This document shows positions 1-64,000 of a stretch of 64,000 nucleotides of DNA, piece by piece (the first letter of the stretch is position 1; the number at the start of each line of letters is the position of its first letter). A model generated the notes under the pieces. The model ran no database searches, was not told where the DNA came from, and saw nothing but the letters and a program-made list of their open reading frames with translations. Origin of the DNA: a bacterium (GTDB lineage: Bacteria; Armatimonadota; JACIXR01). Both the position numbers and the translations under genes were made by a program. The DNA lies in the NCBI GenBank assembly GCA_014360465.1, contig JACIXQ010000002.1, positions 3,719-67,718 on the forward strand, written 5' to 3'.

Positions 1-1269
1 GACCACTTCAATATTGGCGTGTTCGAAATGGAGCTTCAGGAAGGCAAAAAAGGTTGCCTTGTTTGTTCAACAGATTTATTGAAGGAATCACCCTATGAGC
101 TTTTTGAAAGGGAAAAGAATAGAGCTGAACATCTATTAAGGCAAGCGGAGTTTGAAATTGAAGATGATTTAAAAATGCTAATCTTCTCCGCCGATTCCTT
201 CTTCGTCCATTGGCAAGGAAGGAAAAGCATAATAGCTGGCTATCACTGGTTTACAGATTGGGGAAGAGATACGATGATCTCACTACCCGGACTTGCCATT
301 CCAACAGGCAGAATGGAAGAAGGGAAAGAAATAATCTTCTCGTTTTTGCAATATCTTAAAAATGGCTTGCTCCCCAATGCCTTTATGGAGAGCGAAATCA
401 TCTATAACAGCGCAGATGCCGTCCTCTGGCTATTTTGGGCTGTGTATAAATTTTTACAAACAAAATGGGATGAGAACTTCGCAAGAGAAATCTTTCCCTA
501 TCTTTCCCAAATTGTTGACGAACTAAAGAATGGAAAAGCTGATAAGGTTTGGGTGGATGGAGATGGTTTCCTTTGGACGGGAGATGAAAATACCTGTCTT
601 ACCTGGATGGATTCAAAGGTCAATGAAAAACCGGTTATAGCTCGCTATGGTAAGGCAGTGGAGGTTAATGCCCTATGGCTATTTTCCCTTTCCTTTCTTG
701 AGGAATTATCAAGAAAATTAGGTAAAAATTTCCCTTATAGCGACCTCCTTTCCGCCTGCCGTGAAAGTTTCCCTTCCAAGTTTACTGCTCCAATCGGTTT
801 ATACGATGTCGTGAGGGGAAAAGAGAAAGATGGCAGTCTTCGCCCTAATCAAGTCATCGCCGCTTCTTTACCATATATCCCACTATCTTACAATAAAAAA
901 CGAGAAATCCTTCAAATGGCTTTGGAGAAACTGTACATTCCTTTCGGTCTGAGGAGCCTGGCGAAAGAAGAACCAGGATATAGGGGACGATATGAAGGTG
1001 GAGTGGAGGAAAGAGATTCATCATATCACCAGGGGACTGCCTGGGCTTTCCTCATTGGTCCCTTCGGAGAGCTTCTTAGACAGTGTGGAGAGGCTAATTT
1101 GAAATGGTTAATTTACCCATTTAAGGGACATCTTCTTGAAGCAGGGTTAGGCAGTGTTTCCGAGATATTCGACGGTGATTATCCCTGGAGCCCCAAAGGT
1201 TGCATCAGCCAAGCGTGGAGCGTTGCGGAATTATTAAGGCTTCTCTGGGAGACGAAACATAATCCTTAG
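1..1269 (+). CDS. Glycogen debranching enzyme / amylo-alpha-1,6-glucosidase family protein, C-terminal part (5' end lies outside window)
   Basis: The frame is open back to position 1, so the listed Met at 19 is internal. The motif HWFTDWGRDTMISLPGL and the GTAWAF segment are typical of GDE_C/archaeal-type debranching enzymes. Confidence 0.7.
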   Translation, partial: DHFNIGVFEMELQEGKKGCLVCSTDLLKESPYELFEREKNRAEHLLRQAEFEIEDDLKMLIFSADSFFVHWQGRKSIIAGYHWFTDWGRDTMISLPGLAIPTGRMEEGKEIIFSFLQYLKNGLLPNAFMESEIIYNSADAVLWLFWAVYKFLQTKWDENFAREIFPYLSQIVDELKNGKADKVWVDGDGFLWTGDENTCLTWMDSKVNEKPVIARYGKAVEVNALWLFSLSFLEELSRKLGKNFPYSDLLSACRESFPSKFTAPIGLYDVVRGKEKDGSLRPNQVIAASLPYIPLSYNKKREILQMALEKLYIPFGLRSLAKEEPGYRGRYEGGVEERDSSYHQGTAWAFLIGPFGELLRQCGEANLKWLIYPFKGHLLEAGLGSVSEIFDGDYPWSPKGCISQAWSVAELLRLLWETKHNP

Positions 1270-1844
1270 AGGGTCCCTTTTACCGATGGAATCTCGTCTC
1301 CCTCTTCTTTAATCGCTTCTTTCAATGCAATGGAAAAAGCTTTGAAGAGTGCTTCTATCATATGATGGAGATTGTCTCCGCTTAGCAATTGCATATGGAG
1401 TGTGATTTTCGCGTTAAATGCAAGCTGGCGGAAGAATTCCGAAATGGTCTCCACTTCAAAACTTCCCAAAAGTGTTTTTTTCAGCTCGAAATCCTTCCAG
1501 AAGCCTCCTCTACCAGAAATATCTATAGAAACCAAAGCTAAGGCTTCATCCATTGGAACAATGGCAAAACCAAACCTCTTTATCCCCCTTTTATCGCCCA
1601 GCGCTTCTTTTAATGCTGTGCCAAGGCAAATGCCTATATCCTCAACTGTGTGGTGTTGGTCAACATAGAGGTCTCCTTCCGCCCTCACGAATAGGTCTAT
1701 AGAAGAGTGCCTTGCGAGAGTGTTGAGCATATGGTCAAGGAAACCAATACCTGTAGAAACATCCGCTTTTCCCTCACCATCAAGCTCCAGCTTCACCCAT
1801 ATCTTCGTCTCCTTGGTTTCTCGCCTCAATTCAGCTGTTCTCAT
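1266..1844 (-). CDS. hisB: Imidazoleglycerol-phosphate dehydratase
   Basis: 192 aa. IGPD signature regions GIGFLDHML, the DxHH TVED metal-binding motifs, and SGDNLHHMIEA. Monofunctional form with no HAD domain. Confidence 0.9.
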   Translation of the reverse strand: MRTAELRRETKETKIWVKLELDGEGKADVSTGIGFLDHMLNTLARHSSIDLFVRAEGDLYVDQHHTVEDIGICLGTALKEALGDKRGIKRFGFAIVPMDEALALVSIDISGRGGFWKDFELKKTLLGSFEVETISEFFRQLAFNAKITLHMQLLSGDNLHHMIEALFKAFSIALKEAIKEEGDEIPSVKGTL

Positions 1845-2767
1845 ATTCGCTCCTCCCTTAACAAGTTTGTTAGCATCCGTGTTTCGGGAACTATTATATC
1901 AGCGCCCTCCCTTTTAAAGAAGCTCTGTTGCCCTTTATTAACTATGCAAGAAAGAATTGAACTATCTTCCTGTGGAACGGAGCGCAGGTCATCAATAGCA
2001 TCGCCAACATAAATCGCTCGTTTCGCTTTCATTCTTTCTGCCAAACATTTCAGCATTTCGGGAGCGGGTTTGTTTAAGCCATCATCAGCTGTTATAACGA
2101 ATTCCATAGGTATGCAGGAGATGAAGCCCGTCATCGTAAGTGCGAGGCGAGTTTCTCCCGCTGTTCTACCTGTGAAGAGCCCCATTTTACGAATGGAGGG
2201 CGGTATGTCATCGGGACTCAATAGAACTGTTTCCCTTTTGTAAAGACCCTCCCAGGATGGAGAAATATAAACAGGCTCAAAGCCGTAAACTTGAAAGGTA
2301 TCCTTTCCTGCGTATATCTCCTTAAAGAGACGCTCAACAAGTGGGCGTTCCAAGAGAGATAACAGTTCGCAAAATTTATCCCCAATCTTTTCCTTAAGTA
2401 TTGCTTCCAGGTTCTGCAATCCCCCTCCCCTTTTATAAATCTCATAGGAAAGTTCACTTATTTCAAAAAAGTACCCAGAACTATAACAGAGGGATATAAG
2501 TATCAGAGCCGAGGTAACATCCCAATCGTTATTGAATCCCCCCGATAGTTTGAGAAGTTTGATATGCTTTTTAAGTGGCTTAAAGGGAGATCGGATATTT
2601 TTTAGAGAAAGATATTTCCTTGTGGTAATAAGGATAACATCCCAGAAGGAACGGTGGACATCCAAAAGAACTCCATCAACATCAAATATCAAAGCATCAA
2701 CTTCTTTCAGGAGAGGTTCTATTCCGGGTTTGATATATATTTTCTTAGAGAGGTCAACTCTTCTCAT
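1841..2767 (-). CDS. HAD-superfamily hydrolase, possible histidinol-phosphatase by context
   Basis: HAD motif I FDVDGVLLD, motif III K in GLNKPAPE, motif IV YVGDAIDD, and a large cap insertion. Sits between hisD and hisB with 4-nt and 14-nt overlaps. Confidence 0.65.
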   Translation of the reverse strand: MRRVDLSKKIYIKPGIEPLLKEVDALIFDVDGVLLDVHRSFWDVILITTRKYLSLKNIRSPFKPLKKHIKLLKLSGGFNNDWDVTSALILISLCYSSGYFFEISELSYEIYKRGGGLQNLEAILKEKIGDKFCELLSLLERPLVERLFKEIYAGKDTFQVYGFEPVYISPSWEGLYKRETVLLSPDDIPPSIRKMGLFTGRTAGETRLALTMTGFISCIPMEFVITADDGLNKPAPEMLKCLAERMKAKRAIYVGDAIDDLRSVPQEDSSILSCIVNKGQQSFFKREGADIIVPETRMLTNLLREERI

Positions 2768-4055
2768 TTTGCAACTCTTCTAACCTTAACAAAATTGAGA
2801 GGGCGTGAGCCGATAATCCCTCTTCTTTCGCTATGCGAGCCGCTGAGCGAGCATCCCTTCTCAACTGGGGATAGGTATAGGAGATAAGTGATATCCTTTT
2901 AAGGAAATCCTCAACAGAAAGAGGGGAGAAAAAACGAGCTGTTCTCCCTGTTGGTAGAGTATGGCTCGGACCGGCGATGTAATCGCCTATGGCAGTGGGA
3001 GAAAAATCGCCCAAAAAGATTGCCCCCGCGTGCTTTATCTTTGGGAGAAACTCCTCCGCATTTTGAGCCATTATCTCAAGATGTTCGGGGGCGAAATCGT
3101 TGACAAATTCTATTGCCTCATTTAGCGAATCGGCTATTACTGAATAGCCTCGCTGGTCTAAACTGCTCTTAATAATTTCAATCCTTCCCAATGTTGGCAA
3201 AATGGCGTCCATCTCTTTTTCCACTTCTTCAACAAGTGTTGGGGAAGTTGTGACGAGGACAGACCAAGCAAGTGGGTCATGTTCTGCCTGGGCAAGGAGG
3301 TCAGAGGCTATGAAGCGAGGATTTGCCGTCTCGTCCGCAAGTATGAGGACCTCGCTCGGACCAGCGATGCTCTCAATACTAACATAGCCGAAGACCTCCC
3401 TTTTAGCGCTGGCTACCATAGCCCCACCAGGTCCTACTATCTTGTCCACTTTGGGAATCGTTTCCGTGCCGAAAGCCATAGCTGATATCGCCTGGGCGCC
3501 TCCGACCCTGTAAATTTTCCTCAGACCAAGCTCCTTAGCTGTAGCAAGTATAAGAGGATGAATCTCACCATCCCTTTGAGCGGGAGAACAGATTATGATT
3601 TCACCAACTCCTGCCACCTGGGCAGGTATAGCCGTCATAAGGAGGGTGGAAGGGTAGATGGCTTTGCCACCAGGGATATATATCCCCACTCTCTCAATTG
3701 GGCGAATAAGGCTGGCAAGCTTCGTCCCATTGGGAAATCGCAGAAAAGTTTCCCTTATATTCTTTAAACAAGCTCTATGGAAGTTTTCTATATTCCTTTT
3801 TGCCCGGCGGACCGCTGAGAGGAACCTTTTAGGAGCTTTATCATACGCCCTTTCCACTTCTTCCTCAGAAACGCCGAGGGAACGAACATTGGGAGAGTCG
3901 TAACGATGGACAAAATCAATAAGGGCAGAATCGCCCTCTTCCCTTACCCTCTTGACAATATCGCTCACAGCTTTAAGAGCTGATTCCTCGAATGGGGGGC
4001 GATTTATTATCCTTGCTATCTCTTTTTTATCTTTCCTAAGGTTTAAAACTTTCAC
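2754..4055 (-). CDS. hisD: Histidinol dehydrogenase
   Basis: 433 aa. Conserved HisD blocks IYRVGGAQAISAMAFGTE, SIAGPSEVLILADETANP, AQAEHDPLA and SPEHLEI. Confidence 0.9.
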   Translation of the reverse strand: MKVLNLRKDKKEIARIINRPPFEESALKAVSDIVKRVREEGDSALIDFVHRYDSPNVRSLGVSEEEVERAYDKAPKRFLSAVRRAKRNIENFHRACLKNIRETFLRFPNGTKLASLIRPIERVGIYIPGGKAIYPSTLLMTAIPAQVAGVGEIIICSPAQRDGEIHPLILATAKELGLRKIYRVGGAQAISAMAFGTETIPKVDKIVGPGGAMVASAKREVFGYVSIESIAGPSEVLILADETANPRFIASDLLAQAEHDPLAWSVLVTTSPTLVEEVEKEMDAILPTLGRIEIIKSSLDQRGYSVIADSLNEAIEFVNDFAPEHLEIMAQNAEEFLPKIKHAGAIFLGDFSPTAIGDYIAGPSHTLPTGRTARFFSPLSVEDFLKRISLISYTYPQLRRDARSAARIAKEEGLSAHALSILLRLEELQNEKS

Positions 4056-4102
4056 GCTATATTTACTATAACAGTAAAATTCTTATTCGCAAACTTCTCT
4101 GA

Positions 4103-6394
4103 CTATTTCTCTGGTGAATATGTCGCTTCTAAATTGGTGAACTCATCGAATGGACCGAGAACTATCATCTCGTCTTTAACTTGGAAAACAAGCTCTTTTG
4201 TTTTTTCACCCTTGTTGTTCAAGAGGTAAATCTTCGTTCTTTTCACATCCCAATCCCGAGACAGTATTTTAGGATTGATAACAACTTCTTTGCCTGCCCC
4301 GATGTGAAGCTTCATTTGTCGTGTTTTCTTCAAAAACATCTCAACATCTACGCCATCGGCGTTCGTGTAAAAATAATCAGGTGCTTTGACAGTAGTTACA
4401 ATTCTTCCCTCCACATCTATCATAGATTGCTCAATTTTTGGACCCTTAACGAAGAAGCCATACTGGGGTAGTAAATATGACTTGCCGTCCTTGACGAGCT
4501 TGAAAGGCTTCACCCCAAAGTTGACGATTACCTCCGTGCCATCGGAGAAAACCGTTCGTTGGACATCGTGGTCCTCGCTTAAGAACTCGTGGCTGAGCAT
4601 TTCCTTATCTGCTATCACCTCGTGCAATTTGCAGGTGACCCTGTAGGAATGCAGGAAGATATCCCTATAATTAGACCACGCCGAACTCCAAAACATCGGG
4701 ATTGTGCCATAAAGAATGTTGAATGCGTTCTTCTTGTGAGTTATCTCGGGAGCTGCCTGGAGAAGAAAATCTGTGGAATCGCCCCAATACCAAGTTGGTA
4801 TGATGCAATCATGGAAGACAAGTTCCCAGAGAGGAACCCTCCATCTGTGCCCTATTCCCCATTTCTCGTAAACTTCCCACTTCGGCAATTTATTCCCCCA
4901 GGGGTCGGTAAACTCCTCATCCTTGGATTTGGGACGAATGAGATGCCCAGCTGGCCAGGAGAAGAAAGCATTGCAACTCATCATACCTTCTATATAATCA
5001 AGCACCGGCACTCCCCACCAAATTCCGTGCTCTCCGCCTACAACAAGCTTTAAGGAGCGAACATAAGAGAGAAGGTCAACGCCACACTGCCTTTTAGCTC
5101 CTTTAGTTAGGGGATGGTTTTCATCGTAGCATTCATAAAGCCCTTCTGCAGTCGTTACATCTATAAAGCGACCAATGAAAGGATACTGCTCTAAAACCTT
5201 GGGAATTACCTGCTGTGCTGCTTCCTTCCAGAGAGCGGGACAGCGTTTCATATATTGGGTTTTCTTGTCCCAGGTCAACCAGGCTCCCATCCTCTGTCCG
5301 TTGGACATAAGGACAACATCATCAGGTATACGACCGTGAGATGAATCAACCCCTTTACCCTCTTCAATGGGAAGGATGTCTGTATAATTATCGTATTCGC
5401 TCGTCACATAACCCAGGAAGTTAACCTTCGCTATGTTCTCAGGTGAACTCCTTCCATGATAAAGCATTTTTTCTACTCCGAAGGTCTTGGTTTCAAGCGC
5501 AAAGTTAAGATAATCAAAGCCAGGTTCCCAGCCTGCCCATACATCGGGTGCTCCAAACAATCTTTTGATATTGGGATTTTTCTTAACCTTATCCGAGAGG
5601 GTAACTATCAAGCCCTTACCCTTTGCATAATCCCTGTAAGCTTTAGCTAAGGCAACATATCCTCCCTCCGAGGAGAAATGGATAATTATAATCCTCGGAT
5701 AGGAGAATTTACCTTTGCTCGGCTCCCAGTATAAGCGTGGAAGGCGTATATTTTTCTCACCTAACTTGTATTCGGGAAATTCCAAAGTTGCATCATCGCT
5801 TGTCTCAATTATTACACCATAGCCTGCCCCTGTAGCCAAATCGCAAACGCCAATCCAGGGCATATCAAGCCTACTCGCATCCCTTGGCCAGAGAGGCGAA
5901 TCCTTCTCGTCTATTGGATAAAGATGTCCATCGCAATAGTCAGCAATAGCTATGACACCCTTTTTGAGATTTCCGATGAAGGGTTCAAGTGAATAGATTC
6001 CCCAAAAAGGCTCATCGTTATCAGGAATGTTTGTCTTGACACTCAGTTGCGGTAAGTCGTCATTCAAGGTCAGCTCTATGTTTACTTCTATTAGTTTACC
6101 GCTATGGTCAGGAAGACTCGTTTTGAAGGCGATACCATTGGCTATATGTTTTACCTCCCTGAAAGTTTGGGCAGGGTTAACAACCTCTCTCTCCGGTTGT
6201 ATCCAGTTTATTCCCTTCTTCAAATCCGTAACAGAAAACCTGCCCTTTTCGGGGTCAACGGTAAGGCGAATTTTCCCATTATCAATAATCCATAAATCCC
6301 CTTTTTTCTCTACACTTATCTTTGCCATCGCTGGTATCAACACCTCCAGGAGAATCATAAAACATAGAATCGGAAGAGAGTTTACTCTCAACAA
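4103..6394 (-). CDS. Secreted hypothetical protein (763 aa), probably carbohydrate-active, family not recognised
   Basis: N-terminal signal-like hydrophobic segment, long ORF with good coding character, Trp/Tyr/Asp-rich segments typical of CAZymes. Co-directional with the GH42-like gene upstream and hisD downstream. Confidence 0.45.
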   Translation of the reverse strand: MLRVNSLPILCFMILLEVLIPAMAKISVEKKGDLWIIDNGKIRLTVDPEKGRFSVTDLKKGINWIQPEREVVNPAQTFREVKHIANGIAFKTSLPDHSGKLIEVNIELTLNDDLPQLSVKTNIPDNDEPFWGIYSLEPFIGNLKKGVIAIADYCDGHLYPIDEKDSPLWPRDASRLDMPWIGVCDLATGAGYGVIIETSDDATLEFPEYKLGEKNIRLPRLYWEPSKGKFSYPRIIIIHFSSEGGYVALAKAYRDYAKGKGLIVTLSDKVKKNPNIKRLFGAPDVWAGWEPGFDYLNFALETKTFGVEKMLYHGRSSPENIAKVNFLGYVTSEYDNYTDILPIEEGKGVDSSHGRIPDDVVLMSNGQRMGAWLTWDKKTQYMKRCPALWKEAAQQVIPKVLEQYPFIGRFIDVTTAEGLYECYDENHPLTKGAKRQCGVDLLSYVRSLKLVVGGEHGIWWGVPVLDYIEGMMSCNAFFSWPAGHLIRPKSKDEEFTDPWGNKLPKWEVYEKWGIGHRWRVPLWELVFHDCIIPTWYWGDSTDFLLQAAPEITHKKNAFNILYGTIPMFWSSAWSNYRDIFLHSYRVTCKLHEVIADKEMLSHEFLSEDHDVQRTVFSDGTEVIVNFGVKPFKLVKDGKSYLLPQYGFFVKGPKIEQSMIDVEGRIVTTVKAPDYFYTNADGVDVEMFLKKTRQMKLHIGAGKEVVINPKILSRDWDVKRTKIYLLNNKGEKTKELVFQVKDEMIVLGPFDEFTNLEATYSPEK

Positions 6395-6400
6395 ATTTCT

Positions 6401-8554
6401 TCACCTCCCAAGAGAAAATATCAACGGCATCCAGGGGGAAAGCTCTACTTCAATGCGATTTGTTGAGCCGAACTCTCTTCCTGTGATTATCTCTTTAACT
6501 TTAAACCTGCGTGGAAGGATTATCTGGATCGTTTCTTCCTTTTCAATAGCCTCGTTGCCGGGGTAACCGATTTGTTTAAGCTCTTCCACACCAAACTCCG
6601 GATTCCTTATTACCGCCAAGTATTCCTCTTTTTCACCCTTGTATCTCAGTACTTCAACGCAGTCAGCTATTGTTCCATCGGGCTTTTGAACTTTAATAAG
6701 GGGTTTTATTCCATTATCCTTCAATAGTTTCCCCACCAAATCGAGAAAACTATGACCTTGAGGTGGAGAAAGACGAAGTTTTGGATAGACGCGGATGTCT
6801 AGGTTAAGATAGATAGCCTTGCCTTTCCCCACCTTGTTTTCTATTACTGCGGGGGCTTTGGCTGAATAGTGTGCTTTACCAGTGGTGGTTTCAATATCCT
6901 TTTCAAATATAGATATTGGGTGAGCCCCTGACTTATCAAGGATTATTTCTCCACCTTCCGGGTCAGGATGCCAACTCACATCCTTTCTTTTAATCCCGAA
7001 GAGGTCATCAAGCTGCCCTTTGGGAAGTCTTTTGCAATGTTCGTCCATCGTGGCGGTCATATTATCGGCTATAACTATTCCACCATTCTCTACAAACCTT
7101 TTTATTTCCTCACATTCCTTATTTGACATAGCCACAGATTGAGGAAGGAACAGGACCTTATATCCACCTTTAATAAGTTCGCCCTTTTCTATTTGCTCGC
7201 TTGAAACGAATTTGTATTGAAAACCGAGGTCCTCAACGAGACGGACAAAACCATTTCTCGCTTTGGCAAAGCGGGAATGAACTCTTTCATAGGAAGAGAA
7301 CCTGCGAGGCCAGGTATCGCCATCCTCACGGGAATCGAACATCCAGTGGGCGCGAATGCTGGCTTGAGAATAATGGATGGCGATGGGGTCGATTATTGGT
7401 TGTAGATGCATAATTGTCGGAGCAACAGCCTTGATTTCACTGAATATCTTCGCTAATTCCCTCCCCCTTTCAGTTATGGGCATATCATCCTTCTCCTTCT
7501 CAATACACCGACTTTGTTCATCGTCCCATACAAGGCAACCTTTGTCACCATGTAGGAGTAACCACCAGAGTTTTCTCCTAATACGATTGTAATCTGTACC
7601 AAAGACCGTGCTGATTATCGGAGCGTTCCGGGGAAAGAAGGAACGAAAAATCTCCCTACTATTGCAGATATCGTATGGTTCAACCCAATCAAGGGATTGG
7701 GAAAGCAGGTAAAGGTCATAACCTCCCCAAGCACTGGGCATTTGAGTCCCCTCTATTCCCACAGGGGTATCGGGGTCTATTTCGCGGATTATCCTTCTCA
7801 TACGGTCCAATGTCGTGGCAAAGGTGATGTCCATAAAAGCCCTGTGGTCAGCCCAAGGAGCGTAATTTTCCAGCTTACCTTCCGAAAGTGCCTTTCTTTC
7901 CCTGTCCTTTATTTCATAAGTTGTCATTGGTTGGACCTCATCCCAGGAGGCGTAATTAGTTTCCCATTCTTTGTTCAAGTTATCAAGCGAGCCGTATATT
8001 CCTTTCAACCACTCACGGAAAGCCTGCAGGGTATAAGGGGAAAAACAATAGTCCATAGGATTGGCGAAGAAGCCAATTGATGGTTCGTCTCTTAAGTCGT
8101 AGAGAAGAGGACGGTAGGGAGCATAGATAGAAACCATGTTTTTTAACTCTCTATCTATTTTCTCCCAAAAGGATGGGTCATGGAAGCAAGGATTGCGGAT
8201 AAGGAATTTCTTATCACGAGTAGTTATGTATGATTGGAAGTCCTTATCATACAGCGGTTGTCGGCTGTGGAGAAAACAAAGCTCAAATACTAAGTTTTCA
8301 GCGTAGAAGCCAAACCCCTGCTCAACAAAGGGCTTTGGGTCCCTGCCCCTAAAGCATTCCTCTGCGGTGAAGCCAAGCTCCTTTAGGCGTTGAATCCAAA
8401 GGGGGAAATTACTAACATCGCCAGTGCTCCACATAATCACCTGATATGTATCCCAACCTCGCCAGCTTTTTTCTCTATCCCTCGCTGAGTCCAGATAACC
8501 TTGGGCAATGATACATAAAAACAAACCTATTATGAGGAAGACCCAGATTTTCAT
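6401..8554 (-). CDS. Secreted GH42-like beta-galactosidase family protein (putative)
   Basis: Signal peptide MKIWVFLIIGLFLCIIAQG. A central segment, YKVLFLPQSVAMSNKECEEIKRFVENGGIVIADNMTA, resembles the GH42 trimerisation (glutamine-amidotransferase-like) domain. An N-terminal TIM-barrel-like region precedes it. Confidence 0.45.
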   Translation of the reverse strand: MKIWVFLIIGLFLCIIAQGYLDSARDREKSWRGWDTYQVIMWSTGDVSNFPLWIQRLKELGFTAEECFRGRDPKPFVEQGFGFYAENLVFELCFLHSRQPLYDKDFQSYITTRDKKFLIRNPCFHDPSFWEKIDRELKNMVSIYAPYRPLLYDLRDEPSIGFFANPMDYCFSPYTLQAFREWLKGIYGSLDNLNKEWETNYASWDEVQPMTTYEIKDRERKALSEGKLENYAPWADHRAFMDITFATTLDRMRRIIREIDPDTPVGIEGTQMPSAWGGYDLYLLSQSLDWVEPYDICNSREIFRSFFPRNAPIISTVFGTDYNRIRRKLWWLLLHGDKGCLVWDDEQSRCIEKEKDDMPITERGRELAKIFSEIKAVAPTIMHLQPIIDPIAIHYSQASIRAHWMFDSREDGDTWPRRFSSYERVHSRFAKARNGFVRLVEDLGFQYKFVSSEQIEKGELIKGGYKVLFLPQSVAMSNKECEEIKRFVENGGIVIADNMTATMDEHCKRLPKGQLDDLFGIKRKDVSWHPDPEGGEIILDKSGAHPISIFEKDIETTTGKAHYSAKAPAVIENKVGKGKAIYLNLDIRVYPKLRLSPPQGHSFLDLVGKLLKDNGIKPLIKVQKPDGTIADCVEVLRYKGEKEEYLAVIRNPEFGVEELKQIGYPGNEAIEKEETIQIILPRRFKVKEIITGREFGSTNRIEVELSPWMPLIFSLGR

Positions 8555-8642
8555 TGTATAAGGATTTTACAACAATTAGATAGTAGTCAACAAGAATTTT
8601 TAAAAATTTAGTTGGTATAGTTCGGTTTCTGTCTCACTCTAA

Positions 8643-8671
8643 TTGCCCAAATGACTATATTGAGATAGAAT
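8643..8671 (+). promoter_or_regulatory. Putative sigma70-type promoter for the nurA operon (-35 TTGCCC, 17-nt spacer, -10 TAGAAT), followed by RBS AAGGAGG at 8679-8685 and a GTG start at 8693
   Basis: Hexamers read directly from the sequence. The spacing is canonical, and the RBS lies 7 nt upstream of GTG. Confidence 0.3.
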
Positions 8672-8692
8672 AATATACAAGGAGGAGTTGCT

Positions 8693-9817
8693 GTGCCCTG
8701 CTACCCTAAGCAATTTGCCGAGAGCATAAAGAAAAAACAGGAGAAATTCCTCGCCCTTTTCAGCCCCGAGCCCAAAAACCAAGAAGAATCCTGGCTAAAA
8801 GAGGAAGTCCTTCGCAACTGGCATAAGTTTCCCTCTCTTTCCTCATCAAGCCAATCGGTTTTCGCAGTTGATGGCTCAAACGCTTGCCTCGCCCTTCAGG
8901 GTGGTAGATACATCTCTATTGTGCAGGCTGTCCTTCAAGGGAAGGAATGGCGAGAAATAGAAGTTGATGCAGAAGTATTCAGAGATACAGCCAATGTGGA
9001 TGTGGAGAGATTCCATCAGATTCATCGCCAGTGGCTTGAATGGAAGATAGCAAGGGAAAACGCCAAGAAGATGACCAATGGTATCCTCTTCCTGGACGGT
9101 AGCCTTTACATTTCTCCTGTCTTCTATAGTTGGACTATGATTCCCCAGCGAATGCCAGAAGGTTTAGAGGAAATGCCCCTGCTGGCAATGAACGAGTTCC
9201 TCTCCCTCGTCAATCTTTCAATCCGCCATAACCTGCAACTCGTGGGCATTTCTAAAACGAGTAAAAGCCATTTTTACCCACGGAGATTTCTAAACAAAGA
9301 TGTAGCAATAACCGATAGCGAGATTTTCACCTTCTGGACGAGTGATCCAGGCTATTCCACTCCTCTCCTTGTCGGACCCTATTTCATTCCTCAACCATGG
9401 GAAAGGGTGAAAGGAGAATTTCTCAAGGCGTATCAATCTGAGCTGAGTGAGAAAGTTGGTTCTATGCTTGATGAATTACTCCCTTCCCTTTCTGTGATAA
9501 TTTTCTTCGTAAGATTCGAAGAAGGAGATGAGGTTTACAGGGTGGATGTCCTCTCGTCATCGCTCAATTATAAAGTTAAGCCAGAAGAGCTTAAAGATAT
9601 GATATCATTAGAGCCCCAAATCGTTCATCCGCTTCTCTCCGTCCTACTTTCCTCACACGGAGGCTTTAATGTCTATCACAACCTTCTTTATGTGGCACAT
9701 AATGAGGTTATGCTGAGGGAAAAGGACCAGGATGTTTATATGAGTCTTTTGAGGGAATTGGTTCAACTGCCGATAAGGAGGAGCAAGGTGGACACGAGAT
9801 TTGGAAGGAGGTTTTAA
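8693..9817 (+). CDS. nurA: NurA-family 5'-3' nuclease
   Basis: 374 aa with a GTG start. The catalytic-aspartate motif VFAVDGSNACL and a second motif ILFLDGSLY are characteristic of NurA. It lies immediately upstream of herA with a 2-nt spacer. Confidence 0.7.
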   Translation: MPCYPKQFAESIKKKQEKFLALFSPEPKNQEESWLKEEVLRNWHKFPSLSSSSQSVFAVDGSNACLALQGGRYISIVQAVLQGKEWREIEVDAEVFRDTANVDVERFHQIHRQWLEWKIARENAKKMTNGILFLDGSLYISPVFYSWTMIPQRMPEGLEEMPLLAMNEFLSLVNLSIRHNLQLVGISKTSKSHFYPRRFLNKDVAITDSEIFTFWTSDPGYSTPLLVGPYFIPQPWERVKGEFLKAYQSELSEKVGSMLDELLPSLSVIIFFVRFEEGDEVYRVDVLSSSLNYKVKPEELKDMISLEPQIVHPLLSVLLSSHGGFNVYHNLLYVAHNEVMLREKDQDVYMSLLRELVQLPIRRSKVDTRFGRRF

Positions 9818-9819
9818 AT

Positions 9820-11535
9820 ATGGAAGTTGTCAAAAGTTATCAACCTGTAGGGTATATAGTGGGAAATGTAGAAACGCAAAGATTTCGCTTCGTAACGGAA
9901 CCGAGCATATGTCCCCCCAGGTTAGAATATCTCGTGGTTAGGGATGTTCCTGCGACGGAACAGGGAATGGACAAGGTGGATGTCTTAGCCCAGGTGAGCG
10001 AATTGAGAGTAGCAACCCAAGTTCTTGGCGAGGAATTGACATTTGAAGAAGCGAAAGCAATATTGGAGGGACTTTCTCCCCGTCCAAAGATAATCGGCAC
10101 AGCCGATGTTTTGGGCTATCTAACAAAGGATAAATCCGTTAGATTGCCACGCCACACTCCCCTGCCCGGTCAACCAGTTTTCCTTGCATCTGACGAGTTC
10201 CTCAAAAAATTCTTCTCAGAAAATATAGAATATGGAATCACCATCGGTACCCTTATAAATAGGGAGGGGGTTGAGGTCAAGCTGAATCCAAACGGTTTGA
10301 GGAGGCACCTGGCGATTATTGCCCAGACTGGGGCAGGCAAATCCTATCTTGCCGGTCTTCTACTTGAACAATTGTTGAAGCTCGGCGCAACAATTCTCGT
10401 CTTTGACCCTAACTCAGATTATGTGATGATGCGCCTCACAAAAGATATGCGAAAAACCAGCTTCGCTGACTGGGTTAGAGTATATCGCGTGCCCCTTAAG
10501 GGCGAAAGGCGCTATAGCGATGAGAAAATCGGAGGAAGCAGAAAATATACAATAAGATTCTGGACATTGGATGAGGAAGATATCTTCGAAATAGCTCAAA
10601 TTCACGAGAGCTGGACCAGAATCAGGGAATCCCTAAGCAAATTGCTCTCATTCGTGAAAAAGAGGAGCACCTATTTTACCCCTAAAGAATTGAAAGAAAC
10701 TTTGGACGAGTTCTTAAAAGGCGAATCAGCAGGAGAGCTGGACGAGCTGGAAGAAGGCATAGGAGAAGAATTCCTTGAAGCTATAACGCAAGATATGCAA
10801 ATGAAAAGCAAGGATAGAAAAAATACCAAGATGCCCCTCTCTTTCGAAGACATAAGGAGGATTAAACCTTATGTGGAAAGGATTGCTTCCTTGGAAATAT
10901 GGGGCGAAGAGGACCTTCCCATTGAGGAAATAATTGCTCCTCAAACCCTTTCCGTGGTGGACTTAGCAGGTCTCCAACAGAGAGCAATGGAGGTGGTTGT
11001 AGATAGAACTCTAAGAGGAATTTGGGAGAAGGCAGTTACGGGACAATTACCTCGTCCCCTGTTCATCTTCCTTGAGGAAGCCCACAACTTCGTCCCAGGG
11101 AGAGGGAAACCCAGCAGGTGCGCCGATATTATAAACCGCATAGCTGCTGAAGGACGCAAATTCAAGGTTTTTCTCGTCGTCATCACCCAGCGTCCCTATA
11201 AAATAAATCAGGATACCCTCTCCCAATGCGGTAGCCAAATAATAATGAAATTGACCAATCCCGAAGACCAGAAAGCAGTAAGGACTGCCTCTGAAAACAT
11301 TTCCGAATCCTTACTTGCCGATTTGCCCGGTCTGAATACTGGTGAGGCGGTCATCCTCGGTGGGCTTACCAGGGTTCCCGTTATGATAAGAGTGGGAGAA
11401 AGGGAATCCGCAGAAGGTGGCGCGGATGTAGATTTAATAAAGGAGCTACAACTGGCGAGTCAGGAAAAGATACAAGCTCGTATCGGTCTCGCTGAAAAGG
11501 ATGAACAATTCAAAGAAATGAATTTTGGGGTTTAG
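9820..11535 (+). CDS. herA: HerA-family (FtsK/HerA superfamily) DNA helicase/translocase ATPase
   Basis: 571 aa. N-terminal HAS-barrel-like region, Walker A AQTGAGKSY, Walker B LFIFLEEAHNF, a VVITQRP block and the helical insertion typical of HerA/DUF87. Confidence 0.85.
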   Translation: MEVVKSYQPVGYIVGNVETQRFRFVTEPSICPPRLEYLVVRDVPATEQGMDKVDVLAQVSELRVATQVLGEELTFEEAKAILEGLSPRPKIIGTADVLGYLTKDKSVRLPRHTPLPGQPVFLASDEFLKKFFSENIEYGITIGTLINREGVEVKLNPNGLRRHLAIIAQTGAGKSYLAGLLLEQLLKLGATILVFDPNSDYVMMRLTKDMRKTSFADWVRVYRVPLKGERRYSDEKIGGSRKYTIRFWTLDEEDIFEIAQIHESWTRIRESLSKLLSFVKKRSTYFTPKELKETLDEFLKGESAGELDELEEGIGEEFLEAITQDMQMKSKDRKNTKMPLSFEDIRRIKPYVERIASLEIWGEEDLPIEEIIAPQTLSVVDLAGLQQRAMEVVVDRTLRGIWEKAVTGQLPRPLFIFLEEAHNFVPGRGKPSRCADIINRIAAEGRKFKVFLVVITQRPYKINQDTLSQCGSQIIMKLTNPEDQKAVRTASENISESLLADLPGLNTGEAVILGGLTRVPVMIRVGERESAEGGADVDLIKELQLASQEKIQARIGLAEKDEQFKEMNFGV

Positions 11536-11537
11536 CC

Positions 11538-12737
11538 ATGGTCAAGCTGGTTATCTGCTCCGATACACATCTTAATGCGTATTACGCAAGAATGAGACCA
11601 GAACAACTTGAAAAAAGGCGTGAACGCCTTAGGCAAGCTTTCCAGAAAGTGGTTGACTTTGCTATTGAAGAGAAAGTGGATGTCTTCCTCCACGCAGGGG
11701 ACCTCTTTGATATGCCAGACCCTCGCTATAAAGAGGTCATCCTGACCTTCAGAGAGCTGAAGAGATTGAAAGAAGCAGGAATAAGAACATACCTAATAGG
11801 TGGCACACACGATATACCGAAAGCTATCTACGAAGCAGGCGGGGCACCAGTCCTCCACCTATATGAGGAAGCAGGTTTAGCGAAATTCTTCCGCTTTTTC
11901 CACACATCAGAGGCTGAAGTAATAGATGTAAACGGAAAAAGGTTGGTCATCGCCGGGGTCTCCTGTGACCCACGTATTAGAGATGGAAATCCCTTAGAAT
12001 CATTGAACCATACTCCAGCTGAGGGGGATTTCAGGATTTTTATGTTCCATTACGCAATAGAGGGAAAGATGCCAAGAATGTATGAGGGAGCTTTTGTCCC
12101 TCTCAGCTGTCTGCGTGATTTGCCCGCTGATATAATCGTTGCAGGGCATATACATCCTCACAGCCATTTTGAACTTGGAAACAAGCTGGTTATAATCCCC
12201 GGTGCAACGGAAAGGTTGGATTTCGGTGAGGAGGAAAATGAAACCGGTTTTTATTATGTGGAGCTTGAGAATAAACCCAAAATAAAGTATTTGAAAATCG
12301 AACCCCAGCGAATGCGTACAGTGGAGCTTCATATTTCCGAACTCGCTAACCAGCCCGAGGAGAAAAAAGCGGAGTACATCATATCTAAGCTGAAATCCTT
12401 CTCCCATCCAGACCAGCTCCTCAGATTTAGGCTTAAGGGTCAGATAAAACCAGCTCATTCTTCCCCAGGAACTAAACCCCCTTTCACCCAATTCATCCCC
12501 CTAAACAGGATTGTTGAAGAAGGGAATAACAATAATTTCTACTTCCACCTTGACCTTAGCGAGCTGAAAATCGAAAGTAGCCTGATAGAGACATACGGTG
12601 GAGAAGGCAATATCTCTATTTTTGAGGAAGTGGAGAAGGTAGTAAATTCTATGCTGGAGAGAGAAGATGAAACTATGAAAAAGCTTATCCAGGAAGCGAG
12701 GCATATCGTTCTCTCCAGGTTGGAGGAGGTGAGATAA
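11538..12737 (+). CDS. mre11: Mre11/SbcD-family calcineurin-like phosphoesterase nuclease
   Basis: 399 aa. Phosphoesterase motif I ICSDTHL, motif II HAGDLFD, motif III GGTHD (Thr in place of the usual Asn of GNHD), and motif V AGHIHPH. Confidence 0.8.
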   Translation: MVKLVICSDTHLNAYYARMRPEQLEKRRERLRQAFQKVVDFAIEEKVDVFLHAGDLFDMPDPRYKEVILTFRELKRLKEAGIRTYLIGGTHDIPKAIYEAGGAPVLHLYEEAGLAKFFRFFHTSEAEVIDVNGKRLVIAGVSCDPRIRDGNPLESLNHTPAEGDFRIFMFHYAIEGKMPRMYEGAFVPLSCLRDLPADIIVAGHIHPHSHFELGNKLVIIPGATERLDFGEEENETGFYYVELENKPKIKYLKIEPQRMRTVELHISELANQPEEKKAEYIISKLKSFSHPDQLLRFRLKGQIKPAHSSPGTKPPFTQFIPLNRIVEEGNNNNFYFHLDLSELKIESSLIETYGGEGNISIFEEVEKVVNSMLEREDETMKKLIQEARHIVLSRLEEVR

Positions 12738-12739
12738 AA

Positions 12740-15523
12740 ATGATATTGAGAAGATTGCAAGCAGAGGGTTTCAAGCATCTGCGGGGAATAGACCTTGTAT
12801 TCCCTCCAAAGGGGACCTTCCTCATCCAGGGAAATAATGAAGCGGGCAAGAGCAGTTTATTTGAGGTCGTTTATTTCTGCCTCTTCGGTAAAGGACTACA
12901 GGCACGGGCAAGTGAAGACCTTATCGGTTACGGTCTCAACGAGGCAAAGGTTTATGTGGAATTGGAATTGCCCAAGGGTGATTTGAAAATAGAACGGGTG
13001 ATAAGAAGGAATAAGACGAACACCGTAAAAGTTGTTGTGGGAGAGGAAGTGATAACCACAAGCAGGGAAGCTAACAGGCGCATCCAACAAGAAATTAACC
13101 TTGACCCCGATACCCTGCTGAATTCTTGCTTCGTTGAACAGAAAGCTTTGGAGAAACTTGAGGGACTCGATAAATCCTCAAGGGAAAGCGCCGTAATGAA
13201 ACTTCTTAATCTTGACAGGATACAAGCAATAGAGGAAGAACTAAAAGTTAAAAAAGAGGATGAGAGATTACTTGAGGAATGGAAGAAGAAAATGAGGGTA
13301 GCGGAAATAAGGGAAAGGAAACCTCACCTCCAGGTTGAGGTAGAGAAATACGAGACATTGAAGAGATTCTGGGAAGTTAAGGAGAAGCTCGCTGAGGCAG
13401 AGAAAAACAGAAGAATAGCAGATGAAGAAGAGAAGAAAATCCCCATTTTTGAGAAAGCTCGCAATGAATTGCAGGCAAAGGTTCAGGACCTCCACAAAAT
13501 CAGAGATAGAGAGCATAAGATTGACAATATCCTCCACTATATCCGCCTGATAAGCGAAAAAGAAGCTCATCTTTACAATATCAACAAGCAAATTGAAGCA
13601 ATAGAAAAGGAGAAAGCAAATCTCCCAATTCTTCAAAATAAATTGCACAAAGCTTATACCCTGCTTCGCTTACTCAGCAGGTTGGAAACCCTAAAAAACA
13701 GAATAAACGATTTTGCTAAATGGTTAGATATAGATAAGAAAATAGGAGAAGAGGAAAGCCGTGTGGAGATTCTTAACGCAGAATTAGAAGCAAAAAACGG
13801 AGAACTTGAAAATAGAAAAAAGAATATTGAACTTCTCTCAAAGTGGCGCGAGGTTAAGGAAAAAGAGGAGAAGCTTATAGAGAAGGAAAAACTTTCCGAG
13901 GAAGAGGGAAGAAACAAAAACCAGGCGATAATTGGTTTTGCCCTATCTTTCATCCTTGCTATTGTTCTCCTTCTCTCCCCCTTCAAGTGGTTTGCCCTGA
14001 TCACCATCTTACCCCTACTCTTTTCTGCTCGCTCCTATAAGAAAATGATGGATGCAAGACTCGGAAAAGCCCAAATAGAAGGCGCTTTGAAGGGAATAGA
14101 TATCTCGCACCTCAAAAATTTGAGGCACGAGCTTGAGAGGGAAAATTTGGGCGGGTTGGAGGAAATCGGCACTATAAATGAGAAGCTTGCAGAAGAAGAG
14201 AATATAGTGAGATTGCTTGAGAATGAAATAGAAAAGCTCAAAAGAACCATAAACCAAATTCAGGGGCGAAAAGAGGAATTGAGCAGACAGCTTGAACAAG
14301 TATTTCCTACTCATATATATTCTTTATCGCCCGAGGAAATCCCTCTTAAGAAGGAGAAGATGGAGGAACTTGTAAAGAAATGGGAAGAAAAGTTAGCATT
14401 ACTGGCAGAAGAATTTGGGTTACCTCTCGATATGGGAGACTTGCGTCAGCTAACGGGAAGGCTGGAAAACGATATAGGTAATATGAAGCAGAATATCGCC
14501 AAATTGCCAGAACTTCTCAAAGATAAGCAGAAGACCGAAGAAGAAATAACGAACATAAAGAGAGAAATAGATAAAATCGCCGAGAACTTCAGGGAGGAAA
14601 TTAAAGATGTTTATTCACGCGAGGACTGGGAGAGATTGAGAACAAATTTAAAGAGGATAAGGGACCAGCTGGAAAGAGAAGAGGTAGAGAAAAAACTCCA
14701 GGAAGCAATTGGTAGGTTGAGAGCACAGGAGCAGAAAGTCGCCACCTATAGGGAAAGAGCAGAAGAATTGGAGAAAATGGCGAAGGAAATCTCATCCACT
14801 CTCGGTGAGCCACCAGAAAATCTCCCTTCCCTTGAGGAGATTAATAAGAACCTTGACCAGAGGCGAGCTGAGCTAATTCAATGTGAAAAAGAAGAGCAGG
14901 AACTAATAAAGCAAATTTTGGGAGACATACCATCTCTTGAGAAATGCAGGGAGGAATACGAGAAGTTGGATAGGGAATTGCAGATAAGGACTCTTAGCGT
15001 CAACATCCTTGAACAAGCAAGGCAAAATATGACAAGGAAAATCCTCCCTCGTACCGAAAGCTATATGTGGAGCATATTACCATTAATAACTAACGATAGA
15101 TATCGCCAGGTTGAGCTTGACCCCGATACCTACCGAATAAAGGTATACGATGAGCGAGCGGGCGATTGGAAAGAAAAGCATATATTCAGCGGAGGCACGA
15201 GGGACCAAATGTCGCTTGCCTTGAGGCTTGCTTTCGCCCTCGCCACACTCCCCAAGGAAAGAGGCATAGCTCCCCGTTTCCTTTTCCTTGATGAACCCCT
15301 TTCCTCATTTGATGAGCAACGCAAAGAGGCATTGATAAAGGTAATCACAGAGGGAGAAATCGCCGATTCCTTTGACCAGATATTCATCATCAGCCACACT
15401 CCCCTTCTCAATCCCAACTTGTTCCATTTCTATATCTTTATGGAAAATGGAAGGATTAAAGAGTGTAGTGAAGAGTTACTACCTGCAGAAAAGAGAAACT
15501 TGACCAACACTACCCTAACTTAG
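12740..15523 (+). CDS. rad50: Rad50/SbcC-family SMC-like ATPase. Lacks a CxxC zinc hook and has a central hydrophobic hairpin.
   Basis: 927 aa. Walker A GNNEAGKSSLFE, long E/K-rich coiled coils, ABC signature FSGGTRDQMSLALRLAFAL, Walker B/D-loop LFLDEPLSSFD and H-loop IISHTP. There are only 5 Cys residues and none form CxxC. Near the midpoint is AIIGFALSFILAIVLLLSPFKWFALITILPLLFSA. Confidence 0.85.
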   Translation: MILRRLQAEGFKHLRGIDLVFPPKGTFLIQGNNEAGKSSLFEVVYFCLFGKGLQARASEDLIGYGLNEAKVYVELELPKGDLKIERVIRRNKTNTVKVVVGEEVITTSREANRRIQQEINLDPDTLLNSCFVEQKALEKLEGLDKSSRESAVMKLLNLDRIQAIEEELKVKKEDERLLEEWKKKMRVAEIRERKPHLQVEVEKYETLKRFWEVKEKLAEAEKNRRIADEEEKKIPIFEKARNELQAKVQDLHKIRDREHKIDNILHYIRLISEKEAHLYNINKQIEAIEKEKANLPILQNKLHKAYTLLRLLSRLETLKNRINDFAKWLDIDKKIGEEESRVEILNAELEAKNGELENRKKNIELLSKWREVKEKEEKLIEKEKLSEEEGRNKNQAIIGFALSFILAIVLLLSPFKWFALITILPLLFSARSYKKMMDARLGKAQIEGALKGIDISHLKNLRHELERENLGGLEEIGTINEKLAEEENIVRLLENEIEKLKRTINQIQGRKEELSRQLEQVFPTHIYSLSPEEIPLKKEKMEELVKKWEEKLALLAEEFGLPLDMGDLRQLTGRLENDIGNMKQNIAKLPELLKDKQKTEEEITNIKREIDKIAENFREEIKDVYSREDWERLRTNLKRIRDQLEREEVEKKLQEAIGRLRAQEQKVATYRERAEELEKMAKEISSTLGEPPENLPSLEEINKNLDQRRAELIQCEKEEQELIKQILGDIPSLEKCREEYEKLDRELQIRTLSVNILEQARQNMTRKILPRTESYMWSILPLITNDRYRQVELDPDTYRIKVYDERAGDWKEKHIFSGGTRDQMSLALRLAFALATLPKERGIAPRFLFLDEPLSSFDEQRKEALIKVITEGEIADSFDQIFIISHTPLLNPNLFHFYIFMENGRIKECSEELLPAEKRNLTNTTLT

Positions 15524-17147
15524 CAAGTTCTTTGACCAATTCATCCGTGAGGAATGGTAGGGAAAAGAGTATGAATCCCTTTGCTCCCTCCCTCTTTAAT
15601 ATTTCAAGCTGCCTCATCACTTCGTTTTTGCCTTTTGATACTTCCCTTCCTCTGACCACTTTGTAAATGCTCAAGCCCGCTATAATTCTCTTTAGCTCAG
15701 GGTCATATCTTTTCCATTCCTTGATAGCCGATAACAGCCTTCCATCGTCTACATAAGCCATTGGAGCAAGGAAATCAACTATCTCTTCTTCTATCCAGTT
15801 GTACCAATCTTGAAGGACTCTATCAGCGCTTATCTTGTTATAGAACACTGCTGCGCTCAATTGGAGCGAATCGGAATGCCCTTTTAACATTCTGAATACT
15901 TCTTCTACAAATGAAGTTATAAGAGCCTTACGATATGAGAGCCACTCTTCAATTAGTTTCCGCCTTTCATTGTTGTCACTGAACATTGGTATGAGCGGAT
16001 GCGTTTCAACAGGTAAGATATAATGTTTTCCCCTCATTACATCACTCAGCCCGCTCACTCCCAGAATATCTTCAATGGAGGAACCCTTTATCCCTCGCCT
16101 TCCAAGGGTGACTATTACTCTGCCACCTTTGTTAACAAATTCCTCTAAGTCCTTACTCACATCCTCACCAATCGTTTCCAAGCCCGGAATCAACACCACT
16201 AAATTATTTGGGTCAAGTTGCTTCAGCTCACCCAACATTCCCCATTTATATCCCCCTTCTTTAAGAAGCTTCAGCATTAACTGAAAATTCTCTTTATCAT
16301 AACTAAGCCCATTCCGCTGGAGAGGAATCAATATAGTACCTTCACCTTCCAGCGCCCGCCAAAGAGTGCGAGAAAAGAGGGGAAAGGAATTTTCATCCAC
16401 TGTCCAATTGAAGAAGAGAAGCCAACCTTTTGAGGAATTTTCCTTAATAGTAATGGCTGGAGTACCATTATCAAAACGAGCCAAAACCTTCGCAGTGACC
16501 ACTTTCACAAGTGGTTTAGAGTGGATTGAAAGGCTGATAGGTATTCCATAAAGCAAATCCAAAGGGTCAACTCCGTAGATTTTCCTAAAGCCACTACGGC
16601 ACTCCTCACAATAGCAGTAATCGTTGGAAGGAAAACGGATATAATCCAATTGCACTCCATCAACAGGATAATCCTTTAACAGGTCTGCAATAAGTTTCAG
16701 TTGAAAATCCCTTACTTCTTTCTTCCCTAAATCAAACCACCTCCTTTTCTCTCCTTTAGCGTTCTCTATTTGCCAATCCGGATGAAGTGAAAGTATTCCG
16801 TCACTTCCTTTACCTCCTTCCTGTCCATTTGAGAACCTAGCGAAAACCTTTATCCCTCTCTTATGGCATTCCTGAACGAAGTAGTAGAAGAGGTCATCAT
16901 CCTTTAGATTTTCCTGTGCAAGTGGTGCATAATCAGTTCTGAAAAAGCTTTTACCACCCCAGTAGTAAACAAGGACGAAAACCGCGTTCAGTTTGGCAGA
17001 AGCGATTCTTTGTGCTATTTTTTCTGCGGATTCTCTATCCCTTATTTGGGTAGCTTGCATCCAAATGCCCCTAAGCTCAAACTGACCTGCCAGGCAGGGG
17101 ATGAGAAAAAAGATGAGAAAAAGTTTTATAAAGAAACGATTTACCAT
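15510..17147 (-). CDS. Secreted glycoside-hydrolase-like family 10 (GHL10/DUF187, YngK-like) protein (putative)
   Basis: Signal peptide. N-terminal RGIWMQ, a VYYWGG TIM-barrel start typical of DUF187, and CYCEECRSGF. Its 3' end overlaps the rad50 3' end by 14 nt (convergent). Confidence 0.5.
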   Translation of the reverse strand: MVNRFFIKLFLIFFLIPCLAGQFELRGIWMQATQIRDRESAEKIAQRIASAKLNAVFVLVYYWGGKSFFRTDYAPLAQENLKDDDLFYYFVQECHKRGIKVFARFSNGQEGGKGSDGILSLHPDWQIENAKGEKRRWFDLGKKEVRDFQLKLIADLLKDYPVDGVQLDYIRFPSNDYCYCEECRSGFRKIYGVDPLDLLYGIPISLSIHSKPLVKVVTAKVLARFDNGTPAITIKENSSKGWLLFFNWTVDENSFPLFSRTLWRALEGEGTILIPLQRNGLSYDKENFQLMLKLLKEGGYKWGMLGELKQLDPNNLVVLIPGLETIGEDVSKDLEEFVNKGGRVIVTLGRRGIKGSSIEDILGVSGLSDVMRGKHYILPVETHPLIPMFSDNNERRKLIEEWLSYRKALITSFVEEVFRMLKGHSDSLQLSAAVFYNKISADRVLQDWYNWIEEEIVDFLAPMAYVDDGRLLSAIKEWKRYDPELKRIIAGLSIYKVVRGREVSKGKNEVMRQLEILKREGAKGFILFSLPFLTDELVKELAKLG

Positions 17148-17206
17148 ATCATTGCTCCGCCCTCATAATTTAGTTAAAAATTATAAAGGAGGCAAGAGAT
17201 TTTCTT

Positions 17207-18265
17207 ATGTCCTATGAGATAGGAAACAAAATTCTCAACCTTGAATTCACGGAAAGAGTTGGACGAACTGAATATTGCGCTCATACAGCCCTTGTTCGCC
17301 ACATTACCGGCTATGACCCCCTAAGCCCTGACCCTGAGGAGAGCTATAAAGCCTGGAAGCTCTTCTACGAGTGGGCTGAATATGACTTCCTCTGGTTTTC
17401 CCACGACGGACCGGTAGATTGGGGAGCCGTGGGCAGGGTCACCGATATGGGACATGCTGTTTATATGGAAGGGGGCATCGATTTCAGGGATAAAGTTTAT
17501 TGTCCCTTCCGAACGCCCGAAGAGGTCCTCTCCTTTGATGCAGTAAAAGAGTACGGCTCATTTGATATAGACGAGAGGGCGGCATTCTTCCAAAAGGTTT
17601 ACGAAGATGGGCAAAAAGCTTATCCAAATCTTGTTTTTCCTGGGGGCTATTACAAGACGCTTATCTCGGGATGTATACAAGCATTCGGTTGGGAAATGTT
17701 CCTCCTCGCTGTTGGCACGGATCCTGATAGATTTGGAGATTATGTTCTTCAAGGATTCTTTGAATTGAGCCTGGCAAATATCAAAGCGTGGGCGAAGACG
17801 AGTATAAAGGCATTTATCTGCCACGATGATATGGTATGGACAGAAGGTGCATTTATCCACCCCAATTGGTACAGAAAATATGTCTTTCCCAGATACAAGA
17901 AACTTTGGGAACCTTTGAAGGAGAAAGGGATAAAGGTGCTTTTCTGTTCAGATGGCAATTTCACGGAATTCATAGATGATTTTGTAGAAGCTGGAGCGGA
18001 AGGGTTCATTTTTGAACCACTCACAAGTTTGGAATATATCGTGGAGAGATACGGGAAGACTCATATTATAGTTGGAAATGCTGATTGTCGTGTGTTGACA
18101 TTTGGTGGTAAGGAGGACATAGAGAAGGAAGTGAAAAGGTGCATAGATACGGCTAAACATTGCCCGGGCTTCATAATGGCTGTTGGCAATCACATCCCTC
18201 CCAATATCCCGCTGGATAACGCACTTTATTACTTTGAGTTCGTCAGGAAATACGGCAAACGCTGA
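17207..18265 (+). CDS. Uroporphyrinogen-decarboxylase-like (URO-D/MtaA/CmuA family) protein, paralog 1
   Basis: 352 aa. URO-D-like TIM-barrel pattern: the HxxG-like motif FCSDGNFTEFIDDFVEAGAEGF and C-terminal YYFEFVRKYGK. Shares conserved blocks with the ORFs at 52795-53970 and 62419-63642. RBS AAAGGAGG upstream. Confidence 0.65.
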   Translation: MSYEIGNKILNLEFTERVGRTEYCAHTALVRHITGYDPLSPDPEESYKAWKLFYEWAEYDFLWFSHDGPVDWGAVGRVTDMGHAVYMEGGIDFRDKVYCPFRTPEEVLSFDAVKEYGSFDIDERAAFFQKVYEDGQKAYPNLVFPGGYYKTLISGCIQAFGWEMFLLAVGTDPDRFGDYVLQGFFELSLANIKAWAKTSIKAFICHDDMVWTEGAFIHPNWYRKYVFPRYKKLWEPLKEKGIKVLFCSDGNFTEFIDDFVEAGAEGFIFEPLTSLEYIVERYGKTHIIVGNADCRVLTFGGKEDIEKEVKRCIDTAKHCPGFIMAVGNHIPPNIPLDNALYYFEFVRKYGKR

Positions 18266-18345
18266 TTTTCAGGCTTTGAGCTTCCTCGCTCTAACAATAT
18301 GGGTTAGGTGAATATCTATATTTTTTTATAAAGCAAAAAGTGTTC

Positions 18346-20865
18346 TCATCTCTCTGTGATTTCCTTATACCTTATGACCAAACTGCTCCTTTTCTTGGGA
18401 AGGCGAATCTCCAAGCCTTCATTAAGCAACTTCTCGCCCTTTACTATCTTCCTGGTCTTCTTCAAAGAATCATCAATCATCTCTAATCTGTAAGTAGCAT
18501 CGGGAGAAATAGCCTTTCCAGGTACAATCAGACCAAAATATTCGCATTCAGGGCGACGGAAGGCGTAAATAATCCCTTCCTTTAAGTCTGAACGATGCAG
18601 CTGATAGGCTATCAGCTGGTCGTTAGATTTGGAAGCTGGCGTAAGGGGATAAAAATCACCCAGCCAAAACTTCCTGTTCTCCTTCGCCTCAACGACCATC
18701 TTTCTCGCTAATTCCCAAGGAAATCCATCCTCAAGATACGCCCATTCGCATATTGCTCCAGCTGTTTGTGCGCTTCTGAATTCATAGGGTTCGGGCGACC
18801 ATACTCCCACACTGAAGAGGGGAATATACTGGGCGAGTCCCATACTCTGATTCTGATTCCACTCGGGATGACCAGGAAAACATCCTGTATCACTTCGCCA
18901 AAGGGGAACAGAACGCATAATCGTCTCTAAATCTATTCTCCTCCCACCACTAGCGCAGTTATCTATCATTAGCCCGGGGTGCCTCCTAAGGATCTCGTCC
19001 CACATTTCGTATAGCCCCTCCACATAGCGGATCTCGGTTATTCCCTGGCGGTCAGGTTCGTCATTAGCTCGCCAGAAAGGAAGAGGGTCAATGTTGAAAT
19101 CATTACGATAGATATCCAAGCCGAAATCATCAATTATCTTGCAGAGAAGCTCCGTTAGCCAATGTCTTGCCGAAGGGTCGTTCAACTTGAATAATCCCCC
19201 ATTTTCCCCTCCAAAGACCCATTCCGGGTGCTCCCTTGCAATCTGTGTTCCAGGCGCCACCCTCTCCGGCTCAACCCAAAGGACGAATTTCATACTCAAC
19301 TTATGACAGAGATCGCTTATCGGTTTGAGCCCCCGAGGAAAAGCATGAGGCTTTGGAAACCAGTTGCCCACTCCATTGGGGAAATCGCCAACAAACCAAC
19401 CGGCATCAAACCAATAGGTATCACAGCCAATTTTGTAGGCGGCGCGCACAGCCTCCAGTTGTCCTTCCTCCGTTGCCCAACGAGGAAGAGTGAAATTATA
19501 GCGGTCAAATGTCTGGAGTGCAATGGGCAGTTCGGGGACTTTCCCATTTATTTGGGGAACATAGTGGGCTAACAAAAGCCTTCGGAAAAGGTTGTGAGCA
19601 TCCCATCTATCGCCTTTCCAAGTCATAATAAGGATGCGGGGAGTTCTTATCCGCTCTCCCGGATAGAGGCTCAAATGGGTTAGCTCCATACCAGCTTTGA
19701 GATGGGTCTCGCAGGTCTGGCTCTTGGGACGTTCAAACGATACACACCATTGACCTGTCCAGCCTATTGCCAATATTACCCCTCTCTGGGCATACTGGAA
19801 GTTCATAAAGGGAAAACCGCTTATAGAGGATGGTCTCCCTCCTGTTGGGGCAATCCTTATGCTCCTATCAATTGGGAGGGAAGTATCCATAGGGAAAAAG
19901 GAGTTCTCATCGCAGGAATCGCCGTGCAGATGATGCAAAACTGCTTCCCTATAGAGGTTTCCCGTAACCAACTTTGTGTCTATAGCTTGGATATCCCTTA
20001 TAATAGGCGTCTTCTTATCGCCCTTATTCTCAAAAAAGAGGACCCATTCAACAGCAGGGAAATCCCTAAATATTTTGACATCTGCTTCTACCAAAAGCTT
20101 CGTATCTGGGTCAAGCCAAGAAACCCTGTAGAATATCCAGTCTTTCTCGTCCTTTTTCTCAACGGTTCTTTGCCAATTGTTGATAAAAGAAGAAGAAGGG
20201 ACATCGTTGTAGAAGAACGAAAATGGAGGGGTGGGACTTTCCATCAAAATTAAGTCGTTCTGTCCTTCATCCAGCCAGATTATCCTTTTATCGCTCATAA
20301 TAAACTGGGCATCAGCCCAATCAGCTTGATCCCAGCCAGGTCCATCAGGAGTGGTATCGACCTTGAGAATGAGCTGGGAAATGTCGGGAGTGAGAGGGAT
20401 TTCTATGAGGAATGGTTCATCGCCCCCCTTTAACACGGGCGTTTTTACCAGCTCCCTCCCATCAGTTTCCACGCTGAAGACGACGCTTCCACGTTTTCCC
20501 TGCGTATCCTGGTTATTATCAATACCAACGAACGCTTTGAAAATCCTTGCGCCACGGGGAACATCCACAACAATCTCACTATTTGCGTGGGTGCCAAGCC
20601 CGTGAGCATATTCTTTCTTACCTATTTTTATAGGGGTATCCATACATGATTCGCCAAATTTGAGTAGGGCAAAATCTTGTCGGAGCAATTTTAGATTAAC
20701 GGGAGGGGGGTAGAGCTTTCTCCCAGTGAAAGAATAACTAGCCCAGTTTGCTATTTGTCTTATTGCTTCTTTCCTACCTTTGTCATTCATAGTAAGACCT
20801 CCCTGGCTTGATATAGTGAGAAAAAACACTAAAAAAATTGTACAAGTAAAGGAAATTTTTTTCAT
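18346..20865 (-). CDS. Secreted NPCBM-domain plus GH36-like (alpha-galactosidase superfamily) glycoside hydrolase (putative)
   Basis: Signal peptide. An N-terminal NPCBM/NEW2-like block, GLGTHANSEIVVDV...FVGIDNNQ...GSVVFSV..DG. The central TIM barrel carries Asp/Trp motifs such as GCDTYWFDAGWF, reminiscent of GH36/GH27 clan GH-D. Confidence 0.5.
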   Translation of the reverse strand: MKKISFTCTIFLVFFLTISSQGGLTMNDKGRKEAIRQIANWASYSFTGRKLYPPPVNLKLLRQDFALLKFGESCMDTPIKIGKKEYAHGLGTHANSEIVVDVPRGARIFKAFVGIDNNQDTQGKRGSVVFSVETDGRELVKTPVLKGGDEPFLIEIPLTPDISQLILKVDTTPDGPGWDQADWADAQFIMSDKRIIWLDEGQNDLILMESPTPPFSFFYNDVPSSSFINNWQRTVEKKDEKDWIFYRVSWLDPDTKLLVEADVKIFRDFPAVEWVLFFENKGDKKTPIIRDIQAIDTKLVTGNLYREAVLHHLHGDSCDENSFFPMDTSLPIDRSIRIAPTGGRPSSISGFPFMNFQYAQRGVILAIGWTGQWCVSFERPKSQTCETHLKAGMELTHLSLYPGERIRTPRILIMTWKGDRWDAHNLFRRLLLAHYVPQINGKVPELPIALQTFDRYNFTLPRWATEEGQLEAVRAAYKIGCDTYWFDAGWFVGDFPNGVGNWFPKPHAFPRGLKPISDLCHKLSMKFVLWVEPERVAPGTQIAREHPEWVFGGENGGLFKLNDPSARHWLTELLCKIIDDFGLDIYRNDFNIDPLPFWRANDEPDRQGITEIRYVEGLYEMWDEILRRHPGLMIDNCASGGRRIDLETIMRSVPLWRSDTGCFPGHPEWNQNQSMGLAQYIPLFSVGVWSPEPYEFRSAQTAGAICEWAYLEDGFPWELARKMVVEAKENRKFWLGDFYPLTPASKSNDQLIAYQLHRSDLKEGIIYAFRRPECEYFGLIVPGKAISPDATYRLEMIDDSLKKTRKIVKGEKLLNEGLEIRLPKKRSSLVIRYKEITER

Positions 20866-21052
20866 CTTAATCTATTACCCCCTTTTTTGCTTTTGAAGAA
20901 TAGTAAATCTTCTCTGCCATTTAAGCAAGAAGAACAGGCTATTTGAAATTATTCAATTTAATGGTTTCAGATTTGATTTTGGTAAAAATGAATACAACAA
21001 GCGCTTATATATTTGGGGAAAAGCCCGATATGTTATGTGATTGTGCATCAAT

Positions 21053-21081
21053 TTGACTTATTGACTGTTAGGATTTATAAT
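21053..21081 (+). promoter_or_regulatory. Near-consensus sigma70 promoter for secDF: -35 TTGACT (21053-21058), 17-nt spacer, -10 TATAAT (21076-21081). RBS AAGGAGG at 21090-21096, ATG at 21103.
   Basis: Read directly. Perfect -10, 5/6 -35, optimal spacing. A duplicated TTGACTTATTGACT sits in the divergent intergenic region. Confidence 0.55.
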
Positions 21082-21102
21082 GAAATCACAAGGAGGTAGA
21101 AG

Positions 21103-23493
21103 ATGAAACCGAAGCATATCCTGATCTTGGTATTCCTTCTCGTAGTTGGCTGCGGATATGTAGTATATAAGAAGCCCTTCAAATTAGGGCTCGACCTTGC
21201 TGGTGGTATAAGGTTGGTCCTCAAAGCCCAGCCAACTCCCGATGTTCCCAAGATAACAGCCAGCCACCAGCGAGCTCTAATTAATATAATAAGGAGAAGA
21301 GTGGATGCTCTTGGTGTTTCGGAACCTCTAATTCAAGCTAAAGGCACCGACCAGATAGTTGTTGAATTGCCCGCCATTGAGAAAGAAGAACAGGCTCTTG
21401 AAATGCTCAAATCAACCGCAATGGTTGAGTTTCGCTACCTTCAAGATGTCCAAACGGAAAACAACCCTACGGCACCATATAAAATGGAAGTACGGGAAAC
21501 CCCTGATGGGAGAGAAGAAATTGTCTTCTACGATATCCATGGGAACGAGGTTCCTCACTCAAAAGTTTTAGAAAATGCTCCTATTATCCTTACGGGTAAA
21601 GACCTAAATCCCAAGAGGAGAGCAGTTGCTCAGCCTGGTCCCGCGGGATGGCCGGAGGTTGTCTTTTCCCTAAACCCAGAAGGGCAAAAAAAGTTCGCAG
21701 CTTTCACCGCGGGGCATGTTGGTGATATTGTCGCGATTGTTCTTGATAACAAAATAATCAGCGCACCAAGAGTCCAGGAACATATCTATACTGCGGAAGT
21801 TAAAATAGAGTTTAAGCAAGGAACTTTGAAGGAAGCCCAACAACTCGCTGAGTTGATAAATGCTGGTGCTTTGCCAGTTCCCCTTGTCATAGATTCAGTC
21901 CAAAAAGTGAACCCGACTTTGGGTCAAGATTCTCTGGAGAAAAGCCTACGAGCCGGAATCATTGGTCTGATACTTGTGATGCTATTTATGCTTGGCTACT
22001 ACTTGCTACCCGGTTTAATCGCCGATATAGCCCTTCTCCTCTACACTCTCTTTATGCTTGCTATCTTTAAGGGCATTCCGGTTACATTGACTCTCCCTGG
22101 TATCGCTGCTTTGATCATCACGATTGGTATGGCAGTTGACGCAAATATCCTTATATTTGAGCGTTTGAAAGAAGAGTTGCGTGCAGGTAAAACCCTACGC
22201 TCCGCAATTGATGCAGGATTCCATCGGGCATTTACAGCCATATTTGATTGCAATACAACAACTGTTATCTCGGCTATAGTTCTTTACGCAATTGGAACAG
22301 GACCCATTAAGGGATTTGCTCTCACACTCGGAATAGGAACAATTCTCTCTATGTTCACAGCTATAACAGTGAGCAGAACATTACTGCTTGTTACGGAGAA
22401 CCTCTTCCCATTCGCTCGCAACATCAAACTGTATGGGGTGTTTACTTGGACGAAAGGTAAATATTTCCATTTCGTTAAGCATTGGAAGCTCTGGTTCGCT
22501 ATAAGCCTGGCCATAATAATCCCTGGTATTATCTTCTATGCACCCCCAATTAAGGGGCTTAAAAAAGGCATAGATTTCACTGGTGGAAGTTTGATAACTC
22601 TCCGATTTGAAAAGCCAGTTTCCCTTCCAGATGTAAGATCGCTCCTTTCCAGCAAGGGTTACTCAGATGCCTATGTTCAAACAAGTAAGGATAATAGGGA
22701 ATTATACATAAGGATAAAGCAAACCGACCCCGAAGCTCCGAAAAGGATAGAAGAACTTCTTGCGGAAAAGTTCGGACAAATGAAGGTCCTATCCGTAGAC
22801 ACTGTAGGACCCATCATAAGCAGAGAATTGACCTCCAAGGCTTTTTGGGGCGTTTTCCTTGCATCCATACTTATCCTCCTCTATCTTTCCTTCCGATTCA
22901 ACGAGTTAAAATATGGAGCGGCTGCCGTAATAGCGACCCTCCATGATGTCCTCGTTATGTTCGGCTCCTTTGCTATCCTTGGTAAATTAGCAGGGATGGA
23001 AATAGATTCCCTTTTCGTTACCGCCGTTCTGACAATGGTTGGTTTCTCCGTTCACGATACTATCGTGGTCTTCGATAGAATAAGAGAGAATTGGAGACTG
23101 AGGAAAAGAGGCGAAAGTTTCGGAGAGATAGTGGATAAAAGTATCAATCAAACCCTTGTGCGCTCAATCAACACCTCTTTGACGGTTTTACTCGTCCTCT
23201 TGGCACTATTTTTCTTCGGTGGTCCCACTATAAAGCACTTCATCACAGCATTGATAATTGGAACCATAACGGGAACTTATTCAAGCATATTCAATGCTTC
23301 TCCGATAGTTTACCTCTGGACAAGCCGAACAAGGAAAACCCAAGCTGAACCTGTTGTCCCTACTGCAACAAGAGTACCCGAGGAACGAGAAGTAAGTACC
23401 CCCCCCGCTTCAGCCGTTTTTGTCCCAACACCCAAAGGTTTGGAGAGTGGTAGCGGAACCATCAAAAAGAAGAAAAAGAGAAGGAGAAGATGA
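21103..23493 (+). CDS. secDF: Protein translocase subunit SecDF (fused SecD-SecF)
   Basis: 796 aa. SecD N-terminus MKPKHILILVFLLVVGCGY..GLDLAGG, two 6-TM RND-like modules, and a periplasmic domain. The C-terminal ~55 aa form an unusual Pro/Thr-rich tail ending in KKKKKRRRR. Confidence 0.9.
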   Translation: MKPKHILILVFLLVVGCGYVVYKKPFKLGLDLAGGIRLVLKAQPTPDVPKITASHQRALINIIRRRVDALGVSEPLIQAKGTDQIVVELPAIEKEEQALEMLKSTAMVEFRYLQDVQTENNPTAPYKMEVRETPDGREEIVFYDIHGNEVPHSKVLENAPIILTGKDLNPKRRAVAQPGPAGWPEVVFSLNPEGQKKFAAFTAGHVGDIVAIVLDNKIISAPRVQEHIYTAEVKIEFKQGTLKEAQQLAELINAGALPVPLVIDSVQKVNPTLGQDSLEKSLRAGIIGLILVMLFMLGYYLLPGLIADIALLLYTLFMLAIFKGIPVTLTLPGIAALIITIGMAVDANILIFERLKEELRAGKTLRSAIDAGFHRAFTAIFDCNTTTVISAIVLYAIGTGPIKGFALTLGIGTILSMFTAITVSRTLLLVTENLFPFARNIKLYGVFTWTKGKYFHFVKHWKLWFAISLAIIIPGIIFYAPPIKGLKKGIDFTGGSLITLRFEKPVSLPDVRSLLSSKGYSDAYVQTSKDNRELYIRIKQTDPEAPKRIEELLAEKFGQMKVLSVDTVGPIISRELTSKAFWGVFLASILILLYLSFRFNELKYGAAAVIATLHDVLVMFGSFAILGKLAGMEIDSLFVTAVLTMVGFSVHDTIVVFDRIRENWRLRKRGESFGEIVDKSINQTLVRSINTSLTVLLVLLALFFFGGPTIKHFITALIIGTITGTYSSIFNASPIVYLWTSRTRKTQAEPVVPTATRVPEEREVSTPPASAVFVPTPKGLESGSGTIKKKKKRRRR

Positions 23494-23505
23494 AAACAAA
23501 TTTTT

Positions 23506-24411
23506 ATGACCAGTAGGGAAACGAAAGCATACAGGGCTACCCTGGTTGCTATATTTTCCGAACTTATCCTTCTTTCTTCAAAGGGGATTGTCGGTTTCCT
23601 CATTTCCTCCCTTAGCGTATTAGCCGATGCCTTAGATTCGCTACTTGACCTCATAGCCTCCACCCTCATCTATTTCTTCCTTCGCCAAGCTGCCCGTCCC
23701 CCTGATGAGGACCATCCTTTTGGGCACGGCAAATACGATGCCGTTGCATCTCTTTCCCAAGCGACGCTAATGTTGGGACTCGCGGGAATTATCTTCTACG
23801 AAGCAATTAATAAGGTGCTCCACAATATCCCAGTAAAAATGCCCGAGCTTGGCGTTGGAATAATGTTGATTAATATCCTATTCAGGATTTCCCTCGTTAA
23901 ATATTTTTCCAAAATAAGGCGTGAAACTGGTTCCCTCTCAATCTTTTCCCTCATCGGACATTATAAAGGAGATTTATACAATTCTGTTGGTATTATACTA
24001 GGATTGCTTGTGGTGAGAATTACCGATATCCATTTGTTTGACCCCCTGATAGCCTTTGTCATCTCCTTTTTCTTCCTCAAAACAGCCGTGATTATTTATA
24101 GGGAAGCCTTTCATCAGATTCTGGATAGGGTACCCGAGGATGTTTACGAGAAAGTAAGCGATATTCTCAGAGAGCATTATCCCGAACTCACAGGTTTTCA
24201 TAAATTGAGAATCCGCAAAGCAGGTAATGGCTTGCAGATGGATATGCATATCCTCCTTCCGAATGGTCTCTCCCTTCAAGAAGCCCACGATTTATCAGAA
24301 CATTTAGAAAACGATATCAAAGAGGTTTTTCCTTCCTCGGTAATTGTAATCCATATGGAACCCGAGGTAGAGGATGTCAAGGGAAATTTGGAAAGCAAGA
24401 AAAAAAGATGA
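23506..24411 (+). CDS. Cation diffusion facilitator (CDF) family metal efflux transporter
   Basis: 301 aa. Six hydrophobic helices with the CDF signature (DSLLD...HxxxD-like motifs in TM2/TM5) and a C-terminal cytoplasmic domain. Confidence 0.8.
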   Translation: MTSRETKAYRATLVAIFSELILLSSKGIVGFLISSLSVLADALDSLLDLIASTLIYFFLRQAARPPDEDHPFGHGKYDAVASLSQATLMLGLAGIIFYEAINKVLHNIPVKMPELGVGIMLINILFRISLVKYFSKIRRETGSLSIFSLIGHYKGDLYNSVGIILGLLVVRITDIHLFDPLIAFVISFFFLKTAVIIYREAFHQILDRVPEDVYEKVSDILREHYPELTGFHKLRIRKAGNGLQMDMHILLPNGLSLQEAHDLSEHLENDIKEVFPSSVIVIHMEPEVEDVKGNLESKKKR

Positions 24412-26113
24412 AGAAAAAGCGAGGGAATTGGCACGAGAGCTTCCAATTTTACCCTTAACCGCCTCCCTCATTCTTAATAGAGGCATAGAAGACATCTCTG
24501 AAGCAAAAAAATTCCTTTTTCCCAAGCTTTCATATCTAAATGACCCTTTTCAACTGGAGGAAATGGAGCTGGCTGTAGCAAGGTTGAGAGAAGCGATAAT
24601 AGAAAAAGAACCGATATTCCTTCAGGGAGATTACGATGTGGATGGTATATGCGCCACAGCCCTGTTGGCGAAGATTCTCGTTTCTTTGGGAGGAAGAGTC
24701 TTCTGCTATATTCCAAACAGGCAGAGAGAAGGACACGGCATATCTGATTACGCAGTAAAAAAGGCAATTGAATTAAGAGCAGGTTTATTTGTGACCGTTG
24801 ACTGCGGCAGTTCCTCCCACGCCCAAGTAGAGAAGCTTAATGGGAATGGGATAGATGTGATAATCACGGACCACCACGAAATGCCGGAGAGACCTTCAGC
24901 TTTAGCCCTGGTGAATCCCAAATTCTCCGATTCCTACCCATTCCAAGCACTTGCTGGCGTAGGCGTTGCCTTCAAAGTTGGGCAAGCCCTGATTTCTTCT
25001 TTTGGGAAAAGCTTGGGACCACTTTACGAAAAGCTCGACTTGGTAGCGCTTGGCACAATTGCGGATTTGGCATCACTCCTTGGAGAAAACAGAATACTCG
25101 TTAAGTTTGGACTGGAAAAATTGGGAACTATACCCTCAAACGGGCTTGATATGCTTAAGAAATTTACCGGGTTGAACGGCTATGTGGATTCCCACAAAGT
25201 CAGCTTTATTCTTGCCCCGCGCCTTAACGCACCCGGGAGAATAAGTAGCCCTTTGAAAGCGCTGGAGCTACTATTAACAGAGGATAACAATAAGAAAGAA
25301 GCGCTTTGCCGGGAATTGGAAAAAATGAATAGGGAACGGCGCTCGCTGGAAACGAAAATTCTTATGGAGATAGAAGAAGACCTATCAAGCCTTGACCTGG
25401 AAAGAGAACTTGTCATCGTACTTAAAGGGGAAAATTGGCACAGGGGTCTTTTAGGACTTGTAGCATCAAAGTTAGTAGAATTGTATCAAAGACCCGTGTT
25501 CGTCCTTTCAAAGTATGGAGATAAAGTCAAGGGTTCGGGAAGAAGCATCCCCTCTTTTAATATATATAAAGCAGTCCAGGAAATATCCCATCTTCTGATT
25601 AATTATGGCGGACATAACTCTGCTGTAGGGGTGGAAATGGAAGAAGGAAATTTTTATCCCTTTAAAGAGCACATCAACGAGATAGCGAGCAAATATCTCT
25701 CCTTGGATGAGCTTCGTCCAAAACAGGAAGCTGAAGCTATCCTCACGTTCCAAGAAATAAGTTTCAGGCTTGCCCAGGAAATCTCCCTTCTCGCTCCCTT
25801 TGGGATAGACAATCCCCAACCCCTCTTCATCAGCAAGGATGTAGAGGTCAAAGGAGTCAATTCTTTCCCAAACGGTAGGTATGCCGTTCTCACCTTACAA
25901 CAAAATGGAACAGAGCTCATCTGTCTAAGCCCCGTGAAACTCCTTGAGGGGCTTCCCCACAGATGTTCGATCATCTATAGCTTGGATGTGGATAAAGACT
26001 CAAGTCAACCTCTCCTCTTGCTAAAAGGGTGGAGCGAGGAGGATAATATAATTGTCTCCGAGGAAAAAAGACCATATCTGGGACAACTTCTACTATGGGA
26101 GGATTTGTTTTAG
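24374..26113 (+). CDS. recJ: Single-stranded-DNA-specific exonuclease RecJ (DHH family)
   Basis: 579 aa. DHH motifs GDYDVDG and ITDHHE, and a DHHA1 region with GGH. Overlaps the CDF gene's 3' end by 38 nt. Confidence 0.85.
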   Translation: MSREIWKARKKDEEKARELARELPILPLTASLILNRGIEDISEAKKFLFPKLSYLNDPFQLEEMELAVARLREAIIEKEPIFLQGDYDVDGICATALLAKILVSLGGRVFCYIPNRQREGHGISDYAVKKAIELRAGLFVTVDCGSSSHAQVEKLNGNGIDVIITDHHEMPERPSALALVNPKFSDSYPFQALAGVGVAFKVGQALISSFGKSLGPLYEKLDLVALGTIADLASLLGENRILVKFGLEKLGTIPSNGLDMLKKFTGLNGYVDSHKVSFILAPRLNAPGRISSPLKALELLLTEDNNKKEALCRELEKMNRERRSLETKILMEIEEDLSSLDLERELVIVLKGENWHRGLLGLVASKLVELYQRPVFVLSKYGDKVKGSGRSIPSFNIYKAVQEISHLLINYGGHNSAVGVEMEEGNFYPFKEHINEIASKYLSLDELRPKQEAEAILTFQEISFRLAQEISLLAPFGIDNPQPLFISKDVEVKGVNSFPNGRYAVLTLQQNGTELICLSPVKLLEGLPHRCSIIYSLDVDKDSSQPLLLLKGWSEEDNIIVSEEKRPYLGQLLLWEDLF

Positions 26114-28285
26114 ATGACGGATGATATAAAGTCCCTCGTCAGGAACCTGATTTCAAAGATGAGAAAAAGACATCAGAAATTGGACGAGGGGCGAATATAT
26201 CTCGCTGCTGAAACTGCATACTTCGCCCATAAAGATTTCCGCAGAGAATCAGGAGAGCCCTATATTTACCATCCACTAAATGTTGCCCTCATACTTGCTG
26301 ACCTTGGAATGGACGAAGATGTTATCATATCTGCTCTCCTACACGATGTCCTTGAGGACAGCAAGCTTTATGACCTTCAATTTATCAAATCCAATTTCGG
26401 CGACCATGTAGCGGAACTTGTTGATGCTGTTACCAAACTCTCCCATGCAGAGAAGGAATATCTAAGAAAAGAGATAACCCAAGCAGAGAATATTAGAAAG
26501 TTAATCCTTGCAATGGCTAAAGATATCAGGGTTATATTCATAAAACTGGCAGATAGATTGCATAATATGCAAACCCTTTATGCTCTACCGCGGGAAAGGC
26601 AGAAAAAAATGGCAGAGGAAACGATGCAGGTCTTCGCACCCTTAGCTAATCGCCTGGGAATCTGGGAATTCAAATGGAGACTTGAAGACCTCGCTTTTCA
26701 GTACCTCTATCCCAAGGAATTTGAGAACTTGAAGGAACAATTAGAGAAAATCAGGGTAGATAGAGAAACTGAAGTAGAAGAAGCAGGAAAAATACTCAAG
26801 GAAAGATTAGCAAAGGAAAATATAGATGCAACGGTATATGGAAGGGCAAAGCACCTGTGGAGCATTTACAAGAAAATGCAGAGGGATAATATCCCGCTTG
26901 AAGAAGTTTACGATTTGGTAGCTCTAAGAGTGATAGTTTATACGAAAGAACAATGCTATATAGCTCTCAGTATTGTCCACGACCTCTGGACCCCAATACC
27001 GGGAATGTTCACAGATTTCATTGCTTCCCCCAAGCCAAATGGCTACCGTTCCCTTCATACGAAGGTAATTGGACCAAGAGGCAAACCCTTAGAAGTGCAG
27101 ATAAGGACTTGGGATATGCACAGGGAAGCCGAGTTTGGCTTGGCAGCACACTGGTTTTATAAAAGCGATGCGAAGGATGATAAAGATTTTTTAGAAAGAA
27201 TTCGCCAGCTTCGGAGCCAAATCTTCACCTGGCAAGCGGATTATGGTGACCCAACGGAATTCTTTCGTTCCGTTGTTGAAGATTTATTCGCAGATAGAGT
27301 TTTTGTCTTCTCACCGAAAGGAGACATTTTCGACCTTCCAGCTGGCTCCACTCCCGTAGACTTCGCCTACCTTATTCATACTGAACTGGGCAATAAATGT
27401 GTAGGAGCAAAAGTCAACGGTAAGATCGTTCCCTTAGATTATGTGCTTAACACAGGTGATAAAGTTGAGATATTAACGAGGTCATCCGCTCGTCCCTCAC
27501 TTGAATGGTTGAGATTCGTCAAGACCTCCCACGCCAAAAGCTGTATCAAAAGGTTTTTTAAACAGCAGAATAGGGAAGAAGCAATTGAAAAAGGAAAAAA
27601 CCTTCTCTCTAAGGAAATCGCAAATATCCCCAATCTTCCACCCGATTTCTCTCTTGAAAAAGTTCTACAGGAACTTGCCCCTCGCCTTGGCTTTGCTTCA
27701 CCAACCGACCTACTCGCCTCCATAGGGTACGGTTCAACCTCACTTACTTCCATCGTCGAAAAGATTAAGAGAAAATATGTTTTGCCCCCCAACATAGAGG
27801 TCCTTGAATCGGCACCAAAGGTAAGTATTCCCGAGATCGGTATGGACGGTTTGCTGATAAAGAGGGCACGATGCTGTTATCCTCTTCCTGGTGAAGATGT
27901 TATCGGTTTCATAACCAGGGGCAAAGGAATAGTCGTCCATCTTTCCGCTTGCCCCAATATAGAGAATTTACCCCCTGAAGAAAAGAAAAGATTAGTCAAG
28001 ATAAACTGGGGTAGGAGTGAAAAGGCGGTACCAGTTGCAATAGAGGTGGAAGCATTGGACAGGATTGGGTTAGTATCCGATATAAGTGCCATAATAAGCA
28101 GTGAAGGAATAAACATCAGGTCTCTTAAAGTAGCGACGAAAGCAAACAATACCGCTTTTATAAAAGCTGTTATAGATGTCGTGGATGCTAAATCACTCAA
28201 TAAAATAGTTGAAAAAATATCTAATTTGAGTGATGTTCTCAATGTTAGAAGAGTGGGAATACCGCAAAAGAGGAGCAAGGTATGA
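26114..28285 (+). CDS. relA: Bifunctional (p)ppGpp synthetase/hydrolase RelA/SpoT
   Basis: 723 aa. HD hydrolase domain (HPLNVALILADL, HDVLED), a RelA_SpoT synthetase domain, TGS, and a C-terminal ACT domain. Confidence 0.9.
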   Translation: MTDDIKSLVRNLISKMRKRHQKLDEGRIYLAAETAYFAHKDFRRESGEPYIYHPLNVALILADLGMDEDVIISALLHDVLEDSKLYDLQFIKSNFGDHVAELVDAVTKLSHAEKEYLRKEITQAENIRKLILAMAKDIRVIFIKLADRLHNMQTLYALPRERQKKMAEETMQVFAPLANRLGIWEFKWRLEDLAFQYLYPKEFENLKEQLEKIRVDRETEVEEAGKILKERLAKENIDATVYGRAKHLWSIYKKMQRDNIPLEEVYDLVALRVIVYTKEQCYIALSIVHDLWTPIPGMFTDFIASPKPNGYRSLHTKVIGPRGKPLEVQIRTWDMHREAEFGLAAHWFYKSDAKDDKDFLERIRQLRSQIFTWQADYGDPTEFFRSVVEDLFADRVFVFSPKGDIFDLPAGSTPVDFAYLIHTELGNKCVGAKVNGKIVPLDYVLNTGDKVEILTRSSARPSLEWLRFVKTSHAKSCIKRFFKQQNREEAIEKGKNLLSKEIANIPNLPPDFSLEKVLQELAPRLGFASPTDLLASIGYGSTSLTSIVEKIKRKYVLPPNIEVLESAPKVSIPEIGMDGLLIKRARCCYPLPGEDVIGFITRGKGIVVHLSACPNIENLPPEEKKRLVKINWGRSEKAVPVAIEVEALDRIGLVSDISAIISSEGINIRSLKVATKANNTAFIKAVIDVVDAKSLNKIVEKISNLSDVLNVRRVGIPQKRSKV

Positions 28286-28728
28286 GGGCAGTAGTTCAAA
28301 GAGTTGACAATGCCTCAGTTGTAGTAAATGGTAAAGAGGTCGCTGCTATCGGGAAAGGCGTCCTGGTGCTTCTTGGTATTCACAAAGATGATAGCGAAAA
28401 AGACGCCCAATACATCGTGGAAAAGATTGTCAACCTCCGCATTTTTGAGAATGAAGAAGGAAAGATGAACCTCTCTTTGTTGGACATCGGCGGGGAGGTT
28501 TTACTCGTTTCTCAGTTCACTCTTCTCGCTTCAACCAAGAGGGGTAGACGCCCAGATTTCACCCAAGCTGCTCCTCACGATTTAGCTAAAACTTTGTTCT
28601 CCTACTCTGCTTCTCTCTTTGAGAGATATGCACAAACCAAGACGGGTATATTCGGGGAGAAGATGTTGGTGAGTTTGACCAACAATGGTCCAGTTACACT
28701 TATTATTGACAGCAGGGAAAAGTTATGA
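28282..28728 (+). CDS. dtd: D-aminoacyl-tRNA deacylase
   Basis: 148 aa. MRAVVQRV N-terminus and the SQFTLLA motif. Overlaps the relA stop by 4 nt, which is the conserved relA-dtd linkage. Confidence 0.9.
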   Translation: MRAVVQRVDNASVVVNGKEVAAIGKGVLVLLGIHKDDSEKDAQYIVEKIVNLRIFENEEGKMNLSLLDIGGEVLLVSQFTLLASTKRGRRPDFTQAAPHDLAKTLFSYSASLFERYAQTKTGIFGEKMLVSLTNNGPVTLIIDSREKL

Positions 28729-29449
28729 TAAGATATCTAAAATGCAGAGGAATACAAGGAAAACAAAGGAAAATGAGGTTTCTCGTCTCCTCCTACAAGG
28801 CGAGATCGCCCTTATGAATCAGTTATCTCCACAGGCGAGAAAATACTTCAAGAAGGCGGTTAAACTTAACCCTGCTTCTCCTGAAGCATTGTTCAGCCTG
28901 GGGGAGTTCTTCCGATTCCTCGGCAAATGGCATATCGCTGATAAGCTCTATCGGCGAGCTATAGAGCTATCTCCAAGAAGCTTTTACAAATATCGTCTTG
29001 CCCTTTTGCTCAAGGATATGGGTAAGTTCGCATCTGCTTCCCAGCTACTTGAGGAAGTTCTCCAAGAAAATCCCAATGATGCCTTCTATCATTTCCTCTT
29101 AGGTGAAATCTTTCTTGAAATGGATGAGTACGAAAAAACGATAAAACACTGGAAAATCGCCGTAGAACTTACACCCCTGGACGATTTCTATCACGCCTGG
29201 TTGGGAATCGCCCTTGCTATTGTCGGGGATTGGAAAAACGCTGAAAGCGAACTTGCAAAAGCCTGTAAGTTAAAACCAACAAATTCCGTTTACTTCTGCC
29301 TTTTGGGGGATATTCAGTGGCTCATAGGTGACCAGCATATGGCGGATTTTTACTATGAGAAGGCAAATGGTATGAGCCCCTATGACGAGTTTAATTTGAG
29401 GAAATTTAGGAAGACACTTTTCAAAAGGGTTGCCTTTAGGGATTTATAG
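28685..29449 (+). CDS. Tetratricopeptide-repeat (TPR) protein
   Basis: 254 aa of repeated TPR-like helices (A/Y/L periodicity, e.g. ALFSLGEFF, AFYHFLLGEIF, FYHAWLGIA). The start may be a downstream Met, since the listed start overlaps dtd by 44 nt. Confidence 0.65.
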   Translation: MVQLHLLLTAGKSYDKISKMQRNTRKTKENEVSRLLLQGEIALMNQLSPQARKYFKKAVKLNPASPEALFSLGEFFRFLGKWHIADKLYRRAIELSPRSFYKYRLALLLKDMGKFASASQLLEEVLQENPNDAFYHFLLGEIFLEMDEYEKTIKHWKIAVELTPLDDFYHAWLGIALAIVGDWKNAESELAKACKLKPTNSVYFCLLGDIQWLIGDQHMADFYYEKANGMSPYDEFNLRKFRKTLFKRVAFRDL

Positions 29450-29470
29450 CTGTATATTAAATAGATAGGT

Positions 29471-29545
29471 GGGGCCGTAGTTGAATGGGACAACACCTCG
29501 CTCGCAATGAGGAGGTTGGCGGTTCGATTCCGCTCGGCTCCACCA
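29471..29545 (+). tRNA. tRNA-Ala (anticodon CGC), 3' CCA encoded
   Basis: Cloverleaf folded by hand. Acceptor stem GGGGCCG/CGGCTCC with the G3:U70 alanine identity pair, D-stem GTTG/CAAC, anticodon stem CCTCG/TGAGG, loop CTCGCAA, and T-arm GGCGG-TTCGATT-CCGCT. Confidence 0.85.
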
Positions 29546-29574
29546 ATTTTATTTATTAAGGAGGCATTTTATCA

Positions 29575-30816
29575 ATGGAGAAAAAAGCTATAATAATAAT
29601 CGGCGACGGTATGGGCGATAGACCCGTAAAAGAGCTCGGAGGATTTACCCCTATAGAGATTGCTCGCAAACCAAATATGTCCCGGCTTGCTAAGGAAGGA
29701 GAATGCGGTATAATGGACCCTATCGCACCGGGCATAAGGGCGGGCTCCGATACATCACATCTCGCGATACTGGGATATGACCCCTATAAATACTACACCG
29801 GTAGAGGAGCATTTGAAGCGGCGGGCATAGGACTTGATGTAGAGAAGGGGGATATTTGCTTTCGCTGTAACTTCGCTACCGTGGACGAAGAATCTTTCGT
29901 TGTTGTAGACAGAAGAGCTGGCAGGATACGAGAGGGTACGAAAGCATTAGCAGAAGCACTGAACGGAATGGTGATAGAAGATGTCAAGATTCTATTCAAA
30001 GAATCAGTTGAACATAGAGCTGGCTTGGTCCTCAGAGGTGAAGGCTTGGGACACAATGTAACAGATGCCGACCCTCATCAGGAAGGTGTTAAAGTCCATA
30101 CAGTAGAGGCAATTGACCCCAACGATAGCGCCTCACAGAAAACAGCAAGAATCGTTAATGAGTTTGTAAGAAAGTCATTTGATATATTGCGAAATCACCC
30201 CGTTAATATAGAGAGAAAATCCCAGGGTTTACCACCAGCCAATATCGTATTACCAAGGGGTGCCGGCACAGCACCTCACATTCCGTCTTTTCTTGATAGG
30301 TACCATTTGAATGGTGCTTGCATCGTTGAGGTTGGGTTATTGAAGGGAGTAGGTAGATACCTGAAGATGGATGTTATAGATGTTGAAGGGGCAACAGGTT
30401 CTTATGATACGGATGAACAGGCTATAGCTAAGGCTGTTCTCTCAGCGCTTGAAACACACGACTTCGTTCTCTGCAATGTTAAAGCACCAGATGTAGCAGG
30501 ACACGATGGAGAAGCATTGAAAAAGGTAGAAACTGTTGAGAAGATAGATAGAATGCTTGGAACAATCCTGTCCGGCATTGACCCCCAGAACACCTTCATA
30601 GTTCTTACAGCTGACCATTCAACCCCTGTGAGCGTTAAGGACCATTCAGGGGACCCTGTCCCCATCGTCATTTGGGGCGAAGGTGTTCGCCCAGATGATG
30701 TTGACTGCTTTGGAGAACGCGCCTGTGCCAAGGGAGGTTTGGGAAGGATAAGGGGGTTTGATGTAATGAACATCCTTACGAACCTACTCTCCATTCAAGA
30801 AAAGTTCGGTGCCTGA
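29575..30816 (+). CDS. apgM: 2,3-bisphosphoglycerate-independent phosphoglycerate mutase, archaeal type
   Basis: 413 aa. N-terminal IIIIGDGMGDRP and the metalloenzyme/alkaline-phosphatase-like core TADHSTP are typical of ApgM. RBS AAGGAGG upstream. Confidence 0.8.
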   Translation: MEKKAIIIIGDGMGDRPVKELGGFTPIEIARKPNMSRLAKEGECGIMDPIAPGIRAGSDTSHLAILGYDPYKYYTGRGAFEAAGIGLDVEKGDICFRCNFATVDEESFVVVDRRAGRIREGTKALAEALNGMVIEDVKILFKESVEHRAGLVLRGEGLGHNVTDADPHQEGVKVHTVEAIDPNDSASQKTARIVNEFVRKSFDILRNHPVNIERKSQGLPPANIVLPRGAGTAPHIPSFLDRYHLNGACIVEVGLLKGVGRYLKMDVIDVEGATGSYDTDEQAIAKAVLSALETHDFVLCNVKAPDVAGHDGEALKKVETVEKIDRMLGTILSGIDPQNTFIVLTADHSTPVSVKDHSGDPVPIVIWGEGVRPDDVDCFGERACAKGGLGRIRGFDVMNILTNLLSIQEKFGA

Positions 30817-31586
30817 TGTCCGTTTTTCAAGAGGGTGAACTTGCCGTCCTCTACGATACGAAAGGCAGAAGGTACTTGATAACCTTAGAAAGGGGTAAAG
30901 CTTTTCATTATCATAGCGGGGTGGTAGAACACGAGGCGATAATTGGCAAAGAGGAAGGAAGCGTGGTCTTCTCCTCATTAGGTAGCAAGTTGATGGTCTT
31001 CCGCCCATCTTTGGAAGAGTATATCCTCGAAATGCCAAGGGGAGCACAGGTTATGTATGCCAAAGATTGTGCTCTCCTTGGAACATTAACAGATATAAAG
31101 CCGGAGGATAACATAGTTGAAGCCGGGACAGGCTCAGGAGCCCTAACGCTTTTTCTTTGTAGATTAGCAAATAAGGGAACAGTTTACACTTATGAGATTA
31201 GAGAAGACTTTGCAAAGATAGCAAGACAGAACTTAGAGAGATGGGGAGTGAGGAATTTCGTGCTCAAGTTGAAGGACATAAACCAAGGCATTGATGAGGA
31301 AAATGTGGACAAGGTTGTTCTCGATCTTCCCGAACCGTGGTTAGCGATAGAGCAAGTGAAAAAAGCCCTTCGCCCAGGTGGATTCTTCGCTTCATTCCTT
31401 CCAACAGTTCTGCAAATCCATCGGCTGGTTTTGGCAATGAAGGAGACAGGCGGGTTCGCCCAGATAAGGGTTCAAGAGGTGCTCGTGCGTCCCTGGGTTA
31501 TAGAAGAAAGAATAGCGCGACCAGAGCTGAGAATGGTATCTCATACTGGTTTCATCATCGTCGCAAGGCGTCTCTCTGATTCCTGA
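30816..31586 (+). CDS. trmI: tRNA (adenine-N1)-methyltransferase TrmI/Gcd14 family
   Basis: 256 aa. SAM-binding motif VEAGTGSGALTLFL, a post-I acidic residue, and the DLPEPW motif of the TrmI family. Confidence 0.75.
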   Translation: MSVFQEGELAVLYDTKGRRYLITLERGKAFHYHSGVVEHEAIIGKEEGSVVFSSLGSKLMVFRPSLEEYILEMPRGAQVMYAKDCALLGTLTDIKPEDNIVEAGTGSGALTLFLCRLANKGTVYTYEIREDFAKIARQNLERWGVRNFVLKLKDINQGIDEENVDKVVLDLPEPWLAIEQVKKALRPGGFFASFLPTVLQIHRLVLAMKETGGFAQIRVQEVLVRPWVIEERIARPELRMVSHTGFIIVARRLSDS

Positions 31587-33459
31587 AATTTTTCCGCCCA
31601 AATTCCTTTTCTGAAAGTTCTATCAAAGCCACGCTATTGGGAAGAAGGTTAAGATTTATCTCCCACCTACTTTTTAAGGGGATTTTTCCCTCCCTCGTGC
31701 ATTCCAATTTTCTCACACTGGGATTGTGGAAAACATTGTTATGCTCAGGGTCAATAAGAAATAGCCTGCTTATTCCGCCTCTCAGTGTAGCTGGCAATTG
31801 CTCAATTACAATTTTTACTAAGCGAGGAATTCCATAGCGTTCGGCGAAATTTACAACCAAGATTGTCAAACGGGAAGAGCCAGGAGAAATAGAAGCGAGA
31901 GCGCATATCTCGTCATCTCCGCCAAGTGTCTCTACCCTATCTTTTTCCATCATAGAGAAAAGCTTAAAAACAAAATAGGAAGGCTTGGGTATATTATCTC
32001 CTATCAACATACCCCAGCTTCCTCTGAATCTTTTATCCCCATCCTTGGCGTAGAAGAAGCATACACCTGTTATTCCCGCAGGTATACTCGCTCTAATGAT
32101 ATTGTTAGCAACCCAGGCGGAACCAACTTCGTTATCCTGGGCGAAATCTGGCCACCAAGCATAGTTGAATTCGGTTAGGAAAAAACCCTTTATTCTTCTC
32201 TCAATTCTGGGATATTTCGCGAGTATAGCTTTGGTTTTCTCCATTTCTTCAATATAAACTTCCGGCGGATGGAAATATTCGTGCCAGGTTATGAAGTCAA
32301 GTGGCAATCCTTTCTCGTTGCAGAATTTGAGCAAGCCCTCCATATAAGTTTCTCCATTGATGCAATAGGGTCTCTCCTCTGAATAATCCCAAGGTCCTGA
32401 AGCATTGCAAGGTCCTCCAACAAGGGCATTTGGGTCTGCTTTTTTTATCCCTTTAACAGAAGCTTCATATAGTTTAAGATAAGCTTCCAATGGAGTGATA
32501 CCGGGCGGTGGTTTTAACCATCCCGCATTTGCCTCATTCCAAACCTCCCAATAGCGCACCCTTTTACCCCTCTCTATACAATGTTTAGCCGCTTTATAGC
32601 ATAAATCTTCCCATAAAGTGTAATCTTTGGGAGCACTATGGCGGTCGGGGTCAGGAATAGCATCAAAAGGAATTGGCATATAGGAGAGACAGATGATTGG
32701 CTCTGCCCCCGTCTGGAATATGAAGTCAATCCTCCTATCGAAATCTGTCCAATCATAAACCAATTTTCCATTTTCCTCCCTTACAACCGAGGTGAGAACA
32801 TTGTCCATCCTGAACCATAGAGGTTTTAGGTCCTTTAATGCCAAAGCAGTGTCGGGTTCATAATCAGCCATCCCACCTCCCTGCGAGATGCCGGCAAGCG
32901 GGCGTGGCAGTATTCCCTGAATATTCCTTGGATTAATTCTAATAAGACAAGGCTTGTTCGCTTTCTCAAAGGGTATTATCTTCAGCTCTGCTTGCTCGAA
33001 TACCACTTCTCTTTCTCCCATTACTGGTCCAAAAACCCTTATCGCCAAAGTGTGAACCTCCCCGGGGACTGCATGCTTACTCAGCAGTGCCGCTCCAGGA
33101 TGGTCATTGTCATATCTTGCTTGAAGCTTTCCATCAACATATATCTCACCACCCTCGCTTGTAGAGACAAACATAGCAACAGGTAAACCTTTGACGCTCT
33201 GTTCATCTATTTTCTCAGGAATTCTCACCCAAGCTTTCAACCAACCGAACTCGCCTTCTTTCATCTTGAATTTAGCACCCACCTTTACGATATCCCAATC
33301 CAAACAGGGATAATTTGGCTGGGAGAATTCCTTTCTATCTTCCGAGGTCCAATACCAAATGTCCTCGGCTAAAATCGGATTTATCAAATAAAAAACAGCT
33401 AACAAAAACCAAATTAAGGGATTTCCTCTCATCAACCCCAGAAGTGATATATGCGCCAA
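31555..33459 (-). CDS. Secreted clan GH-A glycoside hydrolase, GH39-like (putative)
   Basis: Signal peptide. Acid/base motif YWEVWNEANAGW and nucleophile-like FLTEFNYAWWP on a TIM barrel, followed by C-terminal beta-sandwich domains. The 3' end overlaps trmI by 32 nt (convergent). Confidence 0.55.
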   Translation of the reverse strand: MAHISLLGLMRGNPLIWFLLAVFYLINPILAEDIWYWTSEDRKEFSQPNYPCLDWDIVKVGAKFKMKEGEFGWLKAWVRIPEKIDEQSVKGLPVAMFVSTSEGGEIYVDGKLQARYDNDHPGAALLSKHAVPGEVHTLAIRVFGPVMGEREVVFEQAELKIIPFEKANKPCLIRINPRNIQGILPRPLAGISQGGGMADYEPDTALALKDLKPLWFRMDNVLTSVVREENGKLVYDWTDFDRRIDFIFQTGAEPIICLSYMPIPFDAIPDPDRHSAPKDYTLWEDLCYKAAKHCIERGKRVRYWEVWNEANAGWLKPPPGITPLEAYLKLYEASVKGIKKADPNALVGGPCNASGPWDYSEERPYCINGETYMEGLLKFCNEKGLPLDFITWHEYFHPPEVYIEEMEKTKAILAKYPRIERRIKGFFLTEFNYAWWPDFAQDNEVGSAWVANNIIRASIPAGITGVCFFYAKDGDKRFRGSWGMLIGDNIPKPSYFVFKLFSMMEKDRVETLGGDDEICALASISPGSSRLTILVVNFAERYGIPRLVKIVIEQLPATLRGGISRLFLIDPEHNNVFHNPSVRKLECTREGKIPLKSRWEINLNLLPNSVALIELSEKEFGRKNFRNQRDALRR

Positions 33460-35345
33460 TTAAAGAGAATTCCCATTATATTGGCAAGGCTTCCCACTGT
33501 GAACTCACCGAGAATCAATCCGAAAAAGAAGGGTAAAGCAACCCTATAACCTTTCAATCCAGTGGTCCTCATTATGATAAACTTGATCAACCAAGCAATG
33601 AAGATTGGGAACCACATCCAGCTCATACTCCAGGAAGAGGAAACGGCGTATCCAACAGGATGGAATGGCCACCAGAAAAATGATGTCTTCATAAATATAA
33701 GGAAAAGACATACAGCAAAGCCAACGCCGGTGAAGACCGAACACAGTGGATCCCGTTTGGCTGGAGTTTCTATCCAGGAGGAAAGTCTGTTATAAGGTTC
33801 CCAGCCAAACCAAGTAGCGGGTCCAACTACTTTCGCTGAAGCGGCACCTATTCTATAGTAAAGGTCCAGAAGAGCCCAAAATGCAACGAATGAACCGATG
33901 AAGGAAGCAAGTAACATAATCCACATATATTGCTTGTAACTTGTGTTTGTTCTTTCCGCTATTTTGAATCCTTCCATTTGATGGGGCATTGGATGAGAAC
34001 GATAAGCCCTGTTGAAACCCCAATATAAAGAAAGAACAGTGAGATTCCTCGGAGATATGTTCTCTACTCCCCAGATGCGGGTTATCATCTGGTCGGGACC
34101 GGCAAAGTGGAGGTCGTGCGCTGGTGAACCAAGCTCCGCCCTCATCCTTGCCACAGCGATGGAGAGAATGAAAAAGATAGCCAGGGCAATTAGTGAGACA
34201 CTCCAACTCATACCAGCTCTTACGAAGAGATAAGCAGCTAATGGATATCCTATGAGAAGTCCTAAAATTGCCGTCCTATATGACATAGGCTCATCCGAAT
34301 CGTCCAATTCCGATTTCATACCCAAGGCTCTCTTGAAGACCTCCTTCAAATAGTGACGAGCTACCCATATCACAAAGAAAGTAACCCCTATATACGCGCC
34401 CGCTGATTGGTCATTGATATATGGCATATCCGGTCTACCGACATGGAGATTGAAGGCAACGCTCACAACCCTTTGAAACTTCCAATACCAATAGAAGAAC
34501 CAACAGGAAAAGGAGAGGTCAAGAGGGAGAAGGAAACCAAGCCCAATTATGCAGGGGAATAAGGCAAGGGGAGTCCAACCTATAGCCCACCAGGGATGGG
34601 TCGTCATATATTGCCCCAGGTCATAATCCCTTATTGGAATGTGTGGAATAGCGGGGAAATTGGCGTTTATGTTGTTAATTATATCAACAAGCGCTGCTAA
34701 TCCGAAACCAATCCACATAAGCCTTTGTTTGAACAGAGTGAACTTTTCATCGGTCATTGCCAAGGGGAGTATAATAATTGGGAAGGTAAGTCGCTCCCTT
34801 TCCGTCCACTGCTTTCTGAAGATTACATTAATACACATCATCATAAATATCAGGACCATAAAGAAACCCGTCCAAATTAAAATAACAGGTAGCCAAGCAC
34901 GGATATGCTCCTTAGTGTAAAAACTTGACCATCCAAGGAAATACCCTTCAAGTATATTCTTGTCGGAAACCATCAACCATTTGGGTAGATATTTGAAGAA
35001 GAGTTTCTCCCATTTGTTCTCGGGTGTAGCATACCAGAATGGATGGGTAAGACAAGCGATAAGAACCTGATACATATCATGCCCCACCATACAGGAACTC
35101 AAAGCCAAAATAGAATATATAACCAAGAGTTCCCCTTGACTGAACATATAGCGAGGCGCCACCTTGCTCAAAAAGAAATTAATCAAAACAAGGAAAAGAA
35201 GGGTAAAAACGACATTGAAGAATAGCGACATCGTTGTGGGATGCCCAGTGTATGTAATAACTTCCATATAAGCTACCCACCAGGAATTAAGCGGCATAAG
35301 AAATATCGCTATTAGAACTGCCCTAAGGGTTATCGCTTTCCTCAT
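33432..35345 (-). CDS. Polytopic integral membrane protein (637 aa, at least 12 predicted TM helices), unknown function
   Basis: Many 18-24-residue hydrophobic segments rich in W/F/Y. No recognisable transporter signature by eye. Confidence 0.45.
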   Translation of the reverse strand: MRKAITLRAVLIAIFLMPLNSWWVAYMEVITYTGHPTTMSLFFNVVFTLLFLVLINFFLSKVAPRYMFSQGELLVIYSILALSSCMVGHDMYQVLIACLTHPFWYATPENKWEKLFFKYLPKWLMVSDKNILEGYFLGWSSFYTKEHIRAWLPVILIWTGFFMVLIFMMMCINVIFRKQWTERERLTFPIIILPLAMTDEKFTLFKQRLMWIGFGLAALVDIINNINANFPAIPHIPIRDYDLGQYMTTHPWWAIGWTPLALFPCIIGLGFLLPLDLSFSCWFFYWYWKFQRVVSVAFNLHVGRPDMPYINDQSAGAYIGVTFFVIWVARHYLKEVFKRALGMKSELDDSDEPMSYRTAILGLLIGYPLAAYLFVRAGMSWSVSLIALAIFFILSIAVARMRAELGSPAHDLHFAGPDQMITRIWGVENISPRNLTVLSLYWGFNRAYRSHPMPHQMEGFKIAERTNTSYKQYMWIMLLASFIGSFVAFWALLDLYYRIGAASAKVVGPATWFGWEPYNRLSSWIETPAKRDPLCSVFTGVGFAVCLFLIFMKTSFFWWPFHPVGYAVSSSWSMSWMWFPIFIAWLIKFIIMRTTGLKGYRVALPFFFGLILGEFTVGSLANIMGILFNWRIYHFWG

Positions 35346-35365
35346 AAATGGTCAACCTACTCTTT

Positions 35366-36289
35366 TCAAATTTTAGCCCAGGCTTCCATAAAGGTTCTTT
35401 TTGCACTTGCGATTATCACTTCCGGGCTCTGACCGGGTAAGGGTTTTATTTCAAACGATATAACAGGTAAACGAGTTGGAAGGCTTCGTTTAAGATACCC
35501 AATGTAGATTAATGCCTCAAGAAACGCCCTCAACTCATCAACATCCACCTCTCCATCTCTGAAGCCAAAAGGTGGGTGATAATCCCCATATAGAGGGCTT
35601 TCCTTCTTCAAGACACAGTTGCCGATATGAATGTGAATTAGATAGTCGGATACCGCTATCAACGCCTCATGGGGCTTCTCGCCGAGAAGAGGCAGATGTG
35701 AAAGGTCCAATGTCAAACCAAAGTTGCTAAATTCCTCCTTTACTTTTGCCGCTATCTCGCCTGCTTCTTCCGAAGGTCCAATGAGAAATCTCTTATCTAT
35801 ATCCCTGTCGAAGTTCTCAAGAGATATGGAAACTATATGCTCCTCCCCTTTTTCTTGAGCATAGGCGCAAAGCTCTCGCAGGGAATCTATCAGCCTCTTT
35901 TTCGCCTCCTCCCGTTTATCGGCTCCCGGGTCCTTCCCACTATGAACGGTAAGTATGCTCGCTCCTACTTTGTAAGCTTTATCTATGTTTGATTTACATA
36001 GTTCCACTGCCTTTTTTCTTTCATCTTCGTCAAGACTACAGAGACTAAGTCCATGAGATAGGAGGGAAGGTTGCCCAGCATATATCACATCCATACGGGC
36101 TGACGACAGAATTTCTCCAACCCTCACAGCCAGTTCATCGCTAAGATTGGAAACCTCAACTGCCCCGAAGAAATCGTCCTCCGCTATCTTTCTTATCGTG
36201 CAAACTATCTCATCATCGCTTTTAGCATCTGGAAACGCCATAGAATGAACGATTCCCACATTCAATGTTCCTATCCAAAGATGCTCCAT
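35366..36289 (-). CDS. Sugar phosphate isomerase/epimerase (xylose-isomerase-like TIM barrel, AP endonuclease family 2)
   Basis: 307 aa. Conserved His/Asp/Glu metal ligands in the typical spacing (HSMAFPD, TVHSGK, SLENFD, HIHIGN). Confidence 0.7.
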   Translation of the reverse strand: MEHLWIGTLNVGIVHSMAFPDAKSDDEIVCTIRKIAEDDFFGAVEVSNLSDELAVRVGEILSSARMDVIYAGQPSLLSHGLSLCSLDEDERKKAVELCKSNIDKAYKVGASILTVHSGKDPGADKREEAKKRLIDSLRELCAYAQEKGEEHIVSISLENFDRDIDKRFLIGPSEEAGEIAAKVKEEFSNFGLTLDLSHLPLLGEKPHEALIAVSDYLIHIHIGNCVLKKESPLYGDYHPPFGFRDGEVDVDELRAFLEALIYIGYLKRSLPTRLPVISFEIKPLPGQSPEVIIASAKRTFMEAWAKI

Positions 36290-36296
36290 GCTCGGT

Positions 36297-38870
36297 TCAC
36301 CTCCAAATATTGTTCTCTCCTTTTGGTCTTAAATAGGTCGTTTTTCCATCAATTTTTAAGGAAAGGTAGATATGGCTATTGCTCCAAAATCCGCCATCGT
36401 TCCATCCCCACTCCTTATGAATGAATAACTCGGTCTTTTCTATTTTACCCTTAGCGGAATAGTGGAGCAAGGGAATATGGTATAATGTATCACGCTTCAC
36501 GATTTTTAACTCTCCGGGAATGAGGGGATTCCTTGCCAATGTATAGAGTTCCGTCAAAACATCGCGATTTATTCCTTTATATAACCACTTGGGAGCAGAG
36601 AACTCTATTCTTGGAAGGTTATCCGTATTCAAAGGCGAACCCTGGCTGAACATTCTGATGGTCTCATCGGGTAGGAGATATCCCCATAAAAAGTCCCAGA
36701 CATCGTGGATATTTATCCTGGAAAGGTTGTTCTTCAGGCGGGGATTATCTTTAATTTTTCTTTCCACTTCATCCAGGGAGAATTTGAAGGGCTTATTTGA
36801 ACATATCACAATCACATCGGCGAAAATTGGTGGGTAATTCCAAGCTGTGACAAAAGGGAAAACAGAAGTGGCGGTCGCTATGATTCCTTTGAAATCCTCC
36901 AGGGAAGTGATATAGGCAGGAACCCAAAGGGCAAATATACCGCCATCGGTCAGATGGTCCTTGCAAATCTCATAGAATTCCTTCGTAAATAAGTTCCCCA
37001 GACCGGATATCCAAGGGTTTGAGGGTTCAGATATGATACAATCGTATTTCTCGGGTGTGAGGGCAAGATAGTTTCTTCCATCCTCTATAATCACTCTCGC
37101 CCTGCTATCTTTCCAATATTCCTCGTTAACATCCTTAAAGAACCTTGACGCTTCCAACATAGCTGGCTCTATCTCCGCGCAATCTATTCTGTTCACAGGA
37201 TGGCAGAGAGCCGCTCCCAGAGTACAACCGCTCGCTAAACCTATTATCATCACTTTTTGGGGATTTGGATGAAGGAGAAGTGGTAGATGAGCAACCATAT
37301 ACTGGGTTGTCAAATCACCAAATGAAGAAGCTTCCGTTTTGCCATCAATTTGTAAGGCAAGGGCTGGAACACCGTTTTGAAATCCTCGAAGAACAGTTAT
37401 AGTTGAGGTAACACTATCTTTATAATAGATTATCTCCCGCTCCTCCATCTTCCTGACGGCTTCACTAAAGGAACCCTCCCCCAGATAGTATGGAGCATAG
37501 AGGTAAACCCCACTAGTAAGCCGCTCAATATTCCACCGTATGGGAACAGCAATAAAAATCAAAACCGCTATTAGCACACCGCCAAGTTCCTTTAGCCTGC
37601 CCTTTGGTGTCATAATAGCCCCCTTCAGCATAATTCCTCCCGCAAGAGCGTTTATCAAACAAGCTATTGTGATTATCCCCCCCGCCCCTAAATATTTTAT
37701 CAGAAGAAATCCAGAGATAAATGAGCCAAGGATGTTGCCCAATGTATTGTATGCATATACCTTACCCACCCTGCTTGCAAATTCCTCCTTTGAACTCAAA
37801 ACTATCCTTGTAGCTATGGGGAAGGAAGCTCCAAATAGGGAAGTTGGTATTAGTAAAACGAGGGAACAAATTACGAACTGACAAAGATAAAATAGGAAGA
37901 AATTATTATGCGTATATTTGAAAAGCCAAAGGAAAACTATAGGCAATTGATCTATGATTCGTGACAACAACGACGCCGTAAAACCAGCGGCAATTTCTAC
38001 TATAGCTAAAAGAAGAGCAAGGTCTTTTACTCGCTCAATGAATCTAGCTATGATAGCACTCCCCACCACCAATCCAATAAGGAAGGAAGCCAACATAGTG
38101 GTGAAAGCATAGGTTGTGATACCAAAAACCATATGTAGTGCTCTCGTCCAGGCAACCTCAAGAGCCATTGCTGAGAAACCCGAGAGTCCTATGGCAAGCA
38201 TCGCTAATGTAGCTGTAGATGGCGGATAGACAATTGGAAGGGCTTCGCTTTCCCTAATTGTTTCCTCCCCTTTGGGAAGGATTAAGGAGAGAAGAAAAAC
38301 GAATAAATTCAATCCAACTGCTATCTTTATCGTGGTTGATAAGCCCAGATTGGGAAGGAGAACAAAACCAGCTAATAGAGTTCCCACAACCGCGCCCGAA
38401 GTATTCACCGCATAAATCGTGCCAAGGTCCTTTCCCGCTTCTCCTAACCTCGTATAGCCAGCCGAAAAAGCGGGAAAAGTGCCTCCCATAAGGAAAGTCG
38501 GAGGAAGAAGAACAAGTATTACCAAAGCGAGGCGGACGAGTGATAGCAAAAGGAAGGAGTTCTGCAAGGCAGGGTAGAAATTTTTATAAATTTCCGAGAC
38601 ATTAGAAAGTAAGATAGGAACGAATAGACATAAAAAGCCTATTCCCGCCTCAAGCAGTCCATAAAATAGAAAAGGAGCCTTGACCTTATCAGTCACCTTT
38701 CCCAACAAGTAGCTACCAAGTGACATTCCCCCCATAAATACTATCAACACAGTGCTTATAGCCAAAGCCGATGTCCCAAATACCAAACCAAGCATCCTGG
38801 ACCAGGCAACTTCATAGATCAAGCCAGCCGCCCCGGAAAGGAAGAAGGGTAACAGCCAAGATTTTCTCAT
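36297..38870 (-). CDS. Membrane-fused spermidine-synthase-like (polyamine aminopropyltransferase family) protein
   Basis: 857 aa. N-terminal MFS-like domain with at least 12 TM helices (GLIYEVAWSRMLGLVFG is the hallmark start of this fusion family). The C-terminal Rossmann methyltransferase-like domain has IIGLASGCTLGAA and DCIISEPSNPW. Confidence 0.7.
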   Translation of the reverse strand: MRKSWLLPFFLSGAAGLIYEVAWSRMLGLVFGTSALAISTVLIVFMGGMSLGSYLLGKVTDKVKAPFLFYGLLEAGIGFLCLFVPILLSNVSEIYKNFYPALQNSFLLLSLVRLALVILVLLPPTFLMGGTFPAFSAGYTRLGEAGKDLGTIYAVNTSGAVVGTLLAGFVLLPNLGLSTTIKIAVGLNLFVFLLSLILPKGEETIRESEALPIVYPPSTATLAMLAIGLSGFSAMALEVAWTRALHMVFGITTYAFTTMLASFLIGLVVGSAIIARFIERVKDLALLLAIVEIAAGFTASLLSRIIDQLPIVFLWLFKYTHNNFFLFYLCQFVICSLVLLIPTSLFGASFPIATRIVLSSKEEFASRVGKVYAYNTLGNILGSFISGFLLIKYLGAGGIITIACLINALAGGIMLKGAIMTPKGRLKELGGVLIAVLIFIAVPIRWNIERLTSGVYLYAPYYLGEGSFSEAVRKMEEREIIYYKDSVTSTITVLRGFQNGVPALALQIDGKTEASSFGDLTTQYMVAHLPLLLHPNPQKVMIIGLASGCTLGAALCHPVNRIDCAEIEPAMLEASRFFKDVNEEYWKDSRARVIIEDGRNYLALTPEKYDCIISEPSNPWISGLGNLFTKEFYEICKDHLTDGGIFALWVPAYITSLEDFKGIIATATSVFPFVTAWNYPPIFADVIVICSNKPFKFSLDEVERKIKDNPRLKNNLSRINIHDVWDFLWGYLLPDETIRMFSQGSPLNTDNLPRIEFSAPKWLYKGINRDVLTELYTLARNPLIPGELKIVKRDTLYHIPLLHYSAKGKIEKTELFIHKEWGWNDGGFWSNSHIYLSLKIDGKTTYLRPKGENNIWR

Positions 38871-39730
38871 CTTTGTCCTATCACCCAGCTATGACGAGGG
38901 TCGTTGATTGGAACCAGCTTTCTAATATCACCGGCTAAAATCCAGAGATAATAGAGAAAATATCCAGGAGCTGAGACTACGGGATGATAACCTTTAGTAA
39001 TGATAACGCTATCCCTATTTTCGATAATCAAAGCCTCGTTTATTGTCAGCTCGTCATCGTAAAGTCGCATAAAGCCGAAGCCCTCCTCAGGTTGGAAACG
39101 AAAATGATAAACTTCCTCAAGCCATATTTTTTCGGGTGGATTGTTTTCATCATGTCTGTGTGGCGGATATGATGACCAGTTGCCAGGAGGATTAAATGTT
39201 TCACCAACTATGAGCTTCTCCGCCGGCATATCCTCACGAAGCACATCGTGGACTTCCCTGAAGAAATTCCCTTCCCCTACCCTTCTAACCCTCACATCTT
39301 CTGGCTGAATCAAAATCACATCTCCTTCCCTTTGCGAGGGGGCAAATATTACCCCCGCTTCCAAATTTTTTTCTGCCCCAATTAAAACCTCTTTATTAGC
39401 AGGAATATAAATAGCATAAGCCCTGTCAACGAATACATTAACTCTCTCCCCCAAACAAAACTTCTCTCCATCCAGTTCAACCCAGCCTTTCCCTCGGAGA
39501 AGAAGAATTAGGCATTCTTTCCCCATTGTCTCCATTCTATACTCCTCTCCCATTTTGAGGTTCAGCAGAGAGAATCCAATATACTTCAGGGGCGGATCAC
39601 CCATTAAAGGCTTGACGATAGGTTGAAAACCCGCTAAGCGTTCTCTGCTGAGCTTTATGAGGGCTCTCTCTTTTTCCATATCGCTAAAATAGTTTATGGT
39701 TTTGATTGAACTAAGGCAACAAAAATCCAC
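38867..39730 (-). CDS. Cupin-fold IolB/KduI-like 5-deoxy-glucuronate isomerase family protein (putative)
   Basis: 287 aa. NPPGNWSSYPPHRHDE closely matches the IolB signature. Bicupin-like. Confidence 0.55.
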   Translation of the reverse strand: MDFCCLSSIKTINYFSDMEKERALIKLSRERLAGFQPIVKPLMGDPPLKYIGFSLLNLKMGEEYRMETMGKECLILLLRGKGWVELDGEKFCLGERVNVFVDRAYAIYIPANKEVLIGAEKNLEAGVIFAPSQREGDVILIQPEDVRVRRVGEGNFFREVHDVLREDMPAEKLIVGETFNPPGNWSSYPPHRHDENNPPEKIWLEEVYHFRFQPEEGFGFMRLYDDELTINEALIIENRDSVIITKGYHPVVSAPGYFLYYLWILAGDIRKLVPINDPRHSWVIGQR

Positions 39731-39755
39731 GCTTAAAAGAAATTAAACTTCTAAT

Positions 39756-40829
39756 CTATAAACCCAATATTTTGACTACTTCTTCTAAATCTGGCGGGGC
39801 TGAGATAAATGTTGCTGGAGCAGTTTCAACAGCGAGTTGCGGGTCTTTCAAACCATGCCCTGTCAAAGTGCAGACTATCGTCTCTCCCTCAAAAGATTTG
39901 AAATAACCTTCTTTATGTTTCTTTATTACACCTGCAACGGAAGCAGCGGAGGCGGGTTCGCAAAATATTCCCTCAAGGGATGCGAGAAGCTTGTACGCTT
40001 GAATTATCTCCTCATCGGTTACTTTGTCTATTAAACCGCCGGATTCATCCCTTGCTTGAACAGCGAACTTCCAGGATGCGGGATTGCCAATCCTAATCGC
40101 TGTTGCTACGGTCTGGGGGTTTTCAATAGGACGACCTTCAACAATCGGAGCTGCACCTGCCGCTTGGAAACCGAGCATCCTGGGTAGCCTCTTGTTGATT
40201 CCCAGCTGATGATATTCCTTATAACCTTTCCAGTAAGCAGTTATGTTTCCTGCGTTTCCAACTGGCAAAGCATGAAAAGCTGGGGCATCACCCAGGACAT
40301 CGCTTATCTCAAAAGCAGCTGTCTTCTGACCCTCTATGCGATAGGGATTGAGGGAATTGACCAATGTGACAGGGAATTTTTGGGAGATTTCAACGACTAT
40401 CCTCAAAGCATCGTCAAAGTTTCCCTCTATTGCCACAACCTTTGCATTATGAAGGAGAGCTTGGGCAAGCTTCCCCAGAGCGATTGCCCCTTTAGGGATT
40501 ATCACTATCACGGGAAGTTTTGCCCTCGCCCCATAGGCGGCAGCCGAAGCAGATGTATTGCCTGTTGAGGCACATATAACCGCTTTTGCTCCCTCCTCAA
40601 CAGCTTTTGAGATAGCAACGGTCATTCCTCTATCCTTGAATGAACCTGTAGGGTTAGCCCCTTCATATTTCAGTAGTAATCTTAAAGGGAGGGAAATATA
40701 TTCAGCCAGATTTCGTGCTTCAAGGAGCGGTGTATTACCCTCAAGCAAAGTTATTACAGGAGTTTTATCGCTTACGGGGAGATATTTCCTATACTCCTCA
40801 ATAACTCCGCGCCATCTGTAATTCATCAT
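39756..40829 (-). CDS. thrC: Threonine synthase (short, PLP-dependent fold type II)
   Basis: 357 aa. PLP lysine motif NPTGSFKDRGM, and GNTSASAAAYG. Confidence 0.85.
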   Translation of the reverse strand: MMNYRWRGVIEEYRKYLPVSDKTPVITLLEGNTPLLEARNLAEYISLPLRLLLKYEGANPTGSFKDRGMTVAISKAVEEGAKAVICASTGNTSASAAAYGARAKLPVIVIIPKGAIALGKLAQALLHNAKVVAIEGNFDDALRIVVEISQKFPVTLVNSLNPYRIEGQKTAAFEISDVLGDAPAFHALPVGNAGNITAYWKGYKEYHQLGINKRLPRMLGFQAAGAAPIVEGRPIENPQTVATAIRIGNPASWKFAVQARDESGGLIDKVTDEEIIQAYKLLASLEGIFCEPASAASVAGVIKKHKEGYFKSFEGETIVCTLTGHGLKDPQLAVETAPATFISAPPDLEEVVKILGL

Positions 40830-42109
40830 TCTTCCACCCTCAATAATAACGATATTTCCTCCACAACGGGAAGCCTCTCTATCCTTGCCAAAGCCTGGCG
40901 AATAGAGCTCTCTCGGGAGGGATGAGTTATCCAGACTATTTCAGCAGATGTATTTACTCGCCTTTTCTGTACGACTGAGGCTATGCTGACCTGTTCCTCC
41001 CCGAAGCAAGTAGCTATAGCGGCGAGAACTCCGGGCTTATCCACGACCTTCATCCTTATATAATACCTTGTTATTATATCTCCGATATCCTTCTGCTCCC
41101 TCTCCCGAAAGCAGGTACAGGAAATCCTGCCAGTGCAATTGAAGTTGATATTTCTCGCTATGTCAATGATATCCCCTACCACGGCAGAGCCCGTTGGGAG
41201 AGAACCTGCCCCTTCGCCGAAGAACATCACCCTACCAACGGAGGAACCATGGACAAGTATCGCATTGTTAACACCTCTGACAGATGCTAAGGGATGATGC
41301 TTTTTTACGAGCGCCGGGTGAACCCTTATGCTCAGTGCACCATTTTCCTCTTTGGCGATTGCCAATAGTTTGATTACATAACCCAGTTCATCAGCGTAGA
41401 TTATATCAATGGGAGATATGGCGGATATCCCCTCACGATAAATCTTGTCAACATCAACACGACTGTTGAAGGCGATGGAAGCAAGGATGGCTATCTTATA
41501 TGCTGGATCCAAACCCTCAACATCATAGGATGGGTCTGCCTCAGCATATCCTTTCAATTGGGCATCCTTCAACGCCTCTTCGTATGTCCACTGCTCCTCA
41601 GCCATCTTAGTCAATATGTAGTTTGTTGTAGCGTTTACAACCCCCACTATTGAGTAGATTTTATTTCCCGCTAAGCACACCTTGAGCGGACGAATAATGG
41701 GTATTCCGCCACCCACCGCACCTTCAAAATAAAGGTCAACCCTTTTCTCTGCTGCAAGTGGCAGAAGTTCCCTACCAAAACGTGCTATGACCTCTTTGTT
41801 GGCGGTGACAACATTCTTACCGTTTTCCAAGGCTTTCCTTATCAGGGAATAAGCCGGCTCTATTCCGCCGATAAGTTCAGCAACGATGTCTATCTCGTGG
41901 TCATTTACAACTTCGTAAGGGTCATCCGTGAAGAGATGGGAAGGTAGAGAAATAGCACGACTTTTATTCAGATGCTTAACGGCTATCTTCTTAATTTCTA
42001 TATCCGTCCCCGACCTCATCGTTATTTCCTCCCTATTATCAATCAATGTCTTCACTGTCCCCTGCCCCACAGTTCCGAAACCGAGAATTCCAACCTTTAT
42101 CTTTTTCAT
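40826..42109 (-). CDS. hom: Homoserine dehydrogenase
   Basis: 427 aa. NAD-binding VGILGFGTVGQG, the catalytic domain, and a C-terminal ACT domain. Confidence 0.85.
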   Translation of the reverse strand: MKKIKVGILGFGTVGQGTVKTLIDNREEITMRSGTDIEIKKIAVKHLNKSRAISLPSHLFTDDPYEVVNDHEIDIVAELIGGIEPAYSLIRKALENGKNVVTANKEVIARFGRELLPLAAEKRVDLYFEGAVGGGIPIIRPLKVCLAGNKIYSIVGVVNATTNYILTKMAEEQWTYEEALKDAQLKGYAEADPSYDVEGLDPAYKIAILASIAFNSRVDVDKIYREGISAISPIDIIYADELGYVIKLLAIAKEENGALSIRVHPALVKKHHPLASVRGVNNAILVHGSSVGRVMFFGEGAGSLPTGSAVVGDIIDIARNINFNCTGRISCTCFREREQKDIGDIITRYYIRMKVVDKPGVLAAIATCFGEEQVSIASVVQKRRVNTSAEIVWITHPSRESSIRQALARIERLPVVEEISLLLRVEE

Positions 42110-42567
42110 ACGAGTTCCTCCATCGGTTCAATCGCAAATAACGGGTCTCCTTCCATAACAAGGGAAGAATTTTGGGGGAAAATTTTCACCACCTTACCAG
42201 AGATCTCTGCGGTTATATCATTAAAAATTTTCATCGCTTCTATCAAAGCGATTCTCTGCCCCTTATGAACTATGTCTCCCTCTTCTACAAAAGGAGGAGA
42301 GGTAGGGGATGGAGCACGATAAAAGATGCCAGTCATTGGGGCTTTGAGAATATAAACATTCTCTCCTAAAGAACTTTCCCTTTTTTCAGCGATTTCATCG
42401 GTGATTGTTTTGGAAGCTTTGAATTCCTGAATATCGGGCACTTTGGAAATATTCTTCCTTAAAATAAGTCTCACACCCTCCTCTTCAATTTCAATTACCG
42501 AAGCGGAGGATTTCTCAAATACGGAGAGAATTTCTTTTATAAAAGAAATTAACCTTTCCTTTTCCAC
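42106..42567 (-). CDS. accB: Biotin carboxyl carrier protein (BCCP)
   Basis: 153 aa. Biotinyl-lysine motif EAMKIFNDI in a C-terminal biotin/lipoyl domain. No accC is adjacent. Confidence 0.75.
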   Translation of the reverse strand: MEKERLISFIKEILSVFEKSSASVIEIEEEGVRLILRKNISKVPDIQEFKASKTITDEIAEKRESSLGENVYILKAPMTGIFYRAPSPTSPPFVEEGDIVHKGQRIALIEAMKIFNDITAEISGKVVKIFPQNSSLVMEGDPLFAIEPMEELV

Positions 42568-42588
42568 TTTTAAATTAAAAAAGAAAAG

Positions 42589-42663
42589 TGGTGGCGGCGA
42601 AGGGTATCGAACCCTTGACCCCGCGGTTATGAGCCGCGTGCTCTACCACTGAGCTACACCGCC
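42589..42663 (-). tRNA. tRNA-Met (anticodon CAT, elongator-type; tRNA-Ile2/lysidine cannot be excluded)
   Basis: Reverse complement folds as GGCGGTG-TA-GCTC-AGTGGTA-GAGC-A-CGCGG-CTCATAA-CCGCG-GGGTC-AAGGG-TTCGATA-CCCTT-CGCCGCC-A-CCA. Position 1:72 is paired, so it is not an initiator. Confidence 0.8.
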
Positions 42664-42776
42664 ACTCAACATTATAAATAATACAAAGGATTAACGAAAT
42701 GGTCAAGATAAATAAAGAGAATATCAGTACCCCAAAACTTCCACATTATATCAATTTTCCTTAAAATTAAGACGAG

Positions 42777-44750
42777 GTGAAAGAATTGAAAAGGATTATT
42801 ATGTTGATATTGGCTATCTTATGCTTTATCGCATCCTTCGCAAAAGATGAAAAAACCGCTAACTTGGTCGTTAATGGTGGCTTTGAAAACTCAAAAGGTG
42901 GCATACCATTGGACTGGTCTCTTCCGAGCGATATTTGTACCCTTGACCCAGACAATCCTCATTCGGGGAAGTTCAGTCTGAGATACACACGTACCGATGA
43001 TAAAGACTACCGCCTTGTCACTCAGAAACTCCCTTGCATTCCGGGAAAACTATATAAGGTGAGCGTCTGGGTTAAAGGAGAAAATATAAAGGGAAATCCC
43101 GCTGACCAGGGAGCTGGTTTCTGCATTGAATGGTCTGATGCGGAAGGGAAATGGTTGGGAGGCTATTACCCGAGCTGTATTTCTGGAACATTTAACTGGA
43201 CTGAAATCTCATCCCTCGTTCGCATACCTAAGGAGGCAAAAAGTGTCCATATTACGCTTTACCTTCGCAAGGGCACAACTGGTACTGCATGGTTTGACGA
43301 TGTGGTCGTTCAGCGGACAGCGGCTCCTTTTTCCAATATCCATTTAATCTCACCCTCATATAGAGGAATCCTCCAGTTGCCGAGCAAAGGGAAAAAAGCA
43401 CTTGCTAAATTGACAGTGAACAGAGATGATTACGATTTAGTGGGGGCGACAATCAGGATAAGGAACTTCTTGATGGATAGGTCAGGAAAATCACTTGCTA
43501 AATCAGAGGAGGAGCTTTCAGCCGAGAAGGAGGAGATAATCCTCTCGCTCCCCCTGCCAGAATTGAAAGAAGGGAATTACTATTGGATAATCCAAATCCT
43601 TACAGGTGATAGAGAACTGGCGACAGAGAATATCCCGATTAAGGTGGTTAGAAAGATGAACGAGAAGGTCTATATAGACGAGAAAGGAAGGCTAATCGTT
43701 GATGGTAAACCTTTCTTCCCGTTGGGACTATATCTTGGACCTACCGATGAGGAACATCTGAAACGAATCTCGGAAGCCGGGTTCAATACAATTCTCTGCT
43801 ATGGTTATGGTGCGGGTGAAAATCCCAAAGCATATATGGATAGAGCAGAGAAATATGGATTAAAGGTCATTTACTCAATAAAAGATTTCTATGAGGGCAC
43901 ACCATATTTCCCTCAAAGGGGTAAGAGCGGGTTAGAACTCGCAAAAGAGTATGTTGAAGAACTTCGCAACCACCCTGCCCTTCTTGCTTGGTATATCAAC
44001 GATGAACTCCCAGTTGCTTATATCCCACAGCTCACAGCTATGTTCAATTTAGTAAAGAAGCTTGACCCTAACCATCCTCAATTCCAGGTCCTTTACGAAA
44101 TTCCAGACCTTGAACTATACTACAACTGTACCGATATAATTGGCGTTGACCCCTACCCTATTCCTTCACAGCCAATAACGATGGTATCTGATTGGACAAG
44201 AGCAGCAATCAAAGCAATGTCAAATGCAAAGCCGGTTTGGGTCGTTCCTCAGATTTTTGACTGGTCTGTATATAATCCCGCCAATACTCCCAGAGAACCA
44301 ACTTTTGAGGAGAAAAAGAATATGTTCTATCAGGCAATAATCCAGGGAGCAAAGGGACTTATCGCTTACTCCTACTTTGACCTTTTAAGAACAACGGGAG
44401 GAAAAGAGGCAGATAAGGAACTTTTTGAGAGAAGATGGAAAGAAGTCAGCTACATTGCTGGAGAGATAAAGAAACTGATTCCCATCTTGCTTGAAGGTGA
44501 AGACATACCTCAATTGCAGGGTTCAATTGCCGACGGAAAAGTGCTCATCAGAGGATTATCCCATAAGGGAATTATTTATATCCTTGTAGCCAACACTGTT
44601 TCCGAAGATAGCCAGATCTCCATATCCATCCCTGGAAAAGGATGGAGAAAAGCGAAGAGGATAGATGGTTCATTATTGAACTTGAAAGGAAATAAAATCG
44701 TGGATTCCTTAAAACCTTATCAAGCAACGACATATATCATCTCAAGATGA
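42777..44750 (+). CDS. Secreted glycoside hydrolase with N-terminal CBM4/9-like domain and TIM-barrel catalytic domain (putative)
   Basis: Signal peptide. CBM-like LVVNGGFENSKGGIPLDWS, then a TIM-barrel region (GFNTILCYGYG, WYINDELP). Confidence 0.5.
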   Translation: MKELKRIIMLILAILCFIASFAKDEKTANLVVNGGFENSKGGIPLDWSLPSDICTLDPDNPHSGKFSLRYTRTDDKDYRLVTQKLPCIPGKLYKVSVWVKGENIKGNPADQGAGFCIEWSDAEGKWLGGYYPSCISGTFNWTEISSLVRIPKEAKSVHITLYLRKGTTGTAWFDDVVVQRTAAPFSNIHLISPSYRGILQLPSKGKKALAKLTVNRDDYDLVGATIRIRNFLMDRSGKSLAKSEEELSAEKEEIILSLPLPELKEGNYYWIIQILTGDRELATENIPIKVVRKMNEKVYIDEKGRLIVDGKPFFPLGLYLGPTDEEHLKRISEAGFNTILCYGYGAGENPKAYMDRAEKYGLKVIYSIKDFYEGTPYFPQRGKSGLELAKEYVEELRNHPALLAWYINDELPVAYIPQLTAMFNLVKKLDPNHPQFQVLYEIPDLELYYNCTDIIGVDPYPIPSQPITMVSDWTRAAIKAMSNAKPVWVVPQIFDWSVYNPANTPREPTFEEKKNMFYQAIIQGAKGLIAYSYFDLLRTTGGKEADKELFERRWKEVSYIAGEIKKLIPILLEGEDIPQLQGSIADGKVLIRGLSHKGIIYILVANTVSEDSQISISIPGKGWRKAKRIDGSLLNLKGNKIVDSLKPYQATTYIISR

Positions 44751-44831
44751 ACCTTAAGAAAATGCTACTTGCGAACCAAACATAGTGTCCCTACAATTTG
44801 GAAAGGTAGTTTTAGAAAGGAGGTCCTTTAA

Positions 44832-46238
44832 ATGGAAACTCGTTTCTGTGACAACAAAATGAAGTTTCTCCTGTTGGGTTTGACCTCGGGGCTCTACAAA
44901 GAGAAGCTTCCAGAATTGACGGACAAGTTGGAATCGTTCCTTGGGGAACTGAAGGGTATATTACAAAATCACTGCGATATCTTGAGCTATGGACCCGTCG
45001 CATCAAGAGCAGAACTAGACGAGTTAATGGTCAAGTTGGATAGGGAAAACATCGCTGGTGTTATAGTTATTCTGCTTTCTTATTCTCCCAGTCTAATGTC
45101 CCTGCCATTCTTAAAAGAAATCAGCAAGCCCATCCTGATTTGGAACACTCAGAAGCTTTGGGAAATCAAGGATGATTTCAACGCTGAAGACCTCTTCCAG
45201 AACCATGGCATTCATGGGGTTCAAGACCTCGCCAGCGTGTTGTTGAGGGAGAAGGTTCCCTTCTCTCTGGTTACCGGGCATTTCAAAGACGAATGCGCCC
45301 AGCAGAAAATAAAGGAATGGATGACAGCTGTAACTGCGGTAGAGAAATTGAGAAACAGTAGGGTTGGTAATCTGGGCGGAACCTTCCCGATGATGGGTGA
45401 TTTCCTAATTTCTCCCGAAAGCTTAAAATCCAAGCTCGGAGTTGAGTTCGTTAAAATCTCAATGGATGAGGTAGCGGATTATCTTAAGAAGGTGGATGAT
45501 GCGGAGATAGAAAAAGTTATGAAGGATGACTTGAAAAAGTACAAAGCGGAAAACCTTTCTCCTGAAACTCACAGACGCTCGGTTAGGATAGAGTTGGCTT
45601 TAAGAAAGCTCATAGAAGATAAAAAACTTCAGGGAATTGCCGTTAATTTTATCGCTTTTGACCGTTCCTCTCCTGTTGATACGGTTCCTTTTCTCGCTAT
45701 TTCCAAGTTCCTTGCCGAGGGTATGGGATACGGAGGAGAAGGCGATGTGTTGACCGCCTGTAGCGTCCTCCTTTTGCAATATCTCACAGGGGAAGCTAAT
45801 TTCGTCGAAATGTTCACAGTGGACTTTCCCAATAATCTTATTTTTATGAGCCATATGGCGGAGAGCAATCCGAAGATGGCAAGACCTGATTCTCCCATCA
45901 TCCTAAAGGAAAATCCCCTTCCCCTCGCCTACGCCGCTCCCAGCGCGGTCCTCTGCTTCAGTTTGAGACCAGGACTGGCAACCCTTCTCGACTTCACCCG
46001 AACCGCGGAAAACGAGATAAAGGTTATTACTTCTCTCGTGGAAGTCGTCGATAAACCGATGCTCAAAAACATAGACCAACCACAATTCTTCATCAGACCA
46101 AACTGCAGGGTTGAAGAATTCCTCACCAAGTACTCCCTTGAGGGTGGAAAGCATCATCTTGCAATGTGCTACGGCGACCAAAGGCAAACATTGAAATATG
46201 TCGCAACCCTTATGAATATGCCCTATGTTGAAATATAA
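44832..46238 (+). CDS. L-arabinose isomerase / L-fucose isomerase family sugar isomerase
   Basis: 468 aa. N-terminal KFLLLGLTSGLY parallels AraA WFVTGSQHLYG. GYGGEGDVLTA parallels AraA GFAGEGDWKTA. VEMFTVDF..LIFMSHMAE parallels FMEDYTYHF..LVLGSHMLE. Confidence 0.65.
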   Translation: METRFCDNKMKFLLLGLTSGLYKEKLPELTDKLESFLGELKGILQNHCDILSYGPVASRAELDELMVKLDRENIAGVIVILLSYSPSLMSLPFLKEISKPILIWNTQKLWEIKDDFNAEDLFQNHGIHGVQDLASVLLREKVPFSLVTGHFKDECAQQKIKEWMTAVTAVEKLRNSRVGNLGGTFPMMGDFLISPESLKSKLGVEFVKISMDEVADYLKKVDDAEIEKVMKDDLKKYKAENLSPETHRRSVRIELALRKLIEDKKLQGIAVNFIAFDRSSPVDTVPFLAISKFLAEGMGYGGEGDVLTACSVLLLQYLTGEANFVEMFTVDFPNNLIFMSHMAESNPKMARPDSPIILKENPLPLAYAAPSAVLCFSLRPGLATLLDFTRTAENEIKVITSLVEVVDKPMLKNIDQPQFFIRPNCRVEEFLTKYSLEGGKHHLAMCYGDQRQTLKYVATLMNMPYVEI

Positions 46239-46257
46239 ATTTGAGGAGCGTGAGTTT

Positions 46258-47529
46258 ATGAAAAAACTAAAAGTTGGCGTCTTTGGAATAAAAAGAGGGG
46301 CTACTTTCGCTCACCTTTTTGATATGAATCCACATACTGAACTTTCCGCCATTTGCGATGCCGATGAGCTTGCCGTAAAGCAATTTCTCGGCGATAGGAA
46401 AGAAGTAGCTGTATACTCGGATTACGATAAGTTCCTTGAACACGACCTTGATATAGTCGTGCTCTGCAATTACTGCACGGAACATGCTCCCGCCGCAATT
46501 AAGGCACTTAATTCAGGGCGAAGCGTCCTATCGGAAGTTATTGCTTGCAAAACACTTGCTGAAGGAGTGGAACTGTGTAGGACTGTGGAGAAAACGGGTA
46601 AACATTATATGCTCGCTGAGAATTACTGCTATTTCTCCTACACACAGGAGATGAAAAGACTCTATGAGGAAGGTGTAATAGGCGAGTATCTTTATGGAGA
46701 GTGTGAATATGTCCACGACTGTCGTCCCATCTTTCATCTTTTGACCTCCGGTAAGGACCACTGGCGTAATTGGATTCCAGCCACCTACTACTGCACTCAC
46801 TCACTCGGTCCGATAATTACTATAACCAAGACCAGACCTGTGAAAGTAGTGGGCTTTGTCGTCCCAAACAAGTTATCGAGGGAAGTGGGAAGGGTTGGGG
46901 ATGATTGGGGCGTGTTTGTCTGCATTATGGATAACTCAGCGGTGACGCGGGTCATACCCTGGTCAACAGGACCACGCGATTCAATTTGGTACAGGATTCA
47001 CGGAACGAAGGGAGCGATGGAAAACAATCGCCTCAGGGATACAGATGTCCTAAATATATTCACCATTGAAGCAACTCCAGAGCTGGAATATAAAGAAAAC
47101 GAGAAAAGCTACAGACCGGAATTCAGGAAGTATCAGGAAGAAGCAAGGAAGTTTGGACATGGTGGCTCCGACTTTTTCGTCGTATGGGAATTCGTGGATT
47201 CAATTATAAAGGGAGAAAAACCACCGATAGATGTCTATATGGCAATGGATATGACGCTTCCAGGTATTCTCGCTTACCGTTCCGCCTATATGGGAAACAT
47301 TCCCATTGAGGTTCCCGATTTTCGTAAAGAGGAAGTAAGAAAACAATACGAAAACGACCACTGGTCCCCTGACCCAAAGGACAAGCACCTCCCAAATCAA
47401 CCCACTCCATCCGTCCTCGGCGAAATAGAGATTCCCGAGGAGATATACAGAAAGTTGGATGAGAAAAGAAGAAAAGTGAGAATGGAATATGAAAAGGCTA
47501 TTGAGGTAGATAAGGGGGCGAAGGATTGA
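46258..47529 (+). CDS. Gfo/Idh/MocA-family NAD(P)-dependent oxidoreductase
   Basis: N-terminal Rossmann KVGVFGIKRGATF. The start is chosen at the second ATG (46258), which is preceded by a GAGGAG RBS. The listed ATG at 46225 lies inside the isomerase 3' end. Confidence 0.75.
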   Translation: MKKLKVGVFGIKRGATFAHLFDMNPHTELSAICDADELAVKQFLGDRKEVAVYSDYDKFLEHDLDIVVLCNYCTEHAPAAIKALNSGRSVLSEVIACKTLAEGVELCRTVEKTGKHYMLAENYCYFSYTQEMKRLYEEGVIGEYLYGECEYVHDCRPIFHLLTSGKDHWRNWIPATYYCTHSLGPIITITKTRPVKVVGFVVPNKLSREVGRVGDDWGVFVCIMDNSAVTRVIPWSTGPRDSIWYRIHGTKGAMENNRLRDTDVLNIFTIEATPELEYKENEKSYRPEFRKYQEEARKFGHGGSDFFVVWEFVDSIIKGEKPPIDVYMAMDMTLPGILAYRSAYMGNIPIEVPDFRKEEVRKQYENDHWSPDPKDKHLPNQPTPSVLGEIEIPEEIYRKLDEKRRKVRMEYEKAIEVDKGAKD

Positions 47530-48545
47530 CTGAAAAAGAAAGATATGAGAAGATAGACCTTCCTTTCTACAGGGAGGAAGTTCGCCCATTTCTTCCCGAA
47601 AAAATACTTGATTTCCACACCCACATATGGACAAAGGACCATTGGATTGAAATCCCCTGGGAAAAGGATTTGCCAGGTAGAAAATATATGGTCGTGGAAG
47701 AGGAGAACAAAGTGGAAGACCTATTAAAAGATGGCGAAATGATTTTCCCAGGGCTTGAATACAACGCTGTCTGCTTCAGCTTCCCCTCCCCTTCAATAGA
47801 CCTCAAGAAGACCAACGCTTATGTTGCTGAAGCTTGTAAAGAAAGGAAGAATCTTTTTCCACTGCTTCTTATCGGCAAGGATACCACGCCAGAGGATGAA
47901 ATCATAGAAGCTGTGGAGAAGCTTGGTTTCAAGGGGTTCAAGGTGCTTACTCCTTGGTATGGGGACGATTATGGTAGTATAACCGTTAAGGATATGATTG
48001 GACCCAGGGAAATGGAAATTGCCGACGAATACAATCTGGTTGTTTTGCTCCATGTTCCAAGAGCTGATAGGTTGGCTGACCCTGAAGTGCAGAGGGATGT
48101 TATGGAATATGCGACAAAATATCCCAATGCGAAGCTGGTCCTTGCCCATTGTGGTCGTTGCTACCTTCCAGAGCAGATTCTCAAAGCGATGAGGTTACTC
48201 CGTGAGCTTGAGAATATCTACCTTGATACATCTATGGTTATGGAGTCTCAGGTATTCCAAATAATTCTGGAAAATCTCAATCCAAGAAGGTTGCTATTTG
48301 GCACGGATTTGCCCATCGCAAGGATGAGAGGACGTCGTGTCTATGTTATGAACCATTGGGTTGATATCGTTCTTGAGGGATATCCCGAGAGCGCCTATAG
48401 GGTTTCCCTTAAAGGTATAAGCGCCGTATTTATGGTCTGGGAAATCGTTCTTGCCCTAAAAAGAGCGGCTGCAGCTGTGGGTCTTGATAAGGAAAAATTC
48501 CAACAAATATTCTACGAGAACGGAATGAACCTGCTAAGGAAATGA
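47526..48545 (+). CDS. Amidohydrolase-2 family metal-dependent hydrolase (TIM barrel)
   Basis: 339 aa. ILDFHTHIW HxH motif near the N-terminus, with later His/Asp ligands (LAHCG, GTDLP). TTG start overlaps the upstream stop. Confidence 0.65.
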   Translation: MTEKERYEKIDLPFYREEVRPFLPEKILDFHTHIWTKDHWIEIPWEKDLPGRKYMVVEEENKVEDLLKDGEMIFPGLEYNAVCFSFPSPSIDLKKTNAYVAEACKERKNLFPLLLIGKDTTPEDEIIEAVEKLGFKGFKVLTPWYGDDYGSITVKDMIGPREMEIADEYNLVVLLHVPRADRLADPEVQRDVMEYATKYPNAKLVLAHCGRCYLPEQILKAMRLLRELENIYLDTSMVMESQVFQIILENLNPRRLLFGTDLPIARMRGRRVYVMNHWVDIVLEGYPESAYRVSLKGISAVFMVWEIVLALKRAAAAVGLDKEKFQQIFYENGMNLLRK

Positions 48546-49861
48546 AAAGATTCCGCTTGGGTGTAGATGTCGGGACAACGAGGGTAAAATCCGCGGTTGT
48601 AGATGAAAATGGTAATATAGTCAGTTTCGCATCCTATCAGATAAGACTCTATATTGAAGGAAATAGGATTGAAATTGACCCCGAGGAACTATGGAGGGCT
48701 GTAGTCGCAGTCATCAAGCAAACAACCTCCAGCGACTTCATAAAAGAAAACCTCATTGGACTTAGCCTGGCAACACAGGGAGGCACACTAATCCTCCTTG
48801 ATGAGAAAAACAATCCCATCAGACGAGCGATAACCTGGATGGACACTAGAGCAAAAGAGGAAAATGAAGAATTGCTGGAAAATTACGGAGCTGAATTCTT
48901 CTACAAGATAACTGGCTGGCTTCCTTCCCAAGCCTGCCTTCCCCTCTCACAGCTTCTCTGGCTTCGTAAAAAAGAAACGGATACTTTCAGAAAGATTGCC
49001 AAATGCCACTTCGTTGACTCCTACCTCCTTTACAGGCTTACTAAAAACGAATGCACAGACTGGACAAACGCAGCAATAACCATGCTATCCAACATCAGAG
49101 AGAAAAAGTGGGATGAAAGACTTTTAAAGATAGTTGGTATCAGCGAGGAGCAGTTGCCTTTGATAAAACCTCCTGGTACCCCTATATCTTCCCTCAGCGA
49201 GACCGCTTCCACAGAACTTGGCTTGCCTCGTGACACGCTCGTCTTTAGCGGAGGGCACGACCAGTATTGCTCAGCCCTTGGAGCTGGAATAGAGAGAGCA
49301 GGAGAAGTCCTACTATCGGCGGGAACAGCTTGGGTTGTCCTTGCAATAACCGATAAGCCCTACTTCAGCTCAACTTACGAATTTTACCCCGGACCACATC
49401 TCAGAGAAAATCTCTGGGGTGCCCTAACCTCCATCCCCTATGGTGGAGCCTCCTACGATTGGTTCTTGAAAAATATCCTGATGAACAAAATTTCCTATGA
49501 GGAAGCGGATGAATTAATAAAGAAAGCGGAAGGAGAAACACCGATTTTCAAGCCATTCCTATCCCAAAATGAAAGCAAAGCGGTTTTCTCTAATTTAGCC
49601 ATCAACCATACTACCGGTCATCTTCTCCGGGCAATTATGGAGGGAATAGCCCAGGAAGTTAAAAGGAAAATTCAGATTATGATTCAGGAGGGCATAGAGA
49701 TAAGGAGCTTGAAGATGGTGGGCGGAGGGGCAAGGAGCTCTGTTTGGCAATCCATCGTCTCCCAAACTCTTCGCCTCCCTGTTTCTATCCCGCCTAACCT
49801 TGAAACGGCTTGTCTCGGTGCCGCCTTGCTCGTCAATCTTAAAAAGGGTGATGAGATATGA
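48542..49861 (+). CDS. FGGY-family carbohydrate kinase (xylulokinase-like)
   Basis: 439 aa. N-terminal LGVDVGTTRVKSAVVDENG, GGTLILLD, and a C-terminal GGGARS motif. Confidence 0.8.
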   Translation: MKRFRLGVDVGTTRVKSAVVDENGNIVSFASYQIRLYIEGNRIEIDPEELWRAVVAVIKQTTSSDFIKENLIGLSLATQGGTLILLDEKNNPIRRAITWMDTRAKEENEELLENYGAEFFYKITGWLPSQACLPLSQLLWLRKKETDTFRKIAKCHFVDSYLLYRLTKNECTDWTNAAITMLSNIREKKWDERLLKIVGISEEQLPLIKPPGTPISSLSETASTELGLPRDTLVFSGGHDQYCSALGAGIERAGEVLLSAGTAWVVLAITDKPYFSSTYEFYPGPHLRENLWGALTSIPYGGASYDWFLKNILMNKISYEEADELIKKAEGETPIFKPFLSQNESKAVFSNLAINHTTGHLLRAIMEGIAQEVKRKIQIMIQEGIEIRSLKMVGGGARSSVWQSIVSQTLRLPVSIPPNLETACLGAALLVNLKKGDEI

Positions 49862-52791
49862 AATATTTCGCTAATTTTCTGCTCTTTATGTTTATTTTCT
49901 TCTCATTCAACGCAGTGCGAGGTGGTGATATGCAAACCTACAAATTAGGAAATTACCAATGGCATATAGAAGCCGAGAATCCACAGGACTTTTGGATGGA
50001 AGAAGAAGGTGGTCCCGATGGTTCGCCGTCACTCATAGGAAGAGCTTTTCCTAGCAAAGAAGGAAGATGGGTTTCTCAGGCAATAGATGTTGAAGAGAAA
50101 AGTGCCTATATGTTTTCAGCCCTTATTAAGTCGGAGCTCAACAGCGCGCAGGGAAGGTTGGAGCTTCTTTTCCTTGACGAAGTGGGTAATCAGAAGGCAA
50201 TTTTCACAAGCAAGACCATATTCCTTCATCACAACTGGTCCAGATATAAGGTTGTAGGAATCGCCCCCGAGGGAACGAAGAAAGCCATCCTCAGACTCGC
50301 CGTTCTGGGAACAGAGATGCAAAGCAGCGGGCAGATAAGAATGTCCCAGCCAAGCTTCGGAAAAAGCGTTCTGCTAAAGGCAAGCTTCACATCCCGGGGA
50401 AACATCATCATCCTTCCAAATAAGCCAATCCTCAAAATATCGCTTGAAGGATTTGCTCCTGAGAAAACATCAAAACTATCTCTTCAGGTTCAGGATTTCT
50501 TCGGACAATCAGTTTATCAAAAGGAAATAAACCTGAAAGGTAATAGCTACAGCTTGGAGCTTCCTCAGTTTGAGTCGGGCTATTATACACTTTTCCTAAA
50601 AGCCGAAGCAGATGGATTACTTACAAACGAAGAGGAGGTTTCCTTCGGTGTCATAACCCCGCTTCCCAAGGATTTCAATCCCAAGGAATCACCGATCTGT
50701 CTTGATGCTGGTATGAGCTGGTCCTATGCTCCAGATGAAGAAAGGCTTGACCTTGCCTGCTACCTCTGTGAGATCGCAGGAATAGGTCTTCTCCGCGACC
50801 GGCTCTGGTGGGGAGAGGTGGAAAAGGAGGAAGGAAAATTCCAGTGGGGACGCTACCTTCAATCAGCCAAAGCCCAGGAACGCCATAAGATAACCGTTTA
50901 CCAAATATTTCACGATTGCCCCAACTGGGCGAGCGTAACCCTACAAAATGGTGGAAAAGCTTCCAATCTTCCTCCCCGTGACTCCATCTATGTTTATAGA
51001 ATGGTCAACCGATTGGTGAAGGATTTAGGCAAGCAAGTTAGATACTTTGAGGTCTGGAACGAACCAAACATCGGCTTCTTCAATGGACGTCCTGAGGATT
51101 ACGCCGCCATTCTCAAAGCCGCTTACTTGGGAGCAAAGGATGCCGATCCCCTCTTTGGCATCCTGATAGGCTCAGCAGCGGGGACTCCAGGGGAGTTCTA
51201 TGAGAGGGTCTATGAAAACGATGTGGGAGGTTACTTCGACATATGCAATCAACATTGGTATGGCTCGCCTGAGGAACTCTTCAACTTCATCCCCAATGAA
51301 GTCCTCTCCCAGCTTCGTCGCTTCGGTCTTGACAAAAAACCTATTTGGATTACGGAAATGGGAATGAGAGCCTATCCATCAGAGAATGGAGATTTCAAGC
51401 CAGTAGAAAGACAACAAGCCTCCTATCTCGTGCGTGCTTACGCATCCGCCTTCGCTAACGGTATCTCCCGCTTCTTCTACTTCTATCTCTGCGAATTCTT
51501 AGAAGGTAGCGTCTCCTTATGGGGAATCGTTCGCTCAGACCTGACGCCAAAACCAACCTATATCGCCCTTGCCAACCTCATCCGTCAGTTAGGAGAAGCC
51601 AAATGCATCGGCTGGAAAAAAGTAGACGATGTATACCTTGTCGCTTTCAAAAGAAAAAACGGCGAAAACCTTCTTATAATTTGGGGAAAGGAAGGAGAAA
51701 AGTTAACACTTACAGCAAAAGGACCAGTTGTGGATATAATGGGGAGGATTACACAGAAAGGCGAAGCTCGCTCCCATATGCTTCAGCTCAACATCTCCTC
51801 TATGCCAATCTATGTGCGTGGCTTGAGCGAGAGGGATATTCAAAACCTCAAGCTTACTCCTCCTCTTCCATCCTCGGATTGGAAACCTGCTCCCGACCAA
51901 GAAATTGATAAAAAAAGAGTCTGGCTTCAGCTTGAGGTCAACCCCGATGAGCCACGCACGGGAGAGGAAAACGAGAAATGGGGAGCCTTCATTGAACCCG
52001 ATAAGCCTTTCAAGGTAACCGCCTGGGTTAACAATTATTCAGATTCCCCTACTACTGTCTCCCTTACCTGTCTACCTGACGAAATGTTCATACTACAAGG
52101 CGAATCCACAGCAAAATTGGAAGTAGCTCCTTGGCAGAGGGCTCGCTATGACTTCATACTCATCGGGGAAAACATCGTGCAAGGAGAGAAGATGGGCGTC
52201 AGCGTTATCCTTGAGACTAAACATCATAAGGAAAAAGGTAGGGTCTACCTTCAGTCACGCTCCTCAAACATCAGAGCCAAAAAAGAAAAAATCATTTGGG
52301 AGGGAGAAGGCGAACTAATAAAAAACCACTCTACAACAACAGAGCTTTCGTTTGAGAAGGACGAGAATGTAAAATTTGGCGACAAACCCTCTCTTAAGAT
52401 AGAAGCCCTTATCAAAAGTCCCGGAGATGCCTGGGTCTTCCCCCAAATCCACCTACCTGCTGACCTTGACCTGAGCGAATTCAAAGGAATTGAGATATGG
52501 AGCTATGTAGGAGAAAACGAGGAGAAAAACCTCAATCTTCAGCTTCAATTAGTTGAGGAGGATGGAGGAACCTATATTCTTCCCATTCTTCGCTCATTTA
52601 GGGAAGCAGGATGGCGAAGAGATATTGCCCTTCTTAGCTCTGCCCAACCAACTTCTTGGGGTCCTGACCCCGATGGAAAACTTGAACTTTCAAAGGTTCG
52701 CACCATTCTCCTCGGCTGGGGCGGCTACTCTGGTAAAGTCGGTGAAAAGGTCGTCTTTTATCTCGGAAAGGTCTCGTCCATAGACTGGTAG
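49858..52791 (+). CDS. Large secreted clan GH-A (GH39/GH5-like) glycoside hydrolase with N-terminal CBM-like and C-terminal Ig/CBM-like domains (putative)
   Basis: 977 aa. Signal peptide. Acid/base YFEVWNEPNIGFFNG, nucleophile WITEMGM, and CBM4/9-like segments at both ends. Confidence 0.55.
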   Translation: MKYFANFLLFMFIFFSFNAVRGGDMQTYKLGNYQWHIEAENPQDFWMEEEGGPDGSPSLIGRAFPSKEGRWVSQAIDVEEKSAYMFSALIKSELNSAQGRLELLFLDEVGNQKAIFTSKTIFLHHNWSRYKVVGIAPEGTKKAILRLAVLGTEMQSSGQIRMSQPSFGKSVLLKASFTSRGNIIILPNKPILKISLEGFAPEKTSKLSLQVQDFFGQSVYQKEINLKGNSYSLELPQFESGYYTLFLKAEADGLLTNEEEVSFGVITPLPKDFNPKESPICLDAGMSWSYAPDEERLDLACYLCEIAGIGLLRDRLWWGEVEKEEGKFQWGRYLQSAKAQERHKITVYQIFHDCPNWASVTLQNGGKASNLPPRDSIYVYRMVNRLVKDLGKQVRYFEVWNEPNIGFFNGRPEDYAAILKAAYLGAKDADPLFGILIGSAAGTPGEFYERVYENDVGGYFDICNQHWYGSPEELFNFIPNEVLSQLRRFGLDKKPIWITEMGMRAYPSENGDFKPVERQQASYLVRAYASAFANGISRFFYFYLCEFLEGSVSLWGIVRSDLTPKPTYIALANLIRQLGEAKCIGWKKVDDVYLVAFKRKNGENLLIIWGKEGEKLTLTAKGPVVDIMGRITQKGEARSHMLQLNISSMPIYVRGLSERDIQNLKLTPPLPSSDWKPAPDQEIDKKRVWLQLEVNPDEPRTGEENEKWGAFIEPDKPFKVTAWVNNYSDSPTTVSLTCLPDEMFILQGESTAKLEVAPWQRARYDFILIGENIVQGEKMGVSVILETKHHKEKGRVYLQSRSSNIRAKKEKIIWEGEGELIKNHSTTTELSFEKDENVKFGDKPSLKIEALIKSPGDAWVFPQIHLPADLDLSEFKGIEIWSYVGENEEKNLNLQLQLVEEDGGTYILPILRSFREAGWRRDIALLSSAQPTSWGPDPDGKLELSKVRTILLGWGGYSGKVGEKVVFYLGKVSSIDW

Positions 52792-52794
52792 AAC

Positions 52795-53970
52795 CTAAAT
52801 GCTTCCCGTCTCTGCTATTTTTCTCTTCAATTCAAGATAATATAGAAAGTTATCCAGGGGCACTTCGGGAGGCACAGTGTGGTCTACAGTTGGTATATAG
52901 CCTCCAAATTCCAACATTGGGATAATTTTTCTCCTCAATTCTTCCTCTATCGCCTTTTTATCCTTTGCCAACTCCCGTTTATCTATGCCTCCCATAAAGG
53001 CGAGGTCTTTCCCGTATTCTTTTCTCAATTTCACCGGGTCCATTTCCGCAGCGGATTCCAAAGGCCAGTGGCAATTTATTCCTGCCTCAATTATCAATGG
53101 AATCAGGGGCTCCGTATTACCATCACTGTCAAGCTCTATGACCTTGACATTATGTTTTCTCAAATATTCTGAGATAGCTTTGTGCCTCGGCTGGAAAAAT
53201 TCTTTATAAATCTTAGGGGAAATTAAAGGACCATTTTTGAAGGCGAAATCCTCATTGAAGGTAAAAGCATCTATTTCGAGCTCGGTCAATACCTTCTTGG
53301 TAGTCTCTATGAAGAACTCCACCATCCAATCCAATATCTCGTGGACAAGCTCGGGCTGGTCGTAAAAGGCATAGGATAGGTTCTCCGTGCCCATCATCTG
53401 TCGGAGGTTCCAGTACAACCCGGCAAATCCACAGTTCTCCGTCAAATATAAAGGATAGTCCCGGCTCATCCATTTCCTCTTCAATTCCTCCCAGTTTTTG
53501 GGGTAACGGGAAGGGTCTTTAGGGTCAAAACGTTTCTTGAACTCAAGAAAATCTTCCCTTTTTTTGACGAAGAAATCCATATAGGTATCCATACAGATGC
53601 GAGTTCCCCTCACGGTTCCCTCCTTGAGAGCCCTGTGTTTCTGCCCCCATCTATCTATGAATACAACATATCTCTCATCCTCCTCAAGGATTTGGTCAAA
53701 GCCAGGTATGGGACCCATATCCAAGGGGATGAAATCCCTCCTATCCAGCTGAGCGAACTTAGGCTCCCCTCTGAACCAATCCCCTGCGAGTTCATCCTCT
53801 CTGAGCCCTTCCTGAAGCCATCTTTCATAGGTCTGCCCCCAAATCCCGAGTTCATAATAGGGATAGCGGTCAACTGGCTTGAAAGAGATGGTGGCTAAAA
53901 ACCTCTCTCTTTGATTCACGGACAGCACCTCCACGGAAAGAAGATTTATATAAGATAGGATAAAGGTCAC
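52795..53970 (-). CDS. URO-D-like (MtaA/CmuA family) protein, paralog 2
   Basis: 391 aa. LDSDGNTEPLIPLIIEAGINC and the C-terminal YYLELKRK block are shared with paralogs 1 and 3. Confidence 0.65.
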   Translation of the reverse strand: MTFILSYINLLSVEVLSVNQRERFLATISFKPVDRYPYYELGIWGQTYERWLQEGLREDELAGDWFRGEPKFAQLDRRDFIPLDMGPIPGFDQILEEDERYVVFIDRWGQKHRALKEGTVRGTRICMDTYMDFFVKKREDFLEFKKRFDPKDPSRYPKNWEELKRKWMSRDYPLYLTENCGFAGLYWNLRQMMGTENLSYAFYDQPELVHEILDWMVEFFIETTKKVLTELEIDAFTFNEDFAFKNGPLISPKIYKEFFQPRHKAISEYLRKHNVKVIELDSDGNTEPLIPLIIEAGINCHWPLESAAEMDPVKLRKEYGKDLAFMGGIDKRELAKDKKAIEEELRRKIIPMLEFGGYIPTVDHTVPPEVPLDNFLYYLELKRKIAETGSI

Positions 53971-54310
53971 GAAGAATTAATCAAGCGATTTAATAAAAGT
54001 TATATTTCTCAAAATCTATTCAACATCTTGACTTATAAACCATCTTTAATATTCCATCGCCCCTTCTGCTTTGAAATGTGATACTCCACAAAAAGTGCAA
54101 AAATCTTGGTTGTCTACTTGTGGTTTCTATTATTACAACCTCCTCACCTCCTTCTAAATCTTCAATTGTAAGATAATCAAATATTGAAAAGCATTCTTGC
54201 TTTGGACATTCTTCCTTCCACATAATCATAATACAATGTAAATCTTTGAAAAATAAAAAAGCTTGCCTTGGACTCCAAAGTATTACTTGAGAGGAGTAGT
54301 TCATTTAACG

Positions 54311-55879
54311 ATGAATCTTAAAAGAAAGCGATTTCTCTCAAAAGACGATATCGTCTGGCTTATGGCAGTTTACCTTGTTTTTTCCTTCACATTCTCTTTG
54401 CCTTACATTGTAGGAGCCTTACTCACACCGCCAGGTGAAAAATACCTCGGGCTAATTCGTATTTCCGATGATTTACTTATCTATCTCTCCTGGATCCAAC
54501 AAATTAGAGATGGAAACATATTTTTCGTTAATCTTTATAACTCTGAGCCACAGCGATACCCTTTCTTCAGTTTCTTCCCCCTAATCTTGGGTTGGCTAGC
54601 AAGAATGTTGCATATCTCCTCTCTTAAAGCGTTATTTCTTTCCCGCTATCTTTTCTCATTTGTTTTTATTCTCCTAATGTATTCTTTTCTTTCCTTCATA
54701 TTTAATGACAAGAAAGTGGTGAAAACAGGTTTACTTATCGTCCTTTTTTCCTCGGGAATAGGTTGGTTGACAGGTGGTTATTCCCCAATGAGGGGGATAG
54801 AGAATTCCGTTGACTTATGGCAACCCGAGGCTACTGTGTTCTTCACTTCCTATGTCAATCCATTGCATCTATTTTCTTTGATATTCATCGTTGGATTTTT
54901 CTATTCCCTTTTGAGGTTGAAAGGAATTAAAGGCGGGATAATTGCTGGTCTTTGCCTTTCAGTCCTCGCAAACGCACATAGCTACGATTTAATAATCCTT
55001 GCCTCAATCTGGGGGATATATATTTTCATCCTATGGGTTTGGAAGGAGAGCTTCCCCCTCAATGAGGTGAGGAATGCATTGATTGCTTTGCTTGTGGCTT
55101 CCCCTGCTATGATATACCAATTACTAATCCTCTTCAAAGACCCCATTTTCTCTCAAAGAGCAAAGGCTCCTCTACCTTCCCCTTCGTTTTACTGGTATTT
55201 AACAGGTATGGGCTTTTTGATTCCCCTTGCAGTTTGGGGAATAATTAAAAAAGTGAAAGAGAAAAGAGCTGATGAGATACTTGTTTTCCTTGCCACCTGG
55301 GCGATAGCTGGTTTTTTCCTACCTTACCTCCCTTTTCCATTTCAGTACAAGCTTTTTATGGGAACACAAATTCCCCTTGCGATACTTTCAACAATGGCGA
55401 TAACATCTTTGAAAGTCAAGGGGGATGTTCTTCCCTTCTTGCTTCCCATCCTGTTCCTTTCCAACCTTGTCATAATCGGCAACAGGATTTACACAATCGC
55501 ATTAAATGGACCGGGCAATCTTTCTTATGAAGAATTAGAAAGCTTCCGATGGCTGAAGGAAAATACTCCTCGCAGTTCTACAATCCTCGCTTTTCCCGAT
55601 TTTGCCATATACATACCAGCCTTCACAGGGCGGAGAGTGTTCGCAGGACATTATATTGAAACTGTAGACTTCCGGCGAAAAGCGATGGAAGTTATCAGAT
55701 TTTATCTACAGGATGAAAATGAGAAAAATAAGGATTTTCTCAAAAATAACAATATTGAATATGTATATTACGGAAGATATGAACGATTTCTATTTCCGCA
55801 ATTTCTCAAGCATAACCACTCCTTCTTAGAAATCGTCTTTCATCAGGGAAATGTACGTATTTTCAAAGTGAAGAAGTGA
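54311..55879 (+). CDS. Polytopic membrane protein, putative GT-C-like glycosyltransferase, paralog A
   Basis: Start placed at ATG 54311 (MNLKRKRF...), parallel to the paralog B N-terminus. The listed 54263 is a TTG with no RBS. About 12 TM helices, first-loop Asp pair (ISDDLLIYLSWIQQIRDG), and a C-terminal soluble domain. Roughly 45% identical to 57220-58800 by eye. Confidence 0.5.
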   Translation: MNLKRKRFLSKDDIVWLMAVYLVFSFTFSLPYIVGALLTPPGEKYLGLIRISDDLLIYLSWIQQIRDGNIFFVNLYNSEPQRYPFFSFFPLILGWLARMLHISSLKALFLSRYLFSFVFILLMYSFLSFIFNDKKVVKTGLLIVLFSSGIGWLTGGYSPMRGIENSVDLWQPEATVFFTSYVNPLHLFSLIFIVGFFYSLLRLKGIKGGIIAGLCLSVLANAHSYDLIILASIWGIYIFILWVWKESFPLNEVRNALIALLVASPAMIYQLLILFKDPIFSQRAKAPLPSPSFYWYLTGMGFLIPLAVWGIIKKVKEKRADEILVFLATWAIAGFFLPYLPFPFQYKLFMGTQIPLAILSTMAITSLKVKGDVLPFLLPILFLSNLVIIGNRIYTIALNGPGNLSYEELESFRWLKENTPRSSTILAFPDFAIYIPAFTGRRVFAGHYIETVDFRRKAMEVIRFYLQDENEKNKDFLKNNNIEYVYYGRYERFLFPQFLKHNHSFLEIVFHQGNVRIFKVKK

Positions 55880-56097
55880 ATACTTCTCTTGTGGTGTCTT
55901 TCCTCAAAAACAAATCGCTTTGAAAGCCTTGTTTACTCGCTTCCCAAAATCTCAATCCGTTCGGTAACATCATTTACTATTTGCTGAAATGTAACTTGGT
56001 GTAGAAAGGAAACTATTTTTCAGTAAATTATTGTTAAGGGAGAGCGTAGAGTTGAATACTTTTAAAGAAGAAATTATAATGAATAAAAAAGACCAAA

Positions 56098-57216
56098 ATG
56101 CTTAGCTTATTGAGGCAGAGTTTAAAAGAACTTGATTATTACTTTGTTATTCCCCTTTTCCTACTAATTGGCGTAGGGTTATTGTTTATTTACAGCGCCA
56201 CAAAGGAAGCCTCCTCAAATACATATTCAATAAGCCTGTTGATAAGACAATCAGTATGGGCCATCATCTCACTTGCTTTTTTCTTTCTGATAACTATCAC
56301 AGATTACCGGCAGCTTCCACGCTTCTCCAACCTCATTTATTTTTTGATGTCATTCCTTCTGATTTTGGTTCTTTTGCTGGGCAAAAAGACAAGTGGCGCG
56401 CAAAGATGGTTCCAGTTAGGTCCTATAACCTTCCAACCCTCGGAATTGGCAAAAGTTATGCTTCTCATCACCATCTCCTCTTTTTGGGCAAAAAATCATT
56501 CTAAGGCAGGGGATTTAGAGACGATTTTTCGCTCTTTTATCCATATAAGCATCCCTACTCTGCTCGTCTTTTTTCAACCTGACTTGGGCACTTCCCTCAC
56601 CTTCGTGGTAATCTGGTTAGCTTCACTTTTGATAGTGGGTGTTAAAGTAAAGCATCTTATAGCCATTGGGGTAGCTGGTATCATCCTGGTGATTATGGCT
56701 TGGCATTTTGATATCATTCGCCCTTATCAAAAGAAACGGATAGAGGTCTTTCTCAATCCCAATGCAGACCCTTATGGAGCCGGCTATCATATCATCCAGT
56801 CAAGAATTGCTATAGGTTCAGGAGAAGTTTGGGGAAAAGGCTTATTCAAAGGAACACAAAATAGGCTGAATTACATACCAGCTCAACATACGGATTTCAT
56901 TTTCACTGTTGTAGGGGAAGAGCTCGGATTTGTAGGCTGTTTATTCGTGATTCTACTTTATTTTCTGATGATTTGGCGTTGTTTTTTAACATCGCTTGAA
57001 ACTGAAGACCTACTTGGGCAGATGATTTGCGCACTCGTAGGTGTCCTGCTTACTTTTCACTCATTCGTCAACATAGGGATGACTCTCGGCATAATGCCTG
57101 CCGTTGGTATTCCCCTACCCTTCTTAAGCTATGGAGGTAGCAATCTTCTTTCCTTCTGCATAATGGCTGGATTGGTGCAGAGCATCCATCAAAGGAGGAA
57201 GAAATTGTCTTTCTAA
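56098..57216 (+). CDS. SEDS-family peptidoglycan glycosyltransferase homolog (RodA/FtsW/SpoVE-like)
   Basis: 372 aa with 10 TM helices. FQPSELAKVMLLI (compare FtsW QPSEFAK), GSGEVWGKG, and IPAQHTDFIFTVVGEELGFVGC (compare PEAHTDFIFA..GEELG). Confidence 0.8.
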   Translation: MLSLLRQSLKELDYYFVIPLFLLIGVGLLFIYSATKEASSNTYSISLLIRQSVWAIISLAFFFLITITDYRQLPRFSNLIYFLMSFLLILVLLLGKKTSGAQRWFQLGPITFQPSELAKVMLLITISSFWAKNHSKAGDLETIFRSFIHISIPTLLVFFQPDLGTSLTFVVIWLASLLIVGVKVKHLIAIGVAGIILVIMAWHFDIIRPYQKKRIEVFLNPNADPYGAGYHIIQSRIAIGSGEVWGKGLFKGTQNRLNYIPAQHTDFIFTVVGEELGFVGCLFVILLYFLMIWRCFLTSLETEDLLGQMICALVGVLLTFHSFVNIGMTLGIMPAVGIPLPFLSYGGSNLLSFCIMAGLVQSIHQRRKKLSF

Positions 57217-57219
57217 GCG

Positions 57220-58800
57220 ATGAAATCGGATAGAATCCAAAGTGATGAAGTTCTCTGGGTTATAGCTGTTGGACTTGTTGCATGTTTACTCTTCTCCTTG
57301 CCATATATAGTAGGCGCCTTTATGTGCCCGCCTAACGCAAAATTCCTCGGTCTTCTTAGACTCAAAGACGACCTTGCAGTTTATCTATCTTGGATAGAAC
57401 AGGTTCGGCAAGGACATATCTTCTTCGTTAACCTCTTCACAAACATCCCTCAGAAACATCCATTCTTCAATATCTTCGCCCTTTTGATGGGAGCAGTTAG
57501 CAAGCTTTCAAATATCTCCCCTGTTAAATTGCTCTTCATTTCCCGTTATATCCTCGCTTTTATATTAGTTTTCACACTGTATTATTTAATTTCCTTCATT
57601 TTCCCAGATAAAGTAACGAGGAAAGTAGCCTTGTTGTTGGTCCTTTTCTCCTCTGGGCTGGGATGGTTGACGGGTGGATATGCTCCTCAAAGGGGATTTG
57701 AAAACTCGGTTGACCTCTGGCAACCCGAGTCAACGGTCTTCTTCATCCTTTATGTTAACCCCTTGTTCACCTTCGCCCTAATTCTTATGCTCTGCTTCTT
57801 TCTCGCCCTTCTTAAATTGAGAGGTTGGAAAAGCGGAGTTATCGCAGGTATATGCTTACTCGTTTTGGCAAATGTCCACACTTATGATATCTTAATAGTC
57901 GGTCTTGTCTGGATATTCTTTATCTTTGCACTCTCTTTGAAAGAAAGGAAAATACAATGGAAACTGATACTACCCGCTTTAATTGCTTCTCTCATCGCAA
58001 TTCCTGCAATATACTATCAAATCTATCTTTTGAAAAATGAACCATTATTCGCAAAAAGAGCAGAAGTCCCTACGCTTTCGCCTTCCTTTCGCTGGTATCT
58101 TACCGGAATGGGTTTGCTCATCCCCTTAGCCTTATGGGGAGCAACAAGAAGGGTAAAGGAAAGAAAAAAAGACGACCAGCTCCTTTTCCTTCTTTGCTGG
58201 ATAGTTGCGGGTTTCATCCTACCCTATCTTCCTTTTTCATTTCAGCGAAAATTGTTTATGGGTACACAGATACCTCTTGCTCTACTGTCAACTTTTGCTA
58301 TTTGTCCCGAGTTTATCAAAGAAAAAAGAAATATCCTGCCCTTTCTCCTTCCCTTCTTGTTCCTCTCCAACATCGTTGTTCTGGGAACGGACATTTATTC
58401 CCTGATTACCAATCAACCCCTATATCCCCAACCTAATTATATAAGTGATAATGAAAGCGAAGCCCTGGAATGGTTGAAAAATTGGACTACTCCAGAGGAA
58501 ACAATATTGGCAATCCCCGATTTCGCCTGCTATATACCCGCCTTATGTGGCAGGAGAGTTTACGCTGGGCACTGGGGTGAAACTCCCGATTATGAGAAAA
58601 AGTATAAAGAGGTTTTAAGGTTTTATAAAGCTACCGACCCATATATAAAAAAGACCTTCCTTAAAGAAAACAACATAAAGTTTGTTTACTATGGCAGCTA
58701 TGAACGGTTTTTTGCACCGCTGTTTCCCCAGCTTGAAAATCCTTTTCTCCAAAAGATCTACCAAAATGAAGAGGTCATTATCTGGAGGGTTTTAGATTGA
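57220..58800 (+). CDS. Polytopic membrane protein, putative GT-C-like glycosyltransferase, paralog B
   Basis: 526 aa. Collinear with paralog A (LPYIVGAFMCPPNAKFLGLLRLKDDLAVYLSWIEQVRQGHIFFVNLF versus LPYIVGALLTPPGEKYLGLIRISDDLLIYLSWIQQIRDGNIFFVNLY). Confidence 0.5.
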   Translation: MKSDRIQSDEVLWVIAVGLVACLLFSLPYIVGAFMCPPNAKFLGLLRLKDDLAVYLSWIEQVRQGHIFFVNLFTNIPQKHPFFNIFALLMGAVSKLSNISPVKLLFISRYILAFILVFTLYYLISFIFPDKVTRKVALLLVLFSSGLGWLTGGYAPQRGFENSVDLWQPESTVFFILYVNPLFTFALILMLCFFLALLKLRGWKSGVIAGICLLVLANVHTYDILIVGLVWIFFIFALSLKERKIQWKLILPALIASLIAIPAIYYQIYLLKNEPLFAKRAEVPTLSPSFRWYLTGMGLLIPLALWGATRRVKERKKDDQLLFLLCWIVAGFILPYLPFSFQRKLFMGTQIPLALLSTFAICPEFIKEKRNILPFLLPFLFLSNIVVLGTDIYSLITNQPLYPQPNYISDNESEALEWLKNWTTPEETILAIPDFACYIPALCGRRVYAGHWGETPDYEKKYKEVLRFYKATDPYIKKTFLKENNIKFVYYGSYERFFAPLFPQLENPFLQKIYQNEEVIIWRVLD

Positions 58801-61049
58801 GGAAGAACGCCCCTTATTTTTTACTTATACTCCTTTTGGTTCTCATTTTCTTCTACAAAGTTTTTCAGGGAAATGTTTTACTTCCTGCCGACCTTAGCCT
58901 TCGCCTTCAACCCTGGAGGAGCTATTCATTTTCTCTCTTTCCTGAATTCAGAAAAGTATACAATCCCCTTTTGGATGTCATCCTCTACTTTTATCCCTGG
59001 CGAGTTCTTTTGGAAAAAAGCCTGAAAGAAGGCTACATTCCCCTCTGGAGCAGTTACAACTTCTCAGGTCAGCCATTTCTTGCGAATATGGCTTCAGCTT
59101 GCCTTTACCCCTTCAACTGGTTATTGCTCTTCATCCAAGCGCACTGGTTGATGACGATAAGCATCATCTTTCATTTCCTCATCACGGGAATTTTTGCCTT
59201 TCTGTTTTTCTCTTCATTAGGACTTAAAAGAAGCTCCGCACTTCTGGGAGCAATAATCTGGACATTTTCTGGACCAATGGTCGCATGGGCTGAGTATCAA
59301 ACACCTATCGCATCAATGAGCTGGTTCCCTCTTATGCTTTTTTGCTTTAGAACCTTCATCATTAAAAGAAAATATATCTATGCCCTTTTAGCCGGTTTTC
59401 CCCTCGCTTTGAGCATCCTTGGTGGTCATACCCAGTTTGCCCTCTATGGCTGGCTAGCCTTTACTTTTTTCGCTATCTTCCAATCAATCATTGAGAAAAA
59501 CTTTAAAGAAGGTTTCATAGGTCTGTTTATATCTTTATCCACTGGATTTGTTCTATCATTACCACAGCTTTTACCTTCATTTGAACTTGCGCAAAGAAGC
59601 CACCGCTCGCTTGGTTCTTCCTTCTCTGACCTTTCATCAACCGCGATGCCTTTAGGTCATCTATGGACATTCCTTGTCCCAAATTTTTTCGGCAATCCCG
59701 TAGACTATGATTACAGAGGCGCCTTCAATTATGTGGAACTTTGTGGATACTTTGGGCTTTTGCCTTTCTTCCTTGCACCCTTTGCTTTAACAAGGAAAGA
59801 AGGAAAATTTTTCCTTTTCCTCGCTCTTGTCGCGCTCCTTTTCTCTTTAAAGACGCCTCTTCTTAGAATCCTTACCTTTCTGCCCATTTTCTCCTATCTT
59901 GCCGCTCCAGCAAGGTCGCTTTTCATCGTCTCTTTCTCCTTCGCTGCCTTGGCAAGTTTTGGATTTGATAGGTTGAAAGAAATACCTCCAAAGGTTCCCC
60001 TATATATAGCCTGCATATTACTCTTGCTTTTGGGATTGGGCATTTCTCTAAACGCCGAAACCATCGGCTTCCCATCATCTTTTGCCCTTATAAGTTTTTT
60101 GATTCTCACGACTCTATCTTCCATTTTCTTAAAACTGAAAAAAGTCTTTCCCGTTGTTCTGCTTTCTATAATTGATATGTTCGCTTTTGGCATCAGGTTC
60201 AATCCAGCTATATCGCCCGCTATGCTTTTCCCTTCCACTCCCGCCACGGAAAGGCTTTCCTCCCTTCCATCAAAAGAATATCGCTTCCTTGCTCTTCCCG
60301 GCGTAAAAGACCCACTTGACACGCTCCTGCCTAATTGCAATATCCTATTGGGTTTGAGAGAAATTCAAGGTGGTGATTCTCTCTATCCCTTGCGTGTTCT
60401 CCGATTTGCCCAACTCATCAATAAGAATCAGAAGAGAAGCAATGCTCTTTATATAACCAATCCCTTTTCTTTCCTTCTGGACATCGCCGGCATTAAATAT
60501 ATTTTCTCCCGTAAGCCCTTGAAAAACTCAAAATTTTCTGCTGTTTATGAAGGCGTTTTCTATCTATACGAAAACAAATCAGCTTTCCCACGCTTTTATC
60601 TATCAGCTGAAACGATAAATTTTCAGAAAGAACGGTCAGCTTTAAAAGCTTTGCCAATTTTAAATAAAAGAAAGGATGCGCTAATATTGGAAGGAGGAAT
60701 AGCCCTTCATAGAGGCATGCCTTCTTACTCGGTTAACATCGAAAAAGAGAGAGAGGGTTTTGTGAGGTTAAGGGTTAAATGCGACAGGGAATCATATCTT
60801 TTGATGAACGAAACATTTTACCCTGGCTGGAAAGCCTTCGTTGATGGAAAGGAGGAAAAAATCCTACCGGCAAATTACTTGTTCCAATCCGTTCATCTTG
60901 CTCCTGGAGAACACGAGGTTGTCTTCGCCTATCGCCCAACTTCCTTTAAAATAGGGCTTTATCTCGCTTTACTGGGGATAAGTTCAATAGTAGCTTTCTT
61001 GTACATAGAAGGCAAAAGGAGAATTCGCTCAATGGCAAAGCGGGCATAG
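58797..61049 (+). CDS. Large polytopic membrane protein, YfhO-family-like (putative)
   Basis: 750 aa with at least 14 hydrophobic helices. N-terminal pattern PADLSLRLQPW...YIPLWSSYNFSGQPFLAN resembles YfhO-family proteins. TTG start overlaps the upstream stop. Confidence 0.45.
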   Translation: MRKNAPYFLLILLLVLIFFYKVFQGNVLLPADLSLRLQPWRSYSFSLFPEFRKVYNPLLDVILYFYPWRVLLEKSLKEGYIPLWSSYNFSGQPFLANMASACLYPFNWLLLFIQAHWLMTISIIFHFLITGIFAFLFFSSLGLKRSSALLGAIIWTFSGPMVAWAEYQTPIASMSWFPLMLFCFRTFIIKRKYIYALLAGFPLALSILGGHTQFALYGWLAFTFFAIFQSIIEKNFKEGFIGLFISLSTGFVLSLPQLLPSFELAQRSHRSLGSSFSDLSSTAMPLGHLWTFLVPNFFGNPVDYDYRGAFNYVELCGYFGLLPFFLAPFALTRKEGKFFLFLALVALLFSLKTPLLRILTFLPIFSYLAAPARSLFIVSFSFAALASFGFDRLKEIPPKVPLYIACILLLLLGLGISLNAETIGFPSSFALISFLILTTLSSIFLKLKKVFPVVLLSIIDMFAFGIRFNPAISPAMLFPSTPATERLSSLPSKEYRFLALPGVKDPLDTLLPNCNILLGLREIQGGDSLYPLRVLRFAQLINKNQKRSNALYITNPFSFLLDIAGIKYIFSRKPLKNSKFSAVYEGVFYLYENKSAFPRFYLSAETINFQKERSALKALPILNKRKDALILEGGIALHRGMPSYSVNIEKEREGFVRLRVKCDRESYLLMNETFYPGWKAFVDGKEEKILPANYLFQSVHLAPGEHEVVFAYRPTSFKIGLYLALLGISSIVAFLYIEGKRRIRSMAKRA

Positions 61050-62416
61050 CTGAAAAGAGTTAAAGGCGAGGGGGAATGAAGGATTGTCCGAAAGATGTAG
61101 CGAGGGCGAAGGTAAAACCTAAATATAGCCTTCCTCCTCCACCTCAAGAGTTCCTCCCTTGAAATATAGAATGTCCTAGCGATTGGTATAGAATGGTCGT
61201 AACCTTGAAAATCGCCCTCTATTAGATTCTTTTCCCTAACGATGTCATAAAGAACAGTTCCCGGAAAAGGAACAGCGAGATGGAATTCGGCATAATCGGA
61301 GTCAAGCTCGAGAGCAAATTTGATAGTCTCAAAAACATCTATCTCCCTTTCCCAAGGCAGACCGAACAAATAAAAAGCATAGGATTTGATTTTGTATTTT
61401 TTGCACAATTCAACTGCTCTTTTCGCATCCTCTTTTGTTATTGCCTTGCCCATAAGGTTAAGAATCCTCTGGGAACCACTTTCAATTCCCAATGATATAA
61501 GCCAGCATCCAGAAGCTTTCATCCATCTCAATCTCTCCTCATCCAGGGTATCTACCCGGCTATTACACACCCACTTTATGTTGAGGTTCCGCCTCAAGAT
61601 CTCCTTACAGATTTCAATAACCCATTCTTTATTCCAGGTAAAGGTATCGGCGCGGAAGAAAAAGTTTCTTATATTGAACTTGTTGATACATTCCTCTATC
61701 TCATCAACGATGTTTTTGGGAGAACGAAGCCTTAGCTTTCTGCCAGATAATTTGCCAGCAAGACAGAAAACACACTGTCCTGGACAACCTCTATTAGTCT
61801 GTATCGTCGTCTGCGGTTCATTGGTGTCCGGTCTTTTATAGAGGGAATTGTCAAGAAGATGGCGGGCTGGAAAAGGAAGAGAATCAAGGTCCTCAATGAA
61901 TTTTCTATCCGGATTCCTTATTATCCTTCCATTAGAGCGGAAAGTTATCCCCTCTATTTTGTCAAGCTGATAACCTTGTGCCAATTCCTTCACCGTTTCT
62001 TCCACCTCACCCCGTAGCGCTATGTCCAGATAAGGATGCTTTTTTAATGCCTCCTCATCAAGAACTGTAATATGTCCTCCTTTTGCAGCTGTTATTATTG
62101 AGGGATTGAGTTTTTTAGCAATTTCACAGGCTTTCATATCAAGTTCAAATGTAGGGGTTGTTACGCTCACAATCAGGATGTCCGGGGAGAAAATCTCCAA
62201 GTCCCTCTCTAAAGCACTCCAACCTTTACCCTCGACTGGGTAATCTTTAATCCGGCATTCCACCCCTTCCTGCTCAAGAACCGCTGCTATGTAAGCAAGG
62301 TCAATCGGTGGTCTGGGCGCAGTAGCTGTAAGTCCCTTGACCGGGACTTGACATCTATCTTCTCTTATGTATAAACCAGAGGGTGGATTTATCAGTAAAG
62401 CCCTTTTTAACCTCAA
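60959..62416 (-). CDS. B12-binding-domain radical SAM enzyme
   Basis: 485 aa. N-terminal cobalamin-binding Rossmann-like domain (RLKRALLINPP, DILIVSVTTP). Radical SAM CxxxCxxC cluster motif in RGCPGQCVFCLAG. Confidence 0.75.
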   Translation of the reverse strand: MRLKRALLINPPSGLYIREDRCQVPVKGLTATAPRPPIDLAYIAAVLEQEGVECRIKDYPVEGKGWSALERDLEIFSPDILIVSVTTPTFELDMKACEIAKKLNPSIITAAKGGHITVLDEEALKKHPYLDIALRGEVEETVKELAQGYQLDKIEGITFRSNGRIIRNPDRKFIEDLDSLPFPARHLLDNSLYKRPDTNEPQTTIQTNRGCPGQCVFCLAGKLSGRKLRLRSPKNIVDEIEECINKFNIRNFFFRADTFTWNKEWVIEICKEILRRNLNIKWVCNSRVDTLDEERLRWMKASGCWLISLGIESGSQRILNLMGKAITKEDAKRAVELCKKYKIKSYAFYLFGLPWEREIDVFETIKFALELDSDYAEFHLAVPFPGTVLYDIVREKNLIEGDFQGYDHSIPIARTFYISREELLRWRRKAIFRFYLRPRYIFRTILHSPSPLTLFSYARFAIERILLLPSMYKKATIELIPSKAR

Positions 62417-62418
62417 TT

Positions 62419-63642
62419 TTATCCCTTCTCCCTTACCTCCTTAACGGTTTGTAGAAGGGCGAGGATATTTTCCACAGGGACATTAGCCTGTATGTTATGT
62501 ATTTGACAAAAAACGAACCCACCACCCTCGGCAAATATCGCGATTCTCTCTCTTATATGTTCACTGACTTCCTTAGGAGAAGCAAATGGTAAAATTCTCT
62601 GGGTGTCGCAACCTCCCCCCCAAAACACTATATCCTTCCCGAATTCCTTCTTCAATTTCTCCGGTTCCATATTGCGGGCAGATGTCTGGACGGGATTGAG
62701 GATATCAACTCCAGCCTCTATCAGATAGGGAATCAGCTCATAAATTCCTCCACAGCTATGAAGGAAGACATATACATTTGGTGCTTTTTTATGGACAAAT
62801 TCGTAAATCCTTTTATGGGCAGGGAAAATGAGTTCCTTATAAAGGCGAGGAGAGAGCATCGGACCGTTCTGTGTTCCCAAATCATCTCCCATCTGGATAA
62901 TCTGGATATAATCACCCACAGCATCCAGATAAAGCTCAAGATTTTTTAAATGACCTTCAACCATCTTCTCTATTAAAGCTTCGACAAGGGGCTTGTTGGA
63001 AAGCAAGGCTGACATAAAATTCTCCCATCCCATAAGCGTTTGCCCACTTTCAAGGATATTACCACCAAATGAACCCATAATTGCGTAGTCCGTATTCTCA
63101 TAAAGATATTTTGCTTCCTTTCTTAAAGCAGTGAGCGTTTCCTCGCTCATCACGCCCATCTCCCATTTTTCTATGTCCTTAACCGATTCAACATTTGCCA
63201 AGGGATGGTAAACGCCATCAAAGTAGAAGCCATCTGCGGGCATCCGAGCTGTGACCACGCCGCCTTCAACGATGTAGCGACTCCCGTCCCTCTCTTCTTC
63301 TATGTTGTAATTAGCCGGTATCAAAGTCATAGTTCTTTCTTCATCGGGCAATGGATAGGGTTTCCAGCCCCAAATATGGTCTGCCATTACTTTCTCAGTG
63401 TCAAGAGCGATAACATCTATCCCAAACATTCTCCTTATATCCTCGTCTACCCAGGCAAGTTGTTGCCCCACATCATATACCCTGATGCCGTTAAGAGGTA
63501 GACCAAGAGCTTTGCGCAACTTAACATAGGCTATAGCCATTATCCCGGTTGACCGCATCCCTCCAAGGTCCCAGGGCAATATGTCCGGTTCTTTATGTTT
63601 CAAAGCTGTTAAAACCCTTTCTCTCGGTGTCACTCTTATCAC
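62419..63642 (-). CDS. URO-D-like (MtaA/CmuA family) protein, paralog 3
   Basis: 407 aa. LHSCGGIYELIPYLIEAGVDILNP matches the URO-D HSCG-type motif, and the barrel is collinear with paralogs 1 and 2. Confidence 0.65.
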   Translation of the reverse strand: MIRVTPRERVLTALKHKEPDILPWDLGGMRSTGIMAIAYVKLRKALGLPLNGIRVYDVGQQLAWVDEDIRRMFGIDVIALDTEKVMADHIWGWKPYPLPDEERTMTLIPANYNIEEERDGSRYIVEGGVVTARMPADGFYFDGVYHPLANVESVKDIEKWEMGVMSEETLTALRKEAKYLYENTDYAIMGSFGGNILESGQTLMGWENFMSALLSNKPLVEALIEKMVEGHLKNLELYLDAVGDYIQIIQMGDDLGTQNGPMLSPRLYKELIFPAHKRIYEFVHKKAPNVYVFLHSCGGIYELIPYLIEAGVDILNPVQTSARNMEPEKLKKEFGKDIVFWGGGCDTQRILPFASPKEVSEHIRERIAIFAEGGGFVFCQIHNIQANVPVENILALLQTVKEVREKG

Positions 63643-64000
63643 TCTCCTAAAAATTTTTTCAATGTTAGCGCATTTCTTACAGCATATCCATATGCATCGT
63701 TATTGAAATAAATATACACATCCTTCCCCTGATTTAGCCAGTCAAGGATATACACAGCATCTCTTTGAAGTTCTTCATCCGAATAATTGGATGCATAAAG
63801 CGCCACTGCTCCATGACGACGAATGTATAAGAAGTTCGCCGTTTCTTCAACCTCTATTTTGGGTGCTTTGTATTTGATTATGCCTACCTCCTGTGGCTTA
63901 TCCCTTAATTCAAGAATAAAAGGCCAATCAGCGAGTGCAAGGGCATAGCCGTGACGACGCAATATCTCGTATACCTCATTACAAAACCATGTTTTCTCCC
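63639..64000 (-). CDS. DUF72 (UPF0759/YecE-like) family protein, partial (N-terminus beyond window end)
   Basis: The frame stays open to position 64000; the listed start at 63962 is a TTG codon inside the gene. The C-terminal YIYFNNDAYGYAVRNALTL is typical of DUF72. Confidence 0.55.
   Translation of the reverse strand, partial: EKTWFCNEVYEILRRHGYALALADWPFILELRDKPQEVGIIKYKAPKIEVEETANFLYIRRHGAVALYASNYSDEELQRDAVYILDWLNQGKDVYIYFNNDAYGYAVRNALTLKKFLGE

Follow-up and report, generated by a model that had tools for sequence, protein, structure and literature searches.

What does a bacterium do with an operon that unites NurA, HerA, Mre11 and a Rad50-like ATPase, and where does such an operon come from? 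The initial annotation of the window, i.e. the whole 64-kb stretch of DNA analysed here, had taken the four-gene set for an archaeal hallmark in an unusual gene order, which might be an end-resection machine acquired from archaea or a HerA-based defence module. The archaeal counterpart, herA-mre11-rad50-nurA, is reportedly a double-strand break (DSB) repair operon of Sulfolobus, Pyrococcus and Thermococcus, said to be known from the work of Constantinesco (2004), Hopkins & Paull (2008) and Blackwood (2012). The window operon comprises the same four families in one transcription unit, and its HerA, Mre11 and Rad50 heads match archaeal proteins best.

Four coupled genes and their catalytic motifs

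The features of the locus are the following:

8643-8671, + strand: candidate sigma-70-like promoter (TTGCCC-17-TAGAAT) within the 138 nt of intergenic DNA that precede nurA; 9 of 12 positions match
8680-8685, + strand: Shine-Dalgarno sequence AGGAGG, seen in the sequence 7 nt upstream of the nurA start codon GTG
8693-9817, + strand: nurA, NurA-family nuclease with RNase H-like fold, 374 aa (PF09376, 1e-20)
9820-11535, + strand: herA, HerA/FtsK-superfamily DNA translocase, presumably hexameric, 571 aa (PF01935, 6e-36)
11538-12737, + strand: mre11, Mre11/SbcD-type phosphoesterase nuclease, 399 aa (Metallophos, 9e-15)
12740-15523, + strand: rad50-like, hookless SMC/Rad50-type ABC ATPase, 927 aa (SMC_N, 7.5e-13)
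13925-14029, + strand: hydrophobic helical hairpin of the Rad50-like protein (AIIGFALSFILAIVLLLSPFKWFALITILPLLFSA, aa 396-430), putative membrane anchor that occupies the zinc-hook position at the coiled-coil apex

The tight coupling that had been noticed for 8693-15523 is borne out by the exact boundaries of the reading frames, with 2-nt spacers at all junctions (TAA-at-ATG for nurA/herA, TAG-cc-ATG for herA/mre11 and TAA-aa-ATG for mre11/rad50-like), and by Shine-Dalgarno-like sequences for the next gene within each upstream operon gene. The candidate nurA promoter is weak evidence, as the count of promoter-like sites in the 138-nt region 5' of nurA is not above the shuffled expectation.

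Profile searches with Pfam and NCBIfam hit the expected family for each protein, and the catalytic motifs could be located, so that the identities assigned to the four genes hold. NurA reaches 74.7 bits with PF09376 (cut-off 21) and carries the motifs AVDGS (aa 58-62) and LDGS (aa 134-137); its acidic catalytic residues are kept, D60, E116 and D135 being invariant among 45 linked homologues, while position 336 is H in the window protein and D in 41 of the 45. Its sole match in the PDB is P. furiosus NurA (E 0.075), and with 35 bits to the NCBIfam model NurA_Sulf (cut-off 400) it falls short of equivalence to the characterised archaeal NurA by this measure. NurA is the obligate partner of HerA, and the adjacency of the two genes is kept in the tight-operon loci. 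The HerA central domain scores 125 bits with PF01935, and Walker A (AQTGAGKS, 168-175), Walker B (FIFLEEAH, 415-422) and VVITQRP (453-459) are present; PDB matches to 9x1l (2.6e-45) and to Sulfolobus HerA 4d2i (1.8e-42) cover mostly the ATPase and C-terminal regions. Proteins of this family typically form a hexameric ring to which NurA docks via an N-terminal HAS barrel. Mre11, a family that typically binds Rad50 through C-terminal helices, matches the M. jannaschii and T. maritima Mre11 structures (~2e-13), and its gene adjoins rad50 across the linked loci. All five phosphoesterase motifs that had been reported are indeed there (DTH, GDLFD, GGTHD, FHY, GHIH), but motif III is a variant, GTHD instead of GNHD, which also occurs in 9 of 45 homologues, as compared to GNH in 35 of 45. 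The metal ligands of a calcineurin-like phosphoesterase are intact, with D9, H11, D55, H91, H171 and H206 invariant in the 45 homologues.

The Rad50-like protein and its apex hairpin

All head motifs of an SMC/Rad50-type ATPase are found in the fourth protein (GNNEAGKSS, FVEQ, SGGTRDQ, FLFLDEP, SSFD, ISHT), and its head matches M. jannaschii Rad50 in the PDB (7e-19). Besides SMC_N, Pfam recognises AAA_27 (1e-5; 25.7 bits, cut-off 22), presumably a family built around YhaN-type proteins. In the AF2 model (pLDDT 81.9), helices 172-412 and 416-783 are predicted to pair as a long antiparallel coiled coil beside an ABC head, and Foldseek returns SMC and Rad50 hits for the model. The Walker A, signature and D-loop motifs named in the initial annotation thus stand, but the protein is not a canonical Rad50: CxxC is absent throughout its 927 residues and from the complete linked Rad50 homologues, and a central CxxC occurs in 0 of 137 family representatives, whereas five canonical Rad50s from the same search, used as controls, carry CPxC centrally and lack a hairpin. 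As the zinc hook is missing, we file the window protein as Rad50-like.

In the place of the hook, residues 396-430 form a block of 35 residues with Kyte-Doolittle values of up to 2.6, which the AF2 model folds into a hairpin at the coiled-coil apex (helix 376-412, turn 413-415, helix 416-450). The hairpin is found in all complete Rad50s linked to this HerA clade, and a hydrophobic block of at least 30 aa is present in 112 of the 137 family representatives at a relative position of 0.42 +/- 0.02. Another 13 of the 137 have neither hairpin nor zinc hook, and the wider family therefore does not strictly depend on an apex hairpin. Among the homologues, the blocks comprise 35-45 residues with Kyte-Doolittle values of 2.2-3.1 and a median of 1 internal charge; their sequence drifts freely while the hydrophobicity is retained, and the window lineage has kept the S-P turn. 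Both flanks are basic, with net charges of +1.91 and +1.75 against a background of -0.41 (p ~1e-41 and ~1e-35, values that overstate independence, as the representatives of at most 50% identity are related sequences). Judged from the sequences, these flanks are the positive-inside signature of membrane insertion. Hydrophobicity, charge bias and the monomer AF2 model suggest that the hairpin serves as a membrane anchor, for which a re-entrant or monotopic hairpin is equally possible as two full membrane spans. The initial annotation mentions neither the GTHD variant of Mre11, nor the missing CxxC, nor the hydrophobic block.

With canonical Rad50/SbcC proteins (P. furiosus, T. maritima, E. coli SbcCD), the window protein shares the ABC-head motifs, the antiparallel coiled coil and the Mre11/SbcD partner. 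These proteins, however, possess a zinc hook and have their apex at ~0.5 of the chain, and the position of ~0.42 in the window type means that the C-terminal arm is ~130 residues longer, with several predicted breaks there. The nearest published precedent is SbcE (YhaN) of B. subtilis, an SbcC/Rad50-like ATPase without CxxC whose gene lies beside that of the SbcD/Mre11-like nuclease SbcF (YhaO), and whose central domain is hydrophobic, completely insoluble and contains a conserved proline (PMC2811018). The likeness rests on this published description and the AAA_27 match: the window protein likewise lacks CxxC, has a hydrophobic centre with a proline turn and is encoded next to an SbcD-like nuclease. 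Membrane insertion was not proposed in the 2009 SbcE paper (PMC2811018), and unlike the window pair, SbcEF has no described NurA-HerA partners.

Distribution and origin of the operon

As had been stated, the flanks are bacterial, with genes for HisD, a fused SecDF, RecJ, RelA/SpoT and glycoside hydrolases, i.e. housekeeping functions and CAZymes. The gene order is far from exceptional. The order nurA-herA-mre11-rad50 is also found in Chloroflexota, including the cultured Ktedonobacter, in Dictyoglomota and in Bathyarchaeia; it forms a tight operon in 28 of 80 fetched loci, and nurA in first position is the norm for the whole HerA clade, which spans several bacterial phyla and Bathyarchaeia. 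Moreover, Oceanithermus profundus has SbcD and SbcC homologues directly downstream of hepA, in a cluster nurA-hepA-sbcD-sbcC (PMC5448004), a bacterial example of the same four-gene logic. The views of the four-gene operon as an archaeal hallmark and of its order as unusual are therefore not supported: the operon is common and long established in several bacterial phyla.

Could the window bacterium nevertheless have gained the operon recently from archaea? We regard this as extremely improbable. It is true that archaeal models score best for all four proteins, the top NCBIfam models being those of archaeal DSB repair (HerA 1.6e-59, Mre11_Sulfo 4.6e-28, Rad50_Sulf 2.6e-28), and that Bathyarchaeia possess the same operon with HerA identities of 45-47%, but every one of the archaeal matches remains far below its equivalog cut-off (201.9 bits against 970 and 190 bits against 800 in the case of HerA). 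The GC3 of the operon (0.47-0.49) matches that of the flanking genes (0.445 +/- 0.032) and gives no foreign signal, the downstream neighbours are syntenic in the sister species L001 and L003, and the operon has diverged to a similar degree as the neighbouring housekeeping genes. In the HerA tree, several phylum-coherent bacterial clades stand apart from a single Bathyarchaeia clade, which makes a recent archaeal import unlikely. The operon is best read as native, vertically inherited and bacterial, and differs from the archaeal one by nurA being first, by the low scores, by the apex hairpin instead of the CxxC hook, and by its hosts, which are bacteria and Bathyarchaeia.

The NurA-HerA (HepA) pair of Deinococcus-Thermus is a bacterial end-resection complex (PMC9960219, PMC5448004), as is presumed for the window pair, but it belongs to a different HerA lineage: HepA of T. 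thermophilus has at most 27% identity to any archaeal HerA (PMC5448004), whereas E-values of 1e-42 to 1e-45 link the window HerA to archaeal HerA structures. A further difference is that Thermus HepA is soluble and cytoplasmic, while the window machine has a putative membrane tether.

A putative membrane-tethered machine and its alternatives

We consider it moderately probable that the operon encodes a chromosomal four-protein DNA-end-processing machine that is tethered to the membrane via the Rad50 hairpin. By homology, an Mre11 dimer and the Rad50-like ATPase would recognise DNA ends and then nick or trim them, and a HerA hexamer would subsequently feed the duplex into a NurA dimer, which would resect or degrade it processively in the 5'-3' direction; the four proteins presumably form a complex, and the biochemistry, in which MR recognises the ends before HerA-NurA resects them, is presumed to be shared with the archaeal system. 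The apex hairpin with its ~35-45 hydrophobic residues would be inserted in the cytoplasmic membrane such that both of its ends face the cytoplasm, and apex hairpins may pair with one another inside the bilayer. The ATPase-nuclease heads would hang ~30-40 nm below the membrane, and, being suspended there, would act on DNA ends located at this site. As role of such a machine, housekeeping recombinational repair or end processing is favoured, by extrapolation from thermophilic archaea and Deinococcus.

The same membrane-tethered machine could in principle destroy linear foreign DNA (phage, conjugative or transforming) at its entry site, as foreign DNA ends first show up at the membrane, and Blackwood et al. 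speculated about a destruction of extrachromosomal DNA by HerA-NurA (PMC3326311). In Anaerolineae, the herA-mre11 gap contains the candidate defence pair HEC-01A/B (1e-69, 2e-13), DNA methylases and DUF2442 genes, and a distant hairpin-bearing Asgard relative adjoins BrxL (6e-89), an AAA_5 gene and an HD-domain gene; these insertions and the BrxL neighbour are compatible with a defence role, which we regard as rather unlikely. Known defence systems (Sir2-HerA, DUF4297-HerA, Lamassu LmuB, Wadjet) also combine a HerA hexamer or an SMC-like end sensor with a nuclease, but the window proteins match them only by generic profiles and with lower scores than repair proteins. HerA reaches 158 and 149 bits with archaeal repair HerAs as opposed to at most 94 bits with defence HerAs, and 106 bits with the NCBIfam model HerA_antiphage (cut-off 800); the Rad50 match to LmuB of PADLOC (3e-29) is no better than that to the Rad50 model over the same region, and PADLOC has no match for NurA or Mre11. 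Neither Sir2 and DUF4297 nor LmuA/LmuC and JetABCD are encoded beside the window ATPases, whose partners there are NurA and Mre11. The 64-kb window is free of defence and mobility genes, and the locus is chromosomal, non-mobile, syntenic in sister species and of native composition, with a phylogeny that is phylum-coherent rather than patchy and no true homologues of the module on the 72,556 plasmids and 50,697 phages searched. The suggested defence module therefore has weak and indirect support, none of which comes from the window.

Alternatively, a membrane-tethered machine may process DNA in transformation or intercellular exchange and thereby feed homologous recombination. SbcE takes part in both DSB repair and transformation and is found close to the DNA-uptake machinery at the pole; SbcE and SbcF form ComK-dependent foci at the competence pole, and deletion of sbcE lowers transformation (PMC2811018). 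In Thermoproteales, genes for Rad50 and HerA-like proteins lie together with the Ted DNA-import system, and HerA-NurA has been proposed to make ssDNA for transfer (PMC9905601). The window HerA also matches the CedD translocase model of NCBIfam, but weakly (3.5e-21) and with a much lower score than the repair HerA model, and as neither the window nor the examined tight operons contain genes for competence, pili or type IV secretion, a role in uptake or export appears distinctly unlikely. It could also be that the hairpin stays outside the membrane as a hydrophobic dimerisation element. The zinc hook dimerises apex-to-apex and would need a substitute, helix 2 of the window hairpin, with ~14-15 hydrophobic residues, is short for a full membrane span, and SbcE foci are reported to be mobile within cells (PMC2811018). 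Length, hydrophobicity and low charge of the blocks are, however, membrane-grade, basic flanks on both sides are not predicted for a soluble bundle, the sequence drifts with retained hydrophobicity, and the complete insolubility of the SbcE central domain does not fit either, which makes a soluble hairpin very improbable.

For the membrane-tethered end-processing machine that we prefer, with its putative housekeeping role, the hookless Rad50 with a membrane-type hairpin is the most unusual feature of the operon.

Identity and setting of the operon

The operon consists of four genes, whose reading frames and 2-nt spacers (junctions TAA-at-ATG, TAG-cc-ATG and TAA-aa-ATG) are as the initial annotation had described them:

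8693-9817, + strand, nurA
9820-11535, + strand, herA
11538-12737, + strand, mre11
12740-15523, + strand, rad50-like gene

The nurA start codon is a GTG located 7 nt downstream of AGGAGG, and the 3' ends of the upstream operon genes contain purine-rich ribosome-binding sequences. A promoter and terminator scan gave site counts at chance level, with one plausibly placed promoter-like site upstream of nurA. The 3' end of rad50 overlaps a convergent GHL10-like glycoside hydrolase gene (15510-17147, - strand) by 14 nt (15510-15523), and no terminator-like site was found between these two genes.

The four families, first assigned from motifs that were all found again in the proteins, are upheld by Pfam, NCBIfam and solved structures. 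Pfam recognizes NurA (PF09376, 1e-20), the central domain of HerA (PF01935, 6e-36), Metallophos in Mre11 (9e-15) and SMC_N in the Rad50-like protein (7.5e-13). The best NCBIfam matches are archaeal double-strand-break repair models (HerA 1.6e-59, Mre11_Sulfo 4.6e-28, Rad50_Sulf 2.6e-28), with all scores far under the equivalog cut-offs, and the operon proteins are thus relatives, not orthologues, of the characterised proteins. Among solved structures, HerA is closest to 9x1l (2.6e-45) and to Sulfolobus HerA 4d2i (1.8e-42), the HerAs of defence systems reaching at most 94 bits, while for Mre11 and Rad50 the nearest structures come from M. jannaschii and T. maritima. In 45 linked homologues, Mre11 and NurA show no variation at their catalytic residues.

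The flanks are bacterial, as initially stated, and comprise housekeeping and carbohydrate genes (HisD, fused SecDF, RecJ, RelA/SpoT, many glycoside hydrolases). The window comes from a MAG, and its host is a deep bacterial lineage, because the identity of its RelA to relatives falls from 77-79% in MAGs to a next level of at most 50%, where the named matches are Fervidibacter and Armatimonadota. The GC3 of the operon (0.467-0.488) is near that of the flanking genes (0.445 +/- 0.032; nurA is farthest, by about 1.3 SD), three downstream neighbours are syntenic in two sister species (52-87% identity, operon proteins 53-80%), and genes of integrases, transposases and restriction-modification, CRISPR or toxin-antitoxin systems are absent from the 64-kb window. 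All this favours a native, vertically inherited operon; a recent horizontal transfer is rejected, as composition and synteny are against it.

Several other genes of the window deserve mention. The RecJ gene, found about 9 kb past the 3' end of the operon with a cation-efflux gene on one side and relA/spoT on the other, provides the host with a second 5'-3' resection nuclease nearby; in Deinococcus, RecJ is reported to interact physically with HerA (PMC4663267). Three URO-D-fold paralogues are present, the third of which adjoins a B12-binding radical SAM gene. The one paralogue scanned (17207-18265) has weak best NCBIfam matches to MtaA/CmuA-type methylcobamide methyltransferases, and this set, unusual in a CAZyme-rich heterotroph, may relate to the demethylation of methylated sugars. 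The DUF6785/DUF6784 protein belongs to a strongly conserved DUF family, here in a polysaccharide-utilisation context. Four large reading frames have no Pfam match at 1e-5, and the GC minimum of the window (0.37-0.40) is in the 54-57 kb stretch.

24374-26113, + strand, RecJ (DHH, DHHA1, RecJ_OB domains)
17207-18265, + strand, URO-D-fold paralogue
52795-53970, - strand, URO-D-fold paralogue
62419-63642, - strand, URO-D-fold paralogue
60959-62416, - strand, B12-binding radical SAM protein
33432-35345, - strand, DUF6785/DUF6784 protein (5.9e-170), adjoining a GH39 gene
42777-44750, no Pfam match, 657 aa
49858-52791, no Pfam match, 977 aa
54263-55879, no Pfam match, 538 aa
57220-58800, no Pfam match, 526 aa

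Distribution of the operon

When species-representative genomes were scanned with the HerA alignment, 192 genomes matched, and 80 loci were kept. They belong to the lineage of the window, Caldisericota, Armatimonadota, Dictyoglomota, many Anaerolineae and other Chloroflexota, Ktedonobacteria including the cultured Ktedonobacter sp. SOSP1-85, one Acidobacteriota MAG and many Bathyarchaeia. In 33 of the 80 loci, the four genes are found together within 10 kb, and 28 are tight clusters in the order nurA-herA-mre11-rad50; many of the others lie on contigs that are cut short. In a neighbour-joining tree of HerA, calculated without outgroups, Bathyarchaeia form one clade and bacteria form phylum-coherent clades; the ancient exchange between bacteria and Bathyarchaeia may have run either way. 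The HerA of one locus labelled Krumholzibacteriaceae (L053) falls inside the Bathyarchaeia clade and is almost identical to a bathyarchaeal HerA (L066), and this contig is probably mis-binned. In two MAGs, mre11 is split into two consecutive reading frames (L042, Chloroflexia, 11731-13237; L076, Bathyarchaeia, 3170-4326), for which a frameshift, sequencing error or pseudogene may account.

The interpretation initially given to the operon is therefore only partly supported. While gene identities, motifs, spacers and bacterial flanks stand, the nurA-first order, which had been noted as differing from the usual archaeal one, is the norm for this HerA clade, and nothing in the phylum-coherent HerA tree, GC3 or synteny indicates a recent archaeal origin. 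That several bacterial phyla commonly carry the operon largely refutes the initial interpretation by its own standard, and a bacterial nurA-hepA-sbcD-sbcC cluster has already been recorded in Oceanithermus profundus (PMC5448004). The four-gene operon alone is thus ordinary, being widespread and native in several bacterial phyla.

In Anaerolineae, family HMMs for the "missing" NurA and Rad50 recovered nothing more, so the cluster is truly fragmented there and this is no sensitivity artefact. In the following Anaerolineae loci, the gap between herA and mre11 is interrupted by other genes:

L007, 11892-13612
L012, 10071-11770
L009, L027 and L029 (e.g. L009, 13536-14429)
L025, 13509-13889
L034

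One insert is a pair of an AAA_21/AAA_15 ATPase and a DUF4276 protein that corresponds to HEC-01A/B of PADLOC (1e-69, 2e-13); others are N6/N4 DNA methylases with 78-89% identity between species, or DUF2442 genes. The Anaerolineae cluster thus seems to act as an insertion hotspot for defence-type or mobile genes. A conserved fifth component was considered and rejected, since the inserts of Anaerolineae and Caldisericota are heterogeneous (HEC-01, methylase, DUF2442, a Cache-domain protein, a histone-deacetylase-family protein) and are absent from tight operons.

The apex of the hookless Rad50-like protein

What sets the operon apart is its Rad50-like protein, which has five cysteines and no CxxC, and which contains at residues 396-430 (AIIGFALSFILAIVLLLSPFKWFALITILPLLFSA) a block with a Kyte-Doolittle mean of up to 2.6; the initial annotation had missed both the absent hook and this block. 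No membrane-grade segment is found in NurA, HerA or Mre11 of the window. In an AlphaFold2 model (22-sequence family alignment, mean pLDDT 81.9), a helix of residues 376-412 is followed by a three-residue turn at 413-415 (S-P-F) and a helix of residues 416-450. The hydrophobic block is thus predicted to fold as a helical hairpin that caps the antiparallel coiled coil at its apex, the zinc-hook position of canonical Rad50. The second helix of the hairpin is short in the window lineage. A Foldseek search of the PDB with the model gave generic SMC and Rad50 matches that are uninformative on the apex.

The block is a family trait. CxxC is absent from relatives whose identity ranges from 60% to about 25%, and nearly all of them have a mid-arm hydrophobic block of about 40-50 residues, and the complete Rad50 reading frames adjoining the HerA clade, bacterial or bathyarchaeal, all contain the block and none a CxxC; five canonical Rad50s that this search also returned serve as controls, with a CPxC at the centre and without the hydrophobic block. 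A profile search of 1.84 billion representatives yielded 2007 proteins at E <= 1e-30, and of the 137 full-length best matches examined, 112 have a central block of 30 aa or more (median 45 aa), 12 have a shorter one and 13 have none, with no central CxxC in any of the 137. The relative position of the block is constant in this set (0.42 +/- 0.02), and its sequence drifts freely but stays hydrophobic. Stretches of ten residues flanking the block have mean net charges of +1.91 and +1.75, versus -0.41 in other coiled-coil windows (p about 1e-41 and 1e-35), a positive-inside signature consistent with a membrane hairpin whose two ends are cytoplasmic.

About 10% of the family representatives lack both hook and hairpin. 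Both are also absent from a subgroup of relatives of about 1200 aa (P0025, P0027, P0028), and in the one locus examined (P0025; L083, 6697-11684) Mre11 and Rad50 are encoded alone, with no adjacent HerA or NurA. The coiled-coil arms of the window protein are unequal (aa 172-395 versus 431-783), the C-terminal arm being about 130 residues longer as the apex is at relative position 0.42 +/- 0.02 across the family. AlphaFold2 predicts seven breaks in this arm, which may fold into an extra helical subdomain.

The head of the protein works like that of canonical Rad50/SbcC, but one defining feature is missing, the zinc hook, and we therefore classify it as a hookless Rad50-like protein. Among published proteins, the nearest analogue is SbcE (YhaN) of B. 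subtilis, which has no CxxC, whose "unique central domain", hydrophobic and insoluble, contains a conserved proline, and whose partner is the nuclease SbcF; the 2009 paper did not interpret this domain as a membrane anchor (PMC2811018). No NurA-HerA partners are described for SbcE, and the Pfam AAA_27 match of the window protein may hint at YhaN homology. In the literature, we found no hairpin- or membrane-bearing Rad50 linked to NurA-HerA, though the ABC-ATPase classification of Krishnan et al. 2020 might mention the clade.

Proposed membrane tethering and possible roles

How could such a machine function? By homology to archaeal and Deinococcus systems (PMC3326311, PMC9960219), the Mre11-Rad50 heads would bind and trim DNA ends, and HerA would drive the duplex into NurA for resection. 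The new element that we infer is that the hairpin at the apex of each Rad50 arm would anchor that arm in the cytoplasmic membrane, an insertion predicted from sequence and model. Two hairpins may pair within the bilayer, thereby substituting for zinc-mediated dimerisation, and the machine would act on DNA ends close to the membrane. We propose, with slightly less than even confidence, that a large Mre11-Rad50 family has swapped the supposedly universal zinc hook for a transmembrane hairpin and constitutes an unrecognised class of membrane-tethered end-processing systems at the cell envelope. This family, usually co-encoded with NurA-HerA, spans Chloroflexota, Dictyoglomota, Armatimonadota-like lineages, Caldisericota and Bathyarchaeia, and the SbcEF of Firmicutes perhaps belongs to it as well. 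The strong hydrophobicity of the region and its charge bias speak against the alternative that the hairpin is a hydrophobic knob for dimerisation in a soluble complex.

Possible roles of a tethered machine are the anchoring of broken chromosome ends or the interception and processing of DNA that crosses the membrane. We favour a housekeeping function in recombinational repair or end processing because the native locus is stable, the tree follows the phyla, HerA is nearer to repair than to defence HerAs, and the NurA-HerA-Mre11-Rad50 module is absent from the 72,556 plasmids and 50,697 phages searched. With the same tethered mechanism, the system could alternatively defend against incoming linear DNA, for which the evidence is indirect: it consists of the Anaerolineae inserts that separate herA from mre11 (HEC-01, methylase, DUF2442) and of a distant hairpin-bearing Asgard relative that adjoins BrxL. 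A known defence system was rejected, as the PADLOC matches of the four proteins were only to generic HerA and SMC-like models, with NurA and Mre11 unmatched. The Asgard locus is as follows:

L081, 5444-17484 of contig JBPLBG010000034.1, Candidatus Harpocratesius, locus of an SMC-like protein

There, a weak Metallophos (Mre11-like) gene precedes the gene of the SMC-like protein (1568 aa, with a similar mid-arm hydrophobic hairpin and no central CxxC), followed by a BrxL homologue (6e-89), an AAA_5 ATPase and a 634-aa protein; an HD-domain protein is encoded upstream, HerA and NurA are not present, and the context looks like a defence island. Another alternative with the same mechanism is the processing of DNA that is taken up or exchanged, in favour of which SbcE and SbcF are found at the competence pole and contribute to transformation (PMC2811018), and the Ted DNA-import system of Thermoproteales is accompanied by HerA-like and Rad50 genes (PMC9905601).

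A family-wide replacement of the hook by a putative membrane hairpin would probably surprise a Rad50/SMC specialist. To our knowledge, the zinc hook is treated as defining and functionally essential in Rad50/SbcC of all domains of life. If our proposal is true, a large conserved hookless clade would imply that zinc-mediated apex dimerisation is not obligatory, and an end-resection machine would be placed at the cell envelope. This raises the questions of what Rad50 coiled coils and their apex are for, whether the "unique central domain" of B. subtilis SbcE, long without an explanation, is a membrane anchor, and whether the NurA-HerA systems of mesophilic bacteria serve repair, DNA uptake or defence, and the cultured carriers Ktedonobacter and Dictyoglomus make experiments feasible.

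Follow-up and report, generated by a model that had tools for sequence, protein, structure and literature searches.

A clade of hookless Rad50-type ATPases with a hydrophobic hairpin that probably tethers the Mre11-Rad50 machine to the membrane

The last gene of a four-gene DNA-end-processing operon in a bacterial chromosome codes for an SMC-like ATPase of the Rad50 type that lacks the zinc hook and carries an uncharged hydrophobic hairpin inside its N-terminal coiled-coil arm. The gene (positions 12740 to 15523, plus strand, stop included; "SMC family ATPase" in NCBI, accession no. MBC7326616.1) lies in a window of 64,000 nucleotides, by which we mean the whole stretch of DNA that was analyzed. 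We found that the hairpin is a hallmark of a large clade, and its sequence properties indicate that it probably ties the DNA-end-processing machine to the cell membrane. A hookless Rad50-type ATPase whose hairpin would tether Mre11-Rad50 to the cytoplasmic membrane is the best explanation of the data, with a probability of about 0.62. To our knowledge, the zinc hook is regarded as universal and functionally essential in Rad50, and what it contributes is debated, the candidates being ring closure, the tethering of two ends, and long-range allostery. The hookless clade, which keeps the Mre11-Rad50 core (and HerA-NurA in some members), a Cys-free midpoint loop, and an apparent membrane anchor, offers a natural test of which hook functions are replaceable and by what.

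The operon consists of four adjacent co-oriented plus-strand genes separated throughout by gaps of 2 nt and is conserved in relatives. It begins with a NurA nuclease (positions 8693 to 9817; 374 aa; Pfam NurA PF09376, E=1e-20), followed by a HerA hexameric helicase/translocase (positions 9820 to 11535; 571 aa; Pfam DUF87/HerA, 6e-36; NCBIfam helicase_HerA, 1.6e-59), the nearest solved structures of which are 9x1l ("DNA helicase," 2.6e-45) and 4d2i (HerA, 1.8e-42). The third gene encodes an Mre11-type nuclease (positions 11538 to 12737; 399 aa; Pfam Metallophos, 8.7e-15; NCBIfam Mre11_Sulfo, 4.6e-28) whose nearest solved chains carry an Mre11 annotation (3av0, 4tug, and 3qg5), and the fourth product matches Pfam SMC_N, AAA_23, AAA_27, and SbcC_Walker_B. 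These Pfam and NCBIfam matches bear out an earlier sequence-only reading of the window, which had recognized a Rad50 homologue within an Mre11-Rad50-HerA-NurA machine. Constantinesco et al. in 2004 and later structural work on HerA-NurA reportedly dealt with a NurA-HerA-Mre11-Rad50 end-resection operon of thermophilic archaea. The operon in the window resembles it in having all four genes, in the same order and translationally packed, but differs in its bacterial host, in its mostly chloroflexotal relatives, and in a Rad50 that is hookless and probably membrane tethered. Across the family, the Mre11 gene lies directly upstream of the Rad50-type gene in 36 related GTDB loci, and HerA and NurA stand beside the pair in only a minority of loci. 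One locus (L084) has the identical NurA-HerA-Mre11-Rad50 arrangement with a hook-bearing Rad50.

Inspection of the sequence revealed a complete set of head motifs, with the Walker A motif G31-N-N-E-A-G-K-S38 at positions 12830 to 12853, the ABC signature S817-G-G-T820 at positions 15188 to 15199, the Walker B motif F847-L-F-L-D851-E852 at positions 15278 to 15295, and the H-loop histidine H886. In a 30-sequence family alignment, G31, N33, E34, G36, K37, and S38 are invariant, and S817, G818, and G819 show little or no variation; family-wide, G31-K37-S38, the Q-loop Q134, S817-G-G, D851-E852, and H886 are all at least 90% conserved. Pfam SMC_N scores the protein at 48.8 bits (cut-off, 40), the NCBIfam Rad50 models score it at 62 to 98 bits (the best, Rad50_Sulf, at 98.4 bits where 1000 is required), and the sbcc model TIGR00618 scores it at 37 bits (cut-off, 478.5). 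Since the cut-offs of the NCBIfam Rad50 and SbcC models are not reached, the protein is best classified by sequence as a divergent Rad50 branch and not as an equivalog. The top PDB matches of the family profile are the Rad50 chains 5f3w and 3aux (5e-41), followed by other Rad50 entries, and Escherichia coli SbcC is absent from its matches at an E value of ≤1e-5. AlphaFold predicts confident heads (pLDDT, 85 to 95) and a near-continuous helix over aa 172 to 783, and in fold the full model is closest to Smc5/6, Rad50, condensin, and MukB, with JetC also among its matches. The protein thus shares with canonical Rad50/SbcC proteins the Walker A, Q-loop, signature, Walker B, and H-loop elements, a long antiparallel coiled coil, and an adjacent Mre11, all of them intact. 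Unlike canonical proteins, such as the zinc-hook Rad50s of Pyrococcus furiosus and Methanocaldococcus jannaschii, it lacks a CxxC, bears the hairpin inside its N arm, and has a C arm that exceeds the N arm by about 130 aa.

The translation has 927 aa and only five cysteines (Cys 47, 130, 715, 736, and 909), none in a CxxC, just as the sequence-only reading had it, and Pfam Rad50_zn_hook matches neither the protein nor its midpoint fragments at an E value of ≤10. The N-terminal arm (aa 172 to 395; positions 13253 to 13924) is E/K rich, comprises AlphaFold helices 172 to 233, 237 to 374, and 376 to 412, and would extend for about 33 nm if fully helical; the C-terminal arm (aa 431 to 783; positions 14030 to 15088) has many short breaks. 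The arms measure 223 and 352 aa, respectively, with 22 to 23% D+E and 18 to 24% K+R. Between them lies the 35-aa uncharged helix-turn-helix AIIGFALSFILAIVLLLSPFKWFALITILPLLFSA (aa 396 to 430; positions 13925 to 14029), which had earlier been placed, one base too wide at each end, at positions 13924 to 14030. It is made up of 17 apolar residues (helix 1, A396 to L412; positions 13925 to 13975), the turn S413-P414-F415-K416 (positions 13976 to 13987), and 14 apolar residues (helix 2, W417 to A430; positions 13988 to 14029); of the two stretches of about 20 and 14 residues split by SPFK that had been described, the second is therefore exact and the first too long. The basic flanks noted at the same time, RNKNQ and RSYKKMM, are indeed present (...GRNKNQ upstream and RSYKKMMDAR... 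downstream), as are the E/K-rich arms. In the AlphaFold models, helix 1 continues helix 376 to 412 unbroken, a break follows at 413 to 417 (full model) or 413 to 415 (fragment model), and helix 2 runs into helix 418 to 450, at pLDDT values of 60 to 74 in the full-length model and 81 to 89 in the fragment model.

On simple position-independent scales, helix 1 is hydrophobic far beyond chance and reaches a Kyte-Doolittle 19-mer score of 2.61 and summed Hessa scores of -4.2 (17-mer) and -1.6 (19-mer). Two membrane proteins encoded in the window, SecDF and a YfhO-like protein, give 2.37/-2.2 and 2.52/-1.3 (Kyte-Doolittle 19-residue maximum/Hessa), and the window ORFs without a strongly hydrophobic segment give Kyte-Doolittle values of ≤1.85 and Hessa values of ≥+3.8. 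By this in-window calibration, helix 1 scores within the membrane-protein range and outside the soluble one, in line with the earlier description of a membrane-inserted or membrane-dipping hairpin. In sequence, the hairpin resembles a membrane helical hairpin in every respect considered, namely, its composition, its overall length, and its K/R-rich, D/E-poor flanks, which supports a membrane assignment. Whether the hairpin of the window protein would fully span the bilayer is uncertain, because helix 2 offers only 14 apolar residues interrupted by P425, which is conserved in the sub-clade of the window protein (best 19-mer Hessa score, +6.6), and because the turn carries a conserved lysine, the motif [S/T/A]-P-x-K recurring in 11 of 11 members of that sub-clade. 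The earlier impression of a membrane-type hairpin hence holds for composition, flanks, and the predicted helix-turn-helix and less well for helix 2.

The element is a property of the family at large. An exhaustive search yielded more than 150 clusters at 50% identity scoring above 555 bits, mostly from Chloroflexota, the remainder coming from several further bacterial phyla and from two Asgard archaea. Among the 136 full-length cluster representatives, 118 have, at fraction 0.42 to 0.47 of their length, a hydrophobic block that spans 30 aa or more, and none has a midpoint CxxC; the orthologs thus retain the insert. Homologue and GTDB searches likewise recovered an uncharged hydrophobic block (median, 45 aa) in 86 of 91 full-length members. 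The blocks are 35 to 60 aa long, and the composition is 79% L/A/V/G/I/F and 1.1% charged, with individual residues varying between members. The 10 residues on either side contain on average 3.0 and 2.5 K/R (background, 1.68) and 1.2 and 0.95 D/E (background, 1.93). Most of the other sub-clades have two runs of 20 to 22 apolar residues joined by a short polar turn, and in those sub-clades both helices have Hessa scores of ≤0. About 13% of the representatives have no block and retain the heads and distal motifs, so that the anchor is dispensable for the core enzyme.

These features bear on whether the hairpin could be a soluble element, i.e., the greasy core of a Rad50 dimer or oligomer forming a zinc-free four-helix "hook." Such a core would supply the apex-joining element that Rad50 needs and whose usual form, the hook, is missing here, and the insolubility of the central domain of SbcE in E. 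coli (see below) could equally reflect aggregation of an oligomerization core. However, the 17 and 14 consecutive apolar residues show neither a polar face nor a heptad pattern, the sequence varies freely provided that it stays apolar, the length range is wide, both flanks are basic and acid depleted, and the hydrophobicity equals that of transmembrane helices of the same genome. For these reasons a lipid-facing hairpin fits better than a protein-packed one, and we consider a soluble core quite improbable.

The same comparisons bear on the possibility that a true hook is masked by a frameshift, by chimeric assembly, or by a wrongly called ORF. The ORF runs continuously for 927 aa with head motifs intact on both sides, the same element recurs at the same place in over 100 independent homologues taken from different assemblies, and homologues of 47 to 60% identity retain the segment in a gapless alignment; the frameshift concern raised earlier is thereby excluded, and the chance of an artefact of any of these kinds is negligible. 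Two opposite-strand ORFs over this region (positions 13654 to 14007 and 14015 to 14314) encode S/F/L-rich mirror images of the E/K-rich coil.

The position of the hairpin differs from that of the hook. A midpoint CxxC is found in 69 of 74 relatives outside the family; three of the five hookless ones (P0049, P0056, and P0094) have a hydrophobic hairpin instead, and no relative combines a hook with a central hydrophobic block. As measured in 67 hook-bearing relatives, the CxxC lies at the midpoint between the Q-loop and the signature (median offset, 0), whereas in the window family the hairpin turn has a median offset of -137 residues and a conserved Cys-free loop one of -5.5. In the window protein, the midpoint of the interval from the invariant Gln of the Q-loop to the Ser of the signature falls at about aa 473, some 60 aa downstream of the hairpin, the center of which lies at fraction 0.445 of the protein, within the N-terminal arm and about 45 to 75 residues N terminal to the sequence midpoint. 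The proposal that the hairpin sits near the midpoint, at the site of the hook, is thus not upheld. Given that the turn is off the midpoint and that a Cys-free loop occupies it, the hairpin seems to have been added within the N-terminal arm and not to be a one-for-one replacement of the hook.

The distal coil has conserved features of its own. An h-E-G motif (I446-E447-G448; positions 14075 to 14083), identified in the family alignment 17 aa past the hairpin, is retained by members lacking the hydrophobic block, and its G448 is conserved at ≥90% in A1 and at 76% in the 91-sequence alignment. The Cys-free midpoint loop E468-N-L-G-G-L473-E-E-I476 (positions 14141 to 14167; AlphaFold break, 468 to 475) occupies the site of the CxxC of relatives and conforms to a family motif L-[GN]-h-x-[VI]-P-x-[STD], with Pro in the column of L473 in 78 of 91 members. 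A third, Pro/aromatic-rich break, F522-P-T-H-I-Y-S-L-S-P-E532 (positions 14303 to 14335; AlphaFold break, 522 to 532), has the lowest pLDDT of the fragment model, and its [FL]-P start is conserved only within the sub-clade of the window protein.

This geometry admits a monotopic, re-entrant, or in-plane arrangement, in which the hairpin dips as a wedge into the cytoplasmic leaflet, the distal coil (aa 431 to 521) rests flat on the membrane, and the actual tip of the rod is the Cys-free midpoint loop. The short block of this sub-clade (17 + 4 + 14 residues) with its two conserved prolines (P414 and P425) would suit a wedge, as would the midpoint at the loop near aa 473, corresponding to the hook of relatives, and the matching numbers of helical residues in the arms once the hairpin is treated as a side excursion (256 versus 264 by DSSP). 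Against it, the conserved turn lysine would be buried in the bilayer core, the paired 20- to 22-residue runs of most other sub-clades are typical of spanning hairpins, and the AlphaFold helices pass unbroken from the flanking coil, with no kink at 395/396 or 430/431. We regard this arrangement as unlikely.

For the favored membrane-tethered reading, we envisage that the hairpin enters the cytoplasmic membrane from the cytoplasmic side and that both of its ends stay in the cytoplasm, since the two arms must each return to the ATPase head, which is cytoplasmic. Such an insertion would fix the far end of the Mre11-Rad50 rod at the membrane and leave the heads, Mre11, and HerA-NurA to act on DNA within a reach of about 30 nm. 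As the zinc hook is absent, the two Rad50 arms would need another means of joining: the hairpins might pack against each other within the bilayer, or the contact might be made by the distal coil and loop (aa 431 to 521), which are conserved and free of Cys. The hydrophobic block of the family shows no enrichment of GxxxG or small-xxx-small packing motifs, which leaves self-association of the hairpin without sequence support. A different mode of dimerization or tethering, as proposed in the sequence-only reading, is accordingly a reasonable inference for a hookless Rad50. More speculatively, recognition and resection of DNA ends could be confined at or near the membrane, acting on envelope-held ends of a broken chromosome or on incoming linear DNA, a step suggested by the polar, competence-associated behavior reported for Bacillus subtilis SbcE. 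If true, the resection of double-strand breaks would have its machinery physically located at the membrane, which ties in with the older observations of SbcE at the competence pole.

The architecture is not unprecedented. B. subtilis SbcE/YhaN, described in 2009, is SbcC-like and hookless, with a hydrophobic central domain, the first half of which is hydrophobic with a highly conserved proline and which is insoluble when overexpressed in E. coli; it is encoded beside the SbcD/Mre11-like nuclease SbcF (YhaO), has a role in transformation, and gathers in foci at the pole when cells are competent (Krishnamurthy et al. 2009, PMC2811018). That paper gives no transmembrane interpretation of the central domain, and SbcE/YhaN is the only published precedent that we found for a hookless Rad50-like protein of this kind. 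The window protein shares with it the missing CxxC, a central domain whose first half is hydrophobic and which has a conserved proline, and an SbcD/Mre11-like neighbor, but differs in its partner genes, which encode an archaeal-type Mre11, HerA, and NurA. This likeness is one of architecture only and not evidence of common descent. Using YhaN-labelled relatives, not B. subtilis YhaN itself, we found a two-helix hydrophobic block at about fraction 0.43 in 35 of 117 YhaN-labelled Planctomycetota proteins at a strict two-19-mer threshold and in 8 of 8 inspected sequences, and a midpoint CxxC in none of the 117. The JGI name of these relatives, "uncharacterized protein YhaN," goes with Pfam AAA_27, which scores the window protein at 25.7 bits over positions 1 to 93 of 206 and the YhaN-type P0049 at 63.3 bits over 1 to 198. 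Head-domain HMMs of the window family cross-score at 104 and 102 bits with hook-bearing Rad50 models but at 23 and 22 bits with YhaN-type models, and a joint clade of the window family and the YhaN type appeared in 0 of 200 bootstrap trees. Judged by its head-domain sequence, the clade is of the Rad50 type and not of the YhaN type. It is conceivable, though we hold it to be doubtful, that these two deep Rad50/SbcC branches independently swapped the hook for a membrane hairpin and jointly form a widespread, essentially unstudied class of membrane-tethered end-processing machines patrolling envelope DNA, with the bilayer replacing zinc. If so, the bilayer would hold or cluster the rod tips, and the patrolled DNA would be either incoming DNA, through uptake, conjugation, or injection by phages, or the ends of broken chromosomes.

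RecN, Lamassu LmuB, and Wadjet JetC likewise belong to the SMC-like rods and hold their arms together with no zinc hook, and we know of no membrane hairpin in these families. The PADLOC Lamassu LmuB model PDLC03859 scores the window protein at 100.7 bits (3e-29). We rejected a Lamassu or Wadjet identity: no LmuA/LmuC or JetABD gene is adjacent, and the sequence is nearest to Rad50 proper.

A related question is whether a real anchor serves mainly against foreign DNA, such as that of phages or plasmids, and not in chromosomal double-strand-break repair, with linear ends caught at entry and destroyed by Mre11 and HerA-NurA. The LmuB score is about that of the Rad50 models (98 bits), HerA matches defense-type HerA models (NCBIfam HerA_antiphage, 1.6e-30), the gene of an Asgard family member (P0030) is directly followed by those of BrxL and an AAA_5 ATPase, and SbcE acts in transformation and localizes to the competence pole (PMC2811018). 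Yet NurA and Mre11 match no PADLOC defense model, HerA scores higher with archaeal repair-type models (202 and 190 bits) than with antiphage ones (106 and 104 bits), and no family member was found in the viral contigs searched. The window itself is ordinary chromosome, with glycoside hydrolases, SecDF, and RelA around the operon and neighbor genes shared with a relative of 59% identity; those neighbors give no hint of membrane-linked DNA transactions. We therefore think a primary role in defense rather unlikely. Proteins of the family are currently annotated only as "SMC family ATPase" or "exonuclease SbcC," and a cultured carrier is Thermogemmatispora tikiterensis T81 (L059).

The Rad50-like gene (12740-15523, + strand) is the last of four co-oriented genes, following those for NurA (8693-9817, +), HerA (9820-11535, +), and Mre11 (11538-12737, +), with 2-nt gaps between successive genes. 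The nearest solved relatives of HerA are the HerA-family helicases 9x1l and 4d2i, and those of Mre11 are the Mre11 chains 3av0, 4tug, and 3qg5. A promoter-like site lies upstream of the NurA gene; such sites are no commoner than in shuffled sequence. Translation of the last gene gives a single ORF of 927 aa, named "SMC family ATPase [bacterium]" by NCBI, in which the Walker A motif, the Q-loop glutamine (Q134), the signature motif (S817-G-G), the Walker B motif (D851-E852), and H886 are all present and conserved. Among solved structures, a profile of its family matched the Rad50 chains 5f3w and 3aux best (5e-41) and further Rad50 entries next, whereas E. coli SbcC was absent from the matches at 1e-5. 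The AlphaFold model, built from a 30-sequence alignment (mean pLDDT 82.6), has a folded head and a near-continuous helix over aa 172-783, and its top fold matches are Smc5/6, Rad50, condensin, and MukB. Scores against the NCBIfam Rad50 models (62-98 bits) fall far under the equivalog cut-offs; the protein is therefore a divergent member of the Rad50 type rather than an orthologue of the curated archaeal families.

The sequence-only reading had held that the protein lacks the CxxC zinc hook of canonical Rad50, and the translated ORF bears this out: none of its five cysteines (positions 47, 130, 715, 736, and 909) forms a CxxC anywhere in the protein. The hydrophobic hairpin that it quoted is likewise present, at aa 396-430 (nt 13925-14029, +), although the interval given then, 13924-14030, overshot it by one base on either side, and its initial hydrophobic stretch has 17 rather than about 20 residues. 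The hairpin consists of 17 apolar residues (A396-L412), an S-P-F-K turn, and 14 further apolar residues (W417-A430); it is preceded by GRNKNQ and followed by RSYKKMMDAR, and the coiled-coil arms on both sides are E/K rich, as had been described. For calibration, the 39 ORFs in the window with 200 aa or more were all scored for hydrophobicity. The hairpin reaches a Kyte-Doolittle 19-mer maximum of 2.61 and a summed Hessa-scale score of -1.6; both scales are position independent, and the values indicate rather than predict a membrane segment. SecDF, the YfhO-like protein, and other polytopic membrane proteins of the window fall in the same range, and ORFs with no strongly hydrophobic segment score at most 1.85 and at least +3.8 on the respective scales. 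Among the 11 sequences of the window protein's own sub-clade, the block is short (17 + 4 + 14 residues), with a conserved [S/T/A]-P-x-K turn and a conserved proline within helix 2. Helix 1 of the window protein scores as membrane-like and helix 2, taken as a 19-mer, at +6.6 on the Hessa scale; in other sub-clades both helices have 20-22 residues, each scoring 0 or below on that scale. The hairpin of the window protein could be either tightly spanning or re-entrant, and both of its ends would be cytoplasmic in either topology because the architecture demands it. Opposite the coiled-coil region are two antisense ORFs of 117 and 99 aa (13654-14007 and 14015-14314, both on the - strand), which are rich in S/F/L, mirror the E/K-rich sense frame, and are very unlikely to be genes.

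The hydrophobic insert is kept in orthologues: nearly all of the 31 relatives retrieved in a first homologue search, down to 25% identity, lack a CxxC and carry two hydrophobic stretches at a matching relative position, and most members found in wider searches also retain the insert. A GTDB scan sampling one genome per species yielded 188 relatives, of which 78 loci were fetched, mostly from Chloroflexota (Anaerolineae, Ktedonobacteria, and Thermoflexus), including the cultured Thermogemmatispora tikiterensis T81. Other carriers belong to Armatimonadota, Caldisericota, Nitrospirota, Rhodothermales, Rubrobacter, Thermobaculum, and Acidobacteriota, and two Asgard archaeal proteins (P0029 and P0030) are also members. 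An uncharged hydrophobic block with a median length of 45 aa is found in 86 of 91 full-length members. From an exhaustive profile search we took the 150 top-scoring representatives of clusters at 50% identity, each with 555 bits or more; of the 136 that are full length, 118 carry a block of 30 aa or longer centered at fraction 0.42-0.47, and none has a midpoint CxxC. The residues of the block vary freely and its composition is constant (79% L/A/V/G/I/F and 1.1% charged), with P, G, N, Q, or S usually at its center. Relative to the rest of the coil, the 10 residues on each side show an excess of K/R (3.0 and 2.5 versus 1.68) and a deficit of D/E (1.2 and 0.95 versus 1.93). Outside the family, 69 of 74 relatives have a midpoint CxxC, and three of the other five (P0049, P0056, and P0094) combine a hydrophobic hairpin with the lack of a CxxC; a central hydrophobic block is found in none of the hook-bearing relatives. 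Hook and block thus behave as alternatives. A hook-bearing Rad50 occurs within the identical NurA-HerA-Mre11-Rad50 gene order at one locus (L084), and viral contigs yielded only distant hook-bearing relatives.

The operon context varies across these genomes. At roughly one-third of the GTDB loci with enough flank, the hairpin-bearing Rad50 has no adjacent Mre11, HerA, or NurA, and these genomes must either encode its nuclease partner at another site or lack one. The Mre11-less loci (including L009-L011, L013, L016, L018, L025, L027, L042-L045, L055, and L061) are mostly from Anaerolineae, encode proteins of ~990 aa, and have unrelated neighbors, such as an M32 carboxypeptidase, an HD phosphohydrolase, SelA, and an S1-domain protein. 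In the Asgard archaeon Candidatus Harpocratesius sp. (L003; also L004), a weak Mre11-like gene comes before a 1,568-aa family member (6669-11375) with its hairpin at fraction ~0.41, and directly downstream (11404-15535) are BrxL (BrxL_N + BrxL_ATPase) and an AAA_5 ATPase, a defence-island-like context.

The sequence-only reading had further placed the hairpin where the hook should sit, and this does not hold. Using the invariant Q-loop glutamine and signature serine as rulers, with the offset defined as the N side minus the C side, we found that the CxxC lies at the sequence midpoint in 67 hook-bearing relatives (median 0, interquartile range -46 to 0), whereas the hairpin turn is far off-center in 40 family members (median -137). 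In the family, the midpoint is held by a Cys-free loop ~40 aa after the hairpin (median -5.5, interquartile range -17 to +2). In the window protein the N arm measures 223 aa against 352 aa for the C arm. The latter (14030-15088, aa 431-783) is ~130 aa longer than the former (13253-13924, aa 172-395) and has nine short helix breaks, versus two; the asymmetry is a family trait, with hairpins at fraction 0.42-0.47 and the hooks of relatives at 0.49-0.56. No motif of the entire central region is better conserved than that of the midpoint loop, E-x-x-L-x-x-L-[GN]-h-x-[VI]-P-x-[STD]-x-E-x-A, whose proline is present in 78 of 91 sequences; the loop of the window protein reads E468-N-L-G-G-L-E-E-I476, the proline being lost, and both the full-length and fragment AlphaFold models break the helix at 468-475, exactly at this loop. 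A second conserved landmark, h-E-G-E (G448), lies 17 aa past the hairpin.

The [VI]-P-x-[ST] of the midpoint might be a decayed C-P-x-C zinc hook, an as yet unproven derivation. Alignment to a hook HMM with hmmalign sets the hook at or beside the midpoint loop in three relatives (P0016, P0017, and P0021, the last with RPAC opposite CPTC) and elsewhere in the window protein (FPTH, 522-525). The placements by hhalign are of low confidence and shift with the master sequence, and Pfam Rad50_zn_hook gave no match to ten midpoint fragments even at an E value of 10.

Members with neither a full block nor a hook comprise five GTDB loci, three first-search proteins, and 18 of the 136 representatives. 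In head distance they lie closest to members that carry the block and therefore resemble secondary losses, and both the midpoint-loop motif and h-E-G-E persist in them; the core enzyme can do without the anchor. Examples are L027, L032, L071, L024, L017, L054, L074, P0025, P0027, and P0028. The first three keep the LEGE and midpoint-loop motifs and have an S-P-K turn (TSSPKSL) like the LSPFKW of the window protein's sub-clade, and P0025, P0027, P0028, and L054 have a different soluble insert (LRL..DHP..G..V.L).

The predicted secondary structure is identical in the full-length model and in a model of the fragment aa 340-600 (pLDDT 89.4): a helix at 376-412, a turn, and a helix at 418-450 (416-450 in the fragment) are followed by a helix at 455-467, the loop 468-475, a helix at 476-521, a loop at 522-532, and a helix starting at 533. 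The residue counts are compatible with two arrangements. In one, the hairpin would be the physical tip of the rod, with helices 431-467 and 476-521 folding back as a pair alongside it and the N arm pairing with 533-783 (219 versus 218 helical residues in the DSSP strings); this is favored by the helices being unbroken across 395/396 and 430/431. In the other, the midpoint loop would form the tip and the hairpin would project sideways from the N arm (256 versus 264 helical residues), an arrangement favored by its hook-like symmetry about that loop. A PDB fold search with the fragment model returned only nonsignificant, generic helical-bundle matches (E values of at least 0.18).

An SbcC-like protein that lacks the hook and has a hydrophobic central domain was already described in 2009: B. 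subtilis SbcE (YhaN) has no CxxC, and the first half of its "unique central domain" is hydrophobic; the domain includes a highly conserved proline and is not termed transmembrane in that study (PMC2811018). SbcE is insoluble in E. coli, has the SbcD-like SbcF as its partner, acts in break repair and transformation, and in competent cells gathers into polar foci (PMC2811018). We considered whether the window family is of this type, making the comparison with YhaN-labelled relatives in place of B. subtilis YhaN itself. The outlier P0049 has a full-length AAA_27 match and falls within a large Planctomycetota family with the JGI label "uncharacterized protein YhaN"; the proteins so labelled have a hydrophobic hairpin at ~0.43 and a midpoint CxxC in 0 of 117 cases. 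With HMMs of hook-bearing Rad50 the head halves of the window family reach 104 and 102 bits, compared with 23 and 22 bits for YhaN-type HMMs. Neighbor joining of head domains recovered the YhaN group as a clade in all 200 bootstraps, and in 0 of 200 did it group with the window family apart from the hook-bearing proteins. A YhaN-type assignment is thereby ruled out, and the separation of the two is robust in these head-domain comparisons; monophyly of the window family itself is weakly supported, as it was recovered as one clade in only 49 of 200 bootstraps. The two groups share the same hookless hairpin architecture but have deeply separated heads, and the architecture therefore occurs in two deeply separated branches.

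The window protein is a hookless Rad50-type ATPase with intact catalytic motifs, encoded in the same operon as Mre11 and HerA-NurA, and has both a conserved membrane-type hairpin and a conserved Cys-free midpoint loop. The hairpin is a real and conserved feature and almost certainly a functional one. We propose that it inserts into the cytoplasmic membrane and would tether the distal end of the rod there, the arms being joined by packing of the hairpin and/or the distal coil rather than by zinc; the heads would work ~30 nm from the membrane. Among 59 nonredundant hairpins, the self-association motifs GxxxG and [GAS]xxx[GAS] show no enrichment (z = 0.15 and -0.55). More speculatively, the tether may confine the machine to DNA at the envelope, such as incoming linear DNA or membrane-proximal breaks. 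Membership in a defence system was also considered and was not adopted; such a role is less likely, being favored neither by the housekeeping gene context nor by the repair-type scores of HerA. Our literature search found no transmembrane or membrane-anchored Rad50, although the ABC-ATPase classification of Krishnan et al. (2020) may mention the architecture, and no bacterial NurA-HerA-Mre11-Rad50 operon with such a protein, the SbcE paper alone being relevant. The hairpin in a bona fide Rad50-type clade coupled to Mre11, and in some members to HerA-NurA, the phylogenetic breadth of this architecture, and the retained Cys-free midpoint loop all appear undescribed in the literature searched.

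The rest of the window is ordinary chromosome, with glycoside hydrolases, SecDF, RelA/SpoT, and two tRNAs. The 3' end of the Rad50-like gene overlaps a convergent GHL10-type glycoside hydrolase gene (15510-17147, -) by 14 nt (15510-15523), and in a relative (L001) the two genes likewise converge and overlap by 6 nt. GC content is lowest at 54263-61049 (0.38-0.42 versus ~0.44), a stretch with four consecutive co-oriented ORFs of 538, 372, 526, and 750 aa, each with 7-12 strongly hydrophobic segments; the first has no Pfam match at an E value of 1e-5 or below and the last has a YfhO-like C terminus, and the stretch may be a cell-envelope or glycosylation gene block. Two further ORFs, 49858-52791 (977 aa) and 42777-44750 (657 aa), have no Pfam match at the same threshold. 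A 637-aa polytopic membrane protein (33432-35345, -) with full-length DUF6785 and DUF6784 matches (E = 6e-170) adjoins a GH39 glycoside hydrolase.

Follow-up and report, generated by a model that had tools for sequence, protein, structure and literature searches.

The locus described here raises the question of whether a SEDS gene that lies among genes for membrane proteins, and not beside a gene for a class B PBP (bPBP), serves a non-canonical envelope pathway or is the ordinary elongation gene of its host. The window, meaning the whole stretch of bacterial DNA that was analysed (64,000 nucleotides), holds the following features in the region of interest.

54311-55879, + strand: par1, 522 amino acids from ATG
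56052-56080, + strand: sigma-70-like promoter match TTGAAT-17-TATAAT, a consensus match only
56098-57216, + strand: rodA (SEDS), 372 amino acids, first gene of what is most likely a conserved three-gene operon
57220-58800, + strand: par2, 526 amino acids, of an uncharacterised family with a predicted GT-C fold
58797-61049, + strand: YfhO-family gene, 750 amino acids, putative GT-C glycosyltransferase
60959-62416, - strand: B12-binding radical SAM gene (Pfam B12-binding and Radical_SAM)
62419-63642, - strand: URO-D/MtaA-like methyltransferase-family gene (Pfam URO-D, 1e-24)

The four plus-strand genes were found at the coordinates given for them in a preliminary description of this DNA, and their open reading frames match that description. 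A TTG at 54263 opens the par1 frame, but the start was taken as 54311 because both the alignment with par2 and an NCBI model (P0014) favour the ATG at this position. The spacing between par1 and the SEDS gene is 218 nucleotides, compared with 3 nucleotides between the SEDS gene and par2 and a 4-nucleotide overlap between par2 and the YfhO-family gene. The promoter-like site lies inside the 218-nucleotide gap, 18 nucleotides 5' of the rodA start codon; sigma-70-like sites are no more frequent in this region than shuffling predicts. Because this gap and its promoter-like site follow par1, the gene is probably a transcription unit separate from the rodA operon. Judged from the sequence, rodA, par2 and the yfhO-like gene most likely form a single, tightly packed operon and are co-transcribed. 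The two par genes had been described as tandem paralogues. By sequence comparison, their paralogy is real and far above chance, extending over the full length of the proteins (53% identical and 71% positives over 525 aligned residues, E = 0), but the arrangement is not strictly tandem, with rodA located between them.

The SEDS protein is, on its sequence matches, most likely the ordinary elongation-type peptidoglycan polymerase RodA of this lineage. It matches the Pfam family FTSW_RODA_SPOVE over residues 20-368 (2e-100, 336.6 bits, cutoff 26.4) and passes the equivalog cutoff of the TIGR02210 RodA model (386.9 bits, cutoff 336.7), whereas it scores under the cutoffs of the FtsW model (313.6 bits, cutoff 337.5) and the SpoVE model (248.6 bits, cutoff 448.8). 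The best matches among solved structures are to RodA and not to FtsW (E. coli RodA 8tj3_B, 7e-66; T. thermophilus RodA 6bar, 1e-55), and NCBI also names the protein RodA. Its likeness to these two proteins (the E. coli one being MrdB) includes a size of ~370 amino acids, a full-length match and aligned QP(S/L)ELAK, QPDLG and HTDF motifs; in the alignment to 6bar, QPSELAK, QPDLG and HTDF are conserved, and the aspartate of HTDF is D266 of the window protein. Also conserved in the alignment are the positions of E108, K111, D152 and D255 of T. thermophilus RodA, which we take to be essential in that protein. We infer that this is the sole elongation SEDS of the genome, although outside the 64 kb read here the genome may contain another, canonical rodA with linkage to a bPBP gene.

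RodA proteins of the clade to which the window belongs score 383-387 bits on TIGR02210, the window protein included (orthologues 382-383), compared with 416-424 bits for other Armatimonadota RodA proteins. This difference of ~35 bits could reflect some functional divergence. The window gene also differs from known rodA genes in its surroundings: two putative GT-C glycosyltransferase genes follow it in its operon, neither mrdAB nor mreBCD forms its context and, unlike other Armatimonadota rodA genes, it does not have M16 peptidase genes as neighbours.

The absence of a bPBP gene beside the SEDS gene, as claimed in the preliminary description, was borne out across the window. A Pfam scan of all open reading frames of at least 400 amino acids revealed no class B PBP in the 64 kb, and none was detected in the window and 88 related loci when E. 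coli PBP2 served as the tblastn query. However, the further claim that this absence marks the SEDS protein as non-canonical finds no support. In addition to the RodA equivalog score, rodA is a stand-alone gene in four other Armatimonadota genomes (L081/82, L083, L090, L091), where its neighbours are two M16 peptidase genes and no bPBP gene is nearby. Moreover, the pair of GT-C genes occurs across the phylum, and no SEDS gene is located within 10 kb of the GT-C genes in 77 of 80 related loci. Contigs L090 and L011 come from one MAG and carry rodA and a block of ArnE/F-like, YfhO-like and par genes separately. The rodA gene of B. subtilis is presumably likewise not adjacent to a bPBP gene. These findings suggest that the orphan state of rodA is most likely normal in Armatimonadota, with the bPBP partner encoded elsewhere. 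The alternative that the preliminary description itself set against its claim, a standard rodA with its bPBP elsewhere, comes close to what was observed, as far as the RodA score and the orphan rodA genes of the phylum are concerned; the location of the bPBP gene reaches beyond the 64 kb of this genome that were read.

The main novelty of the locus is not the missing bPBP but the uncharacterised par family of putative glycosyltransferases. Database profiles say little about these proteins: par2 yields no Pfam or NCBIfam match, the Pfam models for STT3 and Dpy19 do not match par, and neither window paralogue matches DUF6541 (PF20176), an uncharacterised membrane family on which a literature search found nothing. 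Four of 41 par-family members do match DUF6541 (best 8e-10), as do some database homologues with precomputed matches, but this model is not par-specific and some YfhO-family proteins match it too. In contrast, an AF2 model of par2 (pLDDT 94, pTM 0.93) matches solved structures. Foldseek comparison with the PDB yields DPY19 (1.4e-9), STT3/AglB/PglB (~1e-8) and AftA (3e-8), and all 26 matches with E <= 1e-3 are to GT-C enzymes, each with a probability of 1.0. The protein is predicted to cross the membrane with 11 helices and to carry, on the periplasmic side, a C-terminal domain akin to that of AglB/STT3, and this domain is matched at the level of sequence profiles as well, the par family profile aligning with the AglB-S2 C-terminal domain (3vu0, E = 2e-4). 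An aspartate of the first loop is conserved: all 41 sequences carry D51 and 36 of them also D50, both located after TM1 (residues 8-34) and before the membrane helix that follows it. The invariant polar residues of the family map to predicted periplasmic loops.

These results agree with the earlier suggestion that the flanking paralogues are GT-C-like, and support the assignment of par1 and par2 as putative GT-C-fold membrane glycosyltransferases of a new OST/DPY19-like family, where the fold is modelled for par2 and inferred for par1 from the 53% identity. The family comprises 3,732 cluster representatives at E < 1e-30. STT3/AglB/PglB (GT66) and DPY19 (GT98) are its best structural matches (Foldseek E 1e-9 to 1e-7, TM-score ~0.45-0.56) and share the conserved first-loop aspartate. 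However, par proteins are smaller (~525 amino acids, 11 predicted transmembrane helices) and have an invariant GHWGETP motif of their own. The WWDYG motif of STT3/AglB/PglB is missing, and the segment of par2 that aligns with it in the profile alignment to AglB-S2 reads IPDFA, which is not conserved in the family. With WWDYG absent and GHWGETP as the conserved motif, par is not classed here as a GT66 oligosaccharyltransferase.

The second par copy has a narrower distribution. Although par1 departs from the family at two near-invariant positions (R343 and W452, both Y in par1), it retains 15 of 15 invariant residues, including D51, D165, E170 and H451/E454/T455 (par2 numbering). Apparent orthologues with 58-61% identity are P0013, P0016 (on a 15.7-kb contig) and P0011, and a gene of ~534-538 amino acids with no Pfam match fills the same slot 5' of the SEDS gene in L084 and L085. 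L003, L086, L087 and L088 lack such a gene. The par1 gene is probably an extra copy specific to the clade, duplicated from par2 and served by a promoter region of its own.

The 750-residue protein had been described as a YfhO-like membrane protein, and this holds. It matches Pfam YfhO (PF09586) with 51.8 bits (cutoff 28.5), NCBI names it 'YfhO family protein', and the N-terminal membrane part of the Pfam model is matched by the orthologues from L007 and L010 too. In Foldseek, its AF2 model (pLDDT 94.3) resembles AftD (4e-6), OST STT3/AglB (3e-5 to 8e-5), ArnT (7e-4) and also PglB; the protein has a beta-sandwich domain on the periplasmic side as well as a C-terminal transmembrane helix. The conserved first-loop aspartate, D60, is near-invariant and lies just after TM1. 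Weak NCBIfam matches to streptococcal PgfM1/PgfM2 were also observed. The model and the profile match together support its assignment as a putative YfhO-family GT-C-fold glycosyltransferase.

The par and YfhO-like proteins are two unrelated GT-C-fold enzymes, and their genes form a conserved unit across the phylum without rodA. They are adjacent in 31 of the 80 related loci, compared with an adjacent SEDS gene in only 3, and a single database entry (P0333) fuses the N-terminal part of a YfhO-like protein (2e-30 to the window protein) to the C-terminal part of par. The order of the pair varies, with par preceding the YfhO gene in the window and L010 and following it elsewhere. Outside the clade, the pair resides in a housekeeping neighbourhood that includes formyltransferase-like and corrinoid-protein genes. 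One or two ArnE/F-like genes are located directly upstream of the pair in ~19 loci; their products match NCBIfam ArnF over the full length (1e-12) at 45-48 bits, which is under the cutoff of 99, and they are also under the Pfam cutoffs. The window and L001-L003 yielded no ArnE/F-like flippase gene. A replacement of ArnE/F-like genes by rodA at the head of the operon would fit a rewiring between RodA and the GT-C enzymes.

The linkage of SEDS to the GT-C pair is confined to the window's own uncultured, Armatimonadota-like clade, which is represented by ~9 contigs. The window, L001, L002, L003, L085, L087 and L088 have the complete order rodA, par2, YfhO gene and, after these, the radical SAM gene in convergent orientation, and the truncated contigs L084 and L086 have a gene order consistent with the three-gene block. 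Stop and start codons in this block abut or overlap, and it is found in four different upstream contexts. The radical SAM gene, which is HpnJ/BchE-like but under the equivalog cutoffs, overlaps the 3' end of the YfhO gene by 91 nucleotides and occupies the same position in the other six complete loci, as a syntenic neighbour. Downstream of it, the URO-D/MtaA-like gene is likewise in place in L085 and L088, and in L001 a member of its ORF cluster stands there; the synteny shared by clade members downstream includes radical SAM, URO-D and DUF72 genes. Because the operon is kept in ~9 contigs despite varied flanks and a SEDS identity of 64-76% within the clade, its conservation argues for selection, and to call the gene an 'ordinary rodA' may understate a real functional coupling.

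The explanation that we favour, with moderate confidence, is that a housekeeping rodA heads an operon with a periplasmic glycosylation module that depends on a polyprenyl-phosphate sugar. By analogy with the multi-component transmembrane glycosylation systems CsbB/GtcA/YfhO (B. subtilis, S. aureus, Listeria) and ArnC/ArnEF/ArnT (Gram-negatives), an enzyme in the cytoplasm, for which no gene was detected in the window, would load a sugar onto polyprenyl phosphate. A small flippase, for which the ArnE/ArnF-like proteins of other Armatimonadota are candidates, would take the lipid-linked sugar to the outer leaflet, and the two GT-C enzymes, through acidic residues that face the periplasm, would transfer it in sequence or as a complex to an extracytoplasmic acceptor, which may be an envelope glycopolymer or a protein. 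Both a periplasmic acceptor and joint action of the two enzymes are part of this proposal, whereas folds, family memberships, conserved residues and the gene order with its spread across genomes are what the analysis showed.

The module differs from the known systems in that its GT-C enzymes come as a pair of two kinds, fused to each other in one protein, that no flippase gene was found in the clade of the window (the window and L001-L003) and that the hosts are Armatimonadota-like, in contrast to the Firmicutes that carry CsbB/GtcA/YfhO. Also missing nearby is a GT-A enzyme that would act as sugar-phosphate-lipid synthase: neither the Pfam-scanned neighbours of the block in the window, L002 and L003 nor the precomputed Pfam hits for the other clade loci include a sugar-activating enzyme of this type. 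Such a gene may lie elsewhere in the genome, which is a common arrangement. Because neither this enzyme nor, in the window and L001-L003, an ArnE/F-like gene accompanies the block, the polyprenyl-phosphate-linked donor for par is a putative one, to which the ArnE/F-like genes upstream of the pair in related loci point. Shared with the known systems are a YfhO-family GT-C enzyme, small membrane proteins, ArnE/F-like but under the curated cutoffs, encoded ahead of the pair in related genomes, and conserved acidic residues that face the periplasm (PMC8035078).

An alternative that we consider rather unlikely is that RodA, still a lipid II polymerase, is coordinated in expression and action with a GT-C pair that decorates nascent peptidoglycan, an attached polymer, or proteins of the elongasome or envelope. 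Among the targets that YfhO-family enzymes glycosylate are wall polymers, LTA and WTA being examples (PMC8035078), and a preprint (10.1101/2024.05.05.592596) reports that membrane-associated proteins of streptococci are glycosylated in Ser/Thr-rich regions, which, taken with the weak PgfM1/PgfM2 matches, is consistent with such a role. The block also keeps its abutting or overlapping codons in all clade contigs despite the four upstream contexts, and because the operon is conserved within the clade, its functional coupling to cell-wall growth is possible. However, the pair is found apart from SEDS and in a housekeeping neighbourhood outside the clade, and a shared operon is no evidence of a shared substrate.

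We give little credence to neutral synteny, by which a chance rearrangement in the clade ancestor placed rodA by the GT-C pair and kinship preserved the arrangement with no functional meaning. The restriction to one clade whose members also share their downstream genes is in keeping with this, as is the varying pair order, which indicates that the locus has been rearranged. However, through at least four changes of the upstream flank the three-gene block has remained whole and kept its coupled stop and start codons, and a SEDS identity as low as 64% indicates that the common ancestry is not very recent.

It is highly unlikely that the SEDS protein is specialised, whether as the polymerase of a non-peptidoglycan envelope glycopolymer, as the partner of a GT-C enzyme that replaces a bPBP as activator, or as a substitute for an ArnE/F-like flippase: rodA does sit where ArnE/F-like genes sit elsewhere, the clade proteins score somewhat lower on the RodA model and no bPBP gene was found in any locus searched, but the protein passes the curated RodA cutoff and conserves the four positions whose essentiality we presume, orphan rodA genes are the norm in the phylum and most genomes carry the pair without linked SEDS. 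We know of no SEDS protein that polymerises anything but lipid II.

The explanation of a housekeeping rodA that heads a glycosylation operon thus leaves the par family as the new element of this locus. We regard it as improbable that the mechanism of RodA in this clade involves the two GT-C enzymes, either with the pair adding sugars to lipid II, to nascent glycan strands or to a polymer anchored in the wall during RodA extrusion, or with a GT-C enzyme acting as a SEDS partner or regulator. If it were true, glycosylation during RodA extrusion would be a new co-synthetic modification of the cell wall in a diderm phylum.

The locus carries four genes on the + strand, and the last three are spaced at 4 nt or less, as the preliminary description had reported:

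54311-55879, +, par1, membrane protein of 522 aa
56098-57216, +, SEDS gene (rodA), 372 aa
57220-58800, +, par2, membrane protein paralogous to par1, 526 aa
58797-61049, +, YfhO-like gene, 750 aa

The matching NCBI record, a metagenome-assembled contig of 69 kb, carries locus tags H5T87_00820 to 00830. The par1 reading frame opens at a TTG codon at position 54263, and the ATG codon at 54311 agrees with both the par2 alignment and the NCBI gene model. Between par1 and the SEDS gene lie 218 nt that include a promoter-like site (TTGAAT-17-TATAAT, 56052-56080), whereas only 3 nt separate the SEDS gene from par2, and par2 overlaps the YfhO-like gene by 4 nt. Promoter and terminator scans yielded counts no higher than the shuffled expectation, and Rfam and tRNA scans of the 54-61 kb region revealed no RNA element. 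The full-length paralogy of par1 and par2 was also confirmed (53% identity over 525 residues).

Because putative lipid-linked-glycan transferases rather than a class B PBP (bPBP) are encoded beside the SEDS gene, it had been suggested that its product may serve a non-canonical envelope glycopolymer pathway, or work with novel partners. This protein matches the Pfam family FTSW_RODA_SPOVE (2e-100) and scores 386.9 bits against TIGR02210, the NCBIfam RodA equivalog (cutoff 336.7). Assignment as FtsW or SpoVE was rejected because its scores fall under both NCBIfam cutoffs. Its best solved relatives are RodA from E. coli (8tj3, 7e-66) and Thermus thermophilus (6bar, 1e-55), with FtsW behind (6e-41). 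The motifs QPSELAK, QPDLG and HTDF align, respectively, with E108/K111, D152 and D255 of T. thermophilus RodA, which we take to be essential residues. Identity is 64-76% inside the clade to which the window belongs; outside it, the nearest homologues (43-50%) are the RodA proteins found in Armatimonadota and Negativicutes. TIGR02210 scores of 382-387 bits for the clade, compared with 416-424 for other Armatimonadota RodA proteins, represent a modest drop that remains well over the cutoff.

The absence of a neighbouring bPBP was itself confirmed for the 64-kb window by both Pfam and tblastn. No penicillin-binding protein was found with Pfam among window ORFs of at least 400 aa, and E. coli PBP2 as a tblastn query, run with no Armatimonadota positive control, retrieved no bPBP from the window plus 88 related loci (1.46 Mb total). 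However, the premise that SEDS genes normally sit next to their cognate bPBP does not hold for Armatimonadota. In the four other Armatimonadota examined (loci L081/L082, L083, L090 and L091), rodA invariably stands alone, divergent from two M16 peptidase genes, and no bPBP lies within 6-8 kb. The opposite flank of rodA in these four often carries genes for an ABC-2 transporter, a type II dehydroquinase and an M24 peptidase, and the M16 synteny is absent from the window's clade. An ‘orphan’ rodA is thus not unusual in this phylum, judging from these four lineages, and would not surprise a cell-wall specialist. Given that the SEDS protein passes the RodA equivalog cutoff, that RodA structures are its best matches, and that rodA is unlinked to a bPBP in all four other lineages examined, the proposal of a non-canonical role is not supported. 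On all the tests available, the window protein appears to be a normal elongation polymerase. RodA itself is an already known protein, and so ordinary a SEDS gene adds little that is new on peptidoglycan polymerases.

The proteins encoded on either side of rodA are less familiar. When searched as single sequences, par1 and par2 have no match in Pfam, NCBIfam or PDB sequences, and only the family profile and a structure model were informative for their identity. The preliminary description had called them GT-C-like (a membrane glycosyltransferase fold), with a conserved first-loop Asp/Glu as the feature to look for, and the par2 structure model and the family alignment bear this out. An AlphaFold model of par2 (pLDDT 94, pTM 0.93) was compared with the PDB by using Foldseek, and all 26 matches at E <= 1e-3 are GT-C enzymes. 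Among these are the C-mannosyltransferase DPY19 (1.4e-9), STT3/AglB/PglB (~1e-8) and AftA (3e-8), with ALG12 and AftD weaker. In an alignment of 41 family members, invariant residues are D51, in the first outer loop; D165 and E170, within VDLWQPE; and H451, E454 and T455, within GHWGETP. D50 precedes D51 in 36 of the sequences, and H220, Y222, D223, Q342, R343 and K344 are near-invariant. Read from helix positions together with the positive-inside rule, the topology of par2 has 11 predicted spans, with the N-terminus in and the C-terminus out, and with a K/R density of 0.40 in predicted cytoplasmic loops versus 0.10 in periplasmic loops. The conserved polar motifs and the C-terminal domain would then reside on the periplasmic side.

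With the family profile, a match to the C-terminal globular domain of AglB-S2 from Archaeoglobus (3vu0, E = 2e-4) and a weak one to yeast Stt3 were also obtained. The alternative that par is an oligosaccharyltransferase (OST) was considered. The OST signature WWDYG is absent from par, and the AglB-S2 position aligns to a non-conserved IPDFA segment. This alternative was rejected because the signature is missing, leaving par as OST-like in fold but not an OST. The family is large: a homologue search recovered 127 relatives, and an exhaustive profile search yielded 8,960 cluster representatives at E < 1e-3, of which 3,732 reach E < 1e-30. It has no curated name. Pfam DUF6541 is matched by only 4 of the 41 members, and a literature search on DUF6541 found nothing. 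We regard par as a GT-C family still to be characterised, which combines an OST-like C-terminal domain with a motif set of its own. All the invariant residues are retained in par1, whereas Y replaces both the near-invariant R343 and W452. par1 is closer to P0013, P0016 and P0011, homologues encoded on other contigs (58-61% identity), than to most par2-type proteins (53-56%), which points to duplication within the clade as its probable origin.

The product of the YfhO-like gene adds a new member to a known family: it scores 51.8 bits against Pfam YfhO (threshold 28.5) and bears the NCBI name ‘YfhO family protein’. Its structure model is as confident as that of par2 (pLDDT 94.3) and matches AftD (4e-6), STT3/AglB (3e-5 to 8e-5), PglB and ArnT in Foldseek searches. 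Secondary structure includes a beta-rich periplasmic domain at approximately residues 490-712, followed by the last membrane helix, and the near-invariant D60 opens the first helix that follows TM1. Its family profile has no match among PDB sequences, and its nearest NCBIfam matches, which are very weak, are the streptococcal glycosyltransferases PgfM1/PgfM2. Profile-profile comparison of the par and YfhO-like families with hhalign gives a probability of 2.5%, and so no relation between them is detectable by sequence.

A co-occurrence check was conducted by scanning a genome collection with the par profile, and by using tblastn and ORF clustering to define neighbours. Among the 80 loci returned, those with phylum labels are mostly from Armatimonadota (Chthonomonadales, Fimbriimonadia, Armatimonadaceae), with one from Abditibacteriota and three from Actinomycetota, and about a quarter of the 80 are labelled only ‘bacterium’. 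A YfhO-like gene adjoins par in 31 of the 80, usually in the order YfhO then par, whereas only three loci (L001-L003), the window's closest relatives, also contain a SEDS gene. In addition, a 148-aa membrane protein is encoded ahead of the pair in ~19 loci, once or twice per locus. Among NCBIfam models, this protein aligns over the full length with ArnF (1e-12, positions 4-116 of 120) and ArnE (1e-6), with EamA/TMEM234 weak and all scores sub-cutoff. ArnE/ArnF are named by NCBIfam as an undecaprenyl-phosphate-aminoarabinose flippase, and the ArnE/F-like proteins probably serve as a DMT/SMR-type flippase for lipid-linked sugars. Their genes, single or in tandem (cluster c2; L006-L036, L070, L077), lie directly 5' of the YfhO-like gene, as at L070:1307-1750 and 1692-2141. 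Loci L090 and L011, which share the assembly prefix JBDKSP01, carry rodA and the ArnE/F-YfhO-par block on separate contigs. Furthermore, the 1,352-aa database protein P0333 joins a YfhO-like N-terminal region of ~780 aa (~30% identical to the YfhO-like protein of the window, E = 2e-30) to par (residues 831-1351). This appears to be a natural fusion, and an assembly or gene-calling artefact is also possible for a single database protein. The adjacency, the ArnE/F-like neighbours, the fusion and the presence of SEDS in only three loci argue that the conserved unit is the GT-C pair with its likely lipid-sugar flippase, and not SEDS.

Other neighbours of par were also observed. In approximately 15 Chthonomonadales-type loci with no adjacent YfhO-like gene (L038-L080, cluster c3), a DUF4432 gene is located directly 5' of par (e.g. 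L040:8807-9934; Pfam 1e-102). In other Armatimonadota (L007, L009, L017-L019, L035, L077), genes for a corrinoid protein and a RACo-type activase lie just upstream of the ArnE/F-like, YfhO and par genes.

Within the window's clade, which we infer to belong to Armatimonadota from where its homologues occur rather than from marker genes, the full order of rodA, par2, YfhO-like and a convergent B12-radical-SAM gene occurs in the window, L001, L002, L003, L085, L087 and L088, and L084 and L086, where the contigs end early, are consistent with it. Throughout the block, each stop codon abuts or overlaps the next start codon. What lies upstream differs: the window, L084 and L085 have par1 there, L003 and L086 have a CARDB protein, L002 and L087 an AraC/PocR regulator, and L088 a GH123 gene. 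The flanks vary while the three genes stay together, and the block has thus been kept through changes of surroundings. These findings suggest that rodA-par2-YfhO-like is a real operon, in one lineage only.

The B12-binding radical SAM gene (60959-62416, -) overlaps the end of the YfhO-like gene by 91 nt and is HpnJ/BchE-like at a sub-cutoff score. It is followed by a URO-D/MtaA-like gene (62419-63642, -), and the B12-related set near the GT-C pair also takes in 52795-53970 (-). The proximity of B12-related genes to the pair, in this form and in the different one seen in other Armatimonadota, may be a coincidence of synteny or point to methylation chemistry. A DUF6785/DUF6784 membrane protein is encoded 20 kb from the rodA block (33432-35345, -), and just upstream of the block in several clade relatives (L003:4430-6373, L084, L085, L086), where an N-methyl/DUF1559 pilin-like protein and a CARDB protein of ~800 aa accompany it. 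The window also encodes a HerA/DUF87 ATPase (9820-11535), a calcineurin-like phosphoesterase (11538-12737) and an SMC/SbcC-like ATPase (12740-15523) in a row on the + strand (9820-15523). Together they make up a HerA-Mre11-Rad50-type cluster, an arrangement more familiar from archaea and thermophiles. Carbohydrate-use genes are dense (4103-8554, 15510-20865, 31555-33459, 42777-52791) and include GH129-like, GH42-like, GHL10, melibiase/NPCBM, GH39, CBM-protein, arabinose-isomerase-like, FGGY kinase and 977-aa GH-like genes. This content fits the saccharolytic lifestyle typical of Armatimonadota.

Multi-component transmembrane glycosylation systems rely on a GT-A enzyme to make a C55-P-sugar, on a small flippase to carry that sugar over the membrane, and on a GT-C enzyme, for instance YfhO, to glycosylate a wall polymer outside (PMC8035078). 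We propose that the par/YfhO-like pair would follow the same three-step logic, with a lipid-linked sugar, a flippase, and transfer outside the membrane. Three features make this the best reading for the pair: the fold, the acidic residues that face the periplasm, and the ArnE/F-like genes nearby. The two GT-C enzymes might act in sequence or as a complex, and rodA is presumed to be co-transcribed with the GT-C module in this clade. Only chance-level tblastn matches to ArnE/F-like proteins were obtained in the window, and neither an ArnE/F-like gene nor a sugar-activating GT-A gene was seen in the window or the clade loci. Characterised YfhO enzymes modify teichoic acids (PMC8035078). The likeness of par is to protein-modifying GT-Cs (OST, DPY19). 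Two obligately paired GT-Cs with ArnE/F-type genes would constitute a variant of the known glycosylation systems.

Literature searches found nothing on SEDS genes linked with GT-C operons, and nothing specific on Armatimonadota cell walls. To our knowledge, hardly any work exists on envelope glycosylation in this phylum. What is new here is a large, unnamed GT-C family with an OST-like periplasmic domain, a different signature motif and a consistent YfhO-family partner across Armatimonadota, which may draw the interest of glycobiologists. If the pair acts on wall components, the rodA-linked operon of this clade would lend itself to a search for coupling between wall synthesis and wall decoration.
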